A stretch of DNA of 64,000 bases. Origin: a virus. Location: positions 24,573-88,572 of the IMG/VR virus record IMGVR_UViG_3300018044_000001; one strand, 5' to 3'. The position numbers and the translations under genes were made by a program. Within the stretch, counting starts at the first letter, position 1, and each line of letters opens with the position of its first letter. The notes under the pieces were generated by a model, which made no database searches, was not told the origin of the DNA, and was given only the letters and a program-made list of their open reading frames with translations. Shown here one piece after another: positions 1-64,000 of the stretch.

Positions 1-79
1 TCTGCTGCGATCTTCACGAAGGCCGTCGATGCGGCATCCAATGCCGTGCGGTCAGACTGGACCTGTGCTTGTGGCGTCG

Positions 80-643
80 TCATAGTTCCTTGCTTTCGGG
101 TGGAGTTGCATTGAGAATGCGAGCGAGATCAGCGGGCATACAAATGACCGTCGCCACATCTGCTACCAAACCAACGGGTATCCATGCCTCGCACGCGTAG
201 GCAGAACAAATCAAGTGATTCCCGTCACCGAGTACGAGCCGCGTGTGAAAGATTGAGTTCAGTGTCTCCGCAAATATGGTCAGAAACCCATACTTGACGC
301 CGAGCTTGGTTCGCACGTAGTTGAGCGTCACGGCGATTTGATCGCCCATCACGAGGGGAGATACGACCGCATACAGCAGGTGTTTGTAATCCGCGATGGC
401 CGTCAACACGATCCCGTGCGGTCCGGCCTCGGCGATGGTTTCGTTGTCTACGAAGATGGCGGCATGGTTGGCCCACGCGTAGGCGCGGTCCGTCCTGCGC
501 AACCACTCGCCGAAGCGAATGGCGCGCGGGATGAAGCCGCTTTTCTTGAGCAGCAACATGTCGCCGGGTTGCGCGTCGGTACACGCAACGTTCTCGGGGA
601 ACCAGCGTATCGTGTGCAGTGGTACGCAGACCAAACTAGTCAC
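80..643 (-). CDS. Permuted papain-like (NlpC/P60, YiiX/YebB-like) amidase/peptidase
   Basis: QPGDMLL, NHAAIF, GVKYG and LICS motifs, with His before Cys as in permuted NlpC/P60. Confidence 0.7.
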   Translation of the reverse strand: MTSLVCVPLHTIRWFPENVACTDAQPGDMLLLKKSGFIPRAIRFGEWLRRTDRAYAWANHAAIFVDNETIAEAGPHGIVLTAIADYKHLLYAVVSPLVMGDQIAVTLNYVRTKLGVKYGFLTIFAETLNSIFHTRLVLGDGNHLICSAYACEAWIPVGLVADVATVICMPADLARILNATPPESKEL

Positions 644-1461
644 AGTTGCTTGATGTCGGCTTCAAGTGCCGCAATCTTTAGACTGGTCGGTCCTTTGCCT
701 GCCTTGATTGCTTGGTCGCTTACGCACGCGTAGGCTTCATCGAGGTAGTTCGATAGAAACTCTTCGGTCACGCCAATGAGTGCACCCCACGTAACTGCCC
801 AGAACATCTTGGTTGGCGAGTCATACCCAGTAAGCAACACGTCATGTCCACCGAGAATCTGTGAACCCGGCACGTACGTCCACGTGTGCGGGAACTGGTC
901 CTCAGCAGACTGTGGCAACTGGACGCCAACGTTCGCAGATCCACACAGGTAGATGGCGTTCTTAACATCATCGAGATTGGTATAGTCGACAGGTGCATAC
1001 GCGCCGAGCTTGATGCCGTTGAATGCCGTCTTCGTCCACGTTGTGAACGCGGTGCTGATCTCAAGGCCGGTGTCGTACTGGTCAGGGTTGGTGAACAGTT
1101 GCTCGGGCGTGCAACCGGCTAGTTTGCAGTACACCTCTACGTCTGTATTCGATGACCATGCTGCGTCTTGTGGACCATGCGAGCCGAAGTTATAGTTGTT
1201 GCTCAACGTGAAGTGGTCGAACCCGCCACCTACGACGCAATCGCCACAGCCACCCCAACCAGGAGGCACACCAGGAAGCGTCACGGTCGGATCTGGACCG
1301 TTCGCGGCCATGCCCCAAGGAACCGTGACCCTGGCGCCGTAGTGCGCGTGCGGCGGTGGCGCGGGTAGTGCCTCCTCAAAGTACGTCTTGAAATCTGGCA
1401 GGTCGGGTCGCTTTGCTGCGAGCTTGCCGAGCAAACCGTGGGCCGTGCTAGGTACAGTCAT
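640..1461 (-). CDS. Papain-like cysteine peptidase, possibly lysis-related
   Basis: GDCV, GGHDVLLTGYD and VTWG motifs; lies downstream of the tail genes. Confidence 0.6.
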   Translation of the reverse strand: MTVPSTAHGLLGKLAAKRPDLPDFKTYFEEALPAPPPHAHYGARVTVPWGMAANGPDPTVTLPGVPPGWGGCGDCVVGGGFDHFTLSNNYNFGSHGPQDAAWSSNTDVEVYCKLAGCTPEQLFTNPDQYDTGLEISTAFTTWTKTAFNGIKLGAYAPVDYTNLDDVKNAIYLCGSANVGVQLPQSAEDQFPHTWTYVPGSQILGGHDVLLTGYDSPTKMFWAVTWGALIGVTEEFLSNYLDEAYACVSDQAIKAGKGPTSLKIAALEADIKQL

Positions 1462-1504
1462 TTCTCTCCTTGGTTGTGTGAAAGTCCATGCTTTCTACTG
1501 CGGA

Positions 1505-2485
1505 TTAAATCGCTAGGCCAGCAACAGCAGCGGGAAACGTAATGGTGTAGTCAATCACGCCGGTTGACAGGTTGATGCGCTGTGCCGTTGATCCAATGCC
1601 GACCCATGCATGATCGCCGTCAGGGTCAAGACAAATACCGCCCGATAGTCCGCTGACGGGCCAATATGCACCAGCGACATTGCTCGTTGTCGTAGCTGCG
1701 ATATACCCGTCGATAGTATCGCAATACCAGATCGTTCCGTTGTCGGCCGTGAGTGCTAGCCATGATGCGTTTATGGTGGAAAGATACTCGCTGATCGTGT
1801 AGGAATTGCTCTCTATCTGGGCCTGTGTCACGACATAGATGAAGCCAGTGCGAAGGTCTGATACGTAGACAGTATTGCCGCCACCCTTCACGACAAGGAG
1901 TCCACAGAAAGCCCCTGTGCCACCACCCGGAACCACAACGCTTCCAAAGGCTTCATATGCATACCCGACCATCACCGCGGACTTGTGGCTCGGGGCGTCT
2001 GTTACACCGCCCGTCCCGGCAGAGGAGTAGGAGTGAGGAAGTTCGTAGTCCCCCGTCGCCCAGTCGTATTGTCCCGCCTGGCCCCCGGCAGAAAAGCTCC
2101 AACCCCCGAACGAGTTGTAGTAGACGGTCCCATAAGGCCCTGGGTTCGGGCCACCGATGAAGCTGGGCCAACCCGTAAGGGATTCGCCCGAGACCCCGAC
2201 CCAGACGACCCCCCACGAGACGATGTGCGGTCTCGTCTGGCCCTCGATGTAGGTCGCGTAGACGACGCAGGTCACGGCCACAATGTCGCCGCTGGGTGAA
2301 AGTTGCACGTTGGATGGCGTCGTGTTCGGTGCGTAAAAATCGAAGACAGGACTGAGTGTTGGCAAATAGTCACCAGGAGGAAACAGGTAGTCTTGAAGAC
2401 TGATCGCAGTACCCGTCACAAGCGAACTCGTATTAGCGGGTTGAATCGTACCCAAACTCGGGATTGCAGCCCAAAGAATGCCCAT
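1505..2485 (-). CDS. Minor tail or receptor-binding protein (beta-rich)
   Basis: 326-aa Gly/Ser/Thr/aromatic-rich ORF coupled to the tail genes. Confidence 0.45.
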   Translation of the reverse strand: MGILWAAIPSLGTIQPANTSSLVTGTAISLQDYLFPPGDYLPTLSPVFDFYAPNTTPSNVQLSPSGDIVAVTCVVYATYIEGQTRPHIVSWGVVWVGVSGESLTGWPSFIGGPNPGPYGTVYYNSFGGWSFSAGGQAGQYDWATGDYELPHSYSSAGTGGVTDAPSHKSAVMVGYAYEAFGSVVVPGGGTGAFCGLLVVKGGGNTVYVSDLRTGFIYVVTQAQIESNSYTISEYLSTINASWLALTADNGTIWYCDTIDGYIAATTTSNVAGAYWPVSGLSGGICLDPDGDHAWVGIGSTAQRINLSTGVIDYTITFPAAVAGLAI

Positions 2486-2937
2486 TAGAACGCGTGGATG
2501 AACCAGGTCAAGTTGGCTGCACTTGACCCACCGTACACGTCAACCGAAACCTGGAAGTAATCAGTCAATGTACCGGGAATGGTCCATGCCCCTGTGCCTG
2601 GACATTGCGCTAACGCTTGAGTCAACCCTGACGGAATCGTGATCGTTGTGAACTCCGTTCCGTTCAGCCAGAAACCAAGCGTCATGTCATTACTACTTGA
2701 ATCTGCCGTACCAAGCACTCCAGATACGGCGTACACATACCCGCTGTAATTGCGGGGCAAATGATACGAGACGCCAGGACCGAGAAGAGCGACCGCGCCT
2801 GGATAACTGAAGCCCATGTACACGGCAATAGGGCCAGGCGGGTTGTTAGTAATGTTGGTGAAGCCAGATGCCGTGCGCGGTCCAAGTGCACGCAGACTAG
2901 GCGGGTATGGTGGAGCGGGGTTTAGTTGGTCAGTCAT
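2485..2937 (-). CDS. Minor tail protein
   Basis: ATG at 2937 overlaps the upstream stop (ATGA); position in the tail module. Confidence 0.5.
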   Translation of the reverse strand: MTDQLNPAPPYPPSLRALGPRTASGFTNITNNPPGPIAVYMGFSYPGAVALLGPGVSYHLPRNYSGYVYAVSGVLGTADSSSNDMTLGFWLNGTEFTTITIPSGLTQALAQCPGTGAWTIPGTLTDYFQVSVDVYGGSSAANLTWFIHAF

Positions 2938-4895
2938 AATGAGTTCAGTAGTTCGTAGGGACTGAGCACGTAGTTCGTGACCCACTTATCTGGCATCGTG
3001 ACGGTATGCCCAATAGCCTCAATGACGTTATCCTGTGCAAACACAGCGGTATGTGGCAGTCCCGTACCTGGTGCGTTAGCCCTGACGAAATGCACGACAT
3101 CCCACAGTCCCAGGCCGAGCATGTACGGCAGGTTCGCTCCACCATTGGCTGTGGATGCAAGATCAACACTCATCACGCGGACCTGCGATGCTTTGTAGCG
3201 TTGCAGCAGCCACGCCGCCAAGTCGGCCGACGCCTGATCTGGATTGTCTCCCGCTGCTGTCGCGAACAGAAGACCGGTCAAACCACCCGTAGGACCGACA
3301 CGTTGACCGAATTGTACAACACCGCCTGGATCAGCAGCAACCTGTGGATTGCCATTCTGTCTCGTCACGCTGATGATCGGCCACACGTCCTCATCATCGC
3401 GGACGATCTGTGGCTTGGGTTCATAGTTGCAGTTGATCACTCCGTCAACAGATGCGGCAGCCATATCAGTGAAGGCAACTACCGGACTAGGGTTGGATAT
3501 GATGTAGTCACGATCGTAGAAGGTCACCCTGCCTGTCGGACTGACGAACAGCAACCCGTCTTCTGTTTGTTGGATGGATGTCATGTAACTGAACGCGCTG
3601 GTCCCAGTAACGGGGCTTGTCTCTGGTTGCAGGTCCACACAAGACACGGATGCAGGCAACGATGGGGGCAACAGTGACGGATCAGTGACACCAGCGACCG
3701 TCAGACAGTCCACGATGCGCGCGTACGATGTCTCGATCTTGGAGAAATATGACCCGGCGTTGTAGTGACCCGTAATGTCGGGACGCACAGAATAGACGGC
3801 CATCTGACCAAGCAGGCCGGGATAGCTGGGCTGCCAATACGCAGACGCCGTAGTGTTGTTGTAGTAGCCACCGAAGACCACGCTGGCGGCAATCTCGGTG
3901 ATGCCAGGCCCGACACTGGCCGCATCGCAATAGATACCGAACTCACCCGCGACAATGTGATGCCACTTGCCGTCATTGAACGTACACGGCGCACCCACGC
4001 TGGCGGTGACGACGCTGCCTGACATCGTTTGCCAGATCAGTTGTGGTGTTGCAAAGTCAGCGACCAACGCGGCCGAAGTATCCATCGCTTCGTAGATGTA
4101 CGCGTGCTGATCGCGGTTCATACCGGTTGCCTTAGCAGGCACCTGCGTCCAGAACTCAAGCGCGTTATTTGTGCCACCTAAGTCGCACCAGAAATATCCC
4201 TGCGGGTTAGGCGAAGATGACCCGTCGCCAAGGGATACAGCGGTTGACGTGTCATAAAGGATCGGACCCTGATACCCGTAGCCAACGTTATCGGGCATAC
4301 CAGGGGTCAGTCCGTAGTCATCGGCGAGCAGTGTGTGCTCGTTGCCAGAATAGTCCTTGGTCCACTCTGGCCCTAATATCCAGTACGCTGCCGGAGAGTC
4401 ATAGAGCACGGCGTTTTCATACAGGCCGTTTGCCGTTGATTCGCCACCCAACGAGTTAGCGCATCCTGACGAGTTGAGCGATACCTGTGCCAACCATCCC
4501 AACAGGTCGGTAGCCTGTAGCGTCACATCACTGTTAACAGCATCAGGATCAATCTCATTGACAGAGTTGATATATCCGTAGAAGATCGGGTATGTCACGC
4601 TGTGCCACGTCGCCGTGATCTTGATGGGCACCATCGGTACAAGCGGATACGGGAACGTCGCGTCCGTGATCGGAGAGGCGTTGTACGGTGTCCACGGCGC
4701 AAACGTCGCTGTGCGGTTGGTCAGTGTCATCGTCAGTGTCGTCGCTTGGATCTGGTCCAACTCATGCTGACGACCAGCCTTGGTGTTGAACGACTGGACG
4801 TATTCCGAGATGTCGAGCCATTCGGCGACATCATCGAACAGGAGCGTGTATGTTAGCGGTATTTCAACCGCAATGGTCGGCATCTGGAGACTCAT
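2934..4895 (-). CDS. Minor tail/baseplate protein with a LamG-like insert
   Basis: Follows the tape measure gene; GRQHELD...LTNR N-terminus; SPAAYW and NDGKWHHIV LamG-like motifs. Confidence 0.7.
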   Translation of the reverse strand: MSLQMPTIAVEIPLTYTLLFDDVAEWLDISEYVQSFNTKAGRQHELDQIQATTLTMTLTNRTATFAPWTPYNASPITDATFPYPLVPMVPIKITATWHSVTYPIFYGYINSVNEIDPDAVNSDVTLQATDLLGWLAQVSLNSSGCANSLGGESTANGLYENAVLYDSPAAYWILGPEWTKDYSGNEHTLLADDYGLTPGMPDNVGYGYQGPILYDTSTAVSLGDGSSSPNPQGYFWCDLGGTNNALEFWTQVPAKATGMNRDQHAYIYEAMDTSAALVADFATPQLIWQTMSGSVVTASVGAPCTFNDGKWHHIVAGEFGIYCDAASVGPGITEIAASVVFGGYYNNTTASAYWQPSYPGLLGQMAVYSVRPDITGHYNAGSYFSKIETSYARIVDCLTVAGVTDPSLLPPSLPASVSCVDLQPETSPVTGTSAFSYMTSIQQTEDGLLFVSPTGRVTFYDRDYIISNPSPVVAFTDMAAASVDGVINCNYEPKPQIVRDDEDVWPIISVTRQNGNPQVAADPGGVVQFGQRVGPTGGLTGLLFATAAGDNPDQASADLAAWLLQRYKASQVRVMSVDLASTANGGANLPYMLGLGLWDVVHFVRANAPGTGLPHTAVFAQDNVIEAIGHTVTMPDKWVTNYVLSPYELLNSL

Positions 4896-4921
4896 GACAC
4901 ACCCCCTTTATTCACGGGTGA

Positions 4922-7900
4922 TTATGTCCAGCCACTAGCGAACTGACCCCACGCGTTGCCGCGGCTACGCATGAGCTGCAAGATGTCAGTCTGGACCATG
5001 AGAGCGATCTGGCGCGGGTCTTGGTTGCTGTTGATCTCAATGTGGATATCGCCAAAAGTGACGTTGCCGCCGCCAGTGCTTGTAGTGGCAGCGACAGATG
5101 GGATACCAGTCGTGATGTTGCCTCTGGCCATTGCCTGTTGTGTCTGCTGGGGATTCAGGACAAGTTCAGGACCAGACTCACCTATCAACGCGAAGGATGG
5201 ACGAGTCACCAGACCACCACCAGCAACGTGCAAGAAATTTTCCAGCCCATGCACGACGCCGCCAGCAAGACCCGCCGCTCCAGCAATGGCACCGCCACCA
5301 GGAATGTGCGAGATGATCTCATGCCAAATCTTGGAACCGATGTCGCCCAACGCGCTGATGATGCGACCAGGAAGTGCCTTAAAGAAGTTCACGATCGGGT
5401 CCAGTACGTGTGTCTCGATCCAGGTGCCTGAAGTCTCAAGTGCACCCCAAATCGTTGACACGATATTGCCCATGCCGCTGACGATGCGACCAGGGAGTGC
5501 AGTGAAGAAGTTGACGACCGGTGCGATTACGTTGGTGTCAACCCATGTCGCAGATGTCTTGAGTCCACCCCAAATGATCGAAGCAATGTCACCCAAACCA
5601 GACAGGATGCGACCGGGTAGGCCGGTGAAGAACGAGACGACGGGGGTCAGGACGTTTGCATTGATCCATGAGGCCGAGGACTTCAGCGCGCCCCATATTG
5701 TCGATACGACGTTGCCAAATGCGGACGAGATACGACCAGGGAGTGCAGTGAAAAAGTCCACGATACCATCAACGACACGCTTGATATCGGGCAAGATATC
5801 ACCAAAATGCGAGCTGACCCACTCTACGATGTCTTCAAAGAAATGGATGATCTGCTTGTGGAACATGATAAACAGGGCCAAGGCTGGCGAAATAGGAGCT
5901 AGCAGAATCTCTGCAAGCAACTCCCAGTGCTTCTTGATCCAACCGACTACGGCGTCAAAGGCGCGCTCGATTGGCTGGATAAAGTCGTTGTCTATGGCGT
6001 GCCAAGCGTCTTCGAATGGCGCGGCGATATCATGACCTATCCTCTTGAAGAAGTCTTCAATGGCCGACCAATGCTTGATGATCAGTGTTGCCCCGGCAGC
6101 GAGTGCCAACACTGCCGTTGTCACAGGGAAGAACGCCGCAGCGATGGCAACCAGTGCGGCGATCAACAGCGGTTTGTGATCGACCAGAAATGTGAAGACC
6201 TTGCTGATGCCTTTCCATAATAGGTCAAGCGCTGGTTCGACATCTTTCCATACCGACTTTATGGCAGCAGAAATCTGAGGCCAGTCTTTGATGAACCCTT
6301 GAACCACCTTCTCGACTACGCCCAAGAGCTTCCCTAGAACAGGGATCAACTTCTCGCCAAGTGATGTCAGTAGGTCATCGGCCGTCGCCTTCATTGTCTT
6401 GAACTCGACAGAGAGTGTCTGACTCTGAATCGCCGCGCCGCGCTGCGCCGATCCCATCTTGGTGACCGATGCAACAGCCTTGTCGTAAGCACCAGCACCG
6501 CTCTGTATGGTGGTAACAAGCTTGCCTGCTCCCGAACCAAGGCCACGTGCTGTCAACTCCGCGGTAGCCTGCGCAGTGGACATGCCCGCAATCTTGTCGT
6601 GCAATTGCCCAATGATGGAGGACGTGCCGATGAACTGGCCCTTGCTGTTCAACACTGTGATGCCAAGTTTCTGGTATGCCTCGTTGGATACTTTGGCGGC
6701 ATCGGCAGAACTCTTGAACTTGCCCCACAACACTGTGTTCTCTACGCTCAGACCCTTGGTAGCATCGGTCACTGCCGTGGTGCTCATCGTGCCCTTTTGA
6801 TATTCGGCGGCAAGCGCACGGAGGCTCGGCGGCAAGTTCTGCAACGTGACATTCATTGCGATCTGAGTCTTTTGTGCCTCAGATGCAGGCTTTAACAGGG
6901 CCGTAAAGGTCGTCGTCAGTGCACTCATGGCTTGACGACCCGACTCACCGTGGTTTGTCAAGTCGACCATCAAACCGGCAAGATCGCCAATCGGCGGTGC
7001 CATGGCACCAATGCGAGTCTTGGCGCGTATCATGGCCGAACTGAGCGAGTCAACGCCTTGTCCTGTCGCGTTGGACGCGTTGAACAGGATGTTCGAAACA
7101 CCAGCGGCGTCCTTTGCACCCATGCTGAATGCCTGCAAAGTCTTGGCGACCGTTGACGTTGCATCACTCAAGCTGATCTGCTTGGCCGTGGCGAGATCGG
7201 CAGCGGCGTTCATCACCTGCGTGGCCTGTGCCGTCGTCAGCACGCTGCCCTGTACGGACTCCAACTGGCCAGCAACACCAGCATATGCTTGGGCCATTTC
7301 CTTGCCGCTGAACTCAGACTTGCCAGCAGTGTCGAGAAAAGCGTTGCCGATAGCAGTGGCATTCTTGATGGACTCACCAGCGGCTACGGCAATCGCAGCG
7401 TTGGCGGATTGCATCTGGTCGCCAAAGTGGAGGGCAAGTGCACCAGTGCCAACTATGCCCGCGCCGAGTGCACCCCACCCACCGAGCAGCGCGTTGGGTA
7501 CGCCCATGTTGCCGAGCATCTTCTTGATGCCACCACTGCTCTTTTCGGCACTACTGCCGACCTTCTCGGCCTTGGTGCCAATCTTCTCTACGTCAGCACC
7601 CGTCTTCTCTGCTACGGTACTGACACCACCGAGAGATCCGCCAATGCCCGCCGCAGCCACCGCAACATCATCACGGGCACCAGTAGCGGCAATGCCGACG
7701 CCACCAATAGCGCCGCCAATGTCTGATGCTGCACCTGCAACGGTGTCACTGGCCGTGCTGGCAGCGATACCAATGCCACCAACGGATTCAGCGGCGATAC
7801 CCGCCGCGCCTGCAACGTCATCGCTGGCACTACGTGCGGCGACACCAACGCCACCGACTGCGCCAGCAGCGTCCGCAGCGTCAGACTTGATACCGCTCAG

Positions 7901-8053
7901 TCCCGTGCTAGCACCCATCGCGTCAAGTTCGCCAGTGGATGTCTCGGCAGACGCGCCAAGCTCGGCCATTTGTGCCTTGGCTTCGTCCATCTTGGCCGTG
8001 AACTCATCGGTGTTGGCGATCAGCGTTGCAATAACGGGATCAAGTACTGGCAT
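4922..8053 (-). CDS. Tail tape measure protein
   Basis: 1043 aa, Ala/Gly-rich helical; periodic FFTALPGRI repeats; C-terminal GESGPE motif; follows the chaperone gene. Confidence 0.92.
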   Translation of the reverse strand: MPVLDPVIATLIANTDEFTAKMDEAKAQMAELGASAETSTGELDAMGASTGLSGIKSDAADAAGAVGGVGVAARSASDDVAGAAGIAAESVGGIGIAASTASDTVAGAASDIGGAIGGVGIAATGARDDVAVAAAGIGGSLGGVSTVAEKTGADVEKIGTKAEKVGSSAEKSSGGIKKMLGNMGVPNALLGGWGALGAGIVGTGALALHFGDQMQSANAAIAVAAGESIKNATAIGNAFLDTAGKSEFSGKEMAQAYAGVAGQLESVQGSVLTTAQATQVMNAAADLATAKQISLSDATSTVAKTLQAFSMGAKDAAGVSNILFNASNATGQGVDSLSSAMIRAKTRIGAMAPPIGDLAGLMVDLTNHGESGRQAMSALTTTFTALLKPASEAQKTQIAMNVTLQNLPPSLRALAAEYQKGTMSTTAVTDATKGLSVENTVLWGKFKSSADAAKVSNEAYQKLGITVLNSKGQFIGTSSIIGQLHDKIAGMSTAQATAELTARGLGSGAGKLVTTIQSGAGAYDKAVASVTKMGSAQRGAAIQSQTLSVEFKTMKATADDLLTSLGEKLIPVLGKLLGVVEKVVQGFIKDWPQISAAIKSVWKDVEPALDLLWKGISKVFTFLVDHKPLLIAALVAIAAAFFPVTTAVLALAAGATLIIKHWSAIEDFFKRIGHDIAAPFEDAWHAIDNDFIQPIERAFDAVVGWIKKHWELLAEILLAPISPALALFIMFHKQIIHFFEDIVEWVSSHFGDILPDIKRVVDGIVDFFTALPGRISSAFGNVVSTIWGALKSSASWINANVLTPVVSFFTGLPGRILSGLGDIASIIWGGLKTSATWVDTNVIAPVVNFFTALPGRIVSGMGNIVSTIWGALETSGTWIETHVLDPIVNFFKALPGRIISALGDIGSKIWHEIISHIPGGGAIAGAAGLAGGVVHGLENFLHVAGGGLVTRPSFALIGESGPELVLNPQQTQQAMARGNITTGIPSVAATTSTGGGNVTFGDIHIEINSNQDPRQIALMVQTDILQLMRSRGNAWGQFASGWT

Positions 8054-8061
8054 TGTCTCCC

Positions 8062-8310
8062 CTAAATCAACAGGGTCTTGTTGTCTGCTGCTAGTTCGGC
8101 GGCGACTTCGTTGTACACGCCGTGTATCTTGAGCAACAACGTCACTTCGTCATAGGGACGCGCGTCGTACTCGGCAGGGGTAGCGCCAAACAACTTACAA
8201 AATCGGTACATGCGGAATGCCTCTGCTGTCTCTGGTGACAGGGGCGTCAGGAGCGTCTTGCCGGTGAGTGCTAGCTTGAGTCGGTGGAGTTCGCGATAGG
8301 GGCTTTTGGG
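8062..8310 (-). CDS. -1 frameshift extension of the chaperone (gpGT T-segment)
   Basis: C CCA AAA heptamer at 8310-8304; -1 frame open to TAG at 8062 (PKSPYRELHRLKLAL...KTLLI), just before the tape measure gene. Confidence 0.85.
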   Translation of the reverse strand, partial: PKSPYRELHRLKLALTGKTLLTPLSPETAEAFRMYRFCKLFGATPAEYDARPYDEVTLLLKIHGVYNEVAAELAADNKTLLI

Positions 8311-8693
8311 TCAGGACTGACCTCAAACTCATCCTCGCCAAACTTGATACCAGCAACGGCAGCGACAGTCAGTGGCGTGTAAATGGACATCGGGAGGTTG
8401 TCCACGTCGTCTGCACTCTGAGGCAATGGGCGATCAATCGTCCACGAGACTAGCCTCAGGTGCACGCAGGTGCGCTGGAATAGGTCGATGGTATCCATGT
8501 CGTCGGCAGTGAGATGCGCGGCCTGTGTCCACGTATCGGGGTCGGCAGGATCGAATCCGAATTCCTTGAGGTGCAGCGCGGTGCCAGCAGCGGTCAGTTG
8601 CGACTTGGATAGCAGCTTCATTTCCCTGTTGGTCAGTTCGGACTTTTCCTTCAGGACTGCGGTGCCACCAGGGATGGTGATTTCGGTTGTCAT
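8271..8693 (-). CDS. Tail assembly chaperone (gpG-like)
   Basis: ATG at 8693; LVSWTIDRPLP motif; ends DPKAP over a slippery site. Confidence 0.85.
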   Translation of the reverse strand: MTTEITIPGGTAVLKEKSELTNREMKLLSKSQLTAAGTALHLKEFGFDPADPDTWTQAAHLTADDMDTIDLFQRTCVHLRLVSWTIDRPLPQSADDVDNLPMSIYTPLTVAAVAGIKFGEDEFEVSPDPKAPIANSTDSS

Positions 8694-9022
8694 TGCGCTC
8701 TTGTCTCCTTGCGCTTGTCGTATTGGTATGCTGCTGTATCGACCGCGGCGACGGCTATAAGCCAGTCCACCGCGTCGGGGTCGTTCTTGTCTGTCTCTAG
8801 GAACTGCTCGTGAGTGCAACCAGTGAAGATCTTCCTATACGCGAACTCCCTGAGATACTTGACGGCGGTCTCACAATCGTCCAGTTCCTCGGGTCCGATG
8901 TAGTTGTCGCGTCGTAACGCGGAAAGTCGGCGCAGTTCGGTGTCGGGTGAGCCAGGCGTCTTATCAGGCGCGAAGCTCACCTTTCGACCACTGCGCCGAC
9001 TAAGGATCTGATAGGTTTCCAT
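8690..9022 (-). CDS. Hypothetical protein resembling the gpGT T-segment
   Basis: 110-aa ORF with SD; similarity to the frameshift extension seen by eye. Confidence 0.6.
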   Translation of the reverse strand: METYQILSRRSGRKVSFAPDKTPGSPDTELRRLSALRRDNYIGPEELDDCETAVKYLREFAYRKIFTGCTHEQFLETDKNDPDAVDWLIAVAAVDTAAYQYDKRKETRAQ

Positions 9023-9055
9023 GTGTCCCCTCTTTTGTTTGTGGGATGGTGTAGT

Positions 9056-10021
9056 TTAGTACTGGGCCGAAATGCCGTTGATCGTGACGGTCTGGATCGG
9101 CGAGTAACCGCCGTTTACAGCATCCGTGGTATTCGAGACGGCAACTAGGTCAGCGCTCATGCTGATCCAGTGACGACTTTGATCGATAATCGGGTTCTCA
9201 AGTTGGCACGCGCTCATGGTGAACGTGATGCTGTAGTTCGTGAACGGATCAGTGAACTGGAACGACACCGACTGTTCATTGCGTGTCAATGCTTGGTTGA
9301 AGTACGGGTTGTTTGCCTCCACAACAAAGGAGAACTTGCCGGTCACGTCAATCGGACCAGCCCAGTTACGGTACGGACCTGCTGTTCCAAGTGTCCAGAT
9401 AGGACCAGCCGTGCGCTTGATATCCAGCTGTCCTGTTTCCACTGCCGTTACCGACGCACCACCAATGGATGCCGCGCAGTTCCATGCGGGAATAATGTGC
9501 TGTACTGTTTCGTTCGGGAAGTTCGTAATGGACGCTATGCTCGCCGAAGGATTGCCCATGAACATGAACGTCGTCTCAACAGCAGCGTCAGCCGCGAACG
9601 AGATGGACAGGTTGTCACACTGTGCCGCAACCATACGGTACGTGTTGTCAACACTGTCGTTAACGATCGTATAGGACGGTGGCTGTGAACCAGTGGACGC
9701 GCTGTTAATCAGTCCAATGGTGTGCGACCACGTACTTGCACCTGCACTGGCTACCGTGTCTGTGCTACCAAGCACTGCGCGTAGCAACTGTGGAAACACG
9801 TCCGTGTACAGGAACGTCTTGGCGCTATACTCGTCGTAACGAACACCTTGTACCTGGTCGTACTGGGCAACAGGCGACCCACGGAAGTTAGGGTCGGGAA
9901 GCCAGATTTGCTTAGGTTCAATTTTTGGTGTCGTAACTGGGGTGTATGTAGAGACGGAGGCGGCGGTACCGCGAGTAGCCTCAACCGCCCAACCCGCATA
10001 GCTGTTCGCGGTCATAAACAT
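9056..10021 (-). CDS. Major tail tube protein
   Basis: 321 aa; E-x-T-R-G-T N-terminus, beta-rich; upstream of chaperone and tape measure genes. Confidence 0.85.
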   Translation of the reverse strand: MFMTANSYAGWAVEATRGTAASVSTYTPVTTPKIEPKQIWLPDPNFRGSPVAQYDQVQGVRYDEYSAKTFLYTDVFPQLLRAVLGSTDTVASAGASTWSHTIGLINSASTGSQPPSYTIVNDSVDNTYRMVAAQCDNLSISFAADAAVETTFMFMGNPSASIASITNFPNETVQHIIPAWNCAASIGGASVTAVETGQLDIKRTAGPIWTLGTAGPYRNWAGPIDVTGKFSFVVEANNPYFNQALTRNEQSVSFQFTDPFTNYSITFTMSACQLENPIIDQSRHWISMSADLVAVSNTTDAVNGGYSPIQTVTINGISAQY

Positions 10022-10269
10022 CAGGAATCACTCCTTGTAGTGTCCGAGGCTTCTTCAGCCGCCGACTCGTCTTCTGGTTCTTGTACTACTGTCTTAACGT
10101 CGCCCACCTTTGTTTCAGGCACTTCATCTACGACCAACTCCAACAACGGATGACCGATAGGTACTGGCCAGTCAATCGTGTCGCCTTTGTTGGGAGCGAA
10201 TGTATGACCGTCCTTGACTAGCGAGATAAAGACGGTGGGAAGATCCCCGAGATATCTGTAGGTGGGCAT
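10021..10269 (-). CDS. Small hypothetical protein of the head-tail region
   Basis: 82-aa ORF with GGAG SD, coupled to the tail tube gene. Confidence 0.6.
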   Translation of the reverse strand: MPTYRYLGDLPTVFISLVKDGHTFAPNKGDTIDWPVPIGHPLLELVVDEVPETKVGDVKTVVQEPEDESAAEEASDTTRSDS

Positions 10270-10282
10270 TATGCTCCTAAAA

Positions 10283-10798
10283 CTAGGTGTTCAACGTCTC
10301 GCATGCAGTCGTATGCAACACGCCTTGGTAGATCGTGACACCGCCATCAAGCGTGCGCGGGATGGTGTAATCGAACCTGATGTCAGGTCCGCCCAACTCC
10401 GTACCCTCGCCCCATTGGAAGATGTCCGACCACGGTATGTTCGGCACACGGTTGGCCTCGATGAACGTCGTCAACGCGTCGCAGAAGTGATCGAACTCAA
10501 TCTGTCCGTCCTCTGTCTGCGGCAGGTCCGACTTGAACACGACCAGCATGCCGGTGTCGTAAGTACGGAACTTGCGGCCGCTGTGCTCGCCACCGAGTGC
10601 GATACGTCTCTCCACTTGCGATGTCACAAAGAGGTAGATGCACGCACCCAGACCGAGGTTGGGATACGAGTTGCTAAACAGCTGACTCTCGTCGCTAACC
10701 TTCGGGAGCGCTCGATACACGACACCCAAGTTGGGAATGTTCGAGTTGTCCGGCTGCATGTACTCGTAAATGCCCTTGGTGACACTTGACTTGCTCAC
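10283..10798 (-). CDS. Putative tail terminator/completion protein
   Basis: 171 aa; position upstream of the tail tube gene. Confidence 0.55.
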   Translation of the reverse strand: MSKSSVTKGIYEYMQPDNSNIPNLGVVYRALPKVSDESQLFSNSYPNLGLGACIYLFVTSQVERRIALGGEHSGRKFRTYDTGMLVVFKSDLPQTEDGQIEFDHFCDALTTFIEANRVPNIPWSDIFQWGEGTELGGPDIRFDYTIPRTLDGGVTIYQGVLHTTACETLNT

Positions 10799-11640
10799 TG
10801 TGTGCCCCCAATGTGTAGACCAAAGACAACACCAGCCGCTTGTGACTGGTCAGCCGCGGCATAGATGGCGGTCGTTTGCGGACTGCTGTGTCCCATCAGT
10901 TCTTGCGTCAGTCGCAGATCGCGGCAGGCTTGGTATGTCGCTGATGCAAAGTAGTGACGTAGCGTGTGCGCGGTACTGGCAATATGTATCGAATGCAGAT
11001 ACGTATTGATGGTTCGTGACACGCTGGCAGGTGTCTCATCCCAGAGTCGTCCACTTGACGGCATTGGCAAAGCCTGTAGTGCAGCGAACACGTCGGGGTG
11101 CAACGGCACCCATCTCTCTTTCTCGCCTTTGCCGTGAATAATGTGCAGGCGGGGAGGGTTGGCGGTGTCATCCAAATCGTCACGCTCTATCAGAGCGATT
11201 TCCTGACAGCGGCATCCCGACAGCGCACCCAGTAACAACCAGCACCGCATGATCGGAGTGGCGTTAGCGAGTGCGCGTTGCAACTCTGCGATTGGCATCG
11301 GACGCGGGTGGCGTGCGTGTAGTCGTGGCTTGACAATGCCGAACGTAGGTGGCTTATTCTCTGGTTCACCTTCGCGCCATGCAGGGAACTTCAGGTGTCC
11401 GTTGTTGATCGCCCAGTTGAAGAATACGGTCAACGTTGATAGCCATGACGAGCGTGTCTTGTTGCTCATGGGCCTAGATAGCCACTGTTGCGTTGCTTCA
11501 CGAGTGGCTGTAGCGAAGCCAACCTCTCTTTGGTACTTGCGGAGCCACCGGTCGCGGACGGCTAACGTGCCTGGGAGGCAGCCGCACATACGTTCGTACT
11601 CGGTATAGGCCGCGAGAAGTTCCAGGTCTGTCATTGTCAC
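10795..11640 (-). CDS. Tyrosine recombinase/integrase (short, Xer-like)
   Basis: Catalytic set present: GCRCQE (R), GKGEK (K), HTLRH, MGH, TAIY. Confidence 0.9.
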   Translation of the reverse strand: MTMTDLELLAAYTEYERMCGCLPGTLAVRDRWLRKYQREVGFATATREATQQWLSRPMSNKTRSSWLSTLTVFFNWAINNGHLKFPAWREGEPENKPPTFGIVKPRLHARHPRPMPIAELQRALANATPIMRCWLLLGALSGCRCQEIALIERDDLDDTANPPRLHIIHGKGEKERWVPLHPDVFAALQALPMPSSGRLWDETPASVSRTINTYLHSIHIASTAHTLRHYFASATYQACRDLRLTQELMGHSSPQTTAIYAAADQSQAAGVVFGLHIGGTQ

Positions 11641-11668
11641 CCTTGTTTCTGTAGTGACGAGGTGTTGT

Positions 11669-12592
11669 CTAGTAGCCCACGTACGTTTGTTTGAAGGTCT
11701 GGAGGATGTCCTTCGCTTCCGCCCAGTCGCTACCCGCGTTTTGTGAGAACCCAGTTTGCTGTTTAGTCACAGCACCCATGTCGGCTACAACGAGTGCTCC
11801 AGATCCGCGCTGCTTGATGAATGCAGTCGTCACAAGAATGGCGGCTTGCTTGACAGCGGGCGGCAGGTTGGACACCATGACGCCTGACGCGTGTGCGTAT
11901 TGCGTAGTCCCCACAAGCGGCACCGGTGTCGTGTGCGGCACATACGATGACGCTACTTGCACTTGTTCGTCGTTGGGCAGATCGTAGAGTGTGAGCGTGA
12001 TGCCGGGGTAGATACCTTCAGTGCTGATCGGTGCAATGGACGCTGCACCAGCAGCGACAGATGCCGACAGAGTAGATGTCGGCCATCCGTTGACATATTG
12101 AAATTGGCAGGTGTACTCGACGCCGCGCACGATGCCAGCAGGTGCACCTAATCCCCACCCGACAACACCAGACAGAGATACCTCAAACTGTTGAGGGTAA
12201 ATGACAATGTTGCCTGCAGGTGTGATGGATGCGGTGTTATTGTTAGCCAACCCTGCGGGTAGCGTAGAGTACTCGAATGATTGTACCTCAACCACTGGCC
12301 AATACTTACAGCGCACGAGCAGCGTGTTGCGGTACGATCCCCAGATGCGGGCATTCTCGATATTGCTTGTTGCGCAAAGTGTCCCTGCGACACCCATGCA
12401 GTGTTGGTCAATCCAAGACGATGCACGACCAATGGTTTCCACAAGTGACTCTAGATTGGCCTGTGCGCTGCCACCAGGGATGAGGTTCGAGCAGTCCATC
12501 GCAGTAGGTGAGCTTTGATATTCTTGGGCGCTCAGATAATTGGTTCTCTGAAAAAGTATCTGCTCCCATGGTGCGTAGGCGCTAGTCGTCAT
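11669..12592 (-). CDS. Head-to-tail adaptor
   Basis: IGRASSWIDQHC and LPPAVKQAAIL motifs typical of adaptor proteins. Confidence 0.7.
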   Translation of the reverse strand: MTTSAYAPWEQILFQRTNYLSAQEYQSSPTAMDCSNLIPGGSAQANLESLVETIGRASSWIDQHCMGVAGTLCATSNIENARIWGSYRNTLLVRCKYWPVVEVQSFEYSTLPAGLANNNTASITPAGNIVIYPQQFEVSLSGVVGWGLGAPAGIVRGVEYTCQFQYVNGWPTSTLSASVAAGAASIAPISTEGIYPGITLTLYDLPNDEQVQVASSYVPHTTPVPLVGTTQYAHASGVMVSNLPPAVKQAAILVTTAFIKQRGSGALVVADMGAVTKQQTGFSQNAGSDWAEAKDILQTFKQTYVGY

Positions 12593-12611
12593 AGTTCAGT
12601 TCGCCGTCCCA

Positions 12612-12938
12612 TCAAGTTACTACGAGTGGTCCCGACCAAAGGACCGGCCGTTCCGGGGCATCTGTGATCCGGACCCAGACTTGATAACTACCCACGGTCA
12701 GTGTTATTTGTCCTGCATCTGGACCAACCAACAGGCGACAGGTGTAAGGCGTACCAGCATCCCACGTACCCTGTGTCCAGACTGTTTCGGGTGTAGGTGG
12801 AGCATCGCCCGCTTGTGGCGTGGTACCAAAAGGACCAATGAATGCAAACTCCACCTTGTCACTCGTCGGGTCGATCCCCTCCGTGTTGTACACTGGCACC
12901 TGTACATAGATCGTGCTTTGTGACGAGATTGCTAGCAT
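12612..12938 (-). CDS. Virion structural protein (Ig-like)
   Basis: GSYQVWVRITDAPERPV motif; within the structural block. Confidence 0.6.
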   Translation of the reverse strand: MLAISSQSTIYVQVPVYNTEGIDPTSDKVEFAFIGPFGTTPQAGDAPPTPETVWTQGTWDAGTPYTCRLLVGPDAGQITLTVGSYQVWVRITDAPERPVLWSGPLVVT

Positions 12939-12956
12939 GCGTACCCTTTCAAAGCA

Positions 12957-13136
12957 TCAACCTAATGGTTCTGTTGCTGACCATGTAGTTACACCGTGAT
13001 ATGCCGCCCATGTCATCGCGGGTTCGCCAACAGTGAAGTTGACGACGCGTGGGACAGGTGTCGCGCTCGGCAGCGGTGCCCCTGGCACCAGCAGGCCAGC
13101 AGTCGGTGATCCTGGAACGCCAGAGAAGCTAGTCAT
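12957..13136 (-). CDS. 59-aa protein sharing motifs with the 1006-aa repeat protein
   Basis: Hand translation MTSFSGVPGSPTAGLLVPGAP...GEPAMTWAAYHGV; fills the gap between neighbours. Confidence 0.55.
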   Translation of the reverse strand: MTSFSGVPGSPTAGLLVPGAPLPSATPVPRVVNFTVGEPAMTWAAYHGVTTWSATEPLG

Positions 13137-13932
13137 TCCAGCCGCAGGATTCCCAGAGTGTCACCACGTAGACCAGACCGGCCGCGCTGGTCAGGGAGCC
13201 GGTGGACGAGTCATATGTCAGATCGGTGCCCGATGCGAACTCCGTGGTCAAGCCTGTGGTGGTGAGAGGAGAGTTGGGGACATCACCAGAGACAACAGCC
13301 GTTGTGACGCCGTGGAATACATTGGCCCCGGTCAGATCGGACGCGTAAACATCCAGGGTTTGTTCGATGCCGAGCGTGCTGGGTGGCAAACCATCTATAG
13401 CACACCCTGTGGCGGGGACGACAAACAGGTCTCCGCCGACGCCCGGAGAGCACAAACCCGTGATGACGGCATCAGTCCCTGATGGGGGAACAAGTGTTGT
13501 CGGATCCCAAAGCTCCGTGTCGGTGACGGTGAAGCCGAAGGAAGATGCGCCGTGGCCTATCGTCGCGTACAAGGTGACCTGTGTAACCGTCGAGGGTTCG
13601 GCGCCGCCCCCGAGCGACAACAGGAACGCCGCGCTCGCCACAGGTGTGATCGTCGCTCCTATGTCGAAGTCAAAAGCTTCTTGCGTGCCATTATTTGTCG
13701 GCTCGACGGCACGATCCATGTTCAGCGTAGACGTACCGAACCCGCCATTGACCAACACGATCTCGTAGTTGTTACCATCGGTCAAGACACCACGGAAGTT
13801 CGCGGTTACGCTTGCTCCATTGCTATCCCCTGGCCAACCTGTAGTTGTGCTTGTACGTGTGAACGACGTGTCAACACTAGAAACAGACGCAGCCAGCACG
13901 GCAGGAGCTTGATTAACGAGAGTCTCTGTCAC
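13129..13932 (-). CDS. Putative virion structural protein
   Basis: 267 aa, Thr/Ser/Gly-rich; coupled by a GTGA overlap. Confidence 0.55.
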   Translation of the reverse strand: MTETLVNQAPAVLAASVSSVDTSFTRTSTTTGWPGDSNGASVTANFRGVLTDGNNYEIVLVNGGFGTSTLNMDRAVEPTNNGTQEAFDFDIGATITPVASAAFLLSLGGGAEPSTVTQVTLYATIGHGASSFGFTVTDTELWDPTTLVPPSGTDAVITGLCSPGVGGDLFVVPATGCAIDGLPPSTLGIEQTLDVYASDLTGANVFHGVTTAVVSGDVPNSPLTTTGLTTEFASGTDLTYDSSTGSLTSAAGLVYVVTLWESCGWND

Positions 13933-16900
13933 GAATCACTCCTCGGGGTGTTACCCGTCCATGTTTTGCTTGGTTCGCCTGCGACCCAGATCACAATGGG
14001 ATGCTTGGCCAGCCACTCGTTGATCTCAGGCAATGACGCATTCCACGGCACGACAGGATGGTAGGCATTCCACGGGACGCCAGGTTCGCCAGCCTTGAAT
14101 ATCGGGACGACAGTACCTGATACCCATGCCTCGTATGCCGCGATGAGCACAGAAGCAGTACCCGCGTCAACGGCAACATCCGCTGCTGCCTGTAGTGCCG
14201 CGGCGACGACCTGAGCAAGTCCAGGGTTGACGTTTATGCCAGATGTCGCACCGTAGGCACTGACGGCAGTGTCAGCAACGCCAGCAGAGATGGCTGCGTG
14301 TGCTGTGGCGTTACCTGCCGATGCGATGACGTTCGCAAGGATCGCACGCGCAGACAACGCGGGCGTTGGTGCGTTGGCCATTACGCCAACATTGGCCGCG
14401 CCTGTCATGAGTCCCATGCCGGGCTTCTGCGCTGTAACTGTCACAGACGCCAGACCAGACGATACCGACGCAGCACTAGTGACGTTGAAGCCGACAATCA
14501 CAACCGTAGCGGCACTAGGTGTAACACCTATTTGTGCTTGTGGTGGGTATGCGACTACGGCGACACTTGCTACACCCGCGTGTGCGAAGTACGCTGCCGT
14601 GCCTGTAGCGTTGTACGCGGTGACGACAACAGCGGCGCTGGTCGGTAGTGCGGTAACCCCAAATGTTGGAGCGTACGCAGCGGCTGCGATATTTGCCAGA
14701 CCAGCAAAGGTAGTCAGCGAGGCACGTGGGTTGTACGCGGTGGCGGTAACAGCAGCAACGCCAGGATAGACCGTTACGCCAGAAGTGATGATGGACGCTG
14801 TAGCGCTGTATGCGTCAACGATGACATCAGCGACGCCAGGTAGCGGGCTGACAGAGATGATCGGTACGTAGTATGTGAACGGTGCGCCGAGGTTTAACAG
14901 CGACGAGGTGGGTGCACCAGGAATACCAGTGAAACCGCCACTTTGTGCTCCTGAACGAGTGACGACCTTGACGTTGGCGACACCTGCGTTGACCGCGGTA
15001 ACGACAACAGCATCGTTGGCCGTGGCAACAACGTTGGCAAGACCAGCGTTGACAGCCCACGATGTTACGGTGTCGTATGCAATGACACTGGTATTGGCAA
15101 GACCTGCGTTGATCGCTATGCCTGGAGTGGCGTTGTACGTGGCAACAGCGACATTAGCGGCACTAGGTGTCGCACCTACCGCAATCACGGCGTCGTAGGC
15201 CGCTACAGCAACGTTCGGTGTCCCTGTACCGAGGGCAATGCCGGGTTGATATGCGCTGGCAGTGACGTTGGCCAGTCCAGCGTTGACAACAATGGCCGGT
15301 GTGGGATTGTAGGCAGCGACAGCAACGGTAGCAGCACCGGGAGTGGCAGCAAGAGCGGCCGTGGCGTTGTTGGCAGCGATGGCAACGGTAGCGACACCAG
15401 GTGTCGTGCTAACAGTTGCAACAGAGTTGTACGCGGCGGCAGTTACGGCTGCAGCACCAGCACCTACACCAATGCCAGGATCGTAGGATGCACAAGTAAC
15501 AGATGCTAGACCCGCGTTGACAACTACAGATGGCGTCGGATTGTACGCAGCGACAGCAGCAATAGCTTCGCCTGCGAGTACAGCAATCGTGGGTGTTGGA
15601 CCGTAGGCGGCGGCAGCAACATTAGCGACACCTGCGTCAACAGTGACCGCAAGTGCTGGGTTGTACGCAGCGACAGCAGCCGCCGCAGTACCAGCAAGGG
15701 CAGCAATGGCGGCCGTGGCATCGTTTGCTGCGACGGTGACGGTAGCGACACCGGTAGTAGCGGTAACGGCAGCAACAGGGTTGTACGCGGCTACAGCGGT
15801 GTCTGGTGTGGTTGTACCGAGAGCGATGCCTGGACCGTACGCAGCGGCAGTAGCAGCGGCAGTACCAGTGCCTAGACCAATGCCGGGTTGATACGCACCT
15901 GCGGTGACTGCACTTAGACCAACTGCAGTGGATACAGCGGCAGTAGGACCGTAGGCAGCGATGGCAACAGGAGCACCGGTTGGATCAGTTACTTGAACGC
16001 TAGTGGTAGCGGTGTAAGCGGCAACGGTGACAGCCGCGCCAGTAGGGTCAACTGCTTGGACAGCAGCAACCGGGTTGTAACCAGCGACGGTGACGGCGGA
16101 GACGGACGCGTTGACACTTGCGGAGGTGGTAGATGGCTGGATCGCCGCAGGGTACATGACCGTTCCTGCGCAGCTCCAGTAGCCGAACTTGGCAGTCCCC
16201 GCTACCTTGCCGAGGGTGCGGGTGAAAGCAACGTAGCCGTTGCGGAGCCAGTAGCCGAAGCCGTTGGTGCCGCCACCGACTGAGGGTTGAGTGCCGCTTG
16301 ACGTGTAGGTGATCTGGACCTGACCGGCGTAGCCTCCGCCGCCCGCCGCGATCTTGCCGTTGCCTCCGCCGCCGCCGCCCGGACCAGAAGCCGGGGCGTT
16401 CCCAGGGTTGCTATTGCCGCTTCCACCATTACCGCCAGGACCGCCCCCTGTAACGGCTGACGCGCCCGTTACTGATGTCGCTGTGTTCCCGGTGGAACTC
16501 GAACCGCCCGAACCGCCGCCCCCACCACCAGGATTTCCTGTGGTGACCACATAACCGTCACCGCCGTTGTAGTGGGTCGTGTTGCTACTGCCGCTTCCGC
16601 CGCCGCCGCCTGCCGAGTCAGTGCCGCCAGATCCATAGTGTGCGGTCACCGTGACAGAGTTGCCAGCGAAAGTGCTATTGCCGCCGTGGTTGCTAAGGTC
16701 GGAGCCAGCCGCAGTTGCAGCCCCAGCGGCCCCAACGACATAGCTGTAGTTGCCCCCAGTCGTAACGGCCAGCGAGGGTTCGGCGGCGTATTCGCCGCCG
16801 CCACCGCCGCTACCACCGCTGGCGCTGTTACTGACCCCGCTACCACCTCCGCCCCAACACTCGACCAGCGCCGAAGTAACACCAGAAGGGCAGAGCCAGC

Positions 16901-16949
16901 CAGTGCCACCCGAGTAGGAACCGGGATTGGTGTAGGTGACGGTGGTCAT
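13929..16949 (-). CDS. Gly-rich N-terminus plus Ala/Val-rich ~20-aa repeat protein (fibre/decoration)
   Basis: VECWGGGGSG glycine-rich domain, then many AG-x-A-x-V-x-V-x-A-Y-(N/D)-P repeats. Confidence 0.7.
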   Translation of the reverse strand: MTTVTYTNPGSYSGGTGWLCPSGVTSALVECWGGGGSGVSNSASGGSGGGGGEYAAEPSLAVTTGGNYSYVVGAAGAATAAGSDLSNHGGNSTFAGNSVTVTAHYGSGGTDSAGGGGGSGSSNTTHYNGGDGYVVTTGNPGGGGGGSGGSSSTGNTATSVTGASAVTGGGPGGNGGSGNSNPGNAPASGPGGGGGGNGKIAAGGGGYAGQVQITYTSSGTQPSVGGGTNGFGYWLRNGYVAFTRTLGKVAGTAKFGYWSCAGTVMYPAAIQPSTTSASVNASVSAVTVAGYNPVAAVQAVDPTGAAVTVAAYTATTSVQVTDPTGAPVAIAAYGPTAAVSTAVGLSAVTAGAYQPGIGLGTGTAAATAAAYGPGIALGTTTPDTAVAAYNPVAAVTATTGVATVTVAANDATAAIAALAGTAAAAVAAYNPALAVTVDAGVANVAAAAYGPTPTIAVLAGEAIAAVAAYNPTPSVVVNAGLASVTCASYDPGIGVGAGAAAVTAAAYNSVATVSTTPGVATVAIAANNATAALAATPGAATVAVAAYNPTPAIVVNAGLANVTASAYQPGIALGTGTPNVAVAAYDAVIAVGATPSAANVAVATYNATPGIAINAGLANTSVIAYDTVTSWAVNAGLANVVATANDAVVVTAVNAGVANVKVVTRSGAQSGGFTGIPGAPTSSLLNLGAPFTYYVPIISVSPLPGVADVIVDAYSATASIITSGVTVYPGVAAVTATAYNPRASLTTFAGLANIAAAAYAPTFGVTALPTSAAVVVTAYNATGTAAYFAHAGVASVAVVAYPPQAQIGVTPSAATVVIVGFNVTSAASVSSGLASVTVTAQKPGMGLMTGAANVGVMANAPTPALSARAILANVIASAGNATAHAAISAGVADTAVSAYGATSGINVNPGLAQVVAAALQAAADVAVDAGTASVLIAAYEAWVSGTVVPIFKAGEPGVPWNAYHPVVPWNASLPEINEWLAKHPIVIWVAGEPSKTWTGNTPRSDS

Positions 16950-17293
16950 CCAAGCACCACCCTCGCCGACTCAGTGGCAACGTACCAGTTCCAAGGATTA
17001 CCGAGACGCTCGATCTGTCTCGGTGCCCAACTTTCGCTTTTCTTGCGAGCGTCTGAACTACGCCAAGGTTGGCATTTCTCCGGCTCAAGAACTACGAAAC
17101 GCCACGCCGCCCGATAGCGGTCGGTCCCGACCCCCGAGCATCTGGAAAGCAAACCGGTTCTCAGCGGGTCGGGATGAGGTCCGGACCTAAACCACGCCAG
17201 AGTGCCGAGGCCGCGAAGAAAACGGGGCTCAACGACTCCACTCGCTTCGATACCCGGTCGCCCGTGGTTGCACGTCCAGTGGTAGAGCTTCAT
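16946..17293 (-). CDS. Hypothetical protein, possibly ADP-ribosyltransferase-like fold
   Basis: LYHWT...GIEASG..EP N-terminus; ATGA overlaps at both ends. Confidence 0.45.
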   Translation of the reverse strand: MKLYHWTCNHGRPGIEASGVVEPRFLRGLGTLAWFRSGPHPDPLRTGLLSRCSGVGTDRYRAAWRFVVLEPEKCQPWRSSDARKKSESWAPRQIERLGNPWNWYVATESARVVLG

Positions 17294-17559
17294 AGCATCC
17301 CGTGTTCGACAAAGATGCGACAGAGCTTCTTGAGGCCCCGGGGATCGGGGCCACCGAGGACGAGGTTCGGGTCACGGCGGTCGCCGCTGAAACCCTTGAC
17401 TGCGTGGTTGGCGATCGTCCAACGGACAACCCGCAACCAGTCGTCGGTGGCACGCAGGTCGGGGAAGATGTGGTCCTCGATCCAGCCATCGCCGTAGTCC
17501 ACCACGAGGTACAGATAGCCCTCGCTCGTCGTGTCCGCCGCAACGACCTTGTAGGCCAT
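17290..17559 (-). CDS. Hypothetical protein
   Basis: ATG immediately after the upstream stop; coupled to the next gene. Confidence 0.55.
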   Translation of the reverse strand: MAYKVVAADTTSEGYLYLVVDYGDGWIEDHIFPDLRATDDWLRVVRWTIANHAVKGFSGDRRDPNLVLGGPDPRGLKKLCRIFVEHGML

Positions 17560-17560
17560 C

Positions 17561-19714
17561 TCACGCCACAGCGAGGGTGTCGAAGTGGACGCTGCCCTTG
17601 CCCCCCGTGTCATAGCTCACCACCTGGAGCGTTACCCAACCAGCCTTGGATGGCACGACCGCAGAGAACATCAACTGTTGCCACGTCCCGCTGGAACTGG
17701 AGCACGTCTGAGTCTGCGCCGCCACCCCGAGTTCCCCGTTCGCCAACAGATTCACGCACGGGTAGTTCGTCCCGCCGTAGGAGTCGAAGCGCACGTAGAT
17801 CGAGATGGTGGACGACACGCCATCCACTGGGACTTGGATGAACTGGTCCCCTGGCCCAACAAGCTCTCCCGATGCAGGCGAGTCGTTGTAGACGACGGTG
17901 TCCTCGATGGCGTAGTCGTGGAACTCAAACGCGCCGATCGAAGCGTTAGGAGACTGTCCCCCGCTCGGCCTTGGCCTGTTCGCCCAGTCCACCGTCGGGT
18001 AGTTGCCCGTGAACGTGCTCGACCCCGCACCGAGCAGCGGACTCGACGTGTCTGGCGCCAGGAACTGTCGCAGCACCCCGGCCCACTTGTAGCTCTGCCC
18101 GAGTTCGAGCAGCGGGGCGAGGAAAGTGTTGGTCCCTCCCGATGAGTTCGAGACATCGCCAGTGCCATAGGAGTAGTTGCTCTCGGGAGTGGCGGCGTAG
18201 ATGGAGTTGTAAGACCCGGTTAGCTGTCCGGAGGTCGCGACGTTGAATCCAGTACCCGAAGCGATGACCAGGGAGTTGTGAATCTCACACGGGACGGACG
18301 TCGAAAGGTACGTGGCTGTGCCTAGAGTCACACCGGTTGCCGCCAGGATCGTGCTGTCGTAAATCCTGACCCCACCACCGTGTCGGGCGGCCGAACCCGT
18401 GGCGATGATGTAGACACCTATCGTAGGGCTGCCGTCGATTTTGCAGTTGCGGATGATGCACTGGGCATCCCAGTCCAGGGACCCGCTGGCTGTCGCTAGG
18501 CTGAACTCAACAGCCCGATACGTGCTTGCAATCTCGCAGCGATCCAGGGTCACGTTCAGCGCCGTGGCATTCGTGGGCGAGATGAAGTAGAGGTTGGGGA
18601 GAGCGGAAGTCAAGTACAGAGCATTGAACACGCAGTCGGTGAAAGTGTAGTCGTGACCGGCCGCCGTGCAGTAGACGGAGTAGCTACTGCCACCAACGAA
18701 AGTGAAAAGTGAGAAGGACAGGTAGGTGGTCGTTGTCAATGCCAACAACGTTGTCGAACTCGGCGCGCTCGTGTTCCCCGACGTGTAAGCGCTAAGAATC
18801 ACCTGTCCGGCGTCGCCCGTCTGTGCCCCGTCCACATCCCCGATGATGGCGATCTTGCCGACGATCCACGAGCAGGAGGAGAATGCAGTGGCGGGGAAAC
18901 CTGTTGCTGTAGCAGGAGCGATGGTGACGACGGATGCTGACGTATACGCACTGATCTTGCAAACGTACGTACTACCGCCTGCAGTGATCTCAATGTTCCG
19001 ACCAGCCATTGCGCTCGTGAATGCCGCCGCAGTGTTGTCAGTGAATACAGTGCCAGCGCTACTGGTGACACCGTTGGTCCCTGTTGCAGTAGAGGCACCG
19101 CTGATTCCAACCGCCGTTGTTTCTCCGTACGTGCCTGCACCTATATACGCGAGGTCGCCAGCGGCCATGCAATTAATGGCACCAGATGCAGTAACGAGCA
19201 AACGGTTGACGGTCAAGAGCGCGCCACCGACATTCCACGTTTGTCCTGAGCCTGTCGTGAAGTTCGTTGTACCCGTGGTCGTAAGAAGTGCACCGAGAGT
19301 GGCCGATCCGGAGCCATAACCTGCTCCTGCTGCAGCCGAGATGGTAACGACAGAGGCGCTGTTCAAGACGGTGATACATGCTCCTGCGGCGATACCGGGA
19401 CCGCTGATGGCACACCCGACCATCGATGACGCAAACAGGCCAGCAGACGAGACGGACGCGGAACCATTCGCGGTCGTGACAGAAGCGAGGGTCTGCTGCA
19501 CTCGCACCGCGGAGATGAGACGGGTGATGGTGCCACCACTGGCGTAGATGGCGTGACCGACGTCGGCAGAGGACCACGTTGCGGAGATGGATGAGAACTT
19601 CGTCAGTCCTGCCGTGGTATTGCTAACACCGTCGGTGCCAGTGGAACGTACGGTCGCGGATGTGCCCCCGTTGGTGTTCGCTCCCGATGTACGCACCATC
19701 CACGTCGTAGCCAT
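17561..19714 (-). CDS. Large Ser/Thr/Gly-rich structural protein with a probable beta-helix
   Basis: 717 aa; repeated I-x-N/D-C/S-x-I rungs; SPLLGAG...SIGAFE motif. Confidence 0.6.
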   Translation of the reverse strand: MATTWMVRTSGANTNGGTSATVRSTGTDGVSNTTAGLTKFSSISATWSSADVGHAIYASGGTITRLISAVRVQQTLASVTTANGSASVSSAGLFASSMVGCAISGPGIAAGACITVLNSASVVTISAAAGAGYGSGSATLGALLTTTGTTNFTTGSGQTWNVGGALLTVNRLLVTASGAINCMAAGDLAYIGAGTYGETTAVGISGASTATGTNGVTSSAGTVFTDNTAAAFTSAMAGRNIEITAGGSTYVCKISAYTSASVVTIAPATATGFPATAFSSCSWIVGKIAIIGDVDGAQTGDAGQVILSAYTSGNTSAPSSTTLLALTTTTYLSFSLFTFVGGSSYSVYCTAAGHDYTFTDCVFNALYLTSALPNLYFISPTNATALNVTLDRCEIASTYRAVEFSLATASGSLDWDAQCIIRNCKIDGSPTIGVYIIATGSAARHGGGVRIYDSTILAATGVTLGTATYLSTSVPCEIHNSLVIASGTGFNVATSGQLTGSYNSIYAATPESNYSYGTGDVSNSSGGTNTFLAPLLELGQSYKWAGVLRQFLAPDTSSPLLGAGSSTFTGNYPTVDWANRPRPSGGQSPNASIGAFEFHDYAIEDTVVYNDSPASGELVGPGDQFIQVPVDGVSSTISIYVRFDSYGGTNYPCVNLLANGELGVAAQTQTCSSSSGTWQQLMFSAVVPSKAGWVTLQVVSYDTGGKGSVHFDTLAVA

Positions 19715-19908
19715 TTACAGTCCAGTTTTCACTTGAATCAAGAATCTCGCGATCATCTGCATGAGTTGGTCTCGCTGGTCGGCGGTCGGGCCGACCTGGA
19801 TGGCCCTGCCTGTTGTGACTACCGCGTGGTTCCAAAGGTCAGGCATGTTACTCCTGGTGGGATTCTAGGTAGTCGGCGGCGGCGCGAAGAGGCACTACAA
19901 TCATTTCC

Positions 19909-20364
19909 CTAGCTCGTCAGCGTTAATATCCCCGAGGAATTAAACACGACGCTCAGGTTGGCGGCAGCCACCGATTGTGTTCCTCCGAACCAGTTATACG
20001 AGAATCCTTGATTACTCACACTTGAATCGTACAGAAGCGCGCCAGCCGTCGAAAATGTGACTCCAGTCCAAGACGGGCTCCCGCTCGCCTTGAGTGCGAT
20101 CACATTAGACGCTTGTGTCACCGTCACGCCACTAACCGATGCACCACCAGCAATGTAGCCACTGCTCGATACTTCATTAGCGAGCACCCATTGACTACCG
20201 GCACCATTGTAGGACGACAACGCAGCGGTAGTCACTGTGTTATCAGGCGTGATTGTCGCCACGTATAGAGCGCAATAGAGCGAATCGGTCGCCATATCAA
20301 TGCTCTTTGCGTCACACAGCTGAAGAACCGTGTAGGCGAATACTTTACTGTTGGACCAGGCCAT
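19909..20364 (-). CDS. Phage structural protein
   Basis: NEVSSSGYIAGG and FNSSGILTL motifs common in virion accessory proteins. Confidence 0.65.
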   Translation of the reverse strand: MAWSNSKVFAYTVLQLCDAKSIDMATDSLYCALYVATITPDNTVTTAALSSYNGAGSQWVLANEVSSSGYIAGGASVSGVTVTQASNVIALKASGSPSWTGVTFSTAGALLYDSSVSNQGFSYNWFGGTQSVAAANLSVVFNSSGILTLTS

Positions 20365-20377
20365 TAGATCGGCTCCT

Positions 20378-20764
20378 CTAGTTTGGGTTGTGTGCTGCTA
20401 CGTGCGCGGTTGGCGCGTAAATGGTACAATCGCTAGACCCGTCACCATGGTCGGTATTCACCGACATGATCGGTCCGGCATCCTCGTCGCCAATGTAATC
20501 TTCTCTGTAGTTGATGCGATGGCGCGCATCGGGTATATCGTCAGGATGTGCCACCTGTACCATTGGGACGGTCATGCCAGACATGCCAGGACACGGGTGC
20601 AGGCGCGCGTGAGGTCGTGTCTCTAGTGTCTGGTCGCGGACAAGACAGGATGGACAGGCCCAGTAGGTTGTGATGGGTTGCAACTCGACAATCATGCTTT
20701 CTTTATTCTCCCCACATATGTCTCCTGCGCATAAAGACCTCACGGTCGTGCGCCCCTGCGGCAT
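20378..20764 (-). CDS. Hypothetical Cys/His-containing protein (true start may be ATG 20696)
   Basis: WACPSC...HPCP...DCTIYAPTA. Confidence 0.55.
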   Translation of the reverse strand: MPQGRTTVRSLCAGDICGENKESMIVELQPITTYWACPSCLVRDQTLETRPHARLHPCPGMSGMTVPMVQVAHPDDIPDARHRINYREDYIGDEDAGPIMSVNTDHGDGSSDCTIYAPTAHVAAHNPN

Positions 20765-21326
20765 TGCCCATCACATAAATGGGATCACTTGGTGCTTTGC
20801 CCGCACCAGGATGCAAATGTTCTACAACTGCCTCTTTAGCGAACGCCCATCGATTGCGATACTGTGCAACATGTCTAAGCTCGTCGTCACAATACTGATG
20901 AGAAAATTCCTCACATAGCACAACGCCGGGTGTTCCGTCGCCAGTGCCGCCACATTCGTTGATGTAATACCGGCTGACCAGGAAGTGGACGCCAGCCATG
21001 TTGTGCAGGTCGTTGATGCCTACCACGCCGTTGACTTCGTTCATCTTGATCATGGCCGACTCGAACCAACCTGCTCTGAAGGACAGGTCGTCGGCACCGA
21101 GGAACACGTACGGTTCCGTGCACGCGTGAAATGCCTTGTTGATCCTGACGGGGTACGTGCCGCCATCGTCTTCGATCAGCGTGACGGGTAGCGACCGTGC
21201 TGCGTCTGCGCACTCACCAGTGGCAACGACCACGATGCTGTAGCTCTGCGTGCTGTCCACGATGCTCTGCACGACAAGTGCGATGCGGTGCGGACGCATG
21301 AGCGGGATGAGGATCGCTACGCTCAC
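20703..21326 (-). CDS. Glycosyltransferase family 2
   Basis: VAILIP, FLGADDL (DD motif), VEHLHP; GGAGG SD. Confidence 0.8.
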   Translation of the reverse strand: MSVAILIPLMRPHRIALVVQSIVDSTQSYSIVVVATGECADAARSLPVTLIEDDGGTYPVRINKAFHACTEPYVFLGADDLSFRAGWFESAMIKMNEVNGVVGINDLHNMAGVHFLVSRYYINECGGTGDGTPGVVLCEEFSHQYCDDELRHVAQYRNRWAFAKEAVVEHLHPGAGKAPSDPIYVMGNAAGAHDREVFMRRRHMWGE

Positions 21327-21355
21327 TTGACAACCTCCGCGTGGGCGACTACACT
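21327..21355 (+). promoter_or_regulatory. Sigma70/SigA-type promoter for the plus-strand cassette
   Basis: TTGACA-17 nt-TACACT. Confidence 0.75.
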
Positions 21356-21500
21356 ACGTGATGTCAACATGGCATCACCAGATGGGAGATGCGGCAAGCG
21401 GTGACGCCCCGAGTCCGTTGGATCAAACCGTTAGGGCGACGGCCAGCGGTTGGGTACATCTCCCATTTGTTGAAAGCCATAACTTTCGGAAGGGACTGAC

Positions 21501-21875
21501 GTGAATCGCATTTTCAGGGCCGAGGACGGGGCCGAACTAAGGGAAGAGGACGTGCGGGCGCTGGCCGATGCAGCTAAGTACGCCATCACGATCGAAGAAA
21601 CCCGAGCAGCGGTCAAGGCACGGGATCGCATGCTGATGGCGCTCGCCCCTAAGCCCGCGCCGACGTGCGAGGCGACACTCGTGGTCCATGTCTGGTCCCC
21701 AAACCCCCTGGAGGACCGCTATGTCACGTTGCCCTGCGTCCTGCCGCCAGGGCATCATCCGTGCCCCGCCTTCTTGGACGAGCACGACTGCTGTCGCCAG
21801 TGTGGCAAGGGACCGGCTCACGAAAACCACGCGCCCTGCCACATGACCGCATCCGAGACATGGCGCGAACCTTGA
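21501..21875 (+). CDS. Hypothetical protein, Cys/His-rich C-terminus
   Basis: GTG start with AAGGGA SD, downstream of the plus-strand promoter. Confidence 0.55.
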   Translation: MNRIFRAEDGAELREEDVRALADAAKYAITIEETRAAVKARDRMLMALAPKPAPTCEATLVVHVWSPNPLEDRYVTLPCVLPPGHHPCPAFLDEHDCCRQCGKGPAHENHAPCHMTASETWREP

Positions 21876-22024
21876 TTTACATCGCACCAGGCACACCCGT
21901 ACACGAAGTCATCGCACTCATGTGGTGGCTGATCTGGCCGTACCTGCTGGCGCTACTGATCGTGCTGGTGGTGCGTGAGTGTGCTGTGCGATATTTCAAG
22001 CGGTGGGACAAGGAGCAGACGTGA
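21872..22024 (+). CDS. Small membrane protein
   Basis: TTGA and GTGA overlaps with neighbours; hydrophobic WWLIWPYLLALLIVLVV. Confidence 0.5.
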   Translation: MIYIAPGTPVHEVIALMWWLIWPYLLALLIVLVVRECAVRYFKRWDKEQT

Positions 22025-22383
22025 ACGACATCAGCACACATGCCAGGAGTGCCGTCTTTGACGGCGCGCTGACAGTTGCGGAGATCAATGAGCGGTACAA
22101 GGAGGCGTTCAGGAAGAACGGGTGCGACAGGGATGATGTCGCGTACTGGTCGTTGAGTGAGGCGCATCGGAGAGCGTTGAGCGCGCATACGGTTACGGTC
22201 GCGGCTGAGAGGACTAACAGGGTCCAGAGTGATCCAAATCGTGTGATGCCTAAGCAGATTCGCAAGTGGGCAGCGGAGCAGAAGATACCGCTGGGTAAGG
22301 GTGGGCGAGTGACGCCGCAGGTTGATCAGGCGTATCGGGAGGCACATGGGTTGGAGGTGCGGGAGTCAAGACGTCGGACGTAA
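22021..22383 (+). CDS. lsr2: Lsr2-like DNA-binding domain protein
   Basis: IRKWAAEQKIPLGKGGRVTPQVDQAYREAH matches the Lsr2 C-terminal domain; AAGGAG SD. Confidence 0.75.
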   Translation: MNDISTHARSAVFDGALTVAEINERYKEAFRKNGCDRDDVAYWSLSEAHRRALSAHTVTVAAERTNRVQSDPNRVMPKQIRKWAAEQKIPLGKGGRVTPQVDQAYREAHGLEVRESRRRT

Positions 22384-22996
22384 GGTGTGGGCAGATGCCG
22401 CCGTTGCTCTCTCTGCCACAGTTGCAGTTCCAGCACTGTAGGCAATACCTGTCTTGCGGATATCCCTGATCACGCAACCATCGGTAAAAGGTAATACCGC
22501 CATAAATGCCAATCTCTCGCCTGTGTGCAGCGCCATCGTTGTTGACGTGTCCGATTGTCAGGAATGCTGGCTCGGATTCTCCGCAGCATTCACAGGCACC
22601 GCCGTAGGTCGCGAACGTTTCGCTGCGCAACTTCTCTAGTCCAACTTTGTTGGACGCCAATCGGGCAGCGCGATTTTGTGGATCGGCATGATACCATTCA
22701 CGTCTGCGTCCAGACTGACAGGTGTGGCAGTAATGCGACCCGGCTATTCTAGGTTCGGTACCACATTGGCGACACCACGGATCGCAGTCCTCGCAACGAT
22801 CACGTTTCTTGAGTCGGGGCTTGATGCCACACAACTCACATGGCGGACGCGACAAAGACCACCAATCTTCGCTACCAGCACCGTTTGTGCGCGCCGTTTG
22901 ATATCGTTCACGTCGGTTGCTGTCGTAGCACGATTTGCAGAGTCGGGACCGACCACGACGGTTATCGTGCGTCCCGCATTGATCACATGACCACAT
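22250..22996 (-). CDS. Cys-rich HNH-like free-standing endonuclease
   Basis: Multiple CxxC; YGGACECCGE..LTIGHVNNDG...CWNCN...CPH; AGGAGG SD. Confidence 0.7.
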   Translation of the reverse strand: MWSCDQCGTHDNRRGRSRLCKSCYDSNRRERYQTARTNGAGSEDWWSLSRPPCELCGIKPRLKKRDRCEDCDPWCRQCGTEPRIAGSHYCHTCQSGRRREWYHADPQNRAARLASNKVGLEKLRSETFATYGGACECCGESEPAFLTIGHVNNDGAAHRREIGIYGGITFYRWLRDQGYPQDRYCLQCWNCNCGRESNGGICPHLTSDVLTPAPPTHVPPDTPDQPAASLAHPYPAVSSAPLPTCESA

Positions 22997-23080
22997 AGTT
23001 TGCCCTCCTGCTAGAAAGGGTGTTGACTGCGGTGCAGCATAGGCCGCTAGCAGACGACCTACGCTGCACCAACAGATACT

Positions 23081-23100
23081 AACACGCCATTACGGCGTGT
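23081..23100 (-). terminator. Hairpin after the capsid stop, possible terminator
   Basis: ACACGCC-GTAAT-GGCGTGT stem-loop; weak U-tract. Confidence 0.4.
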
Positions 23101-23113
23101 GTCGAATACTTAC

Positions 23114-26100
23114 CTACGCATCCGAATAGGAAGGAGGAGTCGTACCAATGCCGACTCCAGTGATTCCCTGGATTAAGCCATTCCATGCCGATGTTGTTAC
23201 TCACCGCATTCGGTGGGTCGCTTCATTTCTGAGCGGCTCTTGTCATCTCTGACAAGTCCAGATCATATCATCGTCCGTTTAGGACGCCCAGTACATGATC
23301 GTTGAACCTTCACCATCTTACAGGTGCTTGGCTGCTGATTGTCCCTACCGTTCGCTTCTCAAACCGTCACGCTTGCGTTTTCACGCTACGTTGTGGTGCG
23401 AACGTCTAGCAGGACGTTCCAGCAATTCTCTGAGTTTGCATCCATCCATTACTGGATGGTGGCCCCCAATCGAGGCGCATAGTGGCAGAACGTTCCGATC
23501 TCAACTTTGTTGTTACCGTTTACACGGGCCAGGTCATTTCTGCCTGACTCCCACCATCTCTGATGGGAACGGATCATATCTTCACCCGTTTGCACGGGGC
23601 ACCGTACATGATCTCTGAAGCTTCCCCAGTGAAGGGGCTCGCCTGCTGATTGTCCATAGCCATTGCTTTTCAAGCCTTCACGCTCGCCCTTTCGAGCCAC
23701 GTTGTAGCGCAATGGATTGGCTGGACGTTCCAGCAATTCTCGGTGTTGATTTTCATGCCTATTGCTAGGCAGCGACCCTGAAAATCCAGGTCGACGCGTC
23801 GTAGGTAAATTGAACTACTGGCCATTGCACAGCTCGCTCTTGTTGCCGCTTGCGCGGGACACATTTGGTGTGTCTCTTCATGTCTCCATGAAGGCCGGAC
23901 TATATCTTCACCCACTTGGGATGCTCAGTACATAGTCTCTGAACCTTCCCCTGTTTGGGGGCTCGGCTGCTGATTGTCCGTATCACCTGCTTCTCAAACC
24001 ATCGCGCTCGCCCTTTCGGGCCACGCTGTGGTGCAGGTGCTTAGCCGGAGTTCCCAGCAATTCTCTGAGTTGCAACTGCGTATCGCTACGCAGCGACGCT
24101 CGCGTGAACGTAGTCTTGTGGCAGTACCATAACCGATGTTTCAGCAACGTTGGAATCCGGTATCGGCAGGTTCTTCTGCCTGATCAGCGCATTACCCTGT
24201 GGAATCCACGGGTGCACAGTGATCGGAACACTCGAACCAGTCACTTCGTTCATCAATGTCGAGACAACGACGCCAGCGTGGACGCCGCCCATCTCTGACT
24301 GATTCACGAAGATACGATACGCGCTGCTCTGAGGGTTGTTCAGGATCGCGTTGGAAAGCTGCAAACGGTCGAAGCCGTTCATCCAGACTTCCTCCGGGTC
24401 ACTCTTCACAGCCTCATACAAGGAACCGAACGCATACTGGAACTCAACGCCAGGGTTGGTGGTGCTGAACGCCGCGTTCAACCTTGTCACATAGCCACCG
24501 GATGCGGCTACGTTGGTGAGCAATCCATCGTAGTTAGTTGCGACCGCAGATGCGTCAAGACCGTTCGATGGAGTAACGGCAGGACCGCTCTGTGGGAAGG
24601 ATGTCACATATCCGACGTTGTACCCGGTACGACCTGCGTAGTAGGCCGATGCCGAAGACGACACCGAGGATACGAACAGGTTGTAGCCAAGTGCTCCAGT
24701 GGAGTCTGTGCCAATTGTTACCTGGACGGCCTGACCGGCGGTCACGGAAACAGATGCAGCCGCAGTAGTTGCGGACTGGTGCATCGTAGATCCGTTGACA
24801 CCGAGCAGGTCACCAGCGTCGGCGGCCGCCGTCACCCACAACGTTGTCGTTGGGATGGTGGACTTGCCACCGGGAGCTAGGGATGCGCTGACTGCGGCTA
24901 GGGTCAATGCCCCTGGTGCAGCAAGAGCGCCCGCGTAGCCTGACTGGCTGCCGCGTCCGTAAAGCATGAGCCTTTCATCAATCAACATCGTGGAGTAGAG
25001 AAGGGCGGTGTTGCTCAAAGAACGTACGTCTTCGAAGCCCTGTCCCTGATACTCCCGTACTTGTGACCGTCCTCCAAAGGACGGGTCGCATCATTTCTGT
25101 GCGACTCTTCACGTTACCGTGAAGCGCGGACTATATCTTAATCTGCAAGGAGTCTCTTGCGACTCCAGTGTCCTGGCGATGCGCGCCATGCTAAGATGGC
25201 GGTTTGCAACTGGTCCCTTCGTCTTTGCTTCAGCCATGGCCACATGGCAACGGCTAGTGCATACGCATCGGCACCATGAGCACGATAGTCCCATAATGGC
25301 CGATGTTTCATGCTAGGCGATTGGCGCGGGCCGTTACACGTGCCCACTCCTGCCAGTTCGTGAAAGGTGCGGATTACGTCTTCGTCAATCATGCTGATAG
25401 CACAACGAAAACCCACCGTTGTAAAGGGACGTCCATCGGCCCGCACATACGAGCGTGGTCGACCCTGTACATACCCTTCACCTTCAAACACTCCAGCCAT
25501 CCAGGCTAGATTCTCGCGTGTCCAGTTTTTTGATCTGTTTGCAGATTCCATGCGCTTAGTCTCTGAGCCTTCCTCGTAGCTTGCGCCTTAGAGGCTTTGG
25601 TTGCTGATTACCCTATACTAGCACTTCTCAAACCGTCGCGCTCACGTTTTCACGTCACGCTGTGGTGTGCTTCGCTTCAGGGCGTCCCAGCAGTTTTCAT
25701 GGTTGTCATCTGCCTATCGCTAGGCAGCGGACCCTAGTTGAGCCTGCCACGATACTGAGTCCGATAGCGACGTTGTGACGTATGGAAGCGTCACGCTGTA
25801 ACCATCGTAGTTGATGTAAGGTCCACGAATGTAGCTTAACCCGCCAGGACCAGAGGAGTTCAGGTAGGATTCCGTGATACCCGGCTGCACCGTAGTGGCA
25901 CCGCCTGTTGATGTACCCGTGAACCCGCTGATCACCTTGAACTGTCGGTTAGCGCCTTGACCCTTGACTCTTGGAATCGAATTTCGCAAGGGTGTCGGAC
26001 GAGGCGTCAAAAGTTTGGCCGGAGCCTCACTAAAATGTTACTAAACTTGTCAGGTTTAGATCACGTCATTTCTGCGTGATTCTACGCGTCTCCGCGCAGT

Positions 26101-27412
26101 TCGGACTATATCTTAATCTGTGTGCTGTCCACATGAACATGGTTTGCCACGGTTGATATTCCATCGTTGGCATTGTGCCTTGGCTGGATACCAACCTTTG
26201 AGTGATGCGCTGATCTTGGCTTTCTCTTCTGGTGTGTGTAAGACACCTTTTTGAGATTCGCTTCTCTTGGCCCGAGATGCGGGCGACCAAACGTGACCGG
26301 GTTTGAATGTACCGGCGTTCGGGTGTCCTTTGTGAATCTCACTCAGTTTGGCGCGCGTTTCGGGTGTAGCGGTAGTCCCCGTACGCGCATTGCTAATCTT
26401 GCTGCGCGTAACAGAAGAATGCGAACGACCGTAAAATGGATTCCCATCACCAGTCATGGCGGCACTCCTGAGTGCCCTCACCTCTGGCGTAAAAACTGGA
26501 CCATCCTCGCCGCCCGCAGTACCGTTGGTGAGTCGACACCCGATCGACCGATAGTAGCCTATCCAATAATTTTCAGCTACCTGCCAGTCCGACGACGGCA
26601 CTTCCTGTACTAACGTGATCTGTGGATCATATCCACATCGCAGCAGTTTGGCTATCCAACGAGATCGCCAGTCGCCTTGGCCAATGCGTGCCTGACTGCG
26701 GTGACAGGATAGTCTGTCGGAAAGGCGTTGTATTGTCTTGCCTACGTATCGAATCTCATTGTCGCGTGGATCAATGAGCACGTAGATTTTTGTCATGCGT
26801 GACAACTTACAGATTCCACGTACATAGTCTCTGAACCTTCCTCGTGCCCTGGACGGGTGTAGAGGCTCGGCTGCTGATTGCCCTATACTAGCACTTTTCA
26901 AACCGTCGCGTCAAGTCTTTCGACTCCCGCTGTGGTGTGCTTCGCTTCAGGGTATTCCAGCAATTCTCGTGGTTATTGCCTGCGTATCGCTACGCAGCGA
27001 TCCCGAGGGGGAGATCGTAGGGGACCAAACCTGTGGTCACAGGCGTGGTCAATGTCCATTCTTTCTCCATCTCTTGCCAGTCAACAGCGCCCGCACTCTT
27101 TGCCATCTCGTAAGCATCAACAGCCTTACGTACGACACCAGCGCGGTCACTCCTCTTGGCAATTGGAGCTACAGGCCCATGCCCCGGGATAAAACCAGTT
27201 GCGATCGTATCCGGGGGTGCCTGCACAAAGCCGACATCGCCGTTCAAACCGGCAATCGTGGCCTTGGTCATTTCTGATAGGAACTCTTGACGATCCTCTG
27301 TTACCTCACGATCAGACTTTGCACTGAAGCGCAATGCGCCACCGTGTGCAGCCTGAGCACCAGGATCACGAGAACCGTCGAACAACTCCCTTGCATTTGG
27401 AAGGGACGGCAT
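23114..27412 (-). CDS. Major capsid protein, spliced from 6 exons: 27412-27012, 26029-25741, 25054-24108, 23834-23788, 23504-23473, 23188-23114 (596 aa)
   Basis: Exons total 1791 nt in one frame; junctions read YDL|EAPAK, WQA|EYQGQGFED, QDYV|AVQWP, DAST|FEIGT, HYAP|AWNG; follows the protease and scaffold genes. Confidence 0.9.
23189..23472 (-). ncRNA. Group I intron 5 of the capsid gene (284 nt, no ORF)
   Basis: P1 GCCT/GGGC; P3 CTCAG/CTGGG; P7 variant GATCA/TGATC; terminal G before GCATGG. Confidence 0.93.
23505..23787 (-). ncRNA. Group I intron 4 of the capsid gene (283 nt, no ORF)
   Basis: P1 CGACCT/GGGTCG; P3 CACCG/CGGTG; P7 variant GATCA/TGATC. Confidence 0.93.
23835..24107 (-). ncRNA. 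Group I intron 3 of the capsid gene (273 nt, no ORF)
   Basis: P1 ACGT|TC/GAGCGT; core P, Q, R, S elements; P3 CTCAG/CTGAG; P7 GACTA/TAGTC. Confidence 0.93.
25055..25740 (-). mobile_element. Group I intron 2 of the capsid gene (686 nt) with LAGLIDADG ORF in L8
   Basis: AACTGCTGGGA, AATCAGCAA, CTCAGAGACTA, AAGATATAGTCC; P3 CCATG/CATGG; terminal G. Confidence 0.93.
25138..25551 (-). CDS. Intron-encoded single-motif LAGLIDADG endonuclease
   Basis: LAWMAGVFEGEG motif; 137 aa. Confidence 0.85.
   Translation of the reverse strand: MESANRSKNWTRENLAWMAGVFEGEGYVQGRPRSYVRADGRPFTTVGFRCAISMIDEDVIRTFHELAGVGTCNGPRQSPSMKHRPLWDYRAHGADAYALAVAMWPWLKQRRRDQLQTAILAWRASPGHWSRKRLLAD
26030..27011 (-). mobile_element. 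Group I intron 1 of the capsid gene (982 nt) with GIY-YIG ORF in L8
   Basis: P1 CGATCT/GGATCG with U.G at the splice site; AATTGCTGGAA, AATCAGCAG, TTCAGAGACTA, AAGATATAGTCC; terminal G. Confidence 0.95.
26113..26796 (-). CDS. Intron-encoded GIY-YIG homing endonuclease with NUMOD3-like repeats
   Basis: KIYVL...RYVGKT...R...H...E; HTPEEKAKISAS-type repeats. Confidence 0.88.
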   Translation of the reverse strand: MTKIYVLIDPRDNEIRYVGKTIQRLSDRLSCHRSQARIGQGDWRSRWIAKLLRCGYDPQITLVQEVPSSDWQVAENYWIGYYRSIGCRLTNGTAGGEDGPVFTPEVRALRSAAMTGDGNPFYGRSHSSVTRSKISNARTGTTATPETRAKLSEIHKGHPNAGTFKPGHVWSPASRAKRSESQKGVLHTPEEKAKISASLKGWYPAKAQCQRWNINRGKPCSCGQHTD

Positions 27413-27433
27413 GTGTTACTTCACTTTCCGACC

Positions 27434-29482
27434 TTAACTCGCCAACTGCGCGCGCAACTCCTTGATCAACTCACGGTTGCCATCGCGGACGGTCAGGTCT
27501 GGGGTATCGCGAGCTTCGCGCTCAAGAGCTGCTATGCGCAGTTCCGTCATGTCGCGGCTCGCGGTTTTCATGGTCATTTCTGGTGTGCGGGTCTTTACCG
27601 GCCCACCAGGAGCTGCCATTTTCTTGACCCCATCCAACTCACTCTTCAACGTCTCGACTGTCGCCTGCAGACTCTGATTCTGCTCAACGACCTTTGCGAG
27701 ATGCTCTTCAATTTGCTTGGTTAGTGCCGCGTTTTCAGCAGCTTGTTTCTCTGCCTCTTCGGCCTTGCGCAGCTCCTTCTTGGCAGCCTTGCGCGCCGCT
27801 TTGGCTTCGATCTGTTCAGGCGTCAGTTCCTCTTCGTCTGCAGCCTTGGCCGCACCAGTCGCCTGGTTCGTACCGCTGGCGCTTTCGTTGTCTCCGTGAT
27901 CTGCCTCGTCCTCAAGGTCGTCATTTTCGTCCTTGGGGGCCTTTTGCTTGTTCTTCTTGTCGGCACCCTTCGCGTTGGAAATGGCGTCTGCCTCATCCAT
28001 CGCGGGCTTGCCCTTCAGTGCCTCACCAATGAGCTTGACGAGCTTTTCATCGCGCCCGTCGAGCACCTGTAGAAGCTCGTCGCCTGTCATATCATCAATC
28101 TCCTTGGCGAGTATCGCCTTAGTGGTTTCGTCGTCATCGTCATCATCATCGTCATCCGAGTCAGAATCGGAATCATCGTCCCCGTCGTCGTCATCGTCAG
28201 AATCCGACTCGGGGTCATCCACGCCCAACAGTCCACTGATCACAGCACGGGCAGCCACGAGGGCGCTAATCGAGTCTCCCGATAGTCTTGCACCTGATTT
28301 TTCTGCGGTGTCGTCCAACGCTTTCTCTGCTTGCGAAGCAACGGCCTCATGGAAGGCAAGCGTCGCCATCTGCCCGATTGCCGCAGACAAGATGTCCAGC
28401 ACGCACTCGGCACTGAACGTGTCGAACACGTCATTGCCCTCGCCAGCAGCCACCTCAATGGCCTCACGGTCACGGAACTGCCGCGTCAGTTCATATGCCT
28501 GCAGGATCAGATTGGCCGCGTCTGAAGCGATCACAGCGTCCGCTGCTTCCCATTCTGGCGAACCAGGCATAGCAGCAGCGTCGTCTGCAGCAGGTGCGGC
28601 AGGTGGTGCACCAGTTACGGAGCCACCAAGGAATGGGTTGTCACCGCTAACGACGCCATCCTTCTCAACAAGCTCGACACTCTTGGTAGCCAACGACCCG
28701 TCCGAGTTCCAGTTGTCTGGAATCTTGGACGACAAGTTCAGCGCCTTCGCGCGTGCGATGATGTGCTTACGAATGGCATCGTGGTCAGCACCGCCGCGAC
28801 CGACAGCATGGATCGCGTTGTCAAGGTCTTCGGCATCGGCAACAGGGTAGGCACCGTCAGACATGGCCTGACCACTGCTGGCCATCTTGTCGCGGTCAGC
28901 CTGCTTGTACTTGGCCTTGACTAGTTCCTCATATGCAGCAAGTGCTTTGTCGATCGTGGTGCGACCGTTGCCATCGTCGGACGATCCTGCGAACCCAGGC
29001 TGCGCGTTCAACTTGTCAGCGGGCGGCATCTGTCCATCGCTGCCAGTACCGTTGCAGTCTGTACATGTCTTGCCGTCAAGTAGCGTGCCGCTGCCATGAC
29101 ATGTCGGGCAGTCCTTGGCGGTTGGTACGGGCACACCACTTGCAGCCGTTGCCTTGGCAGCCTCAAGCAGTTCCTTCTCTGTCTGTCCGACCTTGGGAGC
29201 GTTGCCGGTGCCGAGACACTTCGGGCACTTGCGGTGGCCTTCCATGATCTTGCCCGTGCCCTTGCATTTAGGACAGTCCTGGCTGTCGTCACCGTCGTCT
29301 GTCTCGTCGTCGGCCTTGACAATCTCCATGTCAAGATTCTCCGCGACCTGTTCTAGGACTGCGCGAACCTCTTCGCTGGCAGACTTGGCAAGTAACGCTT
29401 TGAAACCGTTAGCACCTTTGCCCACGAGATGGAGTTCATCGGGATCGATCTCCTCGAACTCCGTGATAGCTACGTCTGTCAT
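27434..29482 (-). CDS. Scaffold-like head protein with DnaJ-type zinc-finger repeats
   Basis: Four CxxCxGxG repeats; GAYPVAD..DLDNAI..GR segment; Asp tract; C-terminal coiled coil; directly upstream of capsid. Confidence 0.7.
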   Translation of the reverse strand: MTDVAITEFEEIDPDELHLVGKGANGFKALLAKSASEEVRAVLEQVAENLDMEIVKADDETDDGDDSQDCPKCKGTGKIMEGHRKCPKCLGTGNAPKVGQTEKELLEAAKATAASGVPVPTAKDCPTCHGSGTLLDGKTCTDCNGTGSDGQMPPADKLNAQPGFAGSSDDGNGRTTIDKALAAYEELVKAKYKQADRDKMASSGQAMSDGAYPVADAEDLDNAIHAVGRGGADHDAIRKHIIARAKALNLSSKIPDNWNSDGSLATKSVELVEKDGVVSGDNPFLGGSVTGAPPAAPAADDAAAMPGSPEWEAADAVIASDAANLILQAYELTRQFRDREAIEVAAGEGNDVFDTFSAECVLDILSAAIGQMATLAFHEAVASQAEKALDDTAEKSGARLSGDSISALVAARAVISGLLGVDDPESDSDDDDDGDDDSDSDSDDDDDDDDDETTKAILAKEIDDMTGDELLQVLDGRDEKLVKLIGEALKGKPAMDEADAISNAKGADKKNKQKAPKDENDDLEDEADHGDNESASGTNQATGAAKAADEEELTPEQIEAKAARKAAKKELRKAEEAEKQAAENAALTKQIEEHLAKVVEQNQSLQATVETLKSELDGVKKMAAPGGPVKTRTPEMTMKTASRDMTELRIAALEREARDTPDLTVRDGNRELIKELRAQLAS

Positions 29483-29484
29483 GA

Positions 29485-29994
29485 TCAGCTCCTCAAGTGA
29501 GCGAGTGTGTCGGGATCGGGCGTGCGCCTTCTGGCTCTACCTTGCGGGGACGCCCCGCCGATAACGCCCTGTTTGTACAGCTGCCATGCTTCTGGCGTGA
29601 GGATCATTCCACATAGCCAGTCGCCGGGTTCAACTACCTGTTCGGTCGTGCCATCCGCAGACTTTTCAACCCATGTCGGTCCACGATATATGTAGTTCTC
29701 TACGACCTCGCCGGGGTTGTGTCCAGGTTCATGGAACATGCCGAGCTTGCAACCTTTGCGCATGAAATTGAAACAGGCCAGTTCTATAACTGGGGCCGGG
29801 CCGTAATCCCGATGTCCGTCCTGGGCCGTGCTCACATCGGCCTTCATACACGGATATGCAACCATCAACACATACCGCTGCTCTTCGTTGGACTTAATGA
29901 CGGCACAGTCGGTAATCGCACGCGCAGGCGGGGACGGGTCAGGTGTTTCTTCTGGTGTGATGTTCACCGTCAACTTAAAAACGGCTTCGGTCAT
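29485..29994 (-). CDS. XkdF-like putative prohead protease
   Basis: KSNEEQRYVL, D..GHRD, LGMFH, VVENYI, GDWL..W..YKQG...GAS..G. Confidence 0.8.
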   Translation of the reverse strand: MTEAVFKLTVNITPEETPDPSPPARAITDCAVIKSNEEQRYVLMVAYPCMKADVSTAQDGHRDYGPAPVIELACFNFMRKGCKLGMFHEPGHNPGEVVENYIYRGPTWVEKSADGTTEQVVEPGDWLCGMILTPEAWQLYKQGVIGGASPQGRARRRTPDPDTLAHLRS

Positions 29995-30389
29995 TTCTGT
30001 CCCTTCTGAGGGGTGCGAGTCGCCCACGGAACCAGGACGAGTGCCACGCCTGCCTGAATCATGGCCTGCGCGTTGTTCTTGTCGTTATCTATCGCCACGT
30101 CGATCCCGTGTTGCTGGCACCACAGCGCCTTCTGTGCTGGAATATCGCCGGACACAACAACCAACTGGTCCCAGCACTGCGTCACGCCGACCTTGTTGAG
30201 ATACGCTGCCTTGTCTGCCCACGTGGGACCGCTTGGCGAATCTGGACTGCTACCGCTTACGACGTAGACGCGGTTGCCATCGGCTTTGAGCGCGCACATC
30301 AGGTCACAGAATGCTGGCGGATCGCTGGAGATGGAGCCGTCGATGTCAATAAGAAAACTGAGCTGCTTAGGATTCAGCATGGGCGACAC
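29991..30389 (-). CDS. HAD-like small phosphatase
   Basis: LIDIDGS, VVSG, K and IDND motifs. Confidence 0.65.
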   Translation of the reverse strand: MSPMLNPKQLSFLIDIDGSISSDPPAFCDLMCALKADGNRVYVVSGSSPDSPSGPTWADKAAYLNKVGVTQCWDQLVVVSGDIPAQKALWCQQHGIDVAIDNDKNNAQAMIQAGVALVLVPWATRTPQKGQK

Positions 30390-30401
30390 TTTCTGTAAAC
30401 C

Positions 30402-30851
30402 TTAGATTCCTAACGCAGCACCCCACGCGTCACGAAAGATGCGAGGTATGACAGGTAGCGCCTTGTCGACGCCTGGCTGCAGGTAGGCGTACGGGGGCTG
30501 GTTGAAGTGTCTGCCCAAACTGTCCGTACCCGTGAAACCCAGCTCGATGCGACGACCATAGATCATTGTCGGTGCGACAGATATGGTGTATTTGCCAGGT
30601 CCGAGCATGATCGGCTCTGGTGGGATGAGCATGATGGACCGACGCAACGAACCTGTCACTACGTTCGGACGGTTGCCACCTACGTGCGGTTGTCCCTTCG
30701 GATGGTTGCCCTCGAACTCACGCCTGGCGTTGTCCCTAATGAGCAGAGCACCTGTAGCCGTACCCGCTTTGGTTGCCTCGTTGATTCGCTTGATCAACGC
30801 GTCCATGGAATCGTTGAAACCCTTGGCGTCGATTTTGAAGCCACCAGGCAT
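30402..30851 (-). CDS. HK97 gp10-like neck/morphogenesis protein
   Basis: PNVVTGSLRRSI, YGRRIELG, PYAYLQP motifs; TAATG coupling to portal. Confidence 0.75.
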   Translation of the reverse strand: MPGGFKIDAKGFNDSMDALIKRINEATKAGTATGALLIRDNARREFEGNHPKGQPHVGGNRPNVVTGSLRRSIMLIPPEPIMLGPGKYTISVAPTMIYGRRIELGFTGTDSLGRHFNQPPYAYLQPGVDKALPVIPRIFRDAWGAALGI

Positions 30852-33800
30852 TACTCGTACCCCGTCACTGCTGTGCTTGCACAACGACACAGAGGATGCT
30901 CGGGAATGGACGGATCATCGGTGCCAACGTCATACGGGCCATTGTCGGCATTCTCTAGGCAATCCTCGCACGCGTTGTCTTCGGCAATCCACCCCCACTG
31001 CGAGATACCGTTGACTTCGTATGTATCCTGCGATGCTGTCTCCGCTGCCCGACAACATTCTGTGTCCGCTATCATGTACGCATTGGCCGTCACGGCATCA
31101 CTTAGTGACGTGGCAATCGTGTCTACACTGTCGCCCCTCGCAATCCCATCCGCGAGCACATTGCCAACACGGTCAATCCCGTTGTCAATCGCAGACTTGA
31201 TAGTGATGCCAGCCTGCTCAAGTAGTTGCTGCAGTCCACCATTGGCAACGAGGTCGGATGCTTGGATACTGCCAGGAGTCCAGTCGTCCCATGACAACGC
31301 AGTACCGATAGCCATCTGTGCATCAGGTGATATCTGTTGTGCCGCTGCGTGCGAGCCGACCATGTAACTCTCGGCAATAAGATCACGCAGGATTTGCGCG
31401 GCTGATGACTGTGCTACGGTGACGTTCATTGCAGCAGCAGATTGGGCAATGCCCTGGTCGTCTGCACCACCACCAGCATCAGCGACTGCCTTCGCAGCAG
31501 TCTTACGCTGTGCCTCATCTATCGCCTGGTGCAACCCCTTGGTGCTGTGCTTCAGTGCTGCCGTGAGTAATGGGGCGTAGTGGGCGACGATGGCGTCGCG
31601 GAGGGCGTCGATGGGGTGTGTTGCTTTTGCTAACCACGGAGGTAGTGTCCATGATCCCACAGACTTTGCAGCAGATGGTGTCTGCACCGTGAACTGAATC
31701 GTGCCGTCCTTCTTGATACCTGTCACTACGTAGTCAGATCCACGAGGCAGGATCACCTCGCCTTGTCCTGTCCACGTCATCAGTGCGTGCGAACCGGCAG
31801 GTATGTTGATCTCTACGTTGTGGCCAGGACGGAAGTCGCCGTATTGATTGGCCATTTCACGCAGCATCGTCGTGGACTCATAACCAGGATCGTGATAGGT
31901 GTCGCCTACTTTCAATCCTTCAAGCGGTGCAGCATTCGTAAAGCCACGGTAGACCGTCGTGTCTGCTGTTACTGTCCTGCTTGCGATGGCACTGTCAAGA
32001 CCCTTGACCTGACCAGCGAAGCCACGAGTAGAACCGCTTTCGCGTAGTCCGATGTTAACATCAGCACCGCCTGCGGGCCTCGTGTAATCCGATACCGCTC
32101 GTGCCTCAGATGCAGTCAGCGGACGCTCTTCCTTGAACGTTCCCGCGTCGTGAATGGCTGCCAATTGTCGCTCTGCCGCTGTTGGCTTCATGCCTTCAAA
32201 CGGCGGCGAGTAAACGCAGGGATTGCTCTCGCCGCTCGACGCTGCGGCACGACCGCCACCACCACTTATGTGTGCAGTGCGTGCACCATCCTCGTTGTGA
32301 CTACCACCAGTGACGTCAGGCGGGCGACTAGCACTAGGGGATGAAGTTCTGCCGCCGCCACGGCCATACAGATCCTCGTAAGATGTGACGTGTCCGCCAC
32401 CGCTGCCAAACTCGCCCTGCGCGTTACGCTCCTGAGTCTCCCACGAGTCGCCCCATTTGGCTAGTTGCTCAGGGGTAGTTAGCCCACGAGAGTGGGCGGG
32501 ATCTTTTGGGTCTGCTTTGACCGCATTGTTAGCTTTGTCGCCACCCAAAGCAAATCGCACTACTTCATCGCCACGATGTACCGACAGGTAATCAAACGTC
32601 AGCGGTGTCAGTGGTAGTGGCTTAGGTAGCGGATCATCAGGGTCTAGATAAGCAAGCGTGATGTGGGGCATGAAGTCATGTTCACTAGCACTCAGGTCTT
32701 CCAGTGCTTCGCGCAAGTCAGTAATGCCAGCAATGTTGGGCACAACATACACTGGTTTCAGTCCGTCGCTACTTGCCGATGGAGCAAACGACGCAATGCC
32801 GCTGATGGTACCAGTCAAAGGTCCGGGCGCGTCCTTCGCTGCCTTACGGGCTGCATCGCATGCTTCAGCAAATGACTTATCGTCAACGTCTGGACCGAGA
32901 TAAACGACCGTCAGGTGAAAATCTGTGATTCCACCAGATAGCGGAGTAATCACACCGTCAGGCACGTCAAGAGATATCATGCCAGAACGTGGATTCAGGT
33001 CGTACGCCTGTGCACTCTTTACCGCGCCGAGCAGGCTCCAATCTGAACTTTGGCATTCCACTCTGACAGCACTATTCCCAACAACGTCACTAGGCTCCCA
33101 CCATGCAGCAGCAGCAATCTCGCCGGTGTCGCGATCAGTCACGTCACCGAGGTCGATGGCAGACTCGTGCTTGATTTGCAGAACGAACGCTTGGTACGTA
33201 CCGTCAGGTGTGAGCCATGAGCCGGTGATGTCACCTTGAGGAAGTGGCAGGCCAACTTCGGCTTGCCATTCCCTGGTAGCACCAGAGAACGCGTCCTCGC
33301 CTTTGTGACACTGGCCGCCGGGCCATTCCCATGTGCCCGGTGCTAGATGGTCGTCGTTCACGCGCTGCACCATGAGAACACGGCCGGTATCGGCGGCGAG
33401 GACGATTATGCCAGCAGCGTCGGGTTGGGCGTTGACGACGGACTTGATAGCATCGAGATCACCAGCACGTCCGAGGTCGTTTAGATGTCTGCCCTGTACG
33501 CTGGCCACTGCGGAGAACGAAAAGTCGCGCCAGCTTCCGCGGTCGATGCGTGCCTTGGCGAACTTGACGAATGACTTGAGTTCCTTCTCTGCGTCCGTGT
33601 CGGATTCGCTCTTGGAATCGCTGGCAGAACTGTCCTTGCTTGGACTTGATCCTGTAAGCTCAGTATTTCCGTCAGAGTCTGTCGAAGTTCCTCCAGCTGC
33701 GCTACCAGTTGGCTTGCGTCCGCTGTTATCGTCAGGTGTACTTCCGTTGGCATTAGCGTCTGTGCCTCCATTGTTTGCGGCAGGTGGTGGAACTGGTGAA

Positions 33801-35518
33801 CCGTCAGGTGCGGTCGGAAGGGGCTTGCCGTCAGGACCGACAAATACTTGCTTGGGGGGTTCTGGTGGATTGAGGGTGGCTTCGGTGTTCGCGTCTTGGA
33901 CGGCGAGAGTGCCCTTGAGGAACACTGGACCTTGTGCTCCGGCAATGAACGGTTCGTCGGCTTCCGGCATGGAGTACAGGGGCAGCCCGTTCTTTGCGCG
34001 CCAGTCGTTCAACGTGATACGACCGTTGTTGACGGTCTGTGTGTCGGCGTTGGCCTGTTGCAGAATGTCCTGCTCAGAACCGCCAGTGTCTTGACAAGTA
34101 GCGGTAATCTCACGACCGATACCAAGGTAGCGACGAGCTAGGTCGTTTTGTACGTCAATCAGGAAGTTGACAAACGCTTCAGTGACGAAGTGTTCGGTCT
34201 GGTCTTCCTCGCCCTCCATCTGGCGACCGCCAGACAGTCCAGCCTTTGCCTGCACACCTAACTGTGTCGCGGGAACGCCAAACTTGGACCCCATCTGAAT
34301 GATGAGAAAATTGTCGTAGTCCGACTTGTAGTGCTCTTCAATTTGCGGTGGCCACTCGGGCTTCATGCCGGGAGGCAACAGGAACGCTTGCTGACGACGG
34401 TTGATCTGACCGCTCAAACGGTCATTCATGGTCTGTTCATATCCGAATTGTTGTTCAGGCGTCCACCCTGTCGGATTGTCCTTGTCCATCGTGTAGTACG
34501 TTTTGGGGGACATTCCGTAAACGTATTCAGACCTCATCCACGCCTGACGCTGCAGATACGTCGTAGCGACTGTCATGACCTCTTCGGTCGGAGGATAGCC
34601 ATAGACAGATTCGGGACGGGGACGACGGATGTAATACGCCAACTGGTCGCTGGCAAACTCACCCTCGACGGGGCCATCGCCAGCTTGGAATTCCCCGCGT
34701 GGAAAGCCGTATAAGATTTGCTGGAAGGCAGGGGCGGGAGGCTCGGGAGGAAAGCCCTGATTGTCGAGCAGTATCTTAATCGTGCTCGTGTCAATCGGTG
34801 CCAGCGCAAAGAGATCGCCGCCAAGGGTCCGCTGTGGGTATATGCAGATACCGTCATATACCAGGGACTGCCAGATGATCTCCGCGAGCCACTGTGAGGG
34901 CGAGTGCTTGCTGCGCTGGTCGGGACGCTCGAAGAACGACTTAACGCGATCAAGCTCGGTGCCGTATTTGTCGGCGGCGAGGGCCATGGCGCGGGCGTGG
35001 TTCGCTTCGCCCGTGTCTCGCATAATCTGTTCAATAATTGAGTCGCTATACCCCCACGACCAATCGCGACCACAGATGCCGTCTTGTACCAACTGGATGC
35101 ACCTATTGACCACATCACATTCTTCTGCAATCCACTTCAGCGCGGTCCACGGGAGTGCTCTGTCCGCGAGTTGTAAATTTATGGCTACCAGGTACTGTGC
35201 ACGACGCGGTAGGGCACGACCGCCAGGACCAAGCGCGTCTATCGCGTCAGGGAAGAGTGGTACGCCCGGACCAAAGCCAGAGTTGAAATCACCCAGAGGA
35301 CGAGGCAACGGCACATATCCCGGCACTTGTCCTGCCGTCTGTGCAAACGGTGACGACGGGTTGGGAATGTACGTAGCACCGCTAACAGCGCGGCCCTGCG
35401 AGTTGGCAGCGGCCGCGACAATATCGCGACTCATCGCCTTCTCGACGCCCGCCTCAACCGCTGCACTGAGTGCAGCCTGTTTGCGTTCTGTACGGCGCGA
35501 CAGGATGGGGATGGCCAA
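30851..35518 (-). CDS. Portal protein fused to Nudix, 2H phosphoesterase, ADP-ribosyltransferase and MuF domains
   Basis: N-terminal portal (PIDTSTIK, YGYPPTE, ITLNDWRAKNGLP); WEWPGG..REWQAEVG; HLT...HIT; VYRG/YESTT/QGE; C-terminal C..C...HPLCRC. Confidence 0.88.
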   Translation of the reverse strand: MAIPILSRRTERKQAALSAAVEAGVEKAMSRDIVAAAANSQGRAVSGATYIPNPSSPFAQTAGQVPGYVPLPRPLGDFNSGFGPGVPLFPDAIDALGPGGRALPRRAQYLVAINLQLADRALPWTALKWIAEECDVVNRCIQLVQDGICGRDWSWGYSDSIIEQIMRDTGEANHARAMALAADKYGTELDRVKSFFERPDQRSKHSPSQWLAEIIWQSLVYDGICIYPQRTLGGDLFALAPIDTSTIKILLDNQGFPPEPPAPAFQQILYGFPRGEFQAGDGPVEGEFASDQLAYYIRRPRPESVYGYPPTEEVMTVATTYLQRQAWMRSEYVYGMSPKTYYTMDKDNPTGWTPEQQFGYEQTMNDRLSGQINRRQQAFLLPPGMKPEWPPQIEEHYKSDYDNFLIIQMGSKFGVPATQLGVQAKAGLSGGRQMEGEEDQTEHFVTEAFVNFLIDVQNDLARRYLGIGREITATCQDTGGSEQDILQQANADTQTVNNGRITLNDWRAKNGLPLYSMPEADEPFIAGAQGPVFLKGTLAVQDANTEATLNPPEPPKQVFVGPDGKPLPTAPDGSPVPPPAANNGGTDANANGSTPDDNSGRKPTGSAAGGTSTDSDGNTELTGSSPSKDSSASDSKSESDTDAEKELKSFVKFAKARIDRGSWRDFSFSAVASVQGRHLNDLGRAGDLDAIKSVVNAQPDAAGIIVLAADTGRVLMVQRVNDDHLAPGTWEWPGGQCHKGEDAFSGATREWQAEVGLPLPQGDITGSWLTPDGTYQAFVLQIKHESAIDLGDVTDRDTGEIAAAAWWEPSDVVGNSAVRVECQSSDWSLLGAVKSAQAYDLNPRSGMISLDVPDGVITPLSGGITDFHLTVVYLGPDVDDKSFAEACDAARKAAKDAPGPLTGTISGIASFAPSASSDGLKPVYVVPNIAGITDLREALEDLSASEHDFMPHITLAYLDPDDPLPKPLPLTPLTFDYLSVHRGDEVVRFALGGDKANNAVKADPKDPAHSRGLTTPEQLAKWGDSWETQERNAQGEFGSGGGHVTSYEDLYGRGGGRTSSPSASRPPDVTGGSHNEDGARTAHISGGGGRAAASSGESNPCVYSPPFEGMKPTAAERQLAAIHDAGTFKEERPLTASEARAVSDYTRPAGGADVNIGLRESGSTRGFAGQVKGLDSAIASRTVTADTTVYRGFTNAAPLEGLKVGDTYHDPGYESTTMLREMANQYGDFRPGHNVEINIPAGSHALMTWTGQGEVILPRGSDYVVTGIKKDGTIQFTVQTPSAAKSVGSWTLPPWLAKATHPIDALRDAIVAHYAPLLTAALKHSTKGLHQAIDEAQRKTAAKAVADAGGGADDQGIAQSAAAMNVTVAQSSAAQILRDLIAESYMVGSHAAAQQISPDAQMAIGTALSWDDWTPGSIQASDLVANGGLQQLLEQAGITIKSAIDNGIDRVGNVLADGIARGDSVDTIATSLSDAVTANAYMIADTECCRAAETASQDTYEVNGISQWGWIAEDNACEDCLENADNGPYDVGTDDPSIPEHPLCRCASTAVTGYE

Positions 35519-35575
35519 AGTTGTCCCCTCCTTAAAGGGTACGGAAACTTACCCTATGGGTAAGCTAAGTGGCTC

Positions 35576-36085
35576 TTAAACCTCTTGCAGTAGAAAGGGA
35601 GTCCACTCGGGTGATACGGCATACAGCAATAGTCTCGCGTGCGCGCCGCGAGGGCGCGTGGGCTTGTGCAGGAGCGGCATCTTGGCCTGCTCCGGCGTGC
35701 GATTGCCCTTGTGGTGATTGCATTTCCTGCACGACGCGACGACGTTCTCCCACGTGTGCGTACCACCCTGAGCACGTGGCACCAGATGGTCCATGGTGTC
35801 TGCAGGATCGCCACAGAATGCGCACGATCCGCCGTCACGAGCGATGACGGTCCGTGTCGTGAGGGGAATGCTCCGACCCCTCGGCACATTGACAAACCGT
35901 CTCAGACGCACCACGCTGGGCAACGTGAAGTTCACATATTGACTGTGCACAACGGTATCGCTGTCGAGCACGACATCCGCTGTCTGATCTAACACCAGCA
36001 GCAACGCACGCCGCGCATCACAAACATGCAACGGTTCTCCGCTGGCGTTGAGTAGTAACGATCTGACCTGTCTACCAGGTGGCAT
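35576..36085 (-). CDS. HNH endonuclease at the end of the tRNA array
   Basis: LLLNASGEPL, RDGGSCAFCG, TMDHLVPR..GG.H.WENVV..C..CN..K; ATG 36085 with AGAGGA SD. Confidence 0.9.
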   Translation of the reverse strand: MPPGRQVRSLLLNASGEPLHVCDARRALLLVLDQTADVVLDSDTVVHSQYVNFTLPSVVRLRRFVNVPRGRSIPLTTRTVIARDGGSCAFCGDPADTMDHLVPRAQGGTHTWENVVASCRKCNHHKGNRTPEQAKMPLLHKPTRPRGAHARLLLYAVSPEWTPFLLQEV

Positions 36086-36103
36086 GCTCCAGTCCTCTTT
36101 TCG

Positions 36104-36177
36104 TCCTGGTGGAGGGATTCGAACCCTCAACGCGTGGTCCTTGAAGCCACCGCCTCTGCCGGTTGGGCTACACCAGG
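36104..36177 (-). tRNA. tRNA-Leu(CAA), atypical short variable arm
   Basis: Acceptor CCTGGTG/CACCAGG-A; loop TT-CAA-GG; C31:A39 mismatch. Confidence 0.65.
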
Positions 36178-36201
36178 TAGCGTTATGACATCGTAGTCCA
36201 G

Positions 36202-36273
36202 AGCCAACGACGTGAGTCGAACACGCAACAACGAAGGTACGAGCTTCGCTTCCATCCGTAGGAACTCGCTGGC
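36202..36273 (-). tRNA. tRNA-Thr(CGT)
   Basis: CGAAG-CTCGTAC-CTTCG; TTCGA T-loop. Confidence 0.8.
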
Positions 36274-36319
36274 AAGCGGCCGTTCTTGTTAAACCGGGAA
36301 CATGCCCTAAAGCCGGTCG

Positions 36320-36402
36320 TGCGGATGGTGGGACTTGAACCCACATGCCTAACGGCAGTCGCTTTTAAGGCGACCGTGTATACCAATTCCAACCACATCC
36401 GC
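36320..36402 (-). tRNA. tRNA-Leu(TAA)
   Basis: GTCGC-CTTAAAA-GCGAC; long variable arm. Confidence 0.9.
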
Positions 36403-36406
36403 GTAG

Positions 36407-36480
36407 CACCCCTGGCGGGACTCGAACCCGCATCATACCATTACGGTTACTTGCTTAGAAGACAAGACCGATACAGGGGC
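36407..36480 (-). tRNA. D-armless tRNA-Arg(TCT)-like gene
   Basis: Acceptor and T-arm intact; CTTGT-CTTCTAA-GCAAG; no D-arm. Confidence 0.7.
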
Positions 36481-36481
36481 G

Positions 36482-36557
36482 TGACGGGGGCGGGATTTGA
36501 ACCACGCGACCTCTAGGTTATGGGCCTAGCGAGCTGACCAAACTGCTCTACCCCGCG
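36482..36557 (-). tRNA. tRNA-fMet-like (CAT)
   Basis: CGCGGGG start with 1:72 mismatch; CTAGG-CCCATAA-CCTAG. Confidence 0.8.
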
Positions 36558-36629
36558 TGGCAGATGTTGGTATCGAGCCAACCAGACACGATCCTTATGA
36601 GAGATCGCCGCTTACCCTGAGCAACTGCC
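36558..36629 (-). tRNA. tRNA-Met/Ile2(CAT), degenerate
   Basis: GATCT-CTCATAA-GGATC; irregular acceptor and D-arm. Confidence 0.6.
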
Positions 36630-36631
36630 GG

Positions 36632-36704
36632 GGTGACGGGGGGAACTCGAATCCCCTTGCACTAGGGCCACAACCTAGCCGCGTACCACGATGCGTCCCG
36701 TCAC
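36632..36704 (-). tRNA. tRNA-His(GTG), possibly 8/4 fold
   Basis: CTAGG-TTGTGGC-CCTAG; C73. Confidence 0.8.
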
Positions 36705-36706
36705 AG

Positions 36707-36777
36707 TACCAGTGGAAGGTGTCGAACCTCCGTCCCAACTTTGTAAGAGTTGTCGTCTCCCGTTGACATACACTGGC
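36707..36777 (-). tRNA. tRNA-Val(TAC)
   Basis: CAACT-CTTACAA-AGTTG. Confidence 0.85.
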
Positions 36778-36781
36778 GTAG

Positions 36782-36853
36782 TGCTCCTACCCGGACTCGA
36801 ACCGAGAATGCCTGCTTAAAGGGCAGAACCGTTTCCATTACGATCATAGGAGC
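36782..36853 (-). tRNA. tRNA-Lys(TTT)
   Basis: TCTGC-CCTTTAA-GCAGG. Confidence 0.8.
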
Positions 36854-36855
36854 AA

Positions 36856-36930
36856 TGGTAGGCGACCAGGGAATCGAACCCTGTATCAGACCATATCAGA
36901 GTCTGCGATTAGCCGTCTTCTTCGTCGCCC
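36856..36930 (-). tRNA. tRNA-Ile(GAT)
   Basis: AGACT-CTGATAT-GGTCT; encoded CCA. Confidence 0.75.
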
Positions 36931-36931
36931 G

Positions 36932-37006
36932 TGGTGGTCCCTGTCGGACTCGAACCGACCTCTCTGCGTCTTCAGCGCGGCGCTAATCCGTCTCAGCTAA
37001 AGGACC
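36932..37006 (-). tRNA. tRNA-Phe(GAA)
   Basis: Loop CT-GAA-GA; encoded CCA. Confidence 0.85.
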
Positions 37007-37010
37007 GTAG

Positions 37011-37087
37011 TGCGGGCCGCGGGACTCGAACCCGCATGGACCGTATTACCCTTTCAACATTTCATAAGAATGAGGGGATACGCCCGC
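37011..37087 (-). tRNA. D-armless tRNA-Ile(TAT)-like gene
   Basis: CATT-CTTATGA-AATG; T-arm GCGGG-TTCGAGT-CCCGC; A73; no D-arm. Confidence 0.65.
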
Positions 37088-37089
37088 AA

Positions 37090-37163
37090 TGGAGCCGATG
37101 GCAGGAGTTGAACCCGCGTCTGGTGAGTACAAAACACCTGTACTTCCGTTGTACGACACCGGC
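37090..37163 (-). tRNA. tRNA-Thr(TGT)
   Basis: Loop TT-TGT-AC; encoded CCA. Confidence 0.85.
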
Positions 37164-37166
37164 AAA

Positions 37167-37314
37167 TGTCGCCCCTAGTCGCGTCGAAATCCTTGGGTAG
37201 CTAATCCCAACCTGCTGCGGTTACCAAGCGCAGCCACGACCAATGGAACCCTCCGCGTACGAGTAACGCGGCACCAGTCACGGACTATTAACCGTTGTCA
37301 GGGGTGGGGCGACA
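37167..37314 (-). ncRNA. Unidentified 148-nt structured RNA in the tRNA array
   Basis: 9-bp closing stem TGTCGCCCC/GGGGCGACA with four internal hairpins. Confidence 0.6.
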
Positions 37315-37315
37315 G

Positions 37316-37388
37316 CTCCGAGGGTAGGAATCGAACCCACGCGCACTGGGTCCAAGGCCCAGCTACGAAACCAACATCGTACCTCGGA
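37316..37388 (-). tRNA. tRNA-Gln(TTG)
   Basis: CTGGG-CCTTGGA-CCCAG. Confidence 0.85.
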
Positions 37389-37389
37389 A

Positions 37390-37463
37390 TGGAACGGCTG
37401 ACCCGACTCGAACGGGCGTATTCAGGGTGGAAACCTGACGCTCTGCCTCTGAGCTACAACCGC
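37390..37463 (-). tRNA. tRNA-Gly(TCC)
   Basis: TCAGG-TTTCCAC-CCTGA; TCCA end. Confidence 0.88.
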
Positions 37464-37464
37464 A

Positions 37465-37539
37465 TGGAGCGACTAGCGGGAGTCGAACCCGCACTTGCAC
37501 CATGGCGAGGTGCCGTCATAGCCACTAGACCATAATCGC
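37465..37539 (-). tRNA. tRNA-Gly(GCC)
   Basis: GCACC-TCGCCAT-GGTGC; TCCA end. Confidence 0.85.
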
Positions 37540-37541
37540 AT

Positions 37542-37616
37542 TGGAGCGCAGGGTCGGAATCGAACCGACGAAAATGCGGGTTGCAGCCGCACGCCTTCCC
37601 ATTCAGCCACCTACGC
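37542..37616 (-). tRNA. tRNA-Cys(GCA)
   Basis: TGCGG-CTGCAAC-CCGCA; U73 CCA. Confidence 0.88.
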
Positions 37617-37620
37617 ACAG

Positions 37621-37694
37621 CTCCGGCGGGAAGAGTCGAACTTCCATGATGAGCACCTTAACGGGATGCTGGCTTGCCATTAGCCCACACCGGA
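37621..37694 (-). tRNA. tRNA-Asn(GTT)
   Basis: GCATC-CCGTTAA-GGTGC; G73. Confidence 0.82.
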
Positions 37695-37698
37695 ATAG

Positions 37699-37770
37699 TG
37701 ATCCGTACCAGAATCGAACTGGTGTCTCAGGCTTGAGGGGCCTGCGTACGTACCTCTGTACCAACGGATC
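37699..37770 (-). tRNA. tRNA-Glu(CTC)
   Basis: CAGGC-CCCTCAA-GCCTG. Confidence 0.85.
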
Positions 37771-37786
37771 TTTGTACTAATAGACT

Positions 37787-37862
37787 TGGTACTCCCAGTC
37801 GGAATCGAACCGGCGTTTCGACCTTGAAAGAGTCGCGTCCTCTGCCGCTAGACGATGGGAGC
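37787..37862 (-). tRNA. tRNA-Glu(TTC)
   Basis: CGACT-CTTTCAA-GGTCG; encoded CCA. Confidence 0.9.
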
Positions 37863-37867
37863 CTTCG

Positions 37868-38050
37868 TTACATCCACACCAACTGTTCCACCATCGCATT
37901 GATCGACAACCCGACGAACGACAGCAACAGAATCAGACCCATGAACACCAACGACACTACGTCAAGTTGTACCGTCAAGAATAGCGGGATCGCAAGTAGC
38001 CACGCGGTGCGATAGATCCACGACTCGATGCGTTGCAGGCGGTCAATCAT
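37868..38050 (-). CDS. 60-aa two-helix membrane protein inside the tRNA array
   Basis: AAAAGGAG SD, ATG 38050, two hydrophobic segments. Confidence 0.65.
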   Translation of the reverse strand: MIDRLQRIESWIYRTAWLLAIPLFLTVQLDVVSLVFMGLILLLSFVGLSINAMVEQLVWM

Positions 38051-38069
38051 GTGGCTCCTTTTGTTGCAG

Positions 38070-38153
38070 CGGAAAGTCGGCGAGTCGGACGCCATGGCTT
38101 GCACCACCAACGCGCTTCCAACGCGTGCCCATCACCGTCAGGGTTGACTTTCC
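38070..38153 (-). tRNA. tRNA-Ser(GGA), 8/4 fold
   Basis: GGAAAGTC/GACTTTCC 8 bp; T-stem GGCG/CGCC; loop TT-GGA-AG. Confidence 0.82.
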
Positions 38154-38216
38154 ATGGCGCAACGCCTACACGCGCAGTGCACAGCGCCACCTCCACCCAC
38201 TTCCTCGGCGTTGCAG

Positions 38217-38300
38217 CGGATGACGGGCCATTCGAAGACCAAGCCGTGAAGCTCACACCGCTTTCGAGGCGGGTCTGGTTCCCTGTCCAGTTCATCATCC
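38217..38300 (-). tRNA. tRNA-Ser(CGA), 8/4 fold
   Basis: GGATGATG/CGTCATCC; T-stem GGTC/GGCC; loop CT-CGA-AA. Confidence 0.82.
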
Positions 38301-38304
38301 AGAG

Positions 38305-38389
38305 CGGTAGGGTGAGAGCACGATTCCCAGGCCAAGAGGCCCCAGACGGGTTCAAGCCGTCGCCGCTAACCCTGAACGGTTACCCTACC
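38305..38389 (-). tRNA. tRNA-Ser(TGA), 8/4 fold
   Basis: GGTAGGGT/ACCCTACC; GACGG-CTTGAAC-CCGTC. Confidence 0.8.
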
Positions 38390-38390
38390 G

Positions 38391-38474
38391 CGGAAGACGG
38401 GATACTCGAAAACCACACCTTGCAGTGCGCACTCGTTAGCAGCGAGGCCCGGCACCCTGTCCGGTTCGTCTTCC
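38391..38474 (-). tRNA. tRNA-Ser(GCT), 8/4 fold
   Basis: GGAAGACG/CGTCTTCC; loop CT-GCT-AA. Confidence 0.8.
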
Positions 38475-38478
38475 TTAG

Positions 38479-38551
38479 CGTCGCCGGTGGGACTCGAACC
38501 CACATCTCCCATTACGGCTACCGACTTAGGAGGTCGGGCCGGTACGACGAC
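38479..38551 (-). tRNA. D-armless tRNA-Arg(CCT)-like gene
   Basis: GTCGTCG/CGGCGAC; CCGAC-CTCCTAA-GTCGG; no D-arm. Confidence 0.7.
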
Positions 38552-38552
38552 A

Positions 38553-38626
38553 TGGAGCCTACGCACAGAGTTGAACTGTGATCTCTGGTGTACCACGCCA
38601 GGACTCTTCCGCTGAGCTACGCAGGC
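38553..38626 (-). tRNA. tRNA-Thr(GGT)
   Basis: Loop GT-GGT-AC; encoded CCA. Confidence 0.8.
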
Positions 38627-38736
38627 AATAGGTAGAGCTTCCCACACTCCCGAGTGCGTACATTCACCCGGCTACGTCGTAAACGACGGGTGTACCAGAT
38701 GGCGTTGGCTGTCATGGCTGGTGGTAAAACGGCTCG

Positions 38737-38810
38737 TACCCCCGGCACGATTCGAACGCGCGTCTCCTGATCCGTAGTCAGGTGCTACAAATCCACTCAG
38801 CTACGGGGGC
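38737..38810 (-). tRNA. tRNA-Arg(ACG)
   Basis: CCTGA-CTACGGA-TCAGG. Confidence 0.9.
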
Positions 38811-38811
38811 A

Positions 38812-38889
38812 TGGCGGAAATGACGGGATTCGAACCCGCGGTCTGGACCTTGACGGGGTCCCGAGGACGGCCAACTCCTCTACATCTCC
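38812..38889 (-). tRNA. tRNA-Asp(GTC)
   Basis: GGACC-CCGTCAA-GGTCC; GCCA end. Confidence 0.88.
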
Positions 38890-38893
38890 ATCG

Positions 38894-38966
38894 CTCCGAG
38901 GGGAGGATTCGGACCCCCGACATCAAGGTTCAGAGCCTTGCGTTCTGCCCACTGAACTACCTCGGA
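38894..38966 (-). tRNA. tRNA-Gln(CTG)
   Basis: CAAGG-CTCTGAA-CCTTG. Confidence 0.88.
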
Positions 38967-38971
38967 ATGAG

Positions 38972-39045
38972 TCTGGGTGGCAGGATTTGAACCTGCGCTC
39001 TCCTGGTCCCAGGCCAGGCGCGTTTCCAAGCTTCGCTACACCCAG
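38972..39045 (-). tRNA. tRNA-Pro(TGG)
   Basis: CCTGG-CCTGGGA-CCAGG; C1:G72, A73. Confidence 0.88.
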
Positions 39046-39048
39046 TTG

Positions 39049-39120
39049 TCCACCTGAAGGGAATCGAACCCCCACGAACTCGTTAAGAGCGAGTCACGCT
39101 AGCCATTACGTCACAGGTGG
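39049..39120 (-). tRNA. tRNA-Lys(CTT)
   Basis: ACTCG-CTCTTAA-CGAGT; overlaps the 3' end of the HNH ORF. Confidence 0.85.
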
Positions 39121-39742
39121 TCAATCGTGCAATATGTTTACGGATGGCATTATCCGACACGCCTAGCTTGCGACCCAGTTGTAGGTAGTTGCTGTCTTGC
39201 AACATGGCAAGTAGTTCGTCCAGGGGTGGCCATGCGATCTTTGTCTTATGCGGCACCTTGTAACGGCGCTGTACTTTGACTTTGGGTGGCTTCTCTGGAT
39301 TGGTGACCTGAGCATGACAGTTCGGACACAGAAACCGCAAGTTCTCTTTGCGGTCGTCCTCCCAATCGTTGTTAATATGGTCAACCTCTAGCACCAGTGA
39401 GTGGCCCTGCCACTTTCCAGTGTTGTCGCAGCCTTCGCAGCGATATTCCATGCCCGATTCGATCATCGCTCGGCGCAGTCGCACTGCTTGCTGTCGCCTC
39501 GATCCGGGTGCTTTCAGAACCAGAACTTGGTCCCATGTCATTTTCTGGGGGGACGCCTTGCCGCGACGAGAAGCTTGTCCCAAGAAATGCGATGTGTCAA
39601 TTCCTAACGTCTTGATCTTGCGAGAGATCCACGTATGAGTACCACCGGCTTGTCGTCTGCCGAGACGACGAATAACTTCGGCAACAGAAACACTGCTGGC
39701 GACAGCCGTTCTCAATTCGGTTTCATCAATCAATCTGTACAT
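39083..39742 (-). CDS. HNH homing endonuclease inserted in the tRNA array
   Basis: CEGC...LEVDHINNDWEDDRKENLRFLCPNCH, with flanking HTH-like segments. Confidence 0.9.
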   Translation of the reverse strand: MYRLIDETELRTAVASSVSVAEVIRRLGRRQAGGTHTWISRKIKTLGIDTSHFLGQASRRGKASPQKMTWDQVLVLKAPGSRRQQAVRLRRAMIESGMEYRCEGCDNTGKWQGHSLVLEVDHINNDWEDDRKENLRFLCPNCHAQVTNPEKPPKVKVQRRYKVPHKTKIAWPPLDELLAMLQDSNYLQLGRKLGVSDNAIRKHIARLTTCDVMASVTRS

Positions 39743-39827
39743 AATGCAACATCCTGTCTCTACACAGGGGGTGGGGCGTTGGGTGGTAGAGCACCCGCAG
39801 CCCCATGAAACGCCTCTACGCGTTCAG

Positions 39828-39909
39828 TACGGACGGAGAGATTCGAACTCTCAACGAGCAAAGCTCAGTGGGGCCTAGACCCACCGCGTAACCATTCCGC
39901 CACGTCCGC
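39828..39909 (-). tRNA. tRNA-Leu(TAG)
   Basis: GTGGG-TCTAGGC-CCCAC; long variable arm. Confidence 0.85.
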
Positions 39910-39910
39910 G

Positions 39911-39985
39911 TGGTGGAGGATAAGGGAGTCGAACCCTTAATTCCTGCGTGCAAAACAGGTGTGTTTCCGCTAGCACTAATCCCCC
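39911..39985 (-). tRNA. tRNA-Ala(TGC)
   Basis: G3:U70; loop TT-TGC-AC; ACCA end. Confidence 0.9.
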
Positions 39986-40052
39986 ATGGAAACCGCCAGC
40001 TGACATGGTAGAACCAGCCCGACCTATTACGGGATCGGTGCTGACGGCTTCG

Positions 40053-40136
40053 TCACAGCGGTGGGAGTCGAACCCACGTAGCACAAGGCGCTGGTTTTAC
40101 GGACCAGAGCAACAATCCGACAGTTGCCTCACTGTG
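40053..40136 (-). tRNA. tRNA-Tyr(GTA) with C1:G72
   Basis: CTGGT-CCGTAAA-ACCAG; long variable arm. Confidence 0.8.
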
Positions 40137-40211
40137 TAGACTACGATGTCAAGGACCACATCGACTGTACTGCGGCGACGCCTTCATGGCTAGTCGTCCA
40201 GTCTCTCTGCG

Positions 40212-40283
40212 CGGGACCGCCAGGAGTCGAACCTGGTTTTGAGAGGTTTTGGAGACCTCGTGCCTACCCGTTGGCTCGTTCCC
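40212..40283 (-). tRNA. tRNA-Trp(CCA)
   Basis: GAGGT-CTCCAAA-ACCTC; G73. Confidence 0.82.
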
Positions 40284-40298
40284 ATCAGCCAAAACGGA

Positions 40299-40328
40299 AC
40301 ATTACCACGTGCACGCGTCGCTTGTCAA
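40299..40328 (-). promoter_or_regulatory. Promoter of the tRNA array
   Basis: TTGACA-18 nt-TAATGT with extended TG, just upstream of the first tRNA. Confidence 0.7.
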
Positions 40329-40329
40329 G

Positions 40330-40809
40330 TCACAGCCCACACTCAGGTGCAGTCTGCCACGCGTGCCACGGGTTGCCCCACACCCTCAGATCATAATGCC
40401 ACAGTGCCAACGCGGCAGCATCCTGTACCGCTGGTGACGCTTCATTCGGCACGCCCACGAAACCAAGCGATTGCCAAGTTATCTCACTGAACTGGTAGGC
40501 CCCACCATCTGGTTCGTCACCTGAAATCTGGTAATCCCCGCCAGACTCATGCTCCCTGATGCATGCCCAGTCCGCTGTTGTGGTCGATGTGGCATCCGTC
40601 ATGGGACGTGATACCGAAGCGACTGGCAAGGTAGTCGTTGTCGTCAGTCTCGTGGCAAGTGCAATCACAGAAGGCGTTGAACCTACCCGGCTGATGTGAC
40701 CCTGCGTACGTGCCGCAACCACGTGGTGAGCAACGCGCACAGGGACAACCCGCGAACCTGACAGAACCACCACGATCGTCAGTAGTAGCGCTCCCGCGCG
40801 GCGGTGCAT
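40330..40809 (-). CDS. Rpf-like lytic transglycosylase with N-terminal signal/anchor
   Basis: DWACIREHESGG, GGAYQFS..TW, EASPAVQ motifs. Confidence 0.85.
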   Translation of the reverse strand: MHRRAGALLLTIVVVLSGSRVVPVRVAHHVVAARTQGHISRVGSTPSVIALATRLTTTTTLPVASVSRPMTDATSTTTADWACIREHESGGDYQISGDEPDGGAYQFSEITWQSLGFVGVPNEASPAVQDAAALALWHYDLRVWGNPWHAWQTAPECGL

Positions 40810-40906
40810 TCATCGCACCCTTCTTCCACCACGGTAGTAGTCGAAAACGTCACTGATCCTGGTTGCTCGCGTCATGGTGTCCTCCGTAGTTCCTCATCAC
40901 ACGATG

Positions 40907-41767
40907 TTACACGCCTTGCAGCGCCCGCGCGATGCCTTCCTCTAAGGTAACCTGTGGCTCGTAGAATGTGTTCAACTGTGTTGTGTCTGCTACACGATAC
41001 CGTGCCCCGGCGGGCTTGTCAATCTCGTAGCACAACTCAGGACTGTACCCGCGCGCCTCCGTGACCAGTCGTGCCAGGGCGGTGAAGTTCGTAGCGCGCC
41101 CGTTGCCGATGTTGACCGGCCCATCAATCTCGCGCACGACAGCAGCAAGCACCGCGTTTACGATGTCATCGACGTGCACGAAGTCACGCACCTGCGTCCC
41201 GTCGCCCCAGATCACGAACGGGTCGTGCTGTTTCCTGGCGCGCTTGATGAAACTCGGGAACGGGTAGTTCTTGGACTGATCCGTCCCGTAGCCACTGAAC
41301 GGACGAACGACAGTGACCGGCAACCCCTCATCGCGGGCAGCTTTCGCCAATATCTCGCCGGTCAGTTTCTCCCAGCCGTACAGCGCGTCAGGTGAGCGAA
41401 CGTTATCAAGGTCAATGTCGTCCTCGTGCATCGGACGCTTGATCCACAACGGGTACGTGGCGCACGAACTGAAGAACACGACGCGTCGCTGCTTCGTCTT
41501 CAGTGCCCACTGGAACATCGCGGCATCCATCTCAATGTTCTCGGCATTGACGAACGGGTGCTTTTCTCTGGTGTCTCGGTCAGGAATGACTGCGGCGAGA
41601 TGCAGAACCAGATCGAACCGGCGATCCTCTTTGCGAAAGTACCTGCGGCAGTCAACGGGCTTGCTGGCACGCGTGTCAATGCCCAGTACGTCATATCCGT
41701 CCGCGTCAAGTGCTTGAACGAAATGACGACCGAGGAAGCCTTCGCTGCCGGTGACGAGTGCCTTCAT
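40907..41767 (-). CDS. NAD-dependent epimerase/dehydratase
   Basis: VTGSEGFLG, FSS, YGWEK, GDGTQVRDFVHVDD. Confidence 0.92.
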   Translation of the reverse strand: MKALVTGSEGFLGRHFVQALDADGYDVLGIDTRASKPVDCRRYFRKEDRRFDLVLHLAAVIPDRDTREKHPFVNAENIEMDAAMFQWALKTKQRRVVFFSSCATYPLWIKRPMHEDDIDLDNVRSPDALYGWEKLTGEILAKAARDEGLPVTVVRPFSGYGTDQSKNYPFPSFIKRARKQHDPFVIWGDGTQVRDFVHVDDIVNAVLAAVVREIDGPVNIGNGRATNFTALARLVTEARGYSPELCYEIDKPAGARYRVADTTQLNTFYEPQVTLEEGIARALQGV

Positions 41768-42432
41768 CACGAACCGTCCACGTGCCTGTGCAGCATGATC
41801 CACGGATTGACGTTGCCAGGTGCAGGATGCGGCCACACGTAAGGCTGTATGTCGTGTTGCCACAGTACGAACGGCAGGCTCACCTGATCCTGTAGCGTCC
41901 AGCGTTCTATCTCGTTCATCCACGCAAGCATAGCATCGTCAAGACGACGGGAACGACCGCGCGCCAGACAGCCGGAACTCCAAAGTCCGGCATGCTCGGG
42001 ATAGCCGCAGGAGCGGTAGTATTCTGCTTGTTCGCGCACTGGCTGGTCGATGTACTTCGGCAAGTCCACGCTGTCGCTCGCCTCTTTGTACAAGCAATCG
42101 TTCCAAGAATGTCGGAACAACGCAAGACGGTCATGACCGATGTCGGCTAGTGCCTGCTCTACGAACTCGGGCGACGTGACCTCCATGCTGGCGTCTATCC
42201 AGATCGTGTAATCGTAGGACAGCAACGTCGTCAACTGCGGTCCGAGCACTTTGTACTCTTTGGCAGCAAGTCGCGGATGGACGGTTGATCGGCGTACCTT
42301 CACTTGCCAATCTGTCCGACTCGTGAGATTGTCGTCATCGGTGAAGGCAATGAAGTCAACGCCGGGAATGGCACTGTGCGGCTTCAGCGAGTCGTAGGCA
42401 CCGAAGAGTGCGGTGTAGCAGGCGACGGTCAC
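41767..42432 (-). CDS. Glycosyltransferase-like protein (DUF616-like)
   Basis: YTALFGAYD, IWIDAS, QDQVSLP motifs. Confidence 0.75.
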   Translation of the reverse strand: MTVACYTALFGAYDSLKPHSAIPGVDFIAFTDDDNLTSRTDWQVKVRRSTVHPRLAAKEYKVLGPQLTTLLSYDYTIWIDASMEVTSPEFVEQALADIGHDRLALFRHSWNDCLYKEASDSVDLPKYIDQPVREQAEYYRSCGYPEHAGLWSSGCLARGRSRRLDDAMLAWMNEIERWTLQDQVSLPFVLWQHDIQPYVWPHPAPGNVNPWIMLHRHVDGS

Positions 42433-43232
42433 CGGTAGCTATTGATCGTCTCTATCAGTGCGTCAAGCTTGAACTCTGGACGCTCCACCAACCTGTCCCA
42501 CCCCTCGCCCTTTGCATACAGTCGCGTATTGGGTCGTTCGCCAACGCGCATGGGCAACCGCTTGACTTGTGACGAGGAATGAGTGTGCTGGATCACCATC
42601 TGTGCGACACGATTGACCGACCATTCCCTGCCGCTGCCAGCATCGAATATCTCGTCATCGCCGAATGCAATGGCCTGTACAAGAACGGACGCGATGTCTG
42701 ACGCGGACACGAGGTCAACAGTCTGCTCGCCGTTGCCCCATATCGGGATCGTCTCGCCGCGCCATGCCAGTGTAGAAAAGGTCGGGATGATCTTCTGCGG
42801 ATGACCCGGCCCGTACTTCTGCCCGATACCGAACGCGTTGTACGCTCGCACGTGTGCAACAGGTACGCCAAACGACTCGTGCCAAGCCGTCGCCAGTGTC
42901 CGAGCACATAACTTGGTTGCCTGGTACACGTTGGCCCAGACTGTCGGCATCGTGATCCCGACATAGCTGGCACCGTTCAGTCTGCAATACTCCAGCACTC
43001 GCTGGGTGCCCTTGACGTTCACATCAACGGCATGGTCAAAGTCATTGAACAACTCAGCGGTGCCCAACACACCGGCAAGATGGATCACTGCATCAGCGAG
43101 CGGAGTGGACGGACCGATGTCAAGCACGCTGTCGGGTCGGTCTAGGATAATCGCATCCTGCCCAGCATCCCAAAGCGCATCTTGTACGTACTGTCCGAGA
43201 AACCCGTTGCCGCCCGTAACGAGTACCTTCAT
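42429..43232 (-). CDS. NAD-dependent epimerase/dehydratase
   Basis: VTGGNGFLG, IHLAG, YQATK. Confidence 0.9.
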   Translation of the reverse strand: MKVLVTGGNGFLGQYVQDALWDAGQDAIILDRPDSVLDIGPSTPLADAVIHLAGVLGTAELFNDFDHAVDVNVKGTQRVLEYCRLNGASYVGITMPTVWANVYQATKLCARTLATAWHESFGVPVAHVRAYNAFGIGQKYGPGHPQKIIPTFSTLAWRGETIPIWGNGEQTVDLVSASDIASVLVQAIAFGDDEIFDAGSGREWSVNRVAQMVIQHTHSSSQVKRLPMRVGERPNTRLYAKGEGWDRLVERPEFKLDALIETINSYR

Positions 43233-43738
43233 CGCGACACCCTGATAATCGTCTCCGTACGGCTATCAATCGTCTCAACGGTATAGTCGCAACCGTCTAA
43301 ACGATCCGTGATGTCCGACAGACAAAACGACAATACCGGCACGAAGTCCCGTGCGCTGATGATCTCGTGTGTTTCATCCGCTAGACTTGTATACAGTGCT
43401 ATGAACAATCGAGATGTGAAACTGGTTACTGCGTTATCGAGTATCCGCGCCCAGTCGTAGTTGTGTTCAAGAACATAACGCAACACAATGCCGGGCACAC
43501 ACGAACGATAAGTGGTCAGGTCGGTCACGATATCGGCATATGGCGACTTTGATCCATCAATACCACGATAACGATCGGGAGGGACGATGAACTGGCGTAA
43601 CCATCCCCCTCCGCATCCCCAGTCCTCGACCAAAGCACAGTCGGCCGTCCACTGAGTCGCCAGCAGATAGCTCTCGGGGTCGCCATACATCATGGGACCA
43701 GTGAGATGATCATACAGGTGTGACCACTTGCCCATCAT
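43229..43738 (-). CDS. SAM-dependent methyltransferase-like protein
   Basis: VEDWGCGGG, YRGID, VLEH. Confidence 0.7.
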   Translation of the reverse strand: MMGKWSHLYDHLTGPMMYGDPESYLLATQWTADCALVEDWGCGGGWLRQFIVPPDRYRGIDGSKSPYADIVTDLTTYRSCVPGIVLRYVLEHNYDWARILDNAVTSFTSRLFIALYTSLADETHEIISARDFVPVLSFCLSDITDRLDGCDYTVETIDSRTETIIRVSR

Positions 43739-43744
43739 GAGAAG

Positions 43745-44374
43745 TCATCTTCCATTTGTTGTTGAGCTTCTACCCCAGTCGCCTATGCCATACAACCATG
43801 TATCTTCGGGCACACATACGAAACGCGCGCCAGCACACGCGAGATGATACCACGCCGCCCAGTCCTCGCAGTTGATGTTCGTGCCAGCAAAGTGACCGCC
43901 ACCACCGAATCCGGGTGGTCCTATCCAATCGGTCGGCCAACCACCGACCTGTCGCAACAGGCTCGTGCGTATTACCGCAGCAGAGGCATCGATCCAATTC
44001 TGACGAGTGAACTCAGCAACCAATCGCTCGCTGCTCCACCCGTTGCAATCAACACGCGGACGATTGTGGTTGGCATCAAACGTGTAACATACATCAGCGT
44101 CATCAAGATACGGCAACACCGTCGCGATGTGGTGCGGTAGCAACTGGTCGTCGTCCGCCAGACGCATGACAAATTCAGTCGTCGCCGCTGTCAACAACTG
44201 GTTCTGTTGTGCTGCGCCGTGTATCGGAGCGAAGATGCCCTCCGTGCACGACTGAGCACAGATCAGGTGACTGTCAACCTCAACCGTCTGTTCATAGACA
44301 GACTTGATGGTCTGCGCTAGTAACTCCTCGCGACCGGGAATCGTCGCCGTTAAGACCGTCACGGGGGATCTCAT
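43745..44374 (-). CDS. Glycosyltransferase family 2
   Basis: LADDD, VGGW, EDW motifs. Confidence 0.82.
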   Translation of the reverse strand: MRSPVTVLTATIPGREELLAQTIKSVYEQTVEVDSHLICAQSCTEGIFAPIHGAAQQNQLLTAATTEFVMRLADDDQLLPHHIATVLPYLDDADVCYTFDANHNRPRVDCNGWSSERLVAEFTRQNWIDASAAVIRTSLLRQVGGWPTDWIGPPGFGGGGHFAGTNINCEDWAAWYHLACAGARFVCVPEDTWLYGIGDWGRSSTTNGR

Positions 44375-45141
44375 GCCAGTATCCTCTGCGCGTAGTCGTA
44401 CAAGCGCGTGCCCTCGCCGAACAACTCGGCATAGGTATCGGGCTTGGTGTCACGCCAATAAGCGAGCGAAGCGCGGATATTCTGGCCCCAGTCACTACGG
44501 GGACGAATGGCACTGTGCTCAATGCTGCCGGGGATCTCTGCCAACCACTCTTCGCTGCCAGTGCAGTCAGGAAAGTAGAACGCACCCGCACCCGGCATGA
44601 AGCCCGCGTGGATCAGTCTCATCTCGTGCTCCACGTGTTCCATCGAGTTCAGCATGTTCTCATCGAACAAGCCGACCGACTCTAGGCATTGCCGCGAGAA
44701 GATGGTGAACGCACCAATCGAATGCGGCCAGTATGTAATGGGACCGGCGGCATCGCCGGGGATGCCAGAGTTTGCGGGGCCGTGCGCGTGAAACGAAAGG
44801 TGGTGCATGCCTGTCGTCTCGCACGCGTCCACGTACTTGGTAATGACCTTGCTGTTCTGGACGAGGATGTCGTCCTCGATCAGCACCAACCACTCTGCAC
44901 CTGTGTCTAGCATGGCACGCAGCAAGTGATTCTTGCTCTTGGCGACGCCTTCGTTGATGGGCGCTTCTTGAACAGTGCAATCAAGCCTTGCGAACGCCCT
45001 TTTGTATTCCCCTCGGAACTTGACATCACTACCATCATTGTGTACGAACACAGGATGCGGCAGAGGCTTCAGTGATCGAAGGCATTTGAAGAGGTAAGAT
45101 GGGCGATTGCACGTAGTAACGCCGATCGCGACGAAGGTCAT
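44371..45141 (-). CDS. Glycosyltransferase family 2
   Basis: TTCNRP, NDGS, IEDD, VGLFDE. Confidence 0.85.
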   Translation of the reverse strand: MTFVAIGVTTCNRPSYLFKCLRSLKPLPHPVFVHNDGSDVKFRGEYKRAFARLDCTVQEAPINEGVAKSKNHLLRAMLDTGAEWLVLIEDDILVQNSKVITKYVDACETTGMHHLSFHAHGPANSGIPGDAAGPITYWPHSIGAFTIFSRQCLESVGLFDENMLNSMEHVEHEMRLIHAGFMPGAGAFYFPDCTGSEEWLAEIPGSIEHSAIRPRSDWGQNIRASLAYWRDTKPDTYAELFGEGTRLYDYAQRILA

Positions 45142-46304
45142 GCCGACACGCTATCATAAACGCGCGCCCAATCAACCCACCTATCGTGGATGTCATGCTT
45201 CTCGGCAATGGCCCGATTCTGCTTGCCCTCGGCACGGCGCACCTCTGGATCAAGAAGCTCCTCCAAATGCCGACGCCACGTCACGGGCTTCTCGTTCCTG
45301 GCAATCCTGCCAGCACTGCCCTCGTCAATCAGGATGCGTTGTTCAGGCAATCCGTCAGACACGATGTAGGGCAGACCGCAGGCACAGGCTTCGAGCGACT
45401 TAAGAAACGATTTCGCCTCGTTAAATCGACAGCGCTCAAGCGGCACAAGCACGACGCTCAGGGGGTTCCACAGCTTTGGGTACTGCGCTATGTGCACCAG
45501 CGGCGCGGTCATCACTCGTGGCAAACCAAGAAATCCAGCAGGTCCGGCGGGGTTGACACCTGCCTGATCCCATGCCTTAGCAACGCCGGGCACCTGACTA
45601 TCACCGCCATGATAGAAGGTCCAGCCGAAGTCTTCCAGAAAGTCTGGCAGGACGGACTTGAGCGTCAGTAGATCAGCGGCACGCCACTGTACGCCACCAA
45701 CCCAGCCGACAACTGGCACACCGAAACCAGGATCATGTGGCTGCCAACGCTCTAGGTCGATGACGTTGCGAAGCACATAGACGGGCGGACCTAGCGGCTC
45801 TAGTTCCTTGCGGATGGCATCCGTGGAAACAGTGATCGCACTAGAGGCACCGATGGCCTTGCGATAGTGGTCGCGATTGAATTTCGGATTGGCCTTGGGG
45901 TCTGTCGTGTCGTGCGCAACGTTGGACTTGGGTAGCGCCCAAAATTGGTCGTCACAATCATTGATAACTATCTGCCCGGCAGCACGCGCCTTGCGGATCG
46001 CGTCATCCATGCCCTCTGCCATGTGCCGCTGCAGCCACACCATGTCGGGATCGCGCCAGTTGCCGTCGGTGTCCATCATGCGGAAGTGGCCGTCAGGTGC
46101 ATCGGTCATGCGCCACGACAGGAATGTGTCGTACCCGTGCCTCGCTAGTTCCATGGCTGGCATGGCTCCACGCTGCAAGAAAGTTCCGCCGAAGGTTAGT
46201 GCCTGCTTGCCGGGGATAAACTCCTGTTTACCTGTGATCTGGGAATGCTCGGGGTCGGGAACTGGCTCCGAACTCCAGTCCGTTGAATAAAAGCCGATGA
46301 TCAT
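45138..46304 (-). CDS. GT-B (family 4-like) glycosyltransferase
   Basis: DCDD, ITVST, VGWVG, FNEAKSFLKSLEA...GLP. Confidence 0.82.
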   Translation of the reverse strand: MIIGFYSTDWSSEPVPDPEHSQITGKQEFIPGKQALTFGGTFLQRGAMPAMELARHGYDTFLSWRMTDAPDGHFRMMDTDGNWRDPDMVWLQRHMAEGMDDAIRKARAAGQIVINDCDDQFWALPKSNVAHDTTDPKANPKFNRDHYRKAIGASSAITVSTDAIRKELEPLGPPVYVLRNVIDLERWQPHDPGFGVPVVGWVGGVQWRAADLLTLKSVLPDFLEDFGWTFYHGGDSQVPGVAKAWDQAGVNPAGPAGFLGLPRVMTAPLVHIAQYPKLWNPLSVVLVPLERCRFNEAKSFLKSLEACACGLPYIVSDGLPEQRILIDEGSAGRIARNEKPVTWRRHLEELLDPEVRRAEGKQNRAIAEKHDIHDRWVDWARVYDSVSA

Positions 46305-46678
46305 TCGCGCGGTGGCCATTGCCACGACCCGTTGAACTCGCCCTCCGGCGCATCAACAACATGCACGGTGTCGTTCCCATTCAAAAACGCCTGCCCGCTC
46401 ACCGCCCAGTGCGACAGCGGGAACGACCACTCAATCTCCTGATCCGGCATGTAGTCACGACACACAGCCAGCTCGGGATCGTACACCCACGGCTTGACCG
46501 CCACGATCAGCAGCGGCACGACATCGCCGCGATGATGCTGATGCCCCTCGTGCCACTGCACGCCGCTCTGTCGATGCTCTAGCATGTGCTCGTGTGCACG
46601 TACGCGTAGCCAGTTGGATGCGCTGGCATCTTCGCGGGTAAGACGGTAATTCACTATTCGACCGACTGTCGGCTCCAT
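46301..46678 (-). CDS. Hypothetical phage protein
   Basis: PTVGRIVNY...GSWQWPPR; AAGGAGG SD. Confidence 0.65.
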   Translation of the reverse strand: MEPTVGRIVNYRLTREDASASNWLRVRAHEHMLEHRQSGVQWHEGHQHHRGDVVPLLIVAVKPWVYDPELAVCRDYMPDQEIEWSFPLSHWAVSGQAFLNGNDTVHVVDAPEGEFNGSWQWPPRE

Positions 46679-46792
46679 CGTGTGCCCTCCTTGTTTCGGG
46701 GCGGTTTAGAGTCCGTTAGAGATTCCGCTAGGACCGTTTCTAAGCACTAGGGGCAGTTACGATACGATTTAGGGCGCAAACAGCGTCCGCGG

Positions 46793-47056
46793 TCACGTAC
46801 TACGGGTTTCCTGCCATCCTCGTGCAGCATGCCAGACGCCACCGGCGTCCTGAATCAGCGCAGATACGTAGTGCGGGTCAAGATGTTTCGCGTTGTAACT
46901 GGGCGCGCCACTGCTTTTGCCGCTGCCCCAGTGCAGGTTGGCAATGCCATTGGTAGCAAAATGCTCACAGCAAAACGACCCGTCAGGCATGACGGCGCGG
47001 CAATGAGCCTGAGCCATTGATCGCCACTTGCGACCACAGTGCCCGCAGGTGGTCAC
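46793..47056 (-). CDS. Small zinc-binding protein
   Basis: CGHC...AHC...CCEHF; GTGA overlap. Confidence 0.55.
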   Translation of the reverse strand: MTTCGHCGRKWRSMAQAHCRAVMPDGSFCCEHFATNGIANLHWGSGKSSGAPSYNAKHLDPHYVSALIQDAGGVWHAARGWQETRST

Positions 47057-47316
47057 TTCACCACGCGTCGCAACTTGTAACTGTCACATTTCGGGCAATG
47101 GTTCAGATTCGCGTCCCAGTCGCACTTGTCACAGTGCCAGTAGCGGGTCACTTTGGGCATGCCGCCCGCGACCAAGTACCCGCCAGCCTTGAGCGCCTTC
47201 ACGTCTACGGGATCAGTCACGTTGATGAAGCCCTGCCTGTCCGCGTCGTAACTCTTGCCCGTGGCGCCACTGGTGGCACCCTGGCACCCCGACGATGAAA
47301 AGTACATCTTGGTCAT
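47053..47316 (-). CDS. Small zinc-ribbon protein
   Basis: CDKC...CPKC. Confidence 0.6.
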   Translation of the reverse strand: MTKMYFSSSGCQGATSGATGKSYDADRQGFINVTDPVDVKALKAGGYLVAGGMPKVTRYWHCDKCDWDANLNHCPKCDSYKLRRVVK

Positions 47317-47598
47317 CTAGCAGGTCACCGAGTTGATGTTGACACCAGGATTGGTGATATTGGTCCCCGTGCCACACCAGATCGGAGAGTACCCCGGATA
47401 CGGCGTGTACGGCCACACCTGCCACGGCGTGTAGGGTGTGTACGGATACCACCAGTTAGGTGGCGACGGGTAGCGCCTTCCGCAGCAGGGACAAAACCCG
47501 CATGTGGGGCACAGAGAGTTACTAACGCCGTCCACGACACCACCAGTTGTGATGTCGGGTGTGTAGGTGTTGTTTGAGCAGTTACAAGTCTCTTCCAT
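47317..47598 (-). CDS. Cys/Pro/Tyr-rich hypothetical protein
   Basis: AAGGAG SD; CPTCGFCPCCGR; PYTP repeats. Confidence 0.55.
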   Translation of the reverse strand: MEETCNCSNNTYTPDITTGGVVDGVSNSLCPTCGFCPCCGRRYPSPPNWWYPYTPYTPWQVWPYTPYPGYSPIWCGTGTNITNPGVNINSVTC

Positions 47599-47617
47599 GT
47601 GCGCTCCTTTGTTTGCG

Positions 47618-48256
47618 CTAGACTGGATACCACTGGCCGAGAATCGTCGCTGTGATGCCCGTCGTGTTCACGATGAAGTAATACCCGCTGGGCACGTACG
47701 CGCTGATGGGCACGATGTTGGTGTCCACGGATGTCCAACCAGTCACGATCTTTTGCGCGGCCGGAGATGAAGCAGAACCGACGCCAACGGAGATGGTGCC
47801 TACCGATGCCGCGGTCACATTCAGGTAACAACCAATCACTGCGTCGTATCCGAGTCCATTGTGGACGGCAGCACCAGCAGTGATGGCAACAGATGCAGAA
47901 CTGGCAGCAGGCGACACCGAGGCAGAGACAACAGGATTGAGCGGGTCTGTAACGTTGACAGCAATGCCAGTACCGGCTACGATGGACTCGATGCCCTGAG
48001 TCTGTGTGTTGGTGATCGTGACATTACCTGCACCGCTTGTAGGAGAGACGCCAATGCCAGTACCTGCGATGATCTTCAGAACCTCGCCACCGCCACTAGG
48101 TGGCGTACTGGTCTGTAAGAACGACGTGCCGGGTTGTCCCGCTACACCTCGCTGCGTGCACAGCCACTCGTCGCCGTTCACGTCGGTCGTTGACTGTCCA
48201 ACCTCCCAGATCCCATGTACGGGAGGACCGGCATAGGTGATGTACTTTTCAGGCAT
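47618..48256 (-). CDS. Putative virion accessory protein
   Basis: Repeated I(I/V)AGTGI motifs, beta-rich. Confidence 0.55.
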   Translation of the reverse strand: MPEKYITYAGPPVHGIWEVGQSTTDVNGDEWLCTQRGVAGQPGTSFLQTSTPPSGGGEVLKIIAGTGIGVSPTSGAGNVTITNTQTQGIESIVAGTGIAVNVTDPLNPVVSASVSPAASSASVAITAGAAVHNGLGYDAVIGCYLNVTAASVGTISVGVGSASSPAAQKIVTGWTSVDTNIVPISAYVPSGYYFIVNTTGITATILGQWYPV

Positions 48257-48265
48257 TATGCGCTC

Positions 48266-48604
48266 CTAGCCGTTGATCTGGTTGCCGACGACAGACACGA
48301 CGTATGACGGTGTGCCGGATGAAATGAGCTGGACAATGCTGCCGAACATCCCGTCATGGCGGACGTTGACTGGAATGCCAGCAGCGGCAGCACAAAATAC
48401 GCCGACCGTGCCTGTAGATGCGGCAACAGTTGGCGCTGTGCAAGCGCCGCCCGGTGCTGACACGGTGAAATAAATGGGAGACGCGCCAGTGTCGTTGATG
48501 ACCTGCACGCCAAAGCCACCTTCGGTCAGGTACACGAGGTCGACTGTGCTGGCCTGTAGTGTTGCAGCTGCGGTACGACGCGCTGATATGGAGTTACCGG
48601 GCAT
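48266..48604 (-). CDS. Putative virion accessory protein
   Basis: 112 aa beta-rich; AGGAG SD. Confidence 0.55.
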   Translation of the reverse strand: MPGNSISARRTAAATLQASTVDLVYLTEGGFGVQVINDTGASPIYFTVSAPGGACTAPTVAASTGTVGVFCAAAAGIPVNVRHDGMFGSIVQLISSGTPSYVVSVVGNQING

Positions 48605-48616
48605 AGCGGCTCCTAG

Positions 48617-48727
48617 TTAGTTAGCAGGTGAACCCTCACAACAATGCAGCCGATAACCGCACGAGGGACAGCGCCAGTGGCATTGCACTGGGTCTAGCGA
48701 TTCATAACAGTTGGGGCACTCAATCAT
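48617..48727 (-). CDS. 36-aa zinc-ribbon microprotein
   Basis: MIECPNCYESLDPVQCHWRCPSCGYRLHCCEGSPAN; ATGA overlap with the terminase stop. Confidence 0.6.
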   Translation of the reverse strand: MIECPNCYESLDPVQCHWRCPSCGYRLHCCEGSPAN

Positions 48728-50391
48728 CGGTGCCAACCGGGGATATTGGGAATGCCTTGGTTAGGACCAAAGGCCGCTATCGCATCCATAACAGCCTGGA
48801 CCTGTGCATTCGGACGCTCAGGTGCGCGCGGTGGCTCCCACGGATTGAACGGCTTGGGTGCTTCGCCTTCACGTAATTGCTTGCCGCACTTGGAGCACGT
48901 CGTGGCGGTCGGGTCGTTTGGCTGACCGCAGGCGACGCAAGGTGGCTTCAACCCTTCTAACCATGCAACAGCTCCACTACCGCCGCTGTAGAACGCCAGA
49001 CACCCGGCATCTGCCAAGTCGGGCGACGCTATACCGCGCTTCTTGGCCTGCTCTTTGGACTCCACCTTGATGCGTCCTCGCATGTCGTAGTCGTAGAACA
49101 GTGCAGACACCTGCGAACGCAAGATCGCTATCTCGCGTGGATTACAGTCAGGATGGAAGCTCAGCGAGTTGTCGCGGAACCTATCACGAAATGACCACCA
49201 TAGTTCGTCACGCAACATCACGAAGTCTTCGGGATGATGTGTCTTGCTGCCAGCGTTCACGTCCACAACAGACAAACCAGCAGCACGCATGAAGTCGAGC
49301 ACAGGACCGCCAAGACCGCCAGCGTCGCCCCATATTCTTGCCACGCCGTGTTCGCGTGCTCGATTAGCGGCCCAGCCACCAACTTCAGGACCGCTGGCAC
49401 CGTGTAGCCGCTCTAGGTGAATGATCTGCGAACCACGCCTAATGCACATCGCAGAGTCGTCTGAACCGAACCTAGCGATGTCCAAACCCATCTGCGGGCG
49501 ATCTTTGTCATCTTGTTCAACGACTTCAATCTTCGACCGCTCTACAACCCTGTCAAACCACGCAAGCGGGATAACGATGCGCGTGCCAACGTCTGGGAAC
49601 TGTCCAAGAACCTTGGAAATCCAGCGCGGGTCATCCTCGCCCCACTCGTCACGCCGCTCCTCAACCCATTCACGGGTGACAAGTTTGGGATAAGGAACCA
49701 CGCCTTCAGGTGCCAACAGGTTCGGCGTGTCAAATGCCGAAATGTTGATGCACTTCCATCGTGGATTCTGTGCTGCCTCGTAAAACGGACCTGATGATTC
49801 GATCGGGTTGCCAATCAGCAACGCGGCGGAATCGCCACCAGCAAGCAGACCACTGATGGCTTCAAAGATGTTCGGTTCAACACCGGCCGCTTCGTCAACG
49901 ACGACAAGCACGCGACCTTCGTGATAGCCCTGTAAGTTCGTCGGGTCAACAACAGACAAACCGCGCGCCCAGTTGCTTGGAGTGATGATCCACTCGGGAG
50001 CACGCGGCAACAGACGACCGGGCAGGATTGGATTCCATGCCTTGCGGATCTCGCCCCATAGAATCGTCTCAACCTGATTCCACGTGGTAGCGGTCGTGAT
50101 GGCAATAGCATCAGACGCCGTGGCTACCCATGCGATGACTACTCGGGCTGCGGTCCAGCTCTTGCCACTAGCAAAGCAGGACGGGACAACGACACGGCCA
50201 CGGTCCCACAGTTCACGCATGATTTCCTGCTGAACTGCCCACGGTTGCTCTTGCAGAATGTCGTCAACAAACCCAACAGGGTTGTCGCGATAAGCGTAGA
50301 GCCTGCGGTTACTCTTCTCCGCTGCCAGTTTGCGAAGTTCCGTCAGCCTTTTCAGGCTCTCTGGTGTCGCTTCGATCCGCACGTTCGGCAA
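48724..50391 (-). CDS. terL: Terminase large subunit
   Basis: Walker A ASGKS, Walker B VVVDEA, nuclease GLDIARFGSD and SPDLAD; TTG start with GGAGG. Confidence 0.95.
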   Translation of the reverse strand: MPNVRIEATPESLKRLTELRKLAAEKSNRRLYAYRDNPVGFVDDILQEQPWAVQQEIMRELWDRGRVVVPSCFASGKSWTAARVVIAWVATASDAIAITTATTWNQVETILWGEIRKAWNPILPGRLLPRAPEWIITPSNWARGLSVVDPTNLQGYHEGRVLVVVDEAAGVEPNIFEAISGLLAGGDSAALLIGNPIESSGPFYEAAQNPRWKCINISAFDTPNLLAPEGVVPYPKLVTREWVEERRDEWGEDDPRWISKVLGQFPDVGTRIVIPLAWFDRVVERSKIEVVEQDDKDRPQMGLDIARFGSDDSAMCIRRGSQIIHLERLHGASGPEVGGWAANRAREHGVARIWGDAGGLGGPVLDFMRAAGLSVVDVNAGSKTHHPEDFVMLRDELWWSFRDRFRDNSLSFHPDCNPREIAILRSQVSALFYDYDMRGRIKVESKEQAKKRGIASPDLADAGCLAFYSGGSGAVAWLEGLKPPCVACGQPNDPTATTCSKCGKQLREGEAPKPFNPWEPPRAPERPNAQVQAVMDAIAAFGPNQGIPNIPGWHR

Positions 50392-50845
50392 GTTGCGCCT
50401 CCAACTGTGCTATCTCGGCGTCTATCGCATCCTGTGGGATGATCTGGATAACCTGCCGCGACGGCGCATCGAGTCCAAGCAAACGGGAACGACGTTCCTG
50501 AATCTTGAGCAGGCGGTCCATCGCATTCAAAACGGGGGCGTCGTCGGCAAGCGGCGCACCATCAAGCGTGACGACCTTGCCCTGTTGCACGGTAACGTGT
50601 TGTGCCTCTAGCACCCTGACTGCATTGCGCCACATGTAGTCAAGACGCTCAAGCTCGTGAGCGCGGACTTCCTCTGTTGGTTCTTTGGCGCGACGAGCGA
50701 GACAACGACTGACCGCCTGCATCGCTCCCGTGTGGTCTGCGTAACCAAGCTCAAGTGCGATGGCGTGGTACGTCTGTCCATCGCGTCGCAGTTCAGTAGC
50801 ACGGATCTCGCGCTCAAGTTCTGCCAGCGTCGCCTTATGTGCCAT
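50309..50845 (-). CDS. terS: Terminase small subunit
   Basis: HTH LRRDGQTYHAIALELGY; ERRSRLLGLDAP; directly upstream of terL. Confidence 0.8.
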   Translation of the reverse strand: MAHKATLAELEREIRATELRRDGQTYHAIALELGYADHTGAMQAVSRCLARRAKEPTEEVRAHELERLDYMWRNAVRVLEAQHVTVQQGKVVTLDGAPLADDAPVLNAMDRLLKIQERRSRLLGLDAPSRQVIQIIPQDAIDAEIAQLEAQLAERADRSDTREPEKADGTSQTGSGEE

Positions 50846-50897
50846 TTAGTGAACTTCCCTTGATGTGACTATTAGTGAACTTCCCTTGATGTGACTA
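50846..50897. repeat. Perfect 26-bp tandem duplication abutting the terS start
   Basis: TTAGTGAACTTCCCTTGATGTGACTA x2. Confidence 0.9.
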
Positions 50898-50974
50898 ATC
50901 GACCAGCTAAACGCGCTTGACGAGGAATATCACCAGCAGCACCAACACCACGACGACCAGGATGCCGATGAGCA

Positions 50975-51139
50975 TCAGAACTTCGCCTCAAGCTCCTTGA
51001 TGATCGCCTCAACCTTGGCTGCGACGGCGGTTAGGCGCGCGATGGCGTCCTTGGCCTCAGACTCAGCCTCGGGTAGAATGTCCTCGGCGTCCTTGACGGC
51101 AACTTTCTCGATCTTCTCTAGCCAACCTGCAAACGACAT
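50975..51139 (-). CDS. 54-aa helical protein, followed by a 22-aa hydrophobic peptide ORF (50907-50975)
   Basis: AGGAGG SD; MSFAGWLEKIEK...; coupled to MLIGILVVVVLVLLVIFLVKRV. Confidence 0.55.
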   Translation of the reverse strand: MSFAGWLEKIEKVAVKDAEDILPEAESEAKDAIARLTAVAAKVEAIIKELEAKF

Positions 51140-51151
51140 AATGCCTCCTAG

Positions 51152-51991
51152 TTATCGAACTTCATCTACGAGTCCAAGTTCCAGCGCTTCAGCGCTAGTC
51201 ATCCCAACGTCAGACCGCTTGGATAATCGCTTCAAGAACGTCGCTGTAGTCTTGGGATTCAGTGGCATCGCACGAGAGGCGAGCATATCCCAGACGTTGC
51301 CAGACATCTTGTTGATCAGTTTCAGATTGTCTTCCTGTTGCGATGCTGACTGCGTGGTGTCCTTCTCGAACGACGACGTTGTTTCGTGTAATAACAGCAG
51401 CGCATACTTGCCCATCACGCGAACATCGCCAGTCTGCAATAACACAACACCCATGCTTGCAACCCAACCAAGACCGACTGTCGTGATCTTGTGTCCCTGA
51501 CGGCGTAGATCGCTAAGGAAGTCAACAAGGGTGAATCCAGCAGGGACAGATCCCCCTGGCGAGTTGATGTATAAAGTGATGTCGAGATGCTCATCTGGTC
51601 CGACCTGTCTCGCCCAAGCAGTCAACGTGTTAATGCAAATTTTCACAGAGACATCAACGATAGGATCATCGAACGTGTAGGTGTGATTGAACAAGTCGCT
51701 GACTCTAGCGAAACTTTCCTCGCGCTCAATCTTGGCACGCTGAATTTCTGCGACGGCGTTCTCTGTCTCAGAGTGCTTGATCATCAGCCGGGTCAGTTCC
51801 TCGTCAGCGTACCCGCGCACGATCTCGGCATCGTGTGCCCGTGCGGCTGCGCGCTTCTCTTCTGCGGCAGCAAGCGCCAGTTCAGCCTCGGCGTTCGCTT
51901 TGGCTGCCTCAGCCTGCGCTTTCAACAGGTTCGCCGCTTCCAGCGCCGTACTTGTCTTCGTTTTCGCTGGCGTACGAGCCGTCGTGACCAT
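51152..51991 (-). CDS. ClpP-like protease with N-terminal coiled coil
   Basis: LYINSPGGSV, ASMG, LLHE, EALELGLVD. Confidence 0.88.
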   Translation of the reverse strand: MVTTARTPAKTKTSTALEAANLLKAQAEAAKANAEAELALAAAEEKRAAARAHDAEIVRGYADEELTRLMIKHSETENAVAEIQRAKIEREESFARVSDLFNHTYTFDDPIVDVSVKICINTLTAWARQVGPDEHLDITLYINSPGGSVPAGFTLVDFLSDLRRQGHKITTVGLGWVASMGVVLLQTGDVRVMGKYALLLLHETTSSFEKDTTQSASQQEDNLKLINKMSGNVWDMLASRAMPLNPKTTATFLKRLSKRSDVGMTSAEALELGLVDEVR

Positions 51992-52057
51992 CCATATCCT
52001 TTCCAAAACAGGCGTGCCACAATCGGTCGGCACGCAGGTCCATCGCTAGGTGTCTGT

Positions 52058-52492
52058 CTACGTCAATGCCGATCGGACTAATCCTTTCAACCCAAACCAC
52101 AAGTCAACAGCAGCGTCCACATCTTCGGGCGGGAAGTTGTCATCCTCGTCAGCGCACTCGGGACACTCGCACGGCGGTAGCGGAGGTTCGCCGTCTGCGG
52201 CAGCGAGACAATCATCGCACACCCACTCGTCGGGTTCGTCCTCGGGTTCGATCGGCTCGCCGCACTCTTCGCACACGTCACGACCGAGCAGGTCGTTAAT
52301 CTCGTGATCATTCTCAATGCTGCCGAACAGGTCATCCACCCACTCAAGTGCTGTCCAGATGTCACCCGGCAGCGGGTCAGGTTCGTCAAAGTCCGGCTTG
52401 CGGTGATACTCGTCAGACAGTGTACGCGCCTCTTCAATCGTGAACACGCCTTTGTACGCCAACGCTGCTAAAAGAACATCGGGTGACTTCAT
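52058..52492 (-). CDS. Acidic Cys-containing hypothetical protein
   Basis: GGAG SD, ATGA overlap, CxxC pairs. Confidence 0.55.
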   Translation of the reverse strand: MKSPDVLLAALAYKGVFTIEEARTLSDEYHRKPDFDEPDPLPGDIWTALEWVDDLFGSIENDHEINDLLGRDVCEECGEPIEPEDEPDEWVCDDCLAAADGEPPLPPCECPECADEDDNFPPEDVDAAVDLWFGLKGLVRSALT

Positions 52493-52809
52493 ACCGCTCC
52501 AACCTTTCTCATTTCTTCCAAGGTTACCGCTCGGTTGCTAACGAACTCATCGTTGGGCATCTGCACGCCCCACTCATCAGGATCACTCGGGTGAAAATCC
52601 ACCTCATGAAAACCAAACTGCACATCTTCGGGGTTGATGTCCATGAGTGTCGGCCCCCACCATTCCACGGGTTGCTCGTCTGCATGAACGTAGCGGCGGT
52701 GCGATGTCTTGCGGGATCGCGCGCATTCAGCGTCGCACATGTAGCACTGCGCCGAACCCGGCTCAGCCCAATCCGATAGACACCCAAGGCACAGCCGTCG
52801 ACCGTTCAC
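52489..52809 (-). CDS. Hypothetical protein
   Basis: CxxC pairs; coupled to the next ORF. Confidence 0.5.
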   Translation of the reverse strand: MNGRRLCLGCLSDWAEPGSAQCYMCDAECARSRKTSHRRYVHADEQPVEWWGPTLMDINPEDVQFGFHEVDFHPSDPDEWGVQMPNDEFVSNRAVTLEEMRKVGAV

Positions 52810-52890
52810 ACGTAATCCGCCAGTCCTAAATCATGCACAGTCCCCTCAATTGTTATTCTAGCAATCGGTCGATGTGACACGACAAAAGTG

Positions 52891-53391
52891 CTAGTCAGAG
52901 GCATGTGACACCCCTTTGTCGCGTTCACGCTTGACCATGGCGATGAACTCGCCTCGATCGGGACGACCGGCACGATCCCACCGGCGTCCACACTTCTCAT
53001 CAAACCCATTTCGCACTCCACCAAAGCACGGATCGCCGCATGCCAAACATTCTGGAATGGACCGTGATGCCCTGTCACGCACATCTGCGGGCGTAATCGC
53101 CTTGATGACCTTCGCCGTGTTCAACGCCCTGCGAAGCATATTGGTCAGGGTATTGATTGACATCTCGACAGAATCGTGATGCTGGGACTGGCTTACCGCC
53201 TCCTCCCCTGTAGGGTCAGACCATGGCGGCGACGGTGTACCAACCTCGGGCGACCCATCAGGCATACGCTTACGACGCGGGAGTTGACTCGCTCGCAACA
53301 AGACCTCCGTTATCATGGGGTCCAGTTCGGCGATGACATCTTTCAGATCGTCCCAGTCCTTCCGCGCCTGATTCTGGTCACGCCTACGCAC
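52891..53391 (-). CDS. Hypothetical protein with C-terminal zinc site
   Basis: WSDPTGE, CLACG...C..RW.RAGRPD. Confidence 0.65.
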   Translation of the reverse strand: MRRRDQNQARKDWDDLKDVIAELDPMITEVLLRASQLPRRKRMPDGSPEVGTPSPPWSDPTGEEAVSQSQHHDSVEMSINTLTNMLRRALNTAKVIKAITPADVRDRASRSIPECLACGDPCFGGVRNGFDEKCGRRWDRAGRPDRGEFIAMVKRERDKGVSHASD

Positions 53392-53397
53392 AGTATA

Positions 53398-53427
53398 AAG
53401 TTACACGCTTGTAAGCATTCATGTCAA
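53398..53427 (-). promoter_or_regulatory. Promoter giving a probably leaderless transcript
   Basis: TTGACA-18 nt-TAACTT, 6 nt before the GTG at 53391. Confidence 0.55.
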
Positions 53428-53437
53428 CCGCTCTCAC

Positions 53438-53644
53438 TCACAGTTCGCCGAACCCCCAGTCGTGACGTTTGGGATCATACTCGATCAGCTGCGACCGATG
53501 ATCCATGATGCGAAAGTTGGGACCGAACTCCAGGTACAACATCCGAGCTAGGCGTTGGCCGACATCAAGAACGCACTTACGCTTTTGCCCATAGGTGTTG
53601 ACGTAAACCGTGTACCTGACTTCGTTATCTTGTTCTGCGTTCAT
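53438..53644 (-). CDS. Hypothetical protein
   Basis: GGAGG SD, ATGA overlap. Confidence 0.55.
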   Translation of the reverse strand: MNAEQDNEVRYTVYVNTYGQKRKCVLDVGQRLARMLYLEFGPNFRIMDHRSQLIEYDPKRHDWGFGEL

Positions 53645-53853
53645 TCACCCTCCGTCCATAGTGGCTTCAACCGCAGAAACCGCTGATAGGTCGTACTGCC
53701 AGCCAACACCCGATCGTGACTCTCGGCAAACTGCACCGCGTGTTCCTCACAGACGGGAATCTCGATATTGCCCACAACGGCAACGCACGTCGCTGGTTCG
53801 CCATGAGCGACGTGACCAAGAAGTTCACCTGATCCCACCAAGCACGCCGTCAT
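53641..53853 (-). CDS. Hypothetical protein
   Basis: ATG 53853 overlaps the helicase stop; GGAGG SD. Confidence 0.5.
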   Translation of the reverse strand: MTACLVGSGELLGHVAHGEPATCVAVVGNIEIPVCEEHAVQFAESHDRVLAGSTTYQRFLRLKPLWTEGE

Positions 53854-55100
53854 ACTGGTTCCTCCCAATGTCCGATCCACGGCAATCCTGATGATTGCTT
53901 GTTGCGCTCCAACCAGTCCGGCCAATTGTGCTCGACACGTGACCCGCTGTACGGAGTCAGGGTCAGTTTCCAAACAGGGAATGTCTTATCTGGTGGCGAC
54001 AGACTCATGCGAAGTTCGCCCCATCGCATCCACAGCGACGATCCGAACGGCACGAGGTCTCGCACGCCACCCTGACCCTTTGGTGCGTGATGCTCCAGCA
54101 CCAACGCAAACCCGTAGCGAGTCCGCAGGTCATCGAGTATTTCTTGCATCTGCCCGGCGGCCTCCTCGTCCGTCTCGCGGGTGGAGTGACGACGGAACGA
54201 CTTGTACAGCGGACCGAGACACACCAGTTCGGGCTTGTGTCGACGGAGCACTTCCTCAAACTGCCCACGGTCGGACCGTTTCCGCAGGTCAACGCCACCA
54301 GGACGATGCCACACGGCACCACGACCGTCAGTCTCTCGGTGCCACTGCGTAGCGTGACGACACAGCCGGTCAACCCAGTCCAACAAGTGATCCTCGGGGT
54401 TTTCAAGATCAACCAACAATGTGCGCACGGGTTCCTGTGTGACATCACCGCCCACGAATGGACGCATGCCAGCAGCAGCGCAAACGGCAAGCTCGCGCAA
54501 CAGGAGAGACTTTCCGGCACCCTCTGGACCAACGAACGTGGCCCGCCAGTCGCGCCGCAGCATCCCGCGCAGTATCCATGGCGACCGCTGCTCTGGTGGC
54601 TTGGCTATCAGCTCCTCGAACGTCATGAACCCTAACGGCTGACCACTTGGCACGTGTGAGTCGATGCTGCGCAGGTCGGCAATCAGTTCGTCCACGATCT
54701 CATCGGGGTCTTTCACCTGATTGCCAAGGTCGTCCTGTGCCGCCCACGCCAATGTCATCGCTGTACGTGCTACAGAGTGCCTGCGTACGATGTGCCCGTA
54801 GCGTTCGATAGCACTGACGGCGGGCGCGTTGCTCAGCGCCGAGATGAGGTCCGCTGTCAGCGGCTCCATCCACCCTTGTCGCTTGGCGCAGTCGGCGACC
54901 GTTACGGCGTCGGCACGCTTGCCCTCCGCGAACAGTGCGATGATGGCCGACACGGCCGCTTGGTTCTTCGGTCCGTAAAAGTCCGCTGGTCGCAACCACT
55001 CAGACACCCACCGTGCGGCGTCATTGCTAGCGAGGCAGCAGCCGATAACGGCTGACTCGGCGTCGAAGTCGTGCGGTGCTGAACGGGCAAGTGGAGTCAT
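53850..55100 (-). CDS. DnaB-like N-domain plus RecA-family helicase
   Basis: PHDFDAESAVIG, LRPADFY; GPEGAGKS; LVDLEN; PFGSS. Confidence 0.88.
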   Translation of the reverse strand: MTPLARSAPHDFDAESAVIGCCLASNDAARWVSEWLRPADFYGPKNQAAVSAIIALFAEGKRADAVTVADCAKRQGWMEPLTADLISALSNAPAVSAIERYGHIVRRHSVARTAMTLAWAAQDDLGNQVKDPDEIVDELIADLRSIDSHVPSGQPLGFMTFEELIAKPPEQRSPWILRGMLRRDWRATFVGPEGAGKSLLLRELAVCAAAGMRPFVGGDVTQEPVRTLLVDLENPEDHLLDWVDRLCRHATQWHRETDGRGAVWHRPGGVDLRKRSDRGQFEEVLRRHKPELVCLGPLYKSFRRHSTRETDEEAAGQMQEILDDLRTRYGFALVLEHHAPKGQGGVRDLVPFGSSLWMRWGELRMSLSPPDKTFPVWKLTLTPYSGSRVEHNWPDWLERNKQSSGLPWIGHWEEPV

Positions 55101-55852
55101 ACAGGGATGCCGTTCACCGTGTACCCTGACGCACTCGAAGGTGCACCGCCACGGCGCACTATCGGATCTGCTGGTTCCTGCCAATCGACCCAGCACTTAT
55201 CGCGCAGCCACCGCATCGGGTCTTTGGCAATCGTCAATCCTCCGTTGCATGCTGCTGCGTAGTTGCATGCTCCGTCAATAGCGGCATGGAGGTCAGTCTC
55301 TGAAAGTTTCTTCCACCGTTCTTCACTGTCACCTCGTCCAAGTCGCTTCCCGTTGCGCTTGGGATAGATTTCCCAAAACTCATCGAAACCAAGAAGCAAA
55401 TCGATGTGTTCCTCCGGAACACTTCCTATGATCCTAGATCCTATGATCCTAGATCCTAGATCAGGGCGGAGAAACTCCGGAGACTCTCCAGAGTTATTCG
55501 CGAGTGATTCCGGAATATTTCCGGAGGGGTTCGGGATTCTCGACGGACCCGGATGTGAAATCTTCTGGTGCTTCCACTCCCTGACCTGGATATATCTCGC
55601 TCCGTTGACCTCGTAGCGCACGATGGCATCAACGTTTGCGAGTGCTTGCAGCCAACGCTCCACGCGCTTAGCGGTCACATGTTCGTCGTGTGGGAAAAGT
55701 GATCCGGCCAATAATTTTGACGAATCGATCAGCTTTCCTTCGTCATCGGCTTCAGTCCAGATGCCAATGAACAGAAAACGCGCCTCGATTGGTACTCGCG
55801 CGAGCGTCGCGGACGTAAAAGTTTCAGGTTTAACGGATCGAATTCTTGCCAT
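55097..55852 (-). CDS. Phage replication initiator
   Basis: MARIRSVKPETF, ADDEG, WKHQKI, FDEFWEIYPK; upstream of the helicase. Confidence 0.8.
   Translation of the reverse strand: MARIRSVKPETFTSATLARVPIEARFLFIGIWTEADDEGKLIDSSKLLAGSLFPHDEHVTAKRVERWLQALANVDAIVRYEVNGARYIQVREWKHQKISHPGPSRIPNPSGNIPESLANNSGESPEFLRPDLGSRIIGSRIIGSVPEEHIDLLLGFDEFWEIYPKRNGKRLGRGDSEERWKKLSETDLHAAIDGACNYAAACNGGLTIAKDPMRWLRDKCWVDWQEPADPIVRRGGAPSSASGYTVNGIPV
55425..55462. repeat. Iteron-like repeats inside the initiator gene (candidate origin)
   Basis: CCTATGATCCTAGAT x2 plus CCTAGATC. Confidence 0.55.
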
Positions 55853-56057
55853 TATCCACAGCTTTCCCACAGCCTAGGCTAACCTCATCATACCACCCTC
55901 GCACCGGCGCGTCATCCCCGCACTCGCGGCACGCCTCAGCCCTGTCTGGACTCGTCCACCCGTGCGGAAAGTGCATCCGCGGATCACGTCGTGACAGCGG
56001 ATCTTTCGTGTCCATGAACCTACCGGCACCCTCGCAGATGTGTGTGTAGACGATCAT
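55830..56057 (-). CDS. Hypothetical protein
   Basis: ATGA coupling. Confidence 0.45.
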   Translation of the reverse strand: MIVYTHICEGAGRFMDTKDPLSRRDPRMHFPHGWTSPDRAEACRECGDDAPVRGWYDEVSLGCGKAVDNGKNSIR

Positions 56058-56251
56058 TGATGACTCTCGGGAATGTCGCGCTTATGGTTCAGCCACCGCT
56101 GTGTACGTTCCTCCATCGCCGCCCGTGCCTCTCGCTGTCCCTTGGCGCTGGGGAAAAGGCCACCGCCGTAGCAGTGGCAAACGTTGCGGGATAGCGCGCA
56201 CACCAGACAACGCCCGTCGGCGACCGTCATTTCCATGCAAAGGTTACACAT
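56054..56251 (-). CDS. Small Cys-rich hypothetical protein
   Basis: 65-aa ORF in the operon. Confidence 0.45.
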   Translation of the reverse strand: MCNLCMEMTVADGRCLVCALSRNVCHCYGGGLFPSAKGQREARAAMEERTQRWLNHKRDIPESHQ

Positions 56252-56277
56252 GATGAAAGTCGCAGCTTTCAGCGTAG

Positions 56278-56907
56278 TTATCCACAGGCATCAGAGAATA
56301 AGACTCCTTGAGCGCAGCGCCTGACGATTAGTTCACAGTACCGCTCCGATATTTCAATACCGATAGCGCGCCGCCCCAGTTGTTTGGCCGCTACCAACGT
56401 CGTGCCTGAACCTGCAAAGGGGTCTATGATTATCTGTCCTTTCTCTGACAATCGCTCAACCAACCAACCCATCACGTTATACGGCTTAGGTGACGGGTGG
56501 TCAGGCTTTGCCTCTCGTCCTACCGTGAATCGTTGGATGTCTGAGGCTGAGCGATGAGCGGAACCGCTGGGCGATGTGTAAACGACGCACGGAATGTAGT
56601 TACCGTACCCGATGGCTCCGTGTGTCATGCCGTTGGTCAGATGAGCGATCAGCGTCCACCTATAAGTCCAATCGCCTACCGTTTGAGGACACCGTAACAG
56701 ATTCCATGTACCAGGCATCACGCCGCCTACCGGCGCACAATGCGATGCGAACTGCATCCATGTGAGGGGGAATATATCATCCCACTCAGCCTTGTCAATA
56801 CCATACGGAGGATCGGTCAGCACAAGATCGCCAGTGAGCGAAGGCAAGATGTCCTCACAGTTGCCATGATACAACGTGACCAGTCCATCTTCGTAGTATG
56901 GCTTCAT
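56278..56907 (-). CDS. N6-A/N4-C DNA methyltransferase (beta class)
   Basis: TDPPY, HPSPKP, DPFAGSGTT. Confidence 0.92.
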   Translation of the reverse strand: MKPYYEDGLVTLYHGNCEDILPSLTGDLVLTDPPYGIDKAEWDDIFPLTWMQFASHCAPVGGVMPGTWNLLRCPQTVGDWTYRWTLIAHLTNGMTHGAIGYGNYIPCVVYTSPSGSAHRSASDIQRFTVGREAKPDHPSPKPYNVMGWLVERLSEKGQIIIDPFAGSGTTLVAAKQLGRRAIGIEISERYCELIVRRCAQGVLFSDACG

Positions 56908-57488
56908 TGTTGAAAGTTACCGCTTTCTGCATGGTGATCCACTGGTGTCTCGTAACCATATCCCCATGCATCCCATCCAAGTCTTGGTTGGCGAGCGAAC
57001 AGTTCGACGTAGGGACCAGGCGAGCAAGACTCCACGATGTCACCGAACGCGGGCGGCTTGCGCGAGTGTCCGAGTTTCGGCGCGAGAAAGAAGGTCCGCT
57101 GCCCGCGTGCCCCGTCAAGCGTTGGGAGCGAACCCTTGACGCAAAACAGGACGTGCTCAGTCTGGATGCGGAAGTAGGCACCAAGGCCGAGCGTCCCCTG
57201 CTTGCACCATGTCAGCGTCGTCTTGAAGGTGAACCCCCACGCTTCCGCTACACGCAATCCCTCGGCCAGACCGGAAGCCACGACCCATAGGTAAAGGTGG
57301 GCATCGTGAGCCACCAGTTCAGCCACGGGCATCTCACAGATGTCGTCAACCGTCATAGTGCTGTAGTGGGCCTCCGGCTTGCCGTCAGCCATCCCGACCT
57401 GGGCGCGAGCCTTCGGGTTGTTGGTAGGCCACGGTGGATCGGCCACAATGGTTGCATAAGGCGGCGACAGTCCCTCAAATGTGGTCAT
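56904..57488 (-). CDS. MT-A70 family adenine methyltransferase
   Basis: IVADPPW, HLYLW, TEH, HSRKP, ELFAR. Confidence 0.92.
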   Translation of the reverse strand: MTTFEGLSPPYATIVADPPWPTNNPKARAQVGMADGKPEAHYSTMTVDDICEMPVAELVAHDAHLYLWVVASGLAEGLRVAEAWGFTFKTTLTWCKQGTLGLGAYFRIQTEHVLFCVKGSLPTLDGARGQRTFFLAPKLGHSRKPPAFGDIVESCSPGPYVELFARQPRLGWDAWGYGYETPVDHHAESGNFQQ

Positions 57489-57700
57489 GTCTGAAAGGAA
57501 CCACTTTCTGCATCGTCTGTTGGGTCACCCTTAAATCGGACACCGAACTTACGCAGTTCGTCCATAGCTATGTGAGCCTGGTTTTCGATGATCTCGACCT
57601 GTGGCTTGTGCATTCGAGGCGACGTGAGTAGCACGCGACACTGTTCATACATGCCACGCCAAAACCACTCCTGCTGTTCTACGGGCAGATCAGTCAACAT
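57485..57700 (-). CDS. Hypothetical protein
   Basis: AGGGAG SD, ATGA overlap. Confidence 0.55.
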   Translation of the reverse strand: MLTDLPVEQQEWFWRGMYEQCRVLLTSPRMHKPQVEIIENQAHIAMDELRKFGVRFKGDPTDDAESGSFQT

Positions 57701-57730
57701 GTTGTCTCCCTTGGTAGAAAGTTGGTACTT

Positions 57731-58420
57731 TCATAAGTCCATACCCTCCATTGCAAAGAATGCCCCCTGTGCTAAACGCCTAACCGTGGTCTCGCAGTAA
57801 TCAGCGTTTATTTCTATACCGATAGCGTGTCGTCCTATCTGTTTGGCTGCCACCAACGTCGAACCCGTGCCCGCAAACGGATCAATCACAACACCCGGCG
57901 GGCACTTGAGTAAAAGATTCTCAAGCAACGCAATCGGTTTTTCGTGTGGATGCGTGCGTCCCGCACTCGCCCATGATACTGGCCCTGGAAAGTTGAGAGC
58001 CGAAGTCCCTCTGTGTCCTATAAATCCAGCGCCTAATACATAAATCTCTTCGGTGTTCGGTTTCCACGGTAATGATAGGTCGCCCATACCTAAGTGGTCG
58101 CCTTTGATCCACGTCAAAATATGACGCGTTGAGGATGGCCGTGGCACTTTCCATGTGCCAAACACCAGTGCGGGTTTCATATCCCACATCTGGATGATGT
58201 CATCCCTTAGGGAAGTGTCTTCGTCACCAACAATAGAAACCGTACGGTCAGCGGTCCGAGCCGTCTCATAACGCACGCCGTGCATGTTGGAAACAAACTC
58301 AATACAGTAAGGTGGATCGGTTACCATGACAGCACACTGATCAGATACAGAGGGAAAAATGGTTCGACTATCACCCAGATATAATGTCACAACCTCGTCC
58401 CGGTAGTATGGTTCAACCAT
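57731..58420 (-). CDS. N6-A/N4-C DNA methyltransferase (beta class)
   Basis: TDPPY, HPHEKP, DPFAGTGST. Confidence 0.92.
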   Translation of the reverse strand: MVEPYYRDEVVTLYLGDSRTIFPSVSDQCAVMVTDPPYCIEFVSNMHGVRYETARTADRTVSIVGDEDTSLRDDIIQMWDMKPALVFGTWKVPRPSSTRHILTWIKGDHLGMGDLSLPWKPNTEEIYVLGAGFIGHRGTSALNFPGPVSWASAGRTHPHEKPIALLENLLLKCPPGVVIDPFAGTGSTLVAAKQIGRHAIGIEINADYCETTVRRLAQGAFFAMEGMDL

Positions 58421-58750
58421 CGCCGTAATCCCCGTCGTAAGCGTCTTCCTGTGCGCACCAGTAGCATGCGCCGCCAGAGGTTTCGACCTCGTTGCCGTGC
58501 GGACAGTAAAACGGCCCGTCGTGTTCATCGTCGTCTTCCTTTGGTATGTCAACCATGTGTGAAAGCTCTAACTTTCATCATCTATGTCCCTTAAAGAACT
58601 CTGGCTCTGTCTCAGCATATGCTTTGGCCAACGGGTCAGGAGCGGGCCTGTATTTACGCGAATGATCCCGGTTGGCGATCTTACAATCATCGCACCGACA
58701 CCCACACTGATATGCGTATATCGTGCCGTGTTTTACCTCCAGGTTCTTGC

Positions 58751-59026
58751 TCACCGTTCACGTCCCCGTCTGCGCCGTTCTAACTCCCTCTCTTTTCTGT
58801 TCATGCCGCCCCAGATGCCCAACGACTCGCCCGTGTCAATAGCATAGTCCAGACAGTCGCGCAACACGGGACAGTCCTTGCACGCCCGCTTGGCCGCGAC
58901 TTCCTCTGCGGAACGCGAGTGTGTCTCGTGTCGCTCGTTATGCGGGTGGAACATATCAGGGTCGGTACCCCTGCACGCCGCGTTGGCACGCCACGTTTGG
59001 TTCTGCATCCAATCGAACATGCTCAC
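58751..59026 (-). CDS. whiB: WhiB family transcription factor
   Basis: W...AAC...DPDMF...C..CPV..DC...GIWGG. Confidence 0.95.
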   Translation of the reverse strand: MSMFDWMQNQTWRANAACRGTDPDMFHPHNERHETHSRSAEEVAAKRACKDCPVLRDCLDYAIDTGESLGIWGGMNRKERELERRRRGRER

Positions 59027-59382
59027 GCTAACACCTGCTCTACCTCGTGCCAATCTTTTGGATGAACACACCCTATGATCACGTTGCCATCCGGTGCCAT
59101 AACGTAATCACGCCCCCACTCTACACCACTCAGCGCCGTAAGCCAACGATACTGGTCCGGCGTCGGGTAGCAACCGTACTTCTTGAGTTCGAGGATGACG
59201 ATGCGACCACCGCGTGCGAGGGTCAGATCAGGGTAGCCCCTGTCGCCCTGTTGCGCCGTGTACCACCTGCCGTCCCTGTTGCCGCGTACGGGATGGAACA
59301 CGAGCCAGCCGTGGTCGTGCGCGCAACCGACGATCTTGGCCTTGAAATCGTCCTCACTGATCACTTTGTCTATCGTGGTCAT
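59023..59382 (-). CDS. VRR-NUC nuclease
   Basis: GYPDL...ILELK...TPDQYRW. Confidence 0.8.
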   Translation of the reverse strand: MTTIDKVISEDDFKAKIVGCAHDHGWLVFHPVRGNRDGRWYTAQQGDRGYPDLTLARGGRIVILELKKYGCYPTPDQYRWLTALSGVEWGRDYVMAPDGNVIIGCVHPKDWHEVEQVLA

Positions 59383-59837
59383 TTCGGCCGATCGTCCAAT
59401 TCTGGGTGCGTCCTCTGAAAATGGTACAACGCGAACATGTGCCACGCCGCGCAAATCAGATGGGACGTGCCGGTTTCGGCGTCTTCGTCGCTGCCAGCCC
59501 ACCACTCCCACATGTGTCGTTGTGCCGCTGCGAAGTTGAGACTGTAATCGGTGCCTAATTCCCAATTCCGATCCGCGTACTTTGTGGCGCCGCGTCCGTA
59601 GTGCTCAGCCAGCGCCCAGAGTGCGTCAGGCGGGATCAGATCAAATCGGGAGACCTTCATGCCCTTCGCTCCACCGGTCACCGCATTGACAACGCGTGTC
59701 TCGGTCTGCGGTGTCGTCAGTTTCCCGTCGACATACACGAACCTCTCTTCGCAGAGGTGACAATATGTTTGCCCGTCTTCACCAATAGCGTACTCGTGCT
59801 GATGTGCGCCCACGACGGTCACCGGAGCCGCGCCCAC
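59379..59837 (-). CDS. dATP/dGTP diphosphohydrolase-like protein (DUF5664-like)
   Basis: RFDLIP, GATKYADRNWELG, ETGTSHL motifs. Confidence 0.8.
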   Translation of the reverse strand: MGAAPVTVVGAHQHEYAIGEDGQTYCHLCEERFVYVDGKLTTPQTETRVVNAVTGGAKGMKVSRFDLIPPDALWALAEHYGRGATKYADRNWELGTDYSLNFAAAQRHMWEWWAGSDEDAETGTSHLICAAWHMFALYHFQRTHPELDDRPK

Positions 59838-60175
59838 GCTATCAGTTCGCCTATTTCATAGAAGACGGGCATCGGAGGGTTCTGTTCTAGTGCGAACTTG
59901 ACCTCATTGTCGGCACCTGTTGACTCACCCGGCAAACGTAGCAACGCATCACAACGTGCCAGTATGGCTAGGTCGTATTCGTACCAGTAATCGGGTTCGT
60001 GTGGTACTACGATGTGCCACAGCAGAGACAGGTGCGGCACATAAGCTGTGATGAGTCCTGTTGCCTGTAGTTCGTCGGCTACCCGAATCGTCTGATGCGT
60101 GTTCTCTACGGGATCAGGTCGAACGTACGGGCCAGCGATGTAAACGAACGGTCTATCCACAAATGAAGTTGTCAT
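59819..60175 (-). CDS. Nucleoside deoxyribosyltransferase-like (DUF4406-like) protein
   Basis: VYIAGPY, CDALLRLPGESTGADNE. Confidence 0.75.
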   Translation of the reverse strand: MTTSFVDRPFVYIAGPYVRPDPVENTHQTIRVADELQATGLITAYVPHLSLLWHIVVPHEPDYWYEYDLAILARCDALLRLPGESTGADNEVKFALEQNPPMPVFYEIGELIAWARLR

Positions 60176-60183
60176 AACCCCAT

Positions 60184-61293
60184 CTACCAAGGCTCGTCAC
60201 TGTATCCGCCGAAGTCATCAGGCGGTGGTTCGTCTGACACTGGCGGTGGTGTCGCTGTCCGTCGTGGCTTGGGTTCTTCCCCTGCATCCAACATCAGCGC
60301 CTCGATCAGTGTAGACGCTTCGGCCTTGGTCAGTTCCTTGCTAGTCGTGAACGGGTGATTGAATTTCTCGGCTAAGAAATCAAGTCGTTCCTGTCTGTCC
60401 GTGATCTTGATCTTGTTGAACAGGCGAGCGATGTTGCGACCCTGTGGTTCTGTTAGCAACGGTTCGCTACTCGCAGCCGCAGCAGGTCGTGGTGCAACGT
60501 GCGTAGGCGGCAATACTTCAGCCGCGTTAGCACGCGCTGGCTTTGCTACGGGTGTCTCTACTGCTGCTACCTGATCACCGATGCTACGCGTCGCCGGTTG
60601 GGCAATCGGAGTCACACCAGACTCAATCGCTGCAGGTCGTGCCCCACCAGTCAATGCAGCAACGGATAGGTTCAGGTCTAACACGGGCACGGCAAAGTTG
60701 TACGTCTTGCCATCCTTCTGGGATTGTCGCTGTTCTAGCAACAGGCGCGCTGGGACCATCGCCCCGCGCCCTTGGATCACCCGCAGCACTTCGATGGCAC
60801 CATTCAGTTCGCTGGCACCGTTCCACCCGTGGAGTTCGAGACGCCAAATGCCAATGCCCTGGATCGCGGTCAGGATGACGCCAAGGCGCGTCGTCGGTTT
60901 GCACTCGGGATTGTCGGGATCACACGAGCACGGCGTGTCGTTGATGACGTTCGTCTGTCCGTCGCATCGCTTCTTGCACCCACCACCGGACCAACACTCC
61001 ATCCATTGCGAGAATGCCAAATCCACAGGAGGCACGAGCACGTCCAGGCACTTGCAGTCAGAGTAAAGCTCGAACTGCTCGCCAACGGGAGCGTCTGCCC
61101 ACAGCGTGACCTCGCCGCCGCACAGCTCAGCGATGGCGAGCATGGATTGCTTGTCGGCACTCGTAAAGCGGAACTTGTCTAACTTGGCCGGACGTGTCGT
61201 GTCGTTGCCGTTCCTGTCCTTGGCGGCAACCTGATTCCCGATACGGATGCGTCCAGCCTCGCGAAGCCTGCGCTGCAGATCAATGATTGGCAC
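60184..61293 (-). CDS. Recombination protein (gp3/RDF-like family)
   Basis: MPIIDLQRRLREAGRIRIG, RCDG, CKPTTRL; paired with an exonuclease. Confidence 0.7.
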   Translation of the reverse strand: MPIIDLQRRLREAGRIRIGNQVAAKDRNGNDTTRPAKLDKFRFTSADKQSMLAIAELCGGEVTLWADAPVGEQFELYSDCKCLDVLVPPVDLAFSQWMECWSGGGCKKRCDGQTNVINDTPCSCDPDNPECKPTTRLGVILTAIQGIGIWRLELHGWNGASELNGAIEVLRVIQGRGAMVPARLLLEQRQSQKDGKTYNFAVPVLDLNLSVAALTGGARPAAIESGVTPIAQPATRSIGDQVAAVETPVAKPARANAAEVLPPTHVAPRPAAAASSEPLLTEPQGRNIARLFNKIKITDRQERLDFLAEKFNHPFTTSKELTKAEASTLIEALMLDAGEEPKPRRTATPPPVSDEPPPDDFGGYSDEPW

Positions 61294-62150
61294 TACCCCT
61301 CCTTTTCTAACGGGTCGCCCATGATATGACGGCTTGTCTGATTCACCCAACGATACGACTCTAGCACATACAAGAACGACTGATACGCATCCTCGTCCGC
61401 GTTGATCGGAAACGCATCGCAGTGCTCTGGCGTCAAGTGCAACACCAGGCAACTGTCAACCTCAGGTACAGGTTGAGCGTTCTCGCGTTCGGTCATCCCT
61501 AGCAGGTAGTATCTTCTTTTCTGATACTCATACCGTCGTGGTCGCCACGCCGCAGCGTACTCACCGTAACGATAGGCGGCGAGTTGTAGCCCGACCTGTT
61601 CAGGGTACGGCGTCGTCTTCTTGCCGCGCGAGTCGATGGACTTGCGGGTCGACTTGTAGTCCAACAGGAACCGCACGCCTTCGACTGTGGCGATGGCGTC
61701 AAGCGTGCCAGCGTACCCGTACGTCGGGTTATAAATTGTCATCTCGGCGGCTTCGTAAACTGGCTGGAACTTCTGCATCCAGCGGTCGGCCTGGACGATG
61801 AACGGGCGTACTTCGTCATCAACGTCGGGGAACTTGCCAGTCAGGGCTAGTTGCTCAAGTGCGTCGTGGACGGCGGTGCCAAGGTCTTTGGCGGATCGCT
61901 GACCCTTTGGCTTGCGGAAACGAGCGTCACGCAGCCACTTGACTACTTCCTCTGCGCCGTCCTCTTCCACTCGGACGAGTAAGGACTTAGCTACAGCCAC
62001 GGCAGCTTTGGCCGACTCCTCCGCAGCCCAGTAAAGCAACGCGGGCTTGTCAAGTGCGCCGATGATCGTCGTTACCGAGTAGAGCCGTTGATCGTCGGGT
62101 GCGGGCTTGTCAACGAGCAACTCTTCTGGCGATCTGTCCTGGTCGGCCAT
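61293..62150 (-). CDS. PD-(D/E)XK exonuclease (RecE/Cas4-like)
   Basis: SVTTII, GTAVH, YAGTLD, LLDYKS, QLAAY. Confidence 0.85.
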   Translation of the reverse strand: MADQDRSPEELLVDKPAPDDQRLYSVTTIIGALDKPALLYWAAEESAKAAVAVAKSLLVRVEEDGAEEVVKWLRDARFRKPKGQRSAKDLGTAVHDALEQLALTGKFPDVDDEVRPFIVQADRWMQKFQPVYEAAEMTIYNPTYGYAGTLDAIATVEGVRFLLDYKSTRKSIDSRGKKTTPYPEQVGLQLAAYRYGEYAAAWRPRRYEYQKRRYYLLGMTERENAQPVPEVDSCLVLHLTPEHCDAFPINADEDAYQSFLYVLESYRWVNQTSRHIMGDPLEKEG

Positions 62151-62298
62151 TATTTCTTCTCGCTGCCGGGACGACGGTACGCCTCTGGGAAGTCAGTCAT
62201 CATCTTGGATGCCTGCCACTTCTTGATGCGTGCCTTCAGTCTAGCACCCCGATGCTTCCCCCGTCTGCTCAGCCCCACAACACCCTCGCCTCGCTGCT

Positions 62299-62484
62299 TC
62301 ACCGCATGATCTCCTGTTCGTCGTACTCTTCCTTGGTCGCTGGCTGATCGCATGGCGTCTGACACGCACCGCACGTACCGGTGCCCATCATCGGCAGCGT
62401 CTTGTGAACGCGGCAGGCGCATCGGACGTAGACGAACGCGCTTCGTGCGATGATGTCCTTGACCTCGCGCTCAAAACTGTTCAC
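62299..62484 (-). CDS. Small Cys-rich hypothetical protein
   Basis: AAGGAA SD; GTGA overlaps. Confidence 0.5.
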   Translation of the reverse strand: MNSFEREVKDIIARSAFVYVRCACRVHKTLPMMGTGTCGACQTPCDQPATKEEYDEQEIMR

Positions 62485-62675
62485 TGTTCCTTCTTACCCC
62501 ATTGCACGTGCCACCAGCCGCAGTAGGGACAGTAGTAAGGTGTTTGCATCGGCCGATGTCCACCCTGGAACGTGGCGGTCAGCGACTTGGCAGCAGCCCA
62601 GGCATCGGCGATCGTTGCGAACTGACGCGGGTGCTTGTAGGTGTAGGAACCGTCCACAACGTACTGGCTGCTCAC
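62481..62675 (-). CDS. Small zinc-binding protein
   Basis: YYCPYCGWWH; GGGAGG SD; first gene after the leftward promoter. Confidence 0.6.
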   Translation of the reverse strand: MSSQYVVDGSYTYKHPRQFATIADAWAAAKSLTATFQGGHRPMQTPYYCPYCGWWHVQWGKKEQ

Positions 62676-62698
62676 GCGAGCCTCCCTTCGTCACTCGA

Positions 62699-62774
62699 AC
62701 TGTACCCGTTCCCGCTGTCGTTGTCAACCGACCCGAGAAAAGCGGTTGCATCCGGCGCGGGATAGTGCTACAGT
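62699..62774. promoter_or_regulatory. Back-to-back divergent promoters
   Basis: Minus: TTGACA(62727-22)-17-TACAGT; plus: TTGCAT(62746-51)-17-TACAGT. Confidence 0.7.
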
Positions 62775-62781
62775 ACCACTC

Positions 62782-62943
62782 GTGAGCGCTGGCGACGACA
62801 AGGAATGCCTGTTCGTGGCGGGGACGCCGATCTGGTCCCCGTGGCGCGACCCGACGTTCCTGGCAGCAATCAAGGCAGCCAGCGACGCGTACCACGCGGC
62901 AGTTGAGATGGCACTAGCGGAATGGGAGGCAGGACGTGAGTAA
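62782..62943 (+). CDS. Hypothetical protein, probably leaderless
   Basis: GTG 7 nt after the -10 box. Confidence 0.45.
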   Translation: MSAGDDKECLFVAGTPIWSPWRDPTFLAAIKAASDAYHAAVEMALAEWEAGRE

Positions 62944-63190
62944 GTCGGTGTACGTGCTGTACAAGGACGTAGATGGCGATATTTTCCACAAGGGGTTCTG
63001 CGATTTTCTGGGTGTCTACGGAACTCTGGACGATGCCAAAACAACAGCCGATCACTATGACCTCAAGAAAAAGTTACGATGGGAACACGACGAGTACGGC
63101 GGCATCTTCGGTCAGTCTGCGTGGACAGCCAAGATCAAGAAGGGCATCATCGCCGTGATCGAAGATTGTGACGTGGGCGAAGCGTCATGA
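62936..63190 (+). CDS. Hypothetical protein
   Basis: GGAGG SD; VYVL...GVYGTLDDAK. Confidence 0.6.
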   Translation: MSKSVYVLYKDVDGDIFHKGFCDFLGVYGTLDDAKTTADHYDLKKKLRWEHDEYGGIFGQSAWTAKIKKGIIAVIEDCDVGEAS

Positions 63191-63298
63191 CCAACTGGTT
63201 CAAGCAGCTATTCTGCAAGCACGACTGGACCTACGTGCACCCGATCAACGCGAAGCAACGATCGTACTGGCTGTGCACGAAGTGCTGGAGGCGCATCA

Positions 63299-63553
63299 AT
63301 GAGTGAAAACCCGCAAGATCGGCGCAAGTGCTTTATTGGGTGGCTCGCAGAAGACCTGCCAGATGAAGAGGCGCTAGATGAATTCCTTGCTGACTTGGTA
63401 GATGACGACAGTTTTGCCGAGGTCATCGTTGAACGTCCGCCATCGTATACGAACCAGACCGTCATTTGGCACTCGCACCGCGAAGATGAACACTCCTACA
63501 AGGGATCGCGCGCACTGCCCGTGTTCATAGAATGGGAACCAACCGATGTCTGA
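63299..63553 (+). CDS. Acidic hypothetical protein
   Basis: GGAGG SD. Confidence 0.55.
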   Translation: MSENPQDRRKCFIGWLAEDLPDEEALDEFLADLVDDDSFAEVIVERPPSYTNQTVIWHSHREDEHSYKGSRALPVFIEWEPTDV

Positions 63554-63866
63554 AAGTCTGAGCTTTCTGCAACCATTCACATCTGACGAGATAGCGGAGA
63601 AACGTCGATATGTAGCTAGTCGTGTGGCTCGCGACCATTGGGGTGCAGGGGAATTGGGGTACGTTGACCATGAAGCGCGCTGGCTGGCAACCATCGATCA
63701 GATCATAGAGCAACGTGACGCCGCGGAAGAAAGAGAGATGTCGTGCTACGCTTGGGCCAAGGCAGCGCGCAAAAAAGGTAGTGGATTACCGCCATCACGT
63801 GCACTGCGCTGGATTGACGAGATGGGCGATCGCATATTCGCCAAGATCGAAGGGAACGACGCCTGA
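63546..63866 (+). CDS. Hypothetical protein flanked by 28-bp direct repeats
   Basis: 106-aa ORF in the plus-strand operon. Confidence 0.55.
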   Translation: MSESLSFLQPFTSDEIAEKRRYVASRVARDHWGAGELGYVDHEARWLATIDQIIEQRDAAEEREMSCYAWAKAARKKGSGLPPSRALRWIDEMGDRIFAKIEGNDA

Positions 63867-64000
63867 TGTCTGAAAGTCTGAACTTTCTGCAAAGGAGGAG
63901 TAGTGTCAACGTACTATAAGTGGCTCAATCCTGGCCGTATCACTACGTACCAATCGGTCAAGTGGCCGAAGCGGGTTGGATCTTGGACGCCAGATACAAA

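What the first reader, a model, noticed from the sequence alone, without database searches (positions are those of the whole stretch)
23114..27412. Major capsid gene split by five group I introns, with 47-nt and 32-nt micro-exons
Seen: five copies of the group I core (P AATTGCTGGAA, Q AATCAGCAG, R TTCAGAGACTA, S AAGATATAGTCC). Each begins after a U paired with G in a P1 helix and ends in G. Removing 27011-26030, 25740-25055, 24107-23835, 23787-23505 and 23472-23189 gives one 1791-nt frame (596 aa); three junctions split codons yet keep the frame. P3 differs between introns but stays paired, and P7 covaries (GACTA/TAGTC versus GATCA/TGATC). Known: phage group I introns mostly sit in DNA-metabolism genes, typically one to three per gene. 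Inference: making the most abundant virion protein needs five splicing events, which could act as a timing or GTP/Mg-sensitive checkpoint, and skipping could give capsid variants. ORF callers will fragment this gene.
Basis: partly seen in the sequence, partly recalled or inferred. Interest (0 to 1): 0.93.

Follow-up and report, generated by a model that had tools for sequence, protein, structure and literature searches.

The report
Capsid gene split by five introns
The probable main shell-protein gene of a peat-bog phage is cut into six pieces by five related self-splicing introns, and environmental RNA carries the pieces joined exactly as predicted; this is an extreme case of a known phenomenon, not a new mechanism.

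Summary
All five stretches match Rfam's group I intron model (46.8-74.9 bits). Each follows a U that pairs with G in a 5-7 bp P1 helix, and each ends in G. Removing them gives one 1791-nt frame of 596 aa. That protein aligns without gaps at all five junctions to uninterrupted homologues, including one of exactly 596 aa.

Metatranscriptome contigs from three studies carry exon-exon joints at exactly the five predicted places. A DNA run laid beside them carries none.

The gene sits after portal, protease and scaffold. A distant homologue is annotated as major head protein.

The same intron family occupies at least 10 exactly mapped sites in this capsid gene family. Five related viral contigs carry 2-4 introns each.

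Close relatives lack the introns, and 8 of the 10 possible runs of skipped internal exons shift the frame.

There is prior art: a crAss-like capsid gene split into five fragments (PMC7886860). This scan has also noted multi-intron capsid genes on other DNA.

The parts
27012..27412 (-). Exon 1 (401 nt, codons 1-133 plus 2 nt), ATG at 27412
   Evidence: RNA joint 26029|27012
26030..27011 (-). Intron 1 (982 nt), group I, with an endonuclease gene in the P8 loop
   Evidence: RF00028 49.9 bits. Own-family nhmmer profile, E 5e-49. P1 of 7 bp with U.G. Joined across in RNA runs X5, X6 and X8; contiguous in DNA run X2.
26113..26796 (-). Intron-1 homing endonuclease gene, GIY-YIG-like plus NUMOD3. The ATG at 26796 was read. 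The mechanical ORF runs from an upstream TTG at 26901. The stop lies in J8/7.
   Evidence: Pfam NUMOD3 65 bits (above cut-off). GIY-YIG 20.6 bits (below the 22.6 cut-off). phrog_314 homing endonuclease, E 2e-17.
25741..26029 (-). Exon 2 (289 nt)
   Evidence: (phrog_13692)
25055..25740 (-). Intron 2 (686 nt), group I, with an endonuclease gene in the P8 loop
   Evidence: RF00028 54.4 bits. Joint 25054|25741 in X5 and X6.
25138..25551 (-). Intron-2 ORF, 137 aa, HNH-type endonuclease by PHROG only. It starts in P3' and its stop lies in J8/7.
   Evidence: phrog_5046, E 3.8e-21; no Pfam match
24108..25054 (-). Exon 3 (947 nt), the bulk of the protein
   Evidence: phrog_13692, E 1.5e-56; 143 homologues
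23835..24107 (-). Intron 3 (273 nt), group I, no ORF
   Evidence: RF00028 74.9 bits. Joint 23834|24108 in X5 and X8.
23788..23834 (-). Exon 4, a 47-nt micro-exon
   Evidence: carried whole inside the RNA contigs
23505..23787 (-). Intron 4 (283 nt), group I, no ORF
   Evidence: RF00028 46.8 bits, below cut-off. nhmmer E 1e-50. Joint 23504|23788 in X5 and X8.
23473..23504 (-). Exon 5, a 32-nt micro-exon
23189..23472 (-). Intron 5 (284 nt), group I, no ORF
   Evidence: RF00028 54.8 bits. Joint 23188|23473 in X5 and X8.
23114..23188 (-). Exon 6 (75 nt including the stop)
27434..35518 (-). Upstream head module: a portal fusion (30851-35518), a protease-like ORF (29485-30027) and a 682-aa scaffold-like protein (27434-29482)
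   Evidence: PHROG matches to portal, head maturation protease and minor head protein

Best explanation
Window 27412-23114 (minus strand) is the phage's major capsid protein gene, interrupted by five paralogous self-splicing group I introns. The phage genome is complete: 88.6 kb with terminal repeats, from a peat or wetland sample.

Each ribozyme recognises its own 5' splice site through a site-specific internal guide sequence (the P1 helix, with U.G at the splice site) and ends in G. In each intron an in-frame stop in the P2 loop halts ribosomes 6-7 codons into the intron. Excision of all five rebuilds one 596-codon mRNA.

Two introns carry homing endonuclease genes in P8. The introns are selfish mobile elements of a single lineage. 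That lineage has colonised many conserved sites of this capsid gene family by homing, and probably also by ectopic insertion. They are not a regulatory device.

Shown: ribozyme anatomy, covariation, exact junctions, joined forms in RNA libraries, and presence/absence among relatives. Inferred: self-splicing chemistry, endonuclease activity, the mode of spread, and the capsid fold.
For: Ribozymes:
- Five RF00028 matches.
- Covariation on 10 family members: 45 of 71 pairs with changes on both sides, 0 of 500 shuffles as high.
- A P1 helix with U.G in 18 of 18 resolved introns.

Junctions:
- One open 1791-nt frame.
- Gap-free alignment at all five junctions to five uninterrupted proteins, including P0271 of 596 aa.
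- Single tblastn stretches spanning all five junctions in 13 related contigs.

RNA:
- Contigs of three metatranscriptome studies join 26029|27012 (X5, X6, X8), 25054|25741 (X5, X6), and 23834|24108, 23504|23788 and 23188|23473 (X5, X8).
- The X6 joints have 0 differing letters.
- DNA run X2 shows no joint. Its contigs run through intron 1, the 5' junction of intron 2, and intron 5/exon 5.

Mobility:
- The same family is present in 5 of about 90 related viral contigs, with 2-4 copies each, always in this gene.
- At least 10 exactly mapped sites, five of them shared between genomes.
- All RF00028 and family-profile hits of the 88.6-kb genome lie in this gene.
- Endonuclease ORFs in introns 1 and 2.

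Frame-matched stop:
- 5 of 5 here and 16 of 18 overall. This is a known trait of bacterial group I introns (PMC3073962, passage read).

Capsid identity:
- Gene order portal-protease-scaffold-this gene.
- The same position in three annotated phages, one of which names it major head protein.
- A weak profile match to SPO1 Gp6.1, E 0.0019, in two collinear stretches.
- No rival capsid candidate among the 16 other ORFs scanned against PHROGs.
Against: Two of the five Rfam matches are just under the gathering score (49.9 and 46.8 against 50).

The RNA contig that joins exons 3-4-5-6 comes from a variant strain, with 12-13 differing letters in 483 nt of exon 3. In run X8 it runs on unspliced into intron 2. 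So for introns 3-5 an allele without these introns, or DNA in the RNA library, is not excluded. All runs laid were contigs, not reads, so they give no splicing efficiency.

Capsid identity has no fold and no named family:
- Pfam and NCBIfam give nothing.
- phrog_13692 is 'unknown function'.
- hhalign to the SPO1 capsid family matches only a 58-column insertion domain, at 79.8% probability.

The GIY-YIG match is below Pfam's cut-off. Self-splicing and endonuclease activity are untested.
Confidence: 0.85

Rival explanations
1. The five introns act as a regulatory device, either a timing or GTP/Mg-sensitive checkpoint on capsid synthesis, and exon skipping yields capsid variants.
For: Five splicing events are needed for any capsid protein. 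The phage introns are retained with intact, covarying cores. Exon skipping is reported for the three-intron Twort gene; I saw only that paper's title in reference lists, and its content is recalled.
Against: Thirteen related contigs have the uninterrupted gene. Intron sets differ between relatives. Eight of the 10 possible runs of skipped internal exons shift the frame, and the other two delete 342 or 412 residues. No skipping joint is listed.
Confidence: 0.06
2. The interrupted gene is a head-module protein other than the major capsid protein, for example a large decoration or accessory head protein.
For: No Pfam, NCBIfam or named PHROG match. The only profile-profile match to a capsid family is an Ig-like insertion domain. 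Two large downstream ORFs (717 and 1006 aa) have no PHROG match.
Against: It holds the canonical position after portal, protease and scaffold. It has the same position in Brevundimonas, Thermoanaerobacterium and Alicyclobacillus phages, where no other capsid gene lies between portal and head-tail connector. It is annotated as major head protein in MMB025. The second stretch of the SPO1 Gp6.1 match is C-terminal and collinear. The family is very large in viral contigs: 569 of 600 candidate stretches.
Confidence: 0.1
3. The joined forms in the RNA libraries are not splicing products. They are transcripts or contaminating DNA of co-occurring strains whose gene lacks the introns.
For: The contig joining exons 3-6 is a variant strain and retains intron 2 in X8. 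Alleles without introns exist in related contigs. The tool warns that DNA can be present in RNA libraries.
Against: The X6 joints across introns 1 and 2 are letter-identical to the window on both sides. DNA run X2, which holds both strains, shows no joined form. The listed RNA contigs for introns 3-5 lie inside the introns and stop short of the exon borders. The ribozyme cores are intact and covary.
Confidence: 0.07

Closest known systems
MCP gene of a crAss-like Zeta-group phage cMAG (Yutin et al. 2021, PMC7886860; passages read)
   Same: A major capsid gene split into five fragments, with group I intron-type domains in three of the four gaps, in an uncultured phage.
   Different: Here there are six exons and five introns, all with detected ribozyme cores. 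Two exons are micro-exons of 47 and 32 nt. The junctions are exact and are supported by RNA contigs. The phage clade is unrelated: a peat phage whose nearest cellular-genome relatives lie in Acidimicrobiaceae MAGs. That paper identified its introns through protein domains. I could not see its supplements.
Staphylococcus phage Twort orf142 (Landthaler and Shub 1999; only the title seen in reference lists; content recalled)
   Same: Several group I introns within one phage protein-coding gene.
   Different: Three introns there, five here. Exon skipping was reported there and is not seen here.
Mycobacteriophage LittleE capsid intron (Pope et al. 2013, PMC3706429; passages read)
   Same: A probable group I intron with an endonuclease ORF in a major capsid gene of an actinobacterial phage, with splicing shown by RT-PCR. 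U ends exon 1 and G ends the intron.
   Different: One intron there, five paralogous ones here. The capsid families are unrelated.
Intron-rich phages: Jug jumbo phages (PMC12880540) and Bastillevirinae (PMC11878797); passages read
   Same: [quoted passage not shown]
   Different: In those phages the introns are spread over many genes. Here all the genome's introns sit in one gene.
T4 td intron with I-TevI (review PMC3073962; passages read)
   Same: An in-frame stop just inside the intron keeps ribosomes out of the core. An endonuclease ORF in a peripheral loop has an end that overlaps core sequence.
   Different: The ORF sits in P8 rather than P6. No P7.1/P7.2 is evident. The subgroup was not determined.

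Membership tests
Group I intron (Rfam RF00028) | Conserved core helices P3-P8 with the P, Q, R and S elements | tested here: met
   Five matches from 46.8 to 74.9 bits. P2-P9.1 and P7 covary on 10 family members.
Group I intron (Rfam RF00028) | 5' splice site after a U in a U.G pair of P1, formed with an internal guide sequence | tested here: met
   5 of 5 window introns and 18 of 18 resolved family members have a 5-9 bp P1 with U.G.
Group I intron (Rfam RF00028) | [quoted passage not shown] | tested here: met
   All five end in G.
Group I intron (Rfam RF00028) | Precise excision and exon ligation in RNA | tested here: met
   Exon-exon joints at all five predicted places in RNA-library contigs and none in the DNA run. 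For introns 3-5 the joined contig is from a variant strain, so the result is weaker there.
Group I intron (Rfam RF00028) | Protein-independent self-splicing started by guanosine | not testable with these tools
   Needs in vitro transcription with GTP and Mg.
Mobile (homing) group I intron | An intron-encoded homing endonuclease | tested here: inconclusive
   Intron 1: NUMOD3 is above cut-off, GIY-YIG is below it, and phrog_314 has E 2e-17. Intron 2: phrog_5046 only. Introns 3-5: no ORF.
Mobile (homing) group I intron | Presence/absence polymorphism at the same site among related genomes | tested here: met
   Thirteen contigs are uninterrupted. Sites 230.00, 561.33 and 572.00 are shared with L009, L097 and L031.
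HK97-fold major capsid protein of tailed phages | HK97-type fold | not testable with these tools
HK97-fold major capsid protein of tailed phages | Membership of a named capsid sequence family | tested here: not met
   No Pfam or NCBIfam match. phrog_13692 is unnamed. PDB profile hits are weak: Gp6.1 at E 0.0019 and 'Major capsid protein' chains at E 0.19-0.28.
HK97-fold major capsid protein of tailed phages | Position after portal, protease and scaffold and before the head-tail connector | tested here: met
HK97-fold major capsid protein of tailed phages | The most abundant virion protein | not testable with these tools
   Needs virion proteomics.

The most novel reading that the evidence does not exclude
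One group I intron lineage has spread within a single capsid gene family to a dozen or more conserved sites. The proposed route is RNA-level reverse splicing guided by 4-6-nt guide-sequence matches. Several sites share the same short P1 target. After each insertion, selection would set the P1-P2 spacing so that the P2-loop stop falls in the exon's reading frame. The abundant capsid mRNA would be the preferred sink. This clade would then be a natural system for testing reverse-splicing transposition, which is so far supported mainly indirectly.
Probability: 0.3. Interest if true: 0.7.

Novelty: new member of a known kind. Interest (0 to 1): 0.5.

Why it matters
This is one of the most heavily interrupted phage protein genes for which RNA evidence of exact exon joining exists. 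It shows that gene callers systematically shatter this capsid family: many database 'proteins' of about 300-390 aa are single exons.

The clade-wide picture offers material for studying how group I introns reach new sites and coexist in tandem without mis-splicing. One intron lineage occupies at least 10 exactly mapped sites, carries site-specific guide sequences and has frame-matched stops.

It does not reveal a new mechanism.

Tried and rejected

Searches that gave nothing or little:
- Pfam, NCBIfam and the first PDB profile search gave nothing for the capsid protein.
- Megablast of the locus against GenBank phages found nothing.
- hhalign against a single SPO1 Gp6.1 sequence gave 6% probability.
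- hhalign against a 27-sequence alignment of that family gave 79.8% over 58 columns of an Ig-like insertion domain only. I do not count this as evidence of the capsid fold.

Joints that I considered and set aside:
- Joint 25962|27011 (skips 1048, run X5 only, depth 5.35). I considered an alternative 3' splice site. I think it more likely that a diverged strain's first 66 nt of exon 2 were left unaligned, because it is marked 'between: not known' and 1048-982 = 66, as in the row marked 'same length, diverged'. It remains unresolved.
- The 26883|26950 joints, with loose ends at 26864 and 26974 in X5 and X8. These look like a related intron core from another context.
- No exon-skipping joint was listed, but contigs drop rare variants.

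Unresolved or negative:
- The interior of intron 2 has no cover in the three RNA runs, but contigs join across it.
- The intron tree was largely unresolved: 2 of 13 inner branches were well supported.
- The first intron sites of L010 and L104 could not be placed under the T...G and no-indel rule.
- There is no 'spare exon' copy at the start of any intron. Read-through stops after 6-7 codons.
- No extra mini-intron is evident, since the alignments are gap-free at the junctions.
- Searches for prior reports of five or more introns in a phage capsid gene found only PMC7886860. I did not request supplements; those of PMC7886860 and PMC12880540 may list further cases.
Full report
WHAT IS THERE. The window lies in a complete 88,572-bp virus record with direct terminal repeats. 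On the minus strand between 27412 and 23114, Rfam's group I intron model RF00028 matches five times. Three matches reach the gathering score in the whole-window scan (74.9, 54.8 and 54.4 bits). All five appear in a 4.8-kb scan, the other two at 49.9 and 46.8 bits against a cut-off of 50, with E-values from 2.7e-18 to 7e-10. The only other row there is a chance RsmY match at E 0.76. A search of the whole genome puts every RF00028 match inside this gene. So does an nhmmer profile that I built from the five 5' modules: five hits in the genome and none elsewhere.

Exons of 401, 289, 947, 47, 32 and 75 nt sum to 1791 nt, with one terminal stop and 596 aa. The junction phases are 2, 0, 2, 1 and 0, so three codons are split. 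Each 5' exon ends in T and each intron ends in G. Each intron forms a 5-7 bp P1 helix with the splice-site U paired to G, and the guide sequence differs to match each exon.

The five introns are paralogues. Their 5' modules are 57-76% identical and share an extended P5. I aligned ten small introns of the family, three from the window and seven from relatives. RNAalifold recovered P2, P3, P4, P5 with its extension, P6, P8, P9 and P9.1, and 43 of its 66 pairs kept pairing through changes on both sides. With P7 added:
- 97.5% of cells pair.
- 45 of 71 pairs have changes on both sides.
- None of 500 shuffles reaches the observed values.
- Sliding the partners drops pairing to 29-36%.

Introns 1 and 2 carry ORFs in the P8 loop. 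The first matches NUMOD3 above the cut-off, GIY-YIG just below it, and phrog_314 'homing endonuclease'. The second matches phrog_5046 'HNH endonuclease' only. Both stop codons lie in J8/7 (read).

ARE THE JUNCTIONS RIGHT? The joined protein was kept inside scripts. It aligns without a gap at any of the five junctions to five uninterrupted database proteins, among them P0271, which is also 596 aa. Every junction lies in a strongly conserved stretch. Thirteen related viral contigs encode the protein as one tblastn stretch covering all five junctions, at 56-74% identity. Many of the 120 listed homologues of exon 3 are fragments that begin near residues 226-260 or end near 544-551. That is what ORF callers produce on interrupted copies.

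RNA EVIDENCE. The locus is found in peat and wetland metagenomes and metatranscriptomes. I laid contigs of three RNA runs from three studies (X5, X6, X8) and one DNA run (X2) on 23000-27500. The RNA contigs carry these joints:
- 26029|27012 in X5, X6 and X8
- 25054|25741 in X5 and X6
- 23834|24108, 23504|23788 and 23188|23473 in X5 and X8

These are exactly the five predicted excisions (982, 686, 273, 283 and 284 nt). The X6 contigs across introns 1 and 2 have no differing letter. The DNA run has no joint. Its contigs run through intron 1, the 5' border of intron 2, and intron 5/exon 5.

There are caveats. These are contigs, not reads. The contig joining exons 3-6 belongs to a variant strain (12-13 differences in 483 nt of exon 3), and in X8 it continues unspliced into intron 2. 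For introns 3-5, therefore, an allele without these introns or a partly spliced precursor cannot be told apart. Either way the intron borders are confirmed to the base.

IS IT THE MAJOR CAPSID GENE? Pfam and NCBIfam give nothing, and the PHROG family is unnamed. The case rests on four things.
- Position. The gene follows a portal fusion, a protease-like ORF and a 682-aa scaffold-like protein.
- Position in relatives. Distant homologues in Brevundimonas, Thermoanaerobacterium and Alicyclobacillus phages sit between portal/protease and the head-tail connector. The Alicyclobacillus phage MMB025 record calls its copy 'major head protein'.
- A weak profile match to the solved chain 'Gp6.1' (E 0.0019, two collinear stretches including the C-terminus). 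Gene 6.1 is annotated as the SPO1 major head protein, with a 468-aa product, the length of the matched chain.
- No other capsid candidate among the 16 other ORFs scanned against PHROGs; the tape measure and a tail protein lie downstream.

Profile-profile comparison with the SPO1 family matched only a 58-column insertion domain. I put capsid identity at about 0.85-0.9.

THE WIDER PICTURE. The capsid family is large: 569 of 600 candidate stretches in IMG/VR encode a relative, and 1203 cluster representatives score E <= 0.001. Its cellular-genome relatives are mostly Actinomycetota, and the closest are uncultured Acidimicrobiaceae MAGs. This is a lead to the host, not proof.

Among about 90 distinct related viral contigs, five carry introns of the same family, always in this gene:
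- L031 carries 4.
- L009 carries 3 of this family plus one of another type.
- L097 carries 3.
- L010 carries 3, two of them on a duplicated segment.
- L104 carries 2, at a contig end.

Placing splice sites under the T...G and no-indel rule gives these sites in window protein coordinates:
- Window: 133.67, 230.00, 545.67, 561.33, 572.00
- L009: 204.00, 230.00, 236.33, 566.33
- L031: 137.00, 236.33, 515.00, 572.00
- L097: 252.00, 548.00, 561.33
- L010 and L104: 252.00

That makes 12 sites under the rule. Two of them (204.00, 548.00) lie 2 nt from the start predicted by the profile, so I count at least 10 as firmly mapped. Two further introns, the first in L010 and the first in L104, could not be placed. 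L009 has a 19-nt micro-exon. Only 1 of 37 cellular-genome loci has a family hit.

HOW IT MOST LIKELY WORKS. Each ribozyme folds on its own and uses its own guide sequence. In all five window introns the exon frame stops 6-7 codons into the intron. The stop falls at intron nt 19-22, in the P2 loop, whatever the insertion phase. The same holds for 16 of 18 resolved introns and 10 of 12 sites. An early in-frame stop that keeps ribosomes out of the core is a described trait of bacterial group I introns (PMC3073962).

The introns behave as selfish elements, for three reasons. Relatives do without them. Intron sets differ between genomes. Insertion sites are the most conserved peptide stretches. Several sites share the same short P1 target, which fits ectopic spread by reverse splicing, but this is an inference. 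The intron tree is too poorly resolved to order events. Only window introns 1 and 2, together with L031_137, form a supported clade.

WHAT IS NOT SUPPORTED. The checkpoint and capsid-variant ideas lack support. Eight of the 10 possible runs of skipped internal exons shift the frame, and the other two delete 342 or 412 residues. No skipped joint was listed.

COMPARISON WITH WHAT IS KNOWN.
- Capsid-gene introns are published: LittleE, and Tuc2009 as cited in PMC3706429.
- So is a crAss-like capsid gene in five fragments (PMC7886860).
- So are genes with two or three introns in Bastillevirinae and Jug phages.
- My searches found no phage gene with five or more demonstrated group I introns.
- This scan itself has noted multi-intron capsid genes on other DNA, one with 16 introns (not checked by me).

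I therefore class the finding as a new member of a known kind. It is notable for the exact RNA support and for the clade-wide intron swarm.

Noticed in passing
window 23189-27011 and loci L009, L010, L031, L097, L104: In 16 of 18 resolved introns (10 of 12 sites) the upstream exon's frame meets its first stop at intron nt 19-22, in the P2 loop. The P1-P2 spacing tracks the insertion phase: phase 0 gives nt 19 or 22, phase 1 gives nt 21, phase 2 gives nt 20. The exceptions are L009_566 and L031_515.
   Followed up: partly
L009:4852-5998: A relative has a 222-nt group I intron of a different type at site 230.00 (Rfam 50.9 bits; missed by the family profile). It is followed by a 19-nt micro-exon and a 906-nt intron.
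   Followed up: partly
L010:3423-4482: An exon segment plus the intron start occurs twice in tandem (3423-3731 with the intron at 3737, and 4044-4283 with the intron at 4289). This is either a real duplication or an assembly artefact.
   Followed up: no
window 25962-27011: One RNA contig (X5, depth 5.35) joins 25962|27011, 66 nt more than intron 1. It is an alternative 3' site or, more likely, a diverged strain left partly unaligned.
   Followed up: partly
window 26864-26974: RNA contigs in X5 and X8 match only the P4-P6 core of intron 1 and run on into unrelated sequence on both sides. This suggests a related intron expressed in another context in the same habitats.
   Followed up: no
window 22250-22996 and 35576-36346: Free-standing HNH endonuclease genes lie directly downstream of the capsid gene and upstream of the portal gene.
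   Followed up: no
window 27434-29482: The 682-aa scaffold-like protein carries DnaJ-type CXXCXGXG zinc-finger repeats and a long acidic low-complexity tract. Its C-terminus weakly matches a head maturation protease PHROG.
   Followed up: no
window 10795-11640: A tyrosine-integrase-like ORF (phrog_1, E 7e-32) sits upstream of the tail tape-measure region, among the genes between the capsid gene and the tail genes.
   Followed up: no
window 36104-39985: Twenty tRNA genes reach Rfam's gathering score in a 3.9-kb block on the minus strand.
   Followed up: no
L105, L131, L133, L134, L135: The closest cellular-genome relatives of the capsid protein (51-75% identity) lie in uncultured Acidimicrobiaceae MAGs, which may point to the host. 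L134 has one family intron hit just upstream of the match.
   Followed up: partly

Follow-up and report, generated by a model that had tools for sequence, protein, structure and literature searches.

The head gene of the soil phage in the window (the whole 64,000-nt stretch of DNA that was analysed) very probably, with a probability of about 0.85, carries a signal for programmed -1 ribosomal frameshifting where the portal-NUDIX-2H part of its product meets the (ART-)MuF part (Table 1). In the zero frame the site reads GAC CCA AAA GAT (D1003 P1004 K1005), with the first C of the heptamer as codon position 3, while the -1 frame encodes the tail RSRPLSWANYP such that the predicted shifted product is 1005 + 11 = 1016 aa and comprises the portal, NUDIX and 2H parts. 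The initial annotation of this DNA had described a heptamer, a 6-nt spacer, a hairpin, a -1 stop and products of 1016 and 1555 aa, all of which were recovered on re-reading the window sequence. It had also placed the site in the linker between the 2H and ART domains, in keeping with the Pfam boundaries (2H ends at residue 965, ART begins at 1131, site at 1003-1005). The frameshift reading itself is supported, at the level of sequence comparison, by the conserved heptamer, the codon choice, the nearby -1 stops and the mirror layouts found in relatives.

Table 1. Features of the window that bear on the proposed shift site.
Feature	Position	Strand	Basis or remark
Zero-frame ORF, 1555 aa, portal-NUDIX-2H-ART-MuF fusion	30851..35518	(-)	TTG start as listed
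Portal domain, residues 205-510	33989..34906	(-)	Pfam PF04860, E 8.3e-13, 48.6 bits (cut-off 39.1)
NUDIX hydrolase domain, residues 699-812	33083..33424	(-)	Pfam PF00293, E 1.3e-13
2H phosphoesterase / 2'-5' RNA ligase-like domain, residues 868-965	32624..32917	(-)	Pfam PF13563, E 2.5e-6, 28 bits (cut-off 27)
Slippery heptamer C_CCA_AAA, X_XXY_YYZ register	32510-32504	(-)	proposed -1 shift site
6-nt spacer GATCCC	32503-32498	(-)	G at 32503 directly after heptamer
Stem-loop GCCCAC/TCTC/GTGGGC, 6 bp, putative downstream stimulator	32497-32482	(-)	fold energy
Second predicted stem CCCC...GGGG, directly 3' of the first, covers -1 stop	32451..32475	(-)	60-nt fold, window only
TGA, -1 frame stop, 11 codons past shift	32471-32469	(-)	reading of -1 frame
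ART-encoding cassette, 889 nt	31614..32502	(-)	replaced by 34 nt in ART-less relatives (L002/L003 alignments)
ADP-ribosyltransferase (ART) domain, residues 1131-1270	31709..32128	(-)	Pfam PF03496, E 6.4e-11, 42.4 bits (cut-off 23.4)
MuF module, about residues 1308-1547 (Pfam core 1450-1547)	30878..31597	(-)	Pfam PF04233, E 2.5e-7, 31.8 bits (cut-off 29.6)
Second in-register CCCAAAA, putative tail assembly chaperone G/GT-type shift site	8310-8304	(-)	within 10-mer GACCCAAAAG
tRNA-Lys(UUU), phage-encoded, decodes heptamer AAA	36781..36853	(-)	ARAGORN
tRNA-Pro(UGG), phage-encoded, decodes heptamer CCA	38971..39045	(-)	ARAGORN

The portal and MuF domains are each found once in the complete 88.6-kb phage genome (one PF04860 and one PF04233 match), both in the 1555-aa ORF. 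The 2H domain is common to about 100 homologues, the ART domain resembles solved ARTs only weakly in sequence (1ojq, E 0.005; 4xzj, E 0.0077), and the MuF module scores 37.3 bits for PF04233 in a six-frame search and 100 with a purpose-built MuF-module HMM. The ART and MuF domains would be expected only in the unshifted long form. A near-DNA search of GenBank phages gave no match, protein searches returned distant cultured relatives only, and a scan of genome contigs identified a single locus, in a Streptosporangiaceae MAG.

Within the window, the heptamer taken alone is weak evidence because CCCAAAA occurs about as often as expected by chance (5 occurrences vs 4.31 expected, with 45 of 100 shuffles reaching 5). 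Likewise, CCA and AAA are not rare in this phage of 57% GC (20% of the codons for Pro and 20% of those for Lys, respectively), so that the window's own codons say little. The hairpin is more stable than expected by chance, its 28-nt fold having an energy of -11.5 kcal/mol (z -4.35) that none of 200 shuffles attains, and 2 of 200 shuffles attain the -19.6 kcal/mol (z -2.65) of the 60-nt fold; the window's own stimulators are modest, the 6-bp hairpin standing only at the 19th percentile among 45-nt windows of the same ORF. The upstream SD-like element present in 24 of the 37 sites compared below is absent here (anti-SD pairing -2.4 kcal/mol, 60th percentile), its AAGGCGG being destroyed by AAT where the relative L002 has AAG, and Rfam gave nothing meaningful around the site, with one match at E 0.49 well under its gathering score. 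The ordinary codons, the chance-level heptamer count, the rank of the hairpin and the missing SD-like element would all suit an explanation in which the heptamer has been inherited but is functionally negligible in the window phage, with shifting at background level and the 1555-aa protein as the sole relevant product.

Two comparisons weigh against negligible function, making it improbable. The first is with the ART-less relatives L002 and L003. The ART cassette starts right after CCCAAAAG and includes a hairpin and a -1 stop of its own, while the ART-less joint (31613->32503) is present in contigs of two independent peat DNA runs. The hairpin of the ART-less relatives is GCCCAG/GCGA/CTGGGC, both bases of its closing pair differing from those of the window in a compensatory manner, and the -1 stop lies at the same position, being TGA in the window and TAA in L002/L003, such that hairpin and stop have been kept despite diverged intervening letters. 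The second comparison is with the tail genes of the window phage itself, where the slippery site of the tail chaperone had been proposed in the initial annotation to match the heptamer; the same ten letters, GACCCAAAAG, do stand there in register at 8312-8303. At that site a stop closes the zero frame 10 codons on, and the -1 frame has an 80-codon open stretch that ends at 8062, just ahead of the tape measure gene (4922-8053; PHROG E 1e-45). The G-like ORF (8271-8819) had no match in PHROG and is assigned as a putative tail chaperone on its position and -1 extension only. No downstream structure was found at this site (z +1.75), and since the same 10-mer, free of structure, would serve the tail-chaperone site, the translation system of the window phage is expected to slip on the heptamer. 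The phage also encodes tRNAs for both heptamer codons (Table 1), and a link of these tRNAs to shifting is our conjecture.

Conservation at the portal/MuF junction, which the initial annotation had suggested looking for in related phages, was assessed in 37 distinct junction sites drawn from IMG/VR and metagenome contigs. The check came out in favour of frameshifting, with all seven letters of CCCAAAA invariant in 37/37 junctions, the CCA and AAA codons kept and stable downstream folds enriched. Flanking columns reach at most 89% each, with the G right after the heptamer also found in 33 of the 37 relatives, and the 76 flanking nt have a mean ungapped identity of 38% vs 31% when shuffled, which is near saturation; L002 and the window are the only pair among the 37 junctions above 70% flank identity. 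Synonymous loss of the heptamer, named at the outset as evidence against the frameshift reading, was found once (CCG AAA in L065), but junctions without the heptamer are a minority overall, amounting to 5 of 41 fused junctions (L039, L060, L065, L071 and L080) and confined to more distant MuF subtypes. The heptamer is also present in cultured phages, with the Arthrobacter phages Sonali and Mufasa8 both having an in-register CCCAAAA about 20 codons before the MuF module. In each of them the -1 frame closes after 9 codons, a CCCTCC/GGAGGG stem is present, and two portal species of about 747 aa and 996-1001 aa are predicted.

The codons used at the site argue against an explanation at the level of protein or translation speed, in which the conserved feature would be an AKA..PK linker, a cleavage site for the maturation protease, or rare codons slowing the ribosome for folding. 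In keeping with such an explanation, P1004 is invariant and K1005 nearly so in a protein alignment of 30 chosen homologues, an AK[AS] motif lies upstream of the site in 23/37, and a capsid maturation protease gene adjoins the portal-MuF gene in several relatives. However, a conserved protein motif leaves the choice among synonymous codons free, and CCA and AAA nonetheless stand at the site in 37/37. Across the ORFs compared, CCA accounts for 205 out of 3400 Pro codons and AAA for 161 out of 1207 Lys codons, with the heptamer sites included in both counts; the joint null for this codon choice is 1e-104 under an independence of loci that does not strictly hold. Other invariant Pro and Lys residues in the same sequences are encoded by common codons, the Pro of the nearby WPGW motif being CCC in 13, CCG in 9, CCA in 2 and CCT in 1, and the Lys of the upstream AK[AS] motif being AAG in 23/23. 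The residue before the Pro varies, with nine kinds of codon for seven amino acids, yet this codon ends in C in 37/37, and a pause signal accounts for neither the -1 stops nor the mirror layout described below. Conservation at the protein or speed level is very unlikely to be the whole account, although cleavage at the site could coexist with frameshifting. As judged from these alignments, the candidate slippery letters are shown to be conserved at the nucleotide level beyond the needs of the protein.

Candidate stimulators around the heptamer are more marked in the relatives as a group. The MFE of the 45 nt downstream has a mean z of -1.34 across the 37 sites when compared with windows of the same ORFs, and 18/37 sites fall within the most stable tenth (KS p 1.5e-9), although the WPGW motif, whose coding sequence is self-complementary, contributes part of this fold in the relatives. 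The downstream stem was judged by energy statistics and close pairs, the stems of different relatives not being alignable for a covariance model. Upstream, the SD-like motif (AAGGN[GC]G or GGAGG) of the 24/37 sites lies about 10 nt from the heptamer, with 21/37 sites in the top tenth for anti-SD pairing; this motif overlaps the conserved protein motif VAKA, so that an RNA-level role is inseparable from the needs of the protein.

The outcome of a -1 shift differs from that at control positions. At the 34 sites where the fusion lies in the zero frame, a -1 stop is met after 1-22 codons (median 7) and within 18 codons in 33 of them, whereas at control positions in the same ORFs (n=2904) the median is 50 codons with 25% within 18. 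The junction in the window follows this layout, its zero frame being open for 550 codons past the heptamer vs 11 in the -1 frame, and the extending layout of G/GT type was not found at this junction. The remaining three of the 37 junctions (L015, L029 and L061) have a mirror layout. Past the heptamer, the zero frame of L029 and L061 has only 7 and 27 codons left, respectively, while the MuF-encoding -1 frame (HMM scores 259 and 262) is open for 568 and 548 codons, and in L029 no ATG, GTG or TTG occurs in the -1 frame from 52 codons before the site to 30 codons after it. In these two relatives MuF would be obtainable only via a -1 shift. L015 combines the mirror layout with a non-MuF extension of 600 codons, and P0043, whose sequence stops 35 residues past a GPK motif and seems to be out of frame towards its end, may be a fourth case. 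When heptamers upstream of MuF modules were counted without regard to frame (n=32), MuF lay in the zero frame in 30, in the -1 frame in 2 and in the +1 frame in none.

These layouts also bear on whether the conserved letters mark a boundary of DNA or RNA modules unrelated to recoding, either a recombination joint for cargo cassettes or a processing or pausing signal. The swap of the ART cassette exactly after CCCAAAAG would agree with a joint, as would the identity of the window and L002 over the 200 nt upstream followed by a MuF part that is 82% identical at the protein level, and the heptamer always lies at the N-boundary of the MuF/cargo module regardless of the part that precedes it. A boundary of this kind has no need, however, for a slipping register (0/32 in the +1 arrangement), for a nearby -1 stop or for a start-less MuF in the -1 frame, and seven letters are too few for homologous exchange, which leaves a recoding-free boundary with only a slight probability. 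Transcriptional slippage was considered separately and rejected, the run being just four A and three C; no indel is seen in the contigs that cross the heptamer, whether from the two RNA libraries or from the two DNA runs, which is weak evidence as contigs drop rare variants. The RNA-library contigs across the site are neither proof of transcription nor informative on translation.

The proposed mechanism is taken from the standard model of -1 frameshifting. Ribosomes with tRNA-Pro on CCA and tRNA-Lys on AAA would be paused by the hairpin 6 nt downstream, and a fraction of them would slip back one base to CCC AAA, read 11 more codons, stop at the TGA and release the 1016-aa portal-NUDIX-2H protein, while ribosomes that do not slip would go on to make the 1555-aa protein with the ADP-ribosyltransferase and MuF. 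The purpose would be a mixture of bare and cargo-bearing subunits in the 12-subunit portal ring. From the sequence data we infer the slipping itself, its frequency and the mixed-ring purpose alike, and frameshifting may plausibly set how much ART-MuF is loaded per head, as the initial annotation proposed. A default long form at 34 sites vs a default short form at 3 is awkward for a simple model of fixed ratio; for both layouts to serve one required ratio, slipping would have to occur about half the time, or else the ratio would have to matter little. More tentatively, and with somewhat less than an even chance of being right, we suggest a portable cassette made up of C_CCA_AAA, a stem and a stop close by in one or other frame. 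It would serve a large group of actinobacterial phages as a general device that settles, for each portal subunit, whether MuF and its enzyme cargo are attached, working in two directions, acting as a joint for cargo swaps and supplied with tRNAs.

Programmed frameshifts in the structural genes of tailed phages are textbook knowledge for tail chaperones, with a few cases in capsid genes. In E. coli dnaX a -1 frameshift allows one gene to yield full-length tau and truncated gamma, which share their N-terminal part, and an SD-like element lies about 10 nt upstream of the heptamer. Like dnaX, the window site has a heptamer with an A-site Lys, a downstream stem-loop and a -1 stop soon after, and most relatives, not the window, have the SD-like element at about 10 nt. 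It differs from dnaX in its heptamer (C_CCA_AAA vs A_AAA_AAG), in lying in a phage head gene rather than that of a polymerase subunit, and in being without the SD-like element. In retroviral Gag-Pol, an enzyme enters the particle as a frameshift extension of the structural protein on a minority of subunits. The mirror-layout relatives resemble this in that a frameshift extension, present on a minority of subunits, would be the sole route of their enzyme cargo into the particle, whereas retroviruses belong to a different virus kingdom, share no homology here, and in the window the long form is the default. Among the sites of known frameshifting, dnaX is named as a control in the available portions of bioRxiv 10.1101/2025.10.02.679949.

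A close parallel among phages is the G/GT frameshift by which long-tailed phages make their tail assembly chaperones (Xu, Hendrix and Duda 2004, via the available parts of PMC7302621, PMC5009743 and PMC4493119). As there, a -1 shift is proposed in a phage structural gene with a ratio of short to long form, the same 10-mer stands at the window phage's own putative G/GT site, and L029 and L061 share the G/GT layout, their -1 frame running on where the zero frame has closed. Unlike G/GT, the shift in the window would shorten the protein, and portal/MuF takes the place of G/T; lambda G and GT are both absent from the virion (PMC5009743, text available in part), whereas portals form part of it. The MuF gene directly follows that of the portal, and MuF (SPP1 gp7) binds the portal and is low-copy, with MuF proteins often carrying enzyme or toxin domains, ADP-ribosyltransferases included (Jamet et al. 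2017, PMC5576092, accessible portions). Portal-MuF fusions have already been annotated in Microbacterium phages (PMC7302621), and in the accessible portions of these two papers the portal/MuF systems are separate genes or plain fusions. MuF toxins have a C-terminal toxic domain according to the excerpted text of PMC12226406, in contrast to the window gene, where the ART domain precedes MuF.

No published description of a portal/MuF frameshift was found, with supplementary files and subscription journals outside scope; the search also covered the available portions of PMC10885494, PMC3556154, PMC4493119 and bioRxiv 10.1101/2025.10.02.679949. Within the text available from each source, 'frameshift' is absent from PMC5576092 and used in PMC7302621 for tail chaperones only, 'portal' is absent from PMC5009743, and C_CCA_AAA, looked for with regard to its efficiency in E. 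coli, is absent as a term from PMC4066793. Relevant predictions could be present in the supplementary genome maps of PMC7302621 or in the tables of predictions from PRFect (PMC10885494), which in its accessible part has MuF-like and VIP2 genes among its 'false positives'.

The portal sits at the one special vertex of the head, by which DNA and ejected proteins exit. If the frameshift operates as proposed, it would explain how phages with fused portal-MuF genes obtain bare portal subunits and how each head receives its few copies of a cargo carrier bound to the portal; on the more tentative cassette reading, the portal vertex would be a mixed ring whose make-up is set by translation, with the dose of ejected enzyme tuned by frameshift efficiency. 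This would offer a handle on the dose of virion-delivered enzyme (ADP-ribosyltransferase, NUDIX and 2H phosphoesterase) that reaches the host, and the presence of the site in two cultured Arthrobacter phages makes it bench-testable. With regard to direction, the putative cassette would truncate in the window and extend in some relatives, where MuF is without a start codon of its own, and in annotation the mirror-layout relatives are called as a truncated portal and a start-less MuF gene.

The portal fusion gene is a single 1555-aa ORF on the minus strand (30851..35518) carrying, according to Pfam, portal, NUDIX, 2H phosphoesterase (2H), ADP-ribosyltransferase (ART) and MuF domains, and a domain search of the whole 88,572-bp parent record (IMG/VR; direct terminal repeats, rated complete) found no second portal or MuF domain elsewhere. 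The initial annotation had placed a heptamer, 6-nt spacer, hairpin and -1 stop in this gene and read them as a -1 frameshift truncating the protein before its ART-MuF half. On rechecking the sequence all of these elements and their coordinates proved correct, and the interpretation is supported by comparison with relatives. Codons 1003-1005 of the zero frame read GAC CCA AAA, so the heptamer stands in X_XXY_YYZ register, and the predicted product of a -1 shift is a 1016-aa portal-NUDIX-2H protein, a layout like that of dnaX tau/gamma in which the shift truncates.

Features of the portal fusion gene and tRNA genes reading its slippery codons
Feature	Position	Strand	Remark
Portal	residues 205-510	minus	1555-aa ORF; Pfam
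NUDIX	residues 699-812	minus	1555-aa ORF; Pfam
2H phosphoesterase	residues 868-965	minus	1555-aa ORF; Pfam
ART	residues 1131-1270	minus	1555-aa ORF; Pfam
MuF	residues 1450-1547	minus	1555-aa ORF; Pfam
Heptamer C_CCA_AAA	32510-32504	minus	X_XXY_YYZ register
Spacer GATCCC	directly after heptamer	minus	
Stem-loop GCCCAC/TCTC/GTGGGC	32497-32482	minus	after spacer
-1-frame stop TGA	32471-32469	minus	eleven -1 codons precede
tRNA-Lys(UUU)	36781-36853	minus	reader of AAA slippery codon
tRNA-Pro(UGG)	38971-39045	minus	reader of CCA slippery codon

From the window alone the case barely exceeds chance. CCCAAAA occurs five times against 4.3 expected, CCA and AAA each make up ~20% of their codon family in this 57% GC gene, and the hairpin (28 nt; z -4.35, 0/200 shuffles as good) ranks only at the 19th percentile among windows of equal length in the same ORF. 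A third coding-strand CCCAAAA inside the fusion gene (34501-34507, minus strand) is read CCC AAA A, which is not a slipping register, whereas each of the two remaining copies on the coding strand is in register and at a module joint. The frameshift case rests on the relatives. Residues 840-1130 of the protein retrieved 103 homologues. Most of these combine a portal and a 2H domain but differ in their C-terminal parts, and many have an AKA..PK motif shortly ahead of a MuF-like segment. DNA was gathered for 73 loci in viral contigs, one locus in genomes and 63 loci in metagenome contigs, an HMM of the MuF module was built from 24 loci, and the sequence upstream of each MuF match was inspected with frame disregarded. 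Removal of duplicates left 37 distinct junction sites, 32 of them from upstream of MuF modules; the set includes the window and L007, with other cargo between heptamer and MuF, and three loci (L015, L041, L140) in which the downstream part is non-MuF or weakly MuF.

Conservation in relatives had been proposed beforehand as a check on the heptamer codons and the hairpin. No letter of CCCAAAA varies among the 37 sites; the best-kept flanking column is the following G (33/37), and 76 flanking nucleotides average 38% ungapped identity against 31% when shuffled, exceeding 70% in the window-L002 pair only. The heptamer codons are rare in these ORFs: with the sites themselves counted, CCA accounts for 205 of 3400 Pro codons and AAA for 161 of 1207 Lys codons. 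The resulting naive joint probability of 1e-104 is exaggerated, since the loci are related by descent. The codon preceding CCA is of nine kinds encoding seven amino acids and ends in C in 37/37. Selection on a protein motif, of which AKA..PK might be the trace, or on a pause site is very unlikely: in the same sequences the invariant Pro of WPGW is encoded by CCC (13), CCG (9), CCA (2) and CCT (1), and the Lys of the upstream AK[AS] by AAG in 23/23.

Relative to the heptamer, MuF lies in the zero frame in 30, the -1 frame in two and the +1 frame in none of the 32 sites scored blind to frame. Where the zero frame is open (34 sites) a -1 stop follows at 1-22 codons (median 7; 33/34 within 18), compared with a median of 50 and 25% within 18 at 2904 control positions. 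Set beside this dependence on frame, a DNA- or RNA-level signal marking the module boundary, for which the heptamer is well placed, carries very little probability. The 45 nt after the heptamer fold more stably than windows of the same ORF (mean z -1.34; 18/37 in the best tenth; KS p 1.5e-9), and the stem is kept in ART-less relatives. Many sites have an SD-like AAGGCGG (-17 to -11), with a perfect AAGGAGG at -20 to -14 in locus L062, and 21/37 rank in the top tenth for anti-SD pairing; as a putative stimulator this element is suggestive only, because it overlaps a conserved protein motif.

The heptamer accompanies the MuF module rather than the 2H domain. It occurs as well where the portal joins MuF directly and 2H comes later (L030, L043, L062), and an in-register CCCAAAA in an open zero frame follows 38 of 103 distinct 2H ends, namely those leading into MuF or a few other cargo parts; none was found after the remaining 65. 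In L020, L032, L050 and L064 a Cys-rich insert (CPCGTP...NGWQHADGS...SDKM) lies between 2H and AKA..PK, with the heptamer still adjoining MuF. In L007 (4241-5810), as in the window, ~250 residues of other cargo separate heptamer and MuF, the zero frame being open for 526 codons and MuF starting ~760 nt past the site.

In the mirror layout the zero frame ends soon after the heptamer and the -1 frame continues. In L029 the zero frame ends after 7 codons and a -1 frame of 568 codons encodes MuF; the corresponding lengths in L061 are 27 and 548 codons. In both, as in tail-chaperone G/GT or Gag-Pol, the shift extends. Over the span from 52 codons upstream of the site to 30 codons downstream, the -1 frame of L029 contains no ATG, GTG or TTG, and MuF is therefore obtainable there only through a shift. 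In L015 a 2H-containing ORF, in a locus with no recognised portal part, ends 5 codons past an in-register CCCAAAA (2621-2627). This too is a mirror layout, with a 600-codon -1 extension that gave no match to the MuF HMM, so that the recoding cassette apparently serves to add large modules other than MuF as well. Two homologous proteins, P0043 (portal family) and P0061 (listed with NUDIX only), carry the LAGLIDADG/intein-type PF14528; P0043 ends 35 residues past a GPK motif in a Pro/Arg/Gly-rich tail, as expected of a mirror-layout gene call.

The site is also present in the cultured Arthrobacter phages Sonali and Mufasa8, in register at codons 738 and 739 of gene 3 (annotated in Sonali as a portal and MuF-like fusion), ~20 codons ahead of MuF. 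In each the -1 frame ends after 9 codons, and the two share a CCCTCC/GGAGGG stem but not its loop. Counting these two, 5 of 41 fused junctions lack CCCAAAA within 400 nt: L060 (G-P-Q), L071 (G-P-P), L080, L039 (a partial match) and L065. The last retains G-P-K as CCG AAA, and is an instance of the synonymous loss named beforehand as a refuting result. All five have lower-scoring MuF subtypes. MuF is a separate gene in three loci (L045, L113, L116).

Two relatives, L002 and L003 (IMG/VR), share 96% protein identity with the window phage over residues 1-1015 and are letter-identical for the 200 nt ahead of the site, diverging directly past CCCAAAAG; they have no ART module (1272 aa vs 1555). The ART-less form was also found in contigs of two independent peat DNA runs, with 34 nt in place of window 31614-32502 (889 nt, minus strand), and in two RNA libraries, whose contigs cross the heptamer with no letter inserted or missing, which is not proof of transcription. 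The ART cassette is an insertion/replacement polymorphism, the 34 nt standing in its place in near-identical phages of other peat samples, and the joint of the swap is the heptamer itself. Within the replaced stretch the ART-less stem is GCCCAG/GCGA/CTGGGC, its closing pair altered on both sides, and the -1 stop is at the same position (TAA for TGA), indicating that heptamer, stem and -1 stop persist as a cassette in both states of the swap. Upstream, at 32523-32531 (minus strand), a G-to-T change gives the window AAT (Asn) for AAG (Lys) in ART-less relatives. This single change abolishes the SD-like AAGGCGG that most relatives carry 10 nt ahead of the heptamer, and shifting in the window phage may therefore be weaker than in relatives. 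That the site is inherited but idle in this phage, to which this loss would point and the maintained stem and stop would not, is unlikely. ART is N-terminal to MuF in the window, in contrast to the C-terminal toxic domain of published MuF toxins (PMC12226406).

The anatomy of the site, its nucleotide-level conservation, its register, the early stop in the -1 frame and the existence of mirror layouts are the sequence-level marks of a -1 frameshift signal, and a programmed -1 ribosomal frameshift is, with a probability of about 0.85, the best explanation. Under the standard model tRNA-Pro and tRNA-Lys would slip in tandem from CCA AAA to CCC AAA, with the stem 6 nt further on as stimulator, and the purpose may be to build a portal ring in which bare subunits stand beside ART- and MuF-bearing ones. 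This takes from Jamet et al. (PMC5576092) the premise of a MuF protein that is low-copy and bound to the portal. A weak point is the ratio: the default product is the long form in 34 sites and the short form in three. Only an efficiency of about one half would satisfy a single required ratio, the ratio being otherwise lineage-specific or loosely constrained. Portal-MuF fusions in Microbacterium phages (PMC7302621) and enzyme- or toxin-bearing MuF proteins (PMC5576092) have been described before; the accessible parts of both papers make no mention of a frameshift at the portal/MuF joint. The PRFect paper (PMC10885494) counts MuF-like and VIP2 genes as 'false positive' predictions and speculates generally on fusion genes. 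No portal/MuF recoding event was found in the accessible text of the literature searched, including the review of Atkins et al. ('portal' 0 times). The site is of real interest as it is widespread, apparently undescribed so far and testable in cultured phages.

The slippery site is, as initially annotated, shared with the tail chaperone, GACCCAAAAG recurring in register at 8312-8303 in the presumed tail assembly chaperone gene (8271-8819, minus strand; no PHROG match at E 0.001). There the zero frame ends 10 codons on and the -1 frame is open for 80 codons to 8062, directly followed by the tape measure gene, a classical position and extension; no structure was found downstream of the shift site (z +1.75). 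Any role of phage tRNAs in shifting is conjecture; tRNA-Lys(UUU) and tRNA-Pro(UGG), which read the codons of both shift sites, belong to a block of 27 tRNA genes (36103-40283, minus strand) directly upstream of the portal fusion gene.

What the first reader, a model, noticed from the sequence alone, without database searches (positions are those of the whole stretch)
36407..38551. Three D-armless tRNA-like genes for rare codons, with a D-loop-like motif moved to the 3' side
Seen: 36407-36480 (anticodon TCT), 37011-37087 (TAT) and 38479-38551 (CCT) share one non-cloverleaf plan: 7-bp acceptor, TA(T/C), a 4-bp helix stacked on the anticodon stem with a 3' bulge (CGGT/ACCG, CCCT/AGGG, CGGC/GCCG), 7-nt anticodon loop, then single-stranded TAAT(AC)GG...AT, then a canonical T-arm. 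Stems differ in sequence but stay paired. The AATGG resembles the D-loop G18G19 that docks on the T-loop. The anticodons read AGA, AGG and AUA, rare codons in high-GC Actinobacteria, and the array has no canonical tRNA for AGA or AGG. Inference: a rewired tRNA fold that keeps the L-shape, serving either in decoding or as a decoy for anticodon nucleases. I cannot check whether it has been described.
Basis: partly seen in the sequence, partly recalled or inferred. Interest (0 to 1): 0.88.

Follow-up and report, generated by a model that had tools for sequence, protein, structure and literature searches.

The report
Three rewired tRNA genes in phage
Three genes in this phage's tRNA cluster look like real arginine and isoleucine tRNAs whose D-arm pieces lie on either side of the anticodon arm instead of before it, a conserved non-cloverleaf design that standard gene finders miss and that I found in no paper.

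Summary
Observation confirmed. Genes at 36480-36407 (TCT), 37087-37011 (TAT) and 38551-38479 (CCT), minus strand, fill 1-4-nt slots in a tRNA array of an 88.6-kb peat phage. ARAGORN and Rfam tRNA miss all three, and the genome has no cloverleaf tRNA for AGA, AGG or AUA. The plan is acceptor, UAU/UAC, a 3-4-bp helix enclosing the anticodon arm, a D-loop-like UAAU..GG stretch, then the T-arm.

A covariance model built from 18 such genes found 76 distinct members, nearly all in viral contigs. All four helices covary: 92% of cells pair, against 59% after shuffling. Arg-anticodon members carry A after GG (48 of 52). Ile-like members carry U (22 of 24) and always A73. These match the published ArgRS and IleRS identity marks.

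In a relative with a syntenic array, the CCT slot holds a normal cloverleaf tRNA-Arg. Felix O1 has an unannotated member.

Best reading: working tRNAs with a permuted D-arm (0.7). No expression or charging is shown. The window's copies deviate at position 20 (U and G) and position 37 (G).

This scan has reported the same Arg and Ile families before, on other DNA. Eight literature searches found no description.

The parts
36407..36480 (-). Rewired tRNA gene, anticodon TCT (reads AGA); 74 nt, discriminator G, no encoded CCA
   Evidence: Sequence; MFE fold equals the plan; R1 83.2 bits; missed by ARAGORN and Rfam tRNA; it starts directly after tRNA-Met (36481) and ends 4 nt before tRNA-Leu-TAA (36402)
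36457..36459 (-). Anticodon TCT of cand1 (AGA on the + strand)
   Evidence: Read; it sits in the middle of the 7-nt loop CUUCUAA
36467..36470 (-). 5' strand (CGGU) of the extra helix of cand1, continuous with the anticodon stem; the topological equivalent of D-stem positions 22-25 (inferred)
   Evidence: Pairs with 36444-36447; the first three pairs covary across the family
36432..36447 (-). 3' strand of the extra helix (ACCG, 36447-36444) followed by the D-loop-like stretch UAAUGGUAUGAU (36443-36432); the equivalent of D-stem 10-13, the D-loop and the end of the variable region (inferred)
   Evidence: UAAU, GG and the final AU are near-invariant in the family; the base after GG is U here, against A in 48 of 52 Arg-type members
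37011..37087 (-). Rewired tRNA gene, anticodon TAT (reads AUA); 77 nt, discriminator A, loop CUUAUGA (G at position 37), G7.G66 mismatch
   Evidence: Sequence; R1 68.2 bits; U after GG and A73 as in the other Ile-like members; identical in relatives L370 and L371; it lies 2 nt after tRNA-Thr-TGT and 4 nt before tRNA-Phe
37064..37066 (-). Anticodon TAT of cand2 (ATA on the + strand)
   Evidence: Read
37036..37051 (-). 3' strand of the extra helix (GGG, 37051-37049) and the D-loop-like stretch UAAUACGGUCCAU (37048-37036) of cand2
   Evidence: alignment A1
38479..38551 (-). Rewired tRNA gene, anticodon CCT (reads AGG); 73 nt, discriminator G
   Evidence: Sequence; MFE fold equals the plan; R1 78.9 bits; it lies 1 nt after tRNA-Thr-GGT; its positional orthologue in L371 is a cloverleaf tRNA-Arg(CCT)
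38528..38530 (-). Anticodon CCT of cand3 (AGG on the + strand)
   Evidence: Read
38504..38518 (-). 3' strand of the extra helix (GCCG, 38518-38515) and the D-loop-like stretch UAAUGGGAGAU (38514-38504) of cand3
   Evidence: the base after GG is G here
36103..40283 (-). The tRNA array that holds the three genes: 27 cloverleaf tRNAs plus low-scoring Ser(x3) and a second CAT gene

Best explanation
The three genes encode working elongator tRNAs: two tRNA-Arg (UCU for AGA, CCU for AGG) and one tRNA-Ile-type (UAU for AUA). They belong to a widespread, almost purely viral class with a permuted core. In that class, the block made of one D-stem strand plus the D-loop lies after the anticodon arm instead of before it.

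Shown here: a 3-4-bp helix encloses the anticodon arm and covaries. It is followed by a conserved UAAU..GG stretch and a conserved AU just before a canonical T-arm.

Inferred: this helix stacks on the anticodon stem like a D-stem. U8 pairs with the first A of UAAU (A14). The second A pairs with the U before the T-stem (15:48). GG docks on the T-loop. The L-shape would therefore be kept, because each altered backbone join links nucleotides that are neighbours in a normal tRNA (9 to 22, 43-45 to 10, 21 to 46-48). This mapping rests on textbook tRNA-Phe geometry, which I recalled.

Also inferred: the genes are transcribed with the array, cut out by RNase P and 3' nucleases, given CCA by the host enzyme, charged by host ArgRS or IleRS, and used to read AGA, AGG and AUA. 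No other tRNA of the phage reads these codons.
For: (1) Structure. RNAalifold on an unfitted MAFFT alignment of 18 genes predicts exactly this plan. On 76 distinct sequences, 92.3% of cells pair against 59.4% in shuffles and 36-45% when the partner is slid. The extra-helix pairs show CG67/UA6/AU3, GC30/CG20/AU14/UA9/UG2 and CG36/GC22/UA7/GU1. The rival hairpin pairs in only 44% of cells.
(2) Tertiary marks. GG is present in 74 of 76. A15:U48 occurs in 73, G15:C48 in 2 and A:C in 1.
(3) Identity marks follow the anticodon. A follows GG in 48 of 52 Arg-anticodon members and in 0 of 24 Ile/Met/Val-type members, where U follows GG in 22 of 24. A73 occurs in 24 of 24 Ile-like members (Fisher p 5e-16, not corrected for relatedness). 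These are the published bacterial determinants: Arg uses A20, C35, U/G36 and A/G73; Ile uses A73, U20, A35, U36, A37 and A38 (PMC9976931, Table 1 and passages).
(4) Slot logic. The genes sit 1-4 nt from their neighbours. With them and three odd Ser genes the array covers all 20 amino acids. In loci holding 8 or more other tRNAs, 0 of 27 Arg-type rewired genes co-occur with a cloverleaf gene of the same anticodon.
(5) Natural swap. In the syntenic array of relative L371 (portal 84% identical), the slot of cand3 holds a cloverleaf tRNA-Arg(CCT) scoring 54.6 bits with Rfam. It shares the 5' flank, the start of the acceptor, the GAGAUG before the T-stem and the 3' end. The slot of cand1 holds another TCT gene with a related acceptor.
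(6) Felix O1 carries an unannotated member with TCT and an encoded CCA at NC_005282.1 25951-26029. Its genome paper noted that a tRNA for the over-used AGA codon was expected but not found (PMC3185647, passages).
(7) E. coli HisRS, EF-Tu and the ribosome accept an engineered tRNA without a D-arm (PMC11551756, abstract).
(8) The phage uses AGA, AGG and ATA at 4.3, 5.9 and 5.9 per 1000 codons (crude ORF set).
Against: No experiment or read-level data shows a processed, charged RNA.

The window's own copies deviate exactly at putative identity positions. Cand1 has U and cand3 has G after GG; these are 2 of the 4 exceptions among 52 Arg-type members. Cand2 is the only one of 15 TAT members with G at position 37, and the only one of 76 with a non-pair at 7-66.

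Ascertainment is biased. The collection scans required UAAU, a UUCGAGU-type T-arm and, GUAUC, so the invariance of those motifs is partly built in. Alignment A4 is fitted to the model. Many sequences are related, so counts are not independent events. The three window genes were among the model's seeds.

AGA, AGG and AUA are minor codons in the phage too (7%, 10% and 13% of their families), and the host is unknown, so codon demand is not demonstrated.

A second CAT gene (36557-36629) could serve AUA if it is lysidinylated, which would make cand2 redundant.
Confidence: 0.7

Rival explanations
1. They are tRNA mimics that do not decode. Examples would be decoys or sponges for host anticodon nucleases or other tRNA-directed defences, or regulators. 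On this view they keep an anticodon arm and acceptor/T minihelix, but a rewired core keeps them out of translation.
For: The fold is non-canonical and almost restricted to viruses: 61 hits in 100 viral loci against 5 in 100 bacterial loci found with the same pattern. The window's copies lack the A20-like base or A37. HNH endonuclease genes and allele shuffling around the array suggest conflict.
Against: A decoy has no need for synthetase-specific marks, yet position 20 and the discriminator track the anticodon class. The genes replace cloverleaf isoacceptors rather than accompany them: 0 of 27 Arg-type cases co-occur with one. A cloverleaf tRNA-Arg occupies the same slot in a relative. 29 of 68 members encode CCA. 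No nuclease-related evidence was found.
Confidence: 0.12
2. In this particular phage the three copies are decaying or neutral remnants of a family that works elsewhere. The losses of A20 (cand1, cand3) and of A37 and the 7-66 pair (cand2) would mark loss of function.
For: The deviations listed and the 7-66 non-pair. Cand2 has the lowest model score of the three (68 bits). A second CAT gene might cover AUA.
Against: All helices are intact and the spacing in the array is exact. No other gene of the genome reads AGA or AGG, while the phage uses about 230 such codons in my ORF set. Cand2 is 77/77 identical in a relative whose neighbouring tRNAs have diverged to about 70-88%. All three are identical in L370 while other slots there were replaced.
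Confidence: 0.08
3. The RNAs are functional tRNAs but of the mitochondrial 'D-armless' kind. On this view the extended stem is only a longer anticodon stem, and the UAAU..GG stretch is a passive connector or small hairpin with no D-loop role. There would then be no permuted D-arm and no canonical elbow.
For: ARAGORN in mitochondrial mode reports parts of cand1 and cand3 as D-replacement-loop tRNAs. No 3D evidence is available.
Against: GG (74 of 76), the UAAU motif, a canonical UUCGA T-loop and the A:U to G:C swap between the 15-like and 48-like positions are conserved. Mitochondrial D-armless tRNAs have no need for these. The base after GG behaves like position 20 of ArgRS and IleRS identity sets. 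The hairpin alternative pairs in only 44% of cells.
Confidence: 0.1

Closest known systems
Canonical bacterial and phage tRNA-Arg(UCU/CCU) and tRNA-Ile(UAU) (Rfam RF00005). The nearest example is the cloverleaf tRNA-Arg(CCT) at L371:5263-5334 in the syntenic array of contig IMGVR_UViG_3300044801_000013.
   Same: 7-bp acceptor and discriminator, 5-bp anticodon stem, 7-nt loop with U33, T-arm with a UUCGA loop, D-loop-type UAAU..GG motif, the same anticodon, and the same slot in the array. It also shares the flanks and gene ends.
   Different: The order of segments differs. The 10-13-like strand and the D-loop follow the anticodon arm, so there is no hairpin between acceptor and anticodon arm. 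Rfam tRNA and default ARAGORN do not detect these genes.
Metazoan mitochondrial D-armless tRNAs such as mt-tRNA-Ser(AGY), and the engineered D-armless mini HisT accepted by E. coli (PMC11551756, abstract; PMC7609411, passages).
   Same: There is no D hairpin 5' of the anticodon arm, and the anticodon-side helix is lengthened. Both show that translation can tolerate such cores.
   Different: Here the D-stem and D-loop elements (GG, 14/15-like As) and a canonical T-loop are retained and conserved. Length is normal (73-77 nt). The setting is phage and bacterial, not organellar.
Unannotated members of the same design in cultured phages: Salmonella phage Felix O1 (NC_005282.1 25951-26029), Limnohabitans phage DC31 (PQ492658.1 44884-44959) and Agrobacterium phage Atu_ph04 (MF403007.1 112818-112893).
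   Same: The same plan and high R1 scores (64-80 bits). No tRNA feature is annotated at these places.
   Different: They carry A after GG, and Felix O1 also encodes CCA. The window's Arg-type copies have U or G there and no CCA.
Circularly permuted tRNA genes of the red alga Cyanidioschyzon merolae
   Same: tRNA segments are rearranged at the gene level.
   Different: In that case the whole gene is permuted and processing restores a normal cloverleaf. Here the 5' and 3' acceptor strands are at the gene ends and the mature RNA itself would have the altered topology.

Membership tests
Canonical cloverleaf tRNA (Rfam RF00005) | Acceptor stem of 7 bp with a discriminator, and a T-arm of 5 bp with a UUCRA-type loop | tested here: met
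   Cand2 has one G.G at 7-66.
Canonical cloverleaf tRNA (Rfam RF00005) | Anticodon arm of 5 bp with a 7-nt loop, U33 and a purine at 37 | tested here: met
   Loops are CUUCUAA, CUCCUAA and CUUAUGA. Cand2's stem has one U.U.
Canonical cloverleaf tRNA (Rfam RF00005) | D-arm hairpin between positions 9 and 26, 5' of the anticodon arm | tested here: not met
   Only 3 nt separate the acceptor from the helix that runs into the anticodon stem.
Canonical cloverleaf tRNA (Rfam RF00005) | Score at or above the Rfam gathering threshold (29 bits) | tested here: not met
   No RF00005 hit at E<=1 for any of the three. Cand3 gets only tRNA-Sec at 25.1 bits.
Rewired (split D-arm) phage tRNA class, as defined here by model R1 | U8-A9-(U/C) linker, a 3-4-bp helix enclosing the anticodon arm, UAAU..GG after it, AU before the T-stem, and an R1 score far above that of cloverleaf tRNAs | tested here: met
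   83.2, 78.9 and 68.2 bits against 30 bits or less for cloverleaf tRNAs. Caveat: the three were seeds of R1.
Bacterial tRNA-Arg identity set (PMC9976931 Table 1: A20, C35, U/G36, A/G73) | C35, U36 and a G/A discriminator | tested here: met
   Cand1 has UCU and G73; cand3 has CCU and G73.
Bacterial tRNA-Arg identity set (PMC9976931 Table 1) | A at position 20, the base after G18-G19 | tested here: not met
   U in cand1 and G in cand3, against A in 48 of 52 Arg-type family members. The assignment of position 20 in the rewired loop is inferred.
Bacterial tRNA-Ile identity set (PMC9976931 Table 1: A73, U20, A35, U36, A37, A38) | A73, A35, U36, A38 and U after GG | tested here: met
   Cand2.
Bacterial tRNA-Ile identity set (PMC9976931 Table 1) | A37 (the site of t6A) | tested here: not met
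   Cand2 has G37; the other 14 of the 15 TAT members have A37.
Mitochondrial D-armless tRNAs | The D-arm is replaced by a short connector, and the D-loop/T-loop interaction elements are lost | tested here: not met
   GG, UAAU and a canonical T-loop are retained and conserved.
Any working tRNA | A processed RNA of about 75 nt ending in CCA, aminoacylated, and used on ribosomes | not testable with these tools
   Only contigs of RNA libraries could be laid, and these cannot show transcripts or RNA ends.

The most novel reading that the evidence does not exclude
Phages maintain a second, non-cloverleaf tRNA topology (a split D-arm) that can replace cloverleaf tRNAs slot for slot. It would be charged by host class Ia synthetases through a relocated position 20. 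It would be selected because the altered core escapes host factors that recognise the normal D-arm and core, such as tRNA-cleaving defence nucleases or degradation pathways. Identity would have switched repeatedly between Arg and Ile within this scaffold.
Probability: 0.25. Interest if true: 0.9.

Novelty: new variant of a known kind. Interest (0 to 1): 0.8.

Why it matters
The cloverleaf is treated as universal outside organelles. [quoted passage not shown]

A conserved, covarying and widespread natural tRNA design with a different strand order would have four consequences if it works in bacterial translation:
- It would show that the L-shape can be built from another topology.
- It would reveal tRNA genes that current annotation pipelines miss, so phage codon and tRNA analyses are incomplete. 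Felix O1's 'missing' AGA tRNA is an example.
- It would give a natural test bed for how ArgRS, IleRS, RNase P, EF-Tu and the ribosome read the tRNA core.
- It would offer scaffolds for orthogonal tRNAs.

This window adds a natural swap experiment: rewired and cloverleaf alleles of the same isoacceptor sit in the same array slot of related phages.

Tried and rejected
Megablast of the array against 50,697 phage records found only 78-nt tRNA-Ala/Thr matches in Bacillus phages and no relative.

It returned mostly class II tRNA-Leu genes whose variable-arm loop happens to hold the same heptamer. It was useful only for L009/L074, L041 and L043.

L128, L129 and L134 have a different build and score only 22 bits with R1, so I dropped them.

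Alternative fold: a small hairpin formed by the last bases of the helix 3' strand with GG. It pairs in 44% of cells, so I rejected it.

MFE energies alone are not convincing (z -1.6 to -2.7).

Expression: Logan contigs of two metatranscriptome runs were laid. One 151-nt contig (X9 record 24, 36355-36505, 0 differences) spans cand1. Contigs from RNA libraries can derive from DNA and show neither RNA ends nor strand, so I count this as no evidence either way. Parts without cover mean nothing.

DNA relatives in runs X2 and X3 show no listed differences inside cand2, while tRNA-Phe next to it differs at 9 or more places. This is consistent.

The portal protein found 1 weak match (31% identity) in 401 genomes of the phylum of a Bryobacteraceae MAG, and 0 in 401 genomes of the phylum of a Solirubrobacterales MAG. 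This gives no host call.

No CCA-adding enzyme (PF01743) or RtcB (PF01139) was found in the phage.

Portal relatives at 67% identity or less (78 of the 80 loci) hold no R1 hit, and the seven of them that I scanned with ARAGORN hold no tRNA array in the flanks held. They therefore gave no covariation for the window's own genes.

Literature: eight full-text searches and look-ups in PMC7609411, PMC9976931 and PMC6582537 found no description of a phage or bacterial tRNA with this strand order. Supplements were not seen, and subscription journals are not covered.

Full report
**Setting.** The window is bases 24573-88572 of an 88,572-bp IMG/VR virus record with direct terminal repeats, rated 100% complete. 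It has about 57% G+C. Its DNA is held mainly by peat, wetland and pond metagenomes. On the minus strand, just upstream of an HNH gene and a 1555-aa portal fusion, lies a tRNA array at 36103-40283. Default ARAGORN tRNAs there and none elsewhere in the genome. Rfam tRNA confirms 22 of them at E<=1. None has anticodon TCT, CCT or TAT, and none is a tRNA-Ser.

Each has these segments in order:
- a 7-bp acceptor;
- UAU or UAC;
- a short helix running without a break into the anticodon stem on its 5' strand and separated from it by a bulge on its 3' strand;
- a 7-nt anticodon loop;
- a single-stranded UAAU(AC)GG... stretch of 11-13 nt;
- a T-arm with a UUCGAGU loop;
- the 3' acceptor strand and a discriminator.

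Cand1 and cand3 fold this way as their minimum-energy structure; cand2 does not. Cand2 has a G.G at 7-66 and a U.U at the top of its anticodon stem. The genes fit their slots precisely. Cand1 starts directly after tRNA-Met and ends 4 nt before tRNA-Leu. Cand2 lies 2 nt after tRNA-Thr and 4 nt before tRNA-Phe. Cand3 lies 1 nt after tRNA-Thr. ARAGORN and Rfam tRNA miss all three.

**A family, not three oddities.** Motif scans of IMG/VR returned many contigs with the same plan. I aligned 18 genes with MAFFT (A1). RNAalifold, without guidance, predicts acceptor, a 3-bp helix enclosing the anticodon arm, anticodon stem and T-stem; 18 of 20 pairs show double changes. A covariance model built on this alignment (R1) separates the class (46-87 bits) from cloverleaf tRNAs (30 bits or less) in the same loci. 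It found:
- 61 matches in the 100 viral loci that I searched (46 distinct);
- 5 matches in 100 bacterial-genome loci retrieved with the same loose pattern;
- only the three known genes in the window's genome.

On 76 distinct sequences (A4, model-fitted), 92.3% of cells pair against 59.4% in shuffles and 36-45% with slid partners. The first three pairs of the enclosing helix show CG67/UA6/AU3, GC30/CG20/AU14/UA9/UG2 and CG36/GC22/UA7/GU1. The fourth pair, present in cand1 and cand3, is unpaired in 65 of 76. A competing small hairpin pairs in only 44% of cells.

Caveats: the scans forced UAAU, the T-arm motif and, in two scans, GUAUC. Sequences are related to each other. The window's genes were seeds of the model.

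**What the single-stranded stretch is.** The stretch begins UAAU (76, 76, 74 and 73 of 76). It holds GG (74 of 76) and ends AU just before the T-stem (75 and 73 of 76). GG and the final AU were not required by the pattern. The second A and the final U change together to G and C in the only two sequences that have G there (A:U 73, G:C 2, A:C 1). The two are related to each other, so this is probably one event. That is how the 15:48 Levitt pair behaves.

Read against textbook tRNA geometry (recalled, so inferred), the 3' strand of the helix plus this stretch equals D-stem 10-13 plus the D-loop (A14, R15, G18, G19). The 5' strand equals 22-25. The gene order is therefore acceptor, 8-9, [22-25], anticodon arm, [10-13 and D-loop], end of the variable region, T-arm. 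Each new join (9 to 22, 43-45 to 10, 21 to 46-48) links residues that are neighbours in the normal L-shape, so the fold could be kept. 'Split D-arm' describes this better than 'D-armless'.

**Signs of aminoacylation identity.** The 76 members carry these anticodons: TCT 40, TAT 15, GAT 7, TCG 5, CCT 4, ACG 2, and CAT, GCG and TAC once each.
- The base after GG is A in 48 of 52 Arg-anticodon members and in 0 of 24 others. In those others it is U in 22.
- The discriminator is A in 24 of 24 Ile-like members, and G (23), A (21) or U (8) in Arg-type members.

The published bacterial determinants are A20, C35, U/G36 and A/G73 for Arg, and A73, U20, U21, A35, U36, A37 and A38 for Ile (PMC9976931, Table 1 and passages seen). 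A mimic that is never charged would have no reason to keep this link.

Both classes occur within the same bulge subtypes, for example ..GAAA-GGG and ..CGUUAA... Cand2 shares its core with TCT genes such as L132:1697-1772. Identity seems to have switched within the scaffold.

**Signs of use in decoding.**
- With the three genes, a second CAT gene and three odd Ser genes that only relaxed ARAGORN modes find, the array covers all 20 amino acids and every codon box. Without them it lacks AGR, AUA and all Ser codons.
- Across loci holding at least 8 other tRNAs, 0 of 27 Arg-type rewired genes co-occur with a cloverleaf gene of the same anticodon. 7 of 22 Ile/Met/Val-type genes do (some loci are near-duplicates). 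Default ARAGORN overlapped only 3 of 84 family hits.
- The phage uses AGA, AGG and ATA at 4.3, 5.9 and 5.9 per 1000 codons in a crude set of 87 ORFs, and 4, 6 and 11 times in the portal gene. These are minor codons, but they are used.

**A natural swap.** Portal-based relatives include L370 (96% identity), with all three genes identical. They also include L371 (84%), whose array is syntenic. L371 holds the identical TAT gene (77/77), although most neighbouring tRNAs have diverged or been replaced. After tRNA-Thr-GGT it carries a cloverleaf tRNA-Arg(CCT) (Rfam 54.6 bits; D-loop with GG followed by A). After tRNA-Met it carries a TCT gene with a 3-bp D-stem, no GG and a UUUGACU T-loop, which Rfam misses. 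The CCT pair shares the 5' flank, the first four acceptor bases, GAGAUG before the T-stem and the 3' end. The TCT pair shares acceptor bases and the 3' flank. So the same isoacceptor slot is filled by a cloverleaf allele in one phage and a rewired allele in its relative. That is what functional equivalence predicts.

**Cultured phages.** R1 finds one member each in three records:
- Felix O1 (NC_005282.1 25951-26029, 64 bits; TCT, A after GG, encoded CCA);
- Agrobacterium phage Atu_ph04;
- Limnohabitans phage DC31.

None is annotated as a tRNA. The Felix O1 genome paper listed AGA among over-used codons and remarked that a tRNA for it 'might have been expected' (PMC3185647, passages).

**What speaks against, or is open.**
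- Nothing here shows an RNA, its ends or its charging. RNA-library contigs cannot show these.
- The window's genes deviate at the very positions that argue for identity elsewhere: U and G after GG in cand1 and cand3, G37 and a 7-66 non-pair in cand2.
- These deviations may reflect an unusual host synthetase, weak function or decay. The phage's own cloverleaf tRNA-Arg(ACG) does have A after GG.

**Prior knowledge.** Eight full-text searches and three targeted look-ups found no description of this design. A 2020 review of non-canonical tRNAs does not mention phage (0 occurrences). A 2024 paper states that all known bacterial tRNAs are cloverleaves, and shows that E. coli HisRS, EF-Tu and the ribosome accept an engineered D-armless tRNA (PMC11551756, abstract).

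This scan's own notes report the same Arg and Ile families on other genomes many times. I reached the reading before opening them. I tested one of their claims, the Felix O1 gene, myself.

**Verdict.** These are very probably real tRNA genes of a conserved split-D-arm class (0.7 for working decoders). This window adds three copies in one array, a CCU member, a cloverleaf/rewired allele swap in one slot, and copies with atypical identity positions.

Noticed in passing
window 38390-38474, 38304-38389, 38069-38153 (minus strand): Three Ser-anticodon genes (GCT, TGA, GGA) with a long variable arm, an 8-bp acceptor stem and a short, irregular T-stem of about 4 bp. Two have odd T-loops (UCCGACU, AUCGUGC). 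Default ARAGORN and Rfam tRNA miss them. The L371 orthologue of the GGA gene scores 31.7 bits with tRNA-Sec. The geometry recalls 8/4 allo-tRNA or tRNA-Sec (PMC7609411 passages).
   Followed up: partly
window 37164-37314 (minus strand): A 150-nt gap in the array folds with a 9-bp terminal stem (UGUCGCCCC/GGGGCGACA) and internal hairpins (-60.7 kcal/mol, z -1.9). It has no Rfam hit. Contigs of two RNA libraries cover it with 0 differences (X8 record 18, X9 record 26).
   Followed up: partly
window 36557-36629 (minus strand): A second CAT-anticodon tRNA with a weak D-arm and a U.U in the acceptor. It is found only with relaxed ARAGORN settings. It could be an elongator Met or a lysidine-type Ile2.
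   Followed up: no
window 36103-40283 compared with L370:5600-9420 and L371:4380-7920: The arrays of related phages are mosaic, allele by allele. Against L370 (portal 96% identical) most tRNAs are identical, but Ala, Leu-TAG, Lys-CTT, Pro, both Glu, Val, His and both Met slots hold very different sequences. HNH endonuclease genes sit in or next to the arrays.
   Followed up: partly
L371:7572-7641: This tRNA-Arg(TCT) allele has a 3-bp D-stem, a 6-nt D-loop without GG and a UUUGACU T-loop, so both partners of the G19:C56 contact are missing. Rfam tRNA does not report it at E<=0.01.
   Followed up: partly
window 36781-36853 (minus strand): By ARAGORN's numbering and my hand count, the tRNA-Lys(TTT) has C rather than U at position 33 of the anticodon loop (CCUUUAA).
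   Followed up: no
window 30851-35518 (minus strand): A 1555-aa ORF joins a portal domain to NUDIX-like, RNA-ligase/2H-like and MuF/minor-head-like regions by PHROG hits.
   Followed up: no
family alignment A2/A4 (for example L144, L146, L149, L242 against L199, L196, L236, L212 and window 37011-37087): Arg-type and Ile-type rewired genes share the same bulge and helix subtypes (GAAA-GGG; CGUUAA). Anticodon, the base after GG and the discriminator change together. This suggests repeated identity switches within one scaffold.
   Followed up: partly
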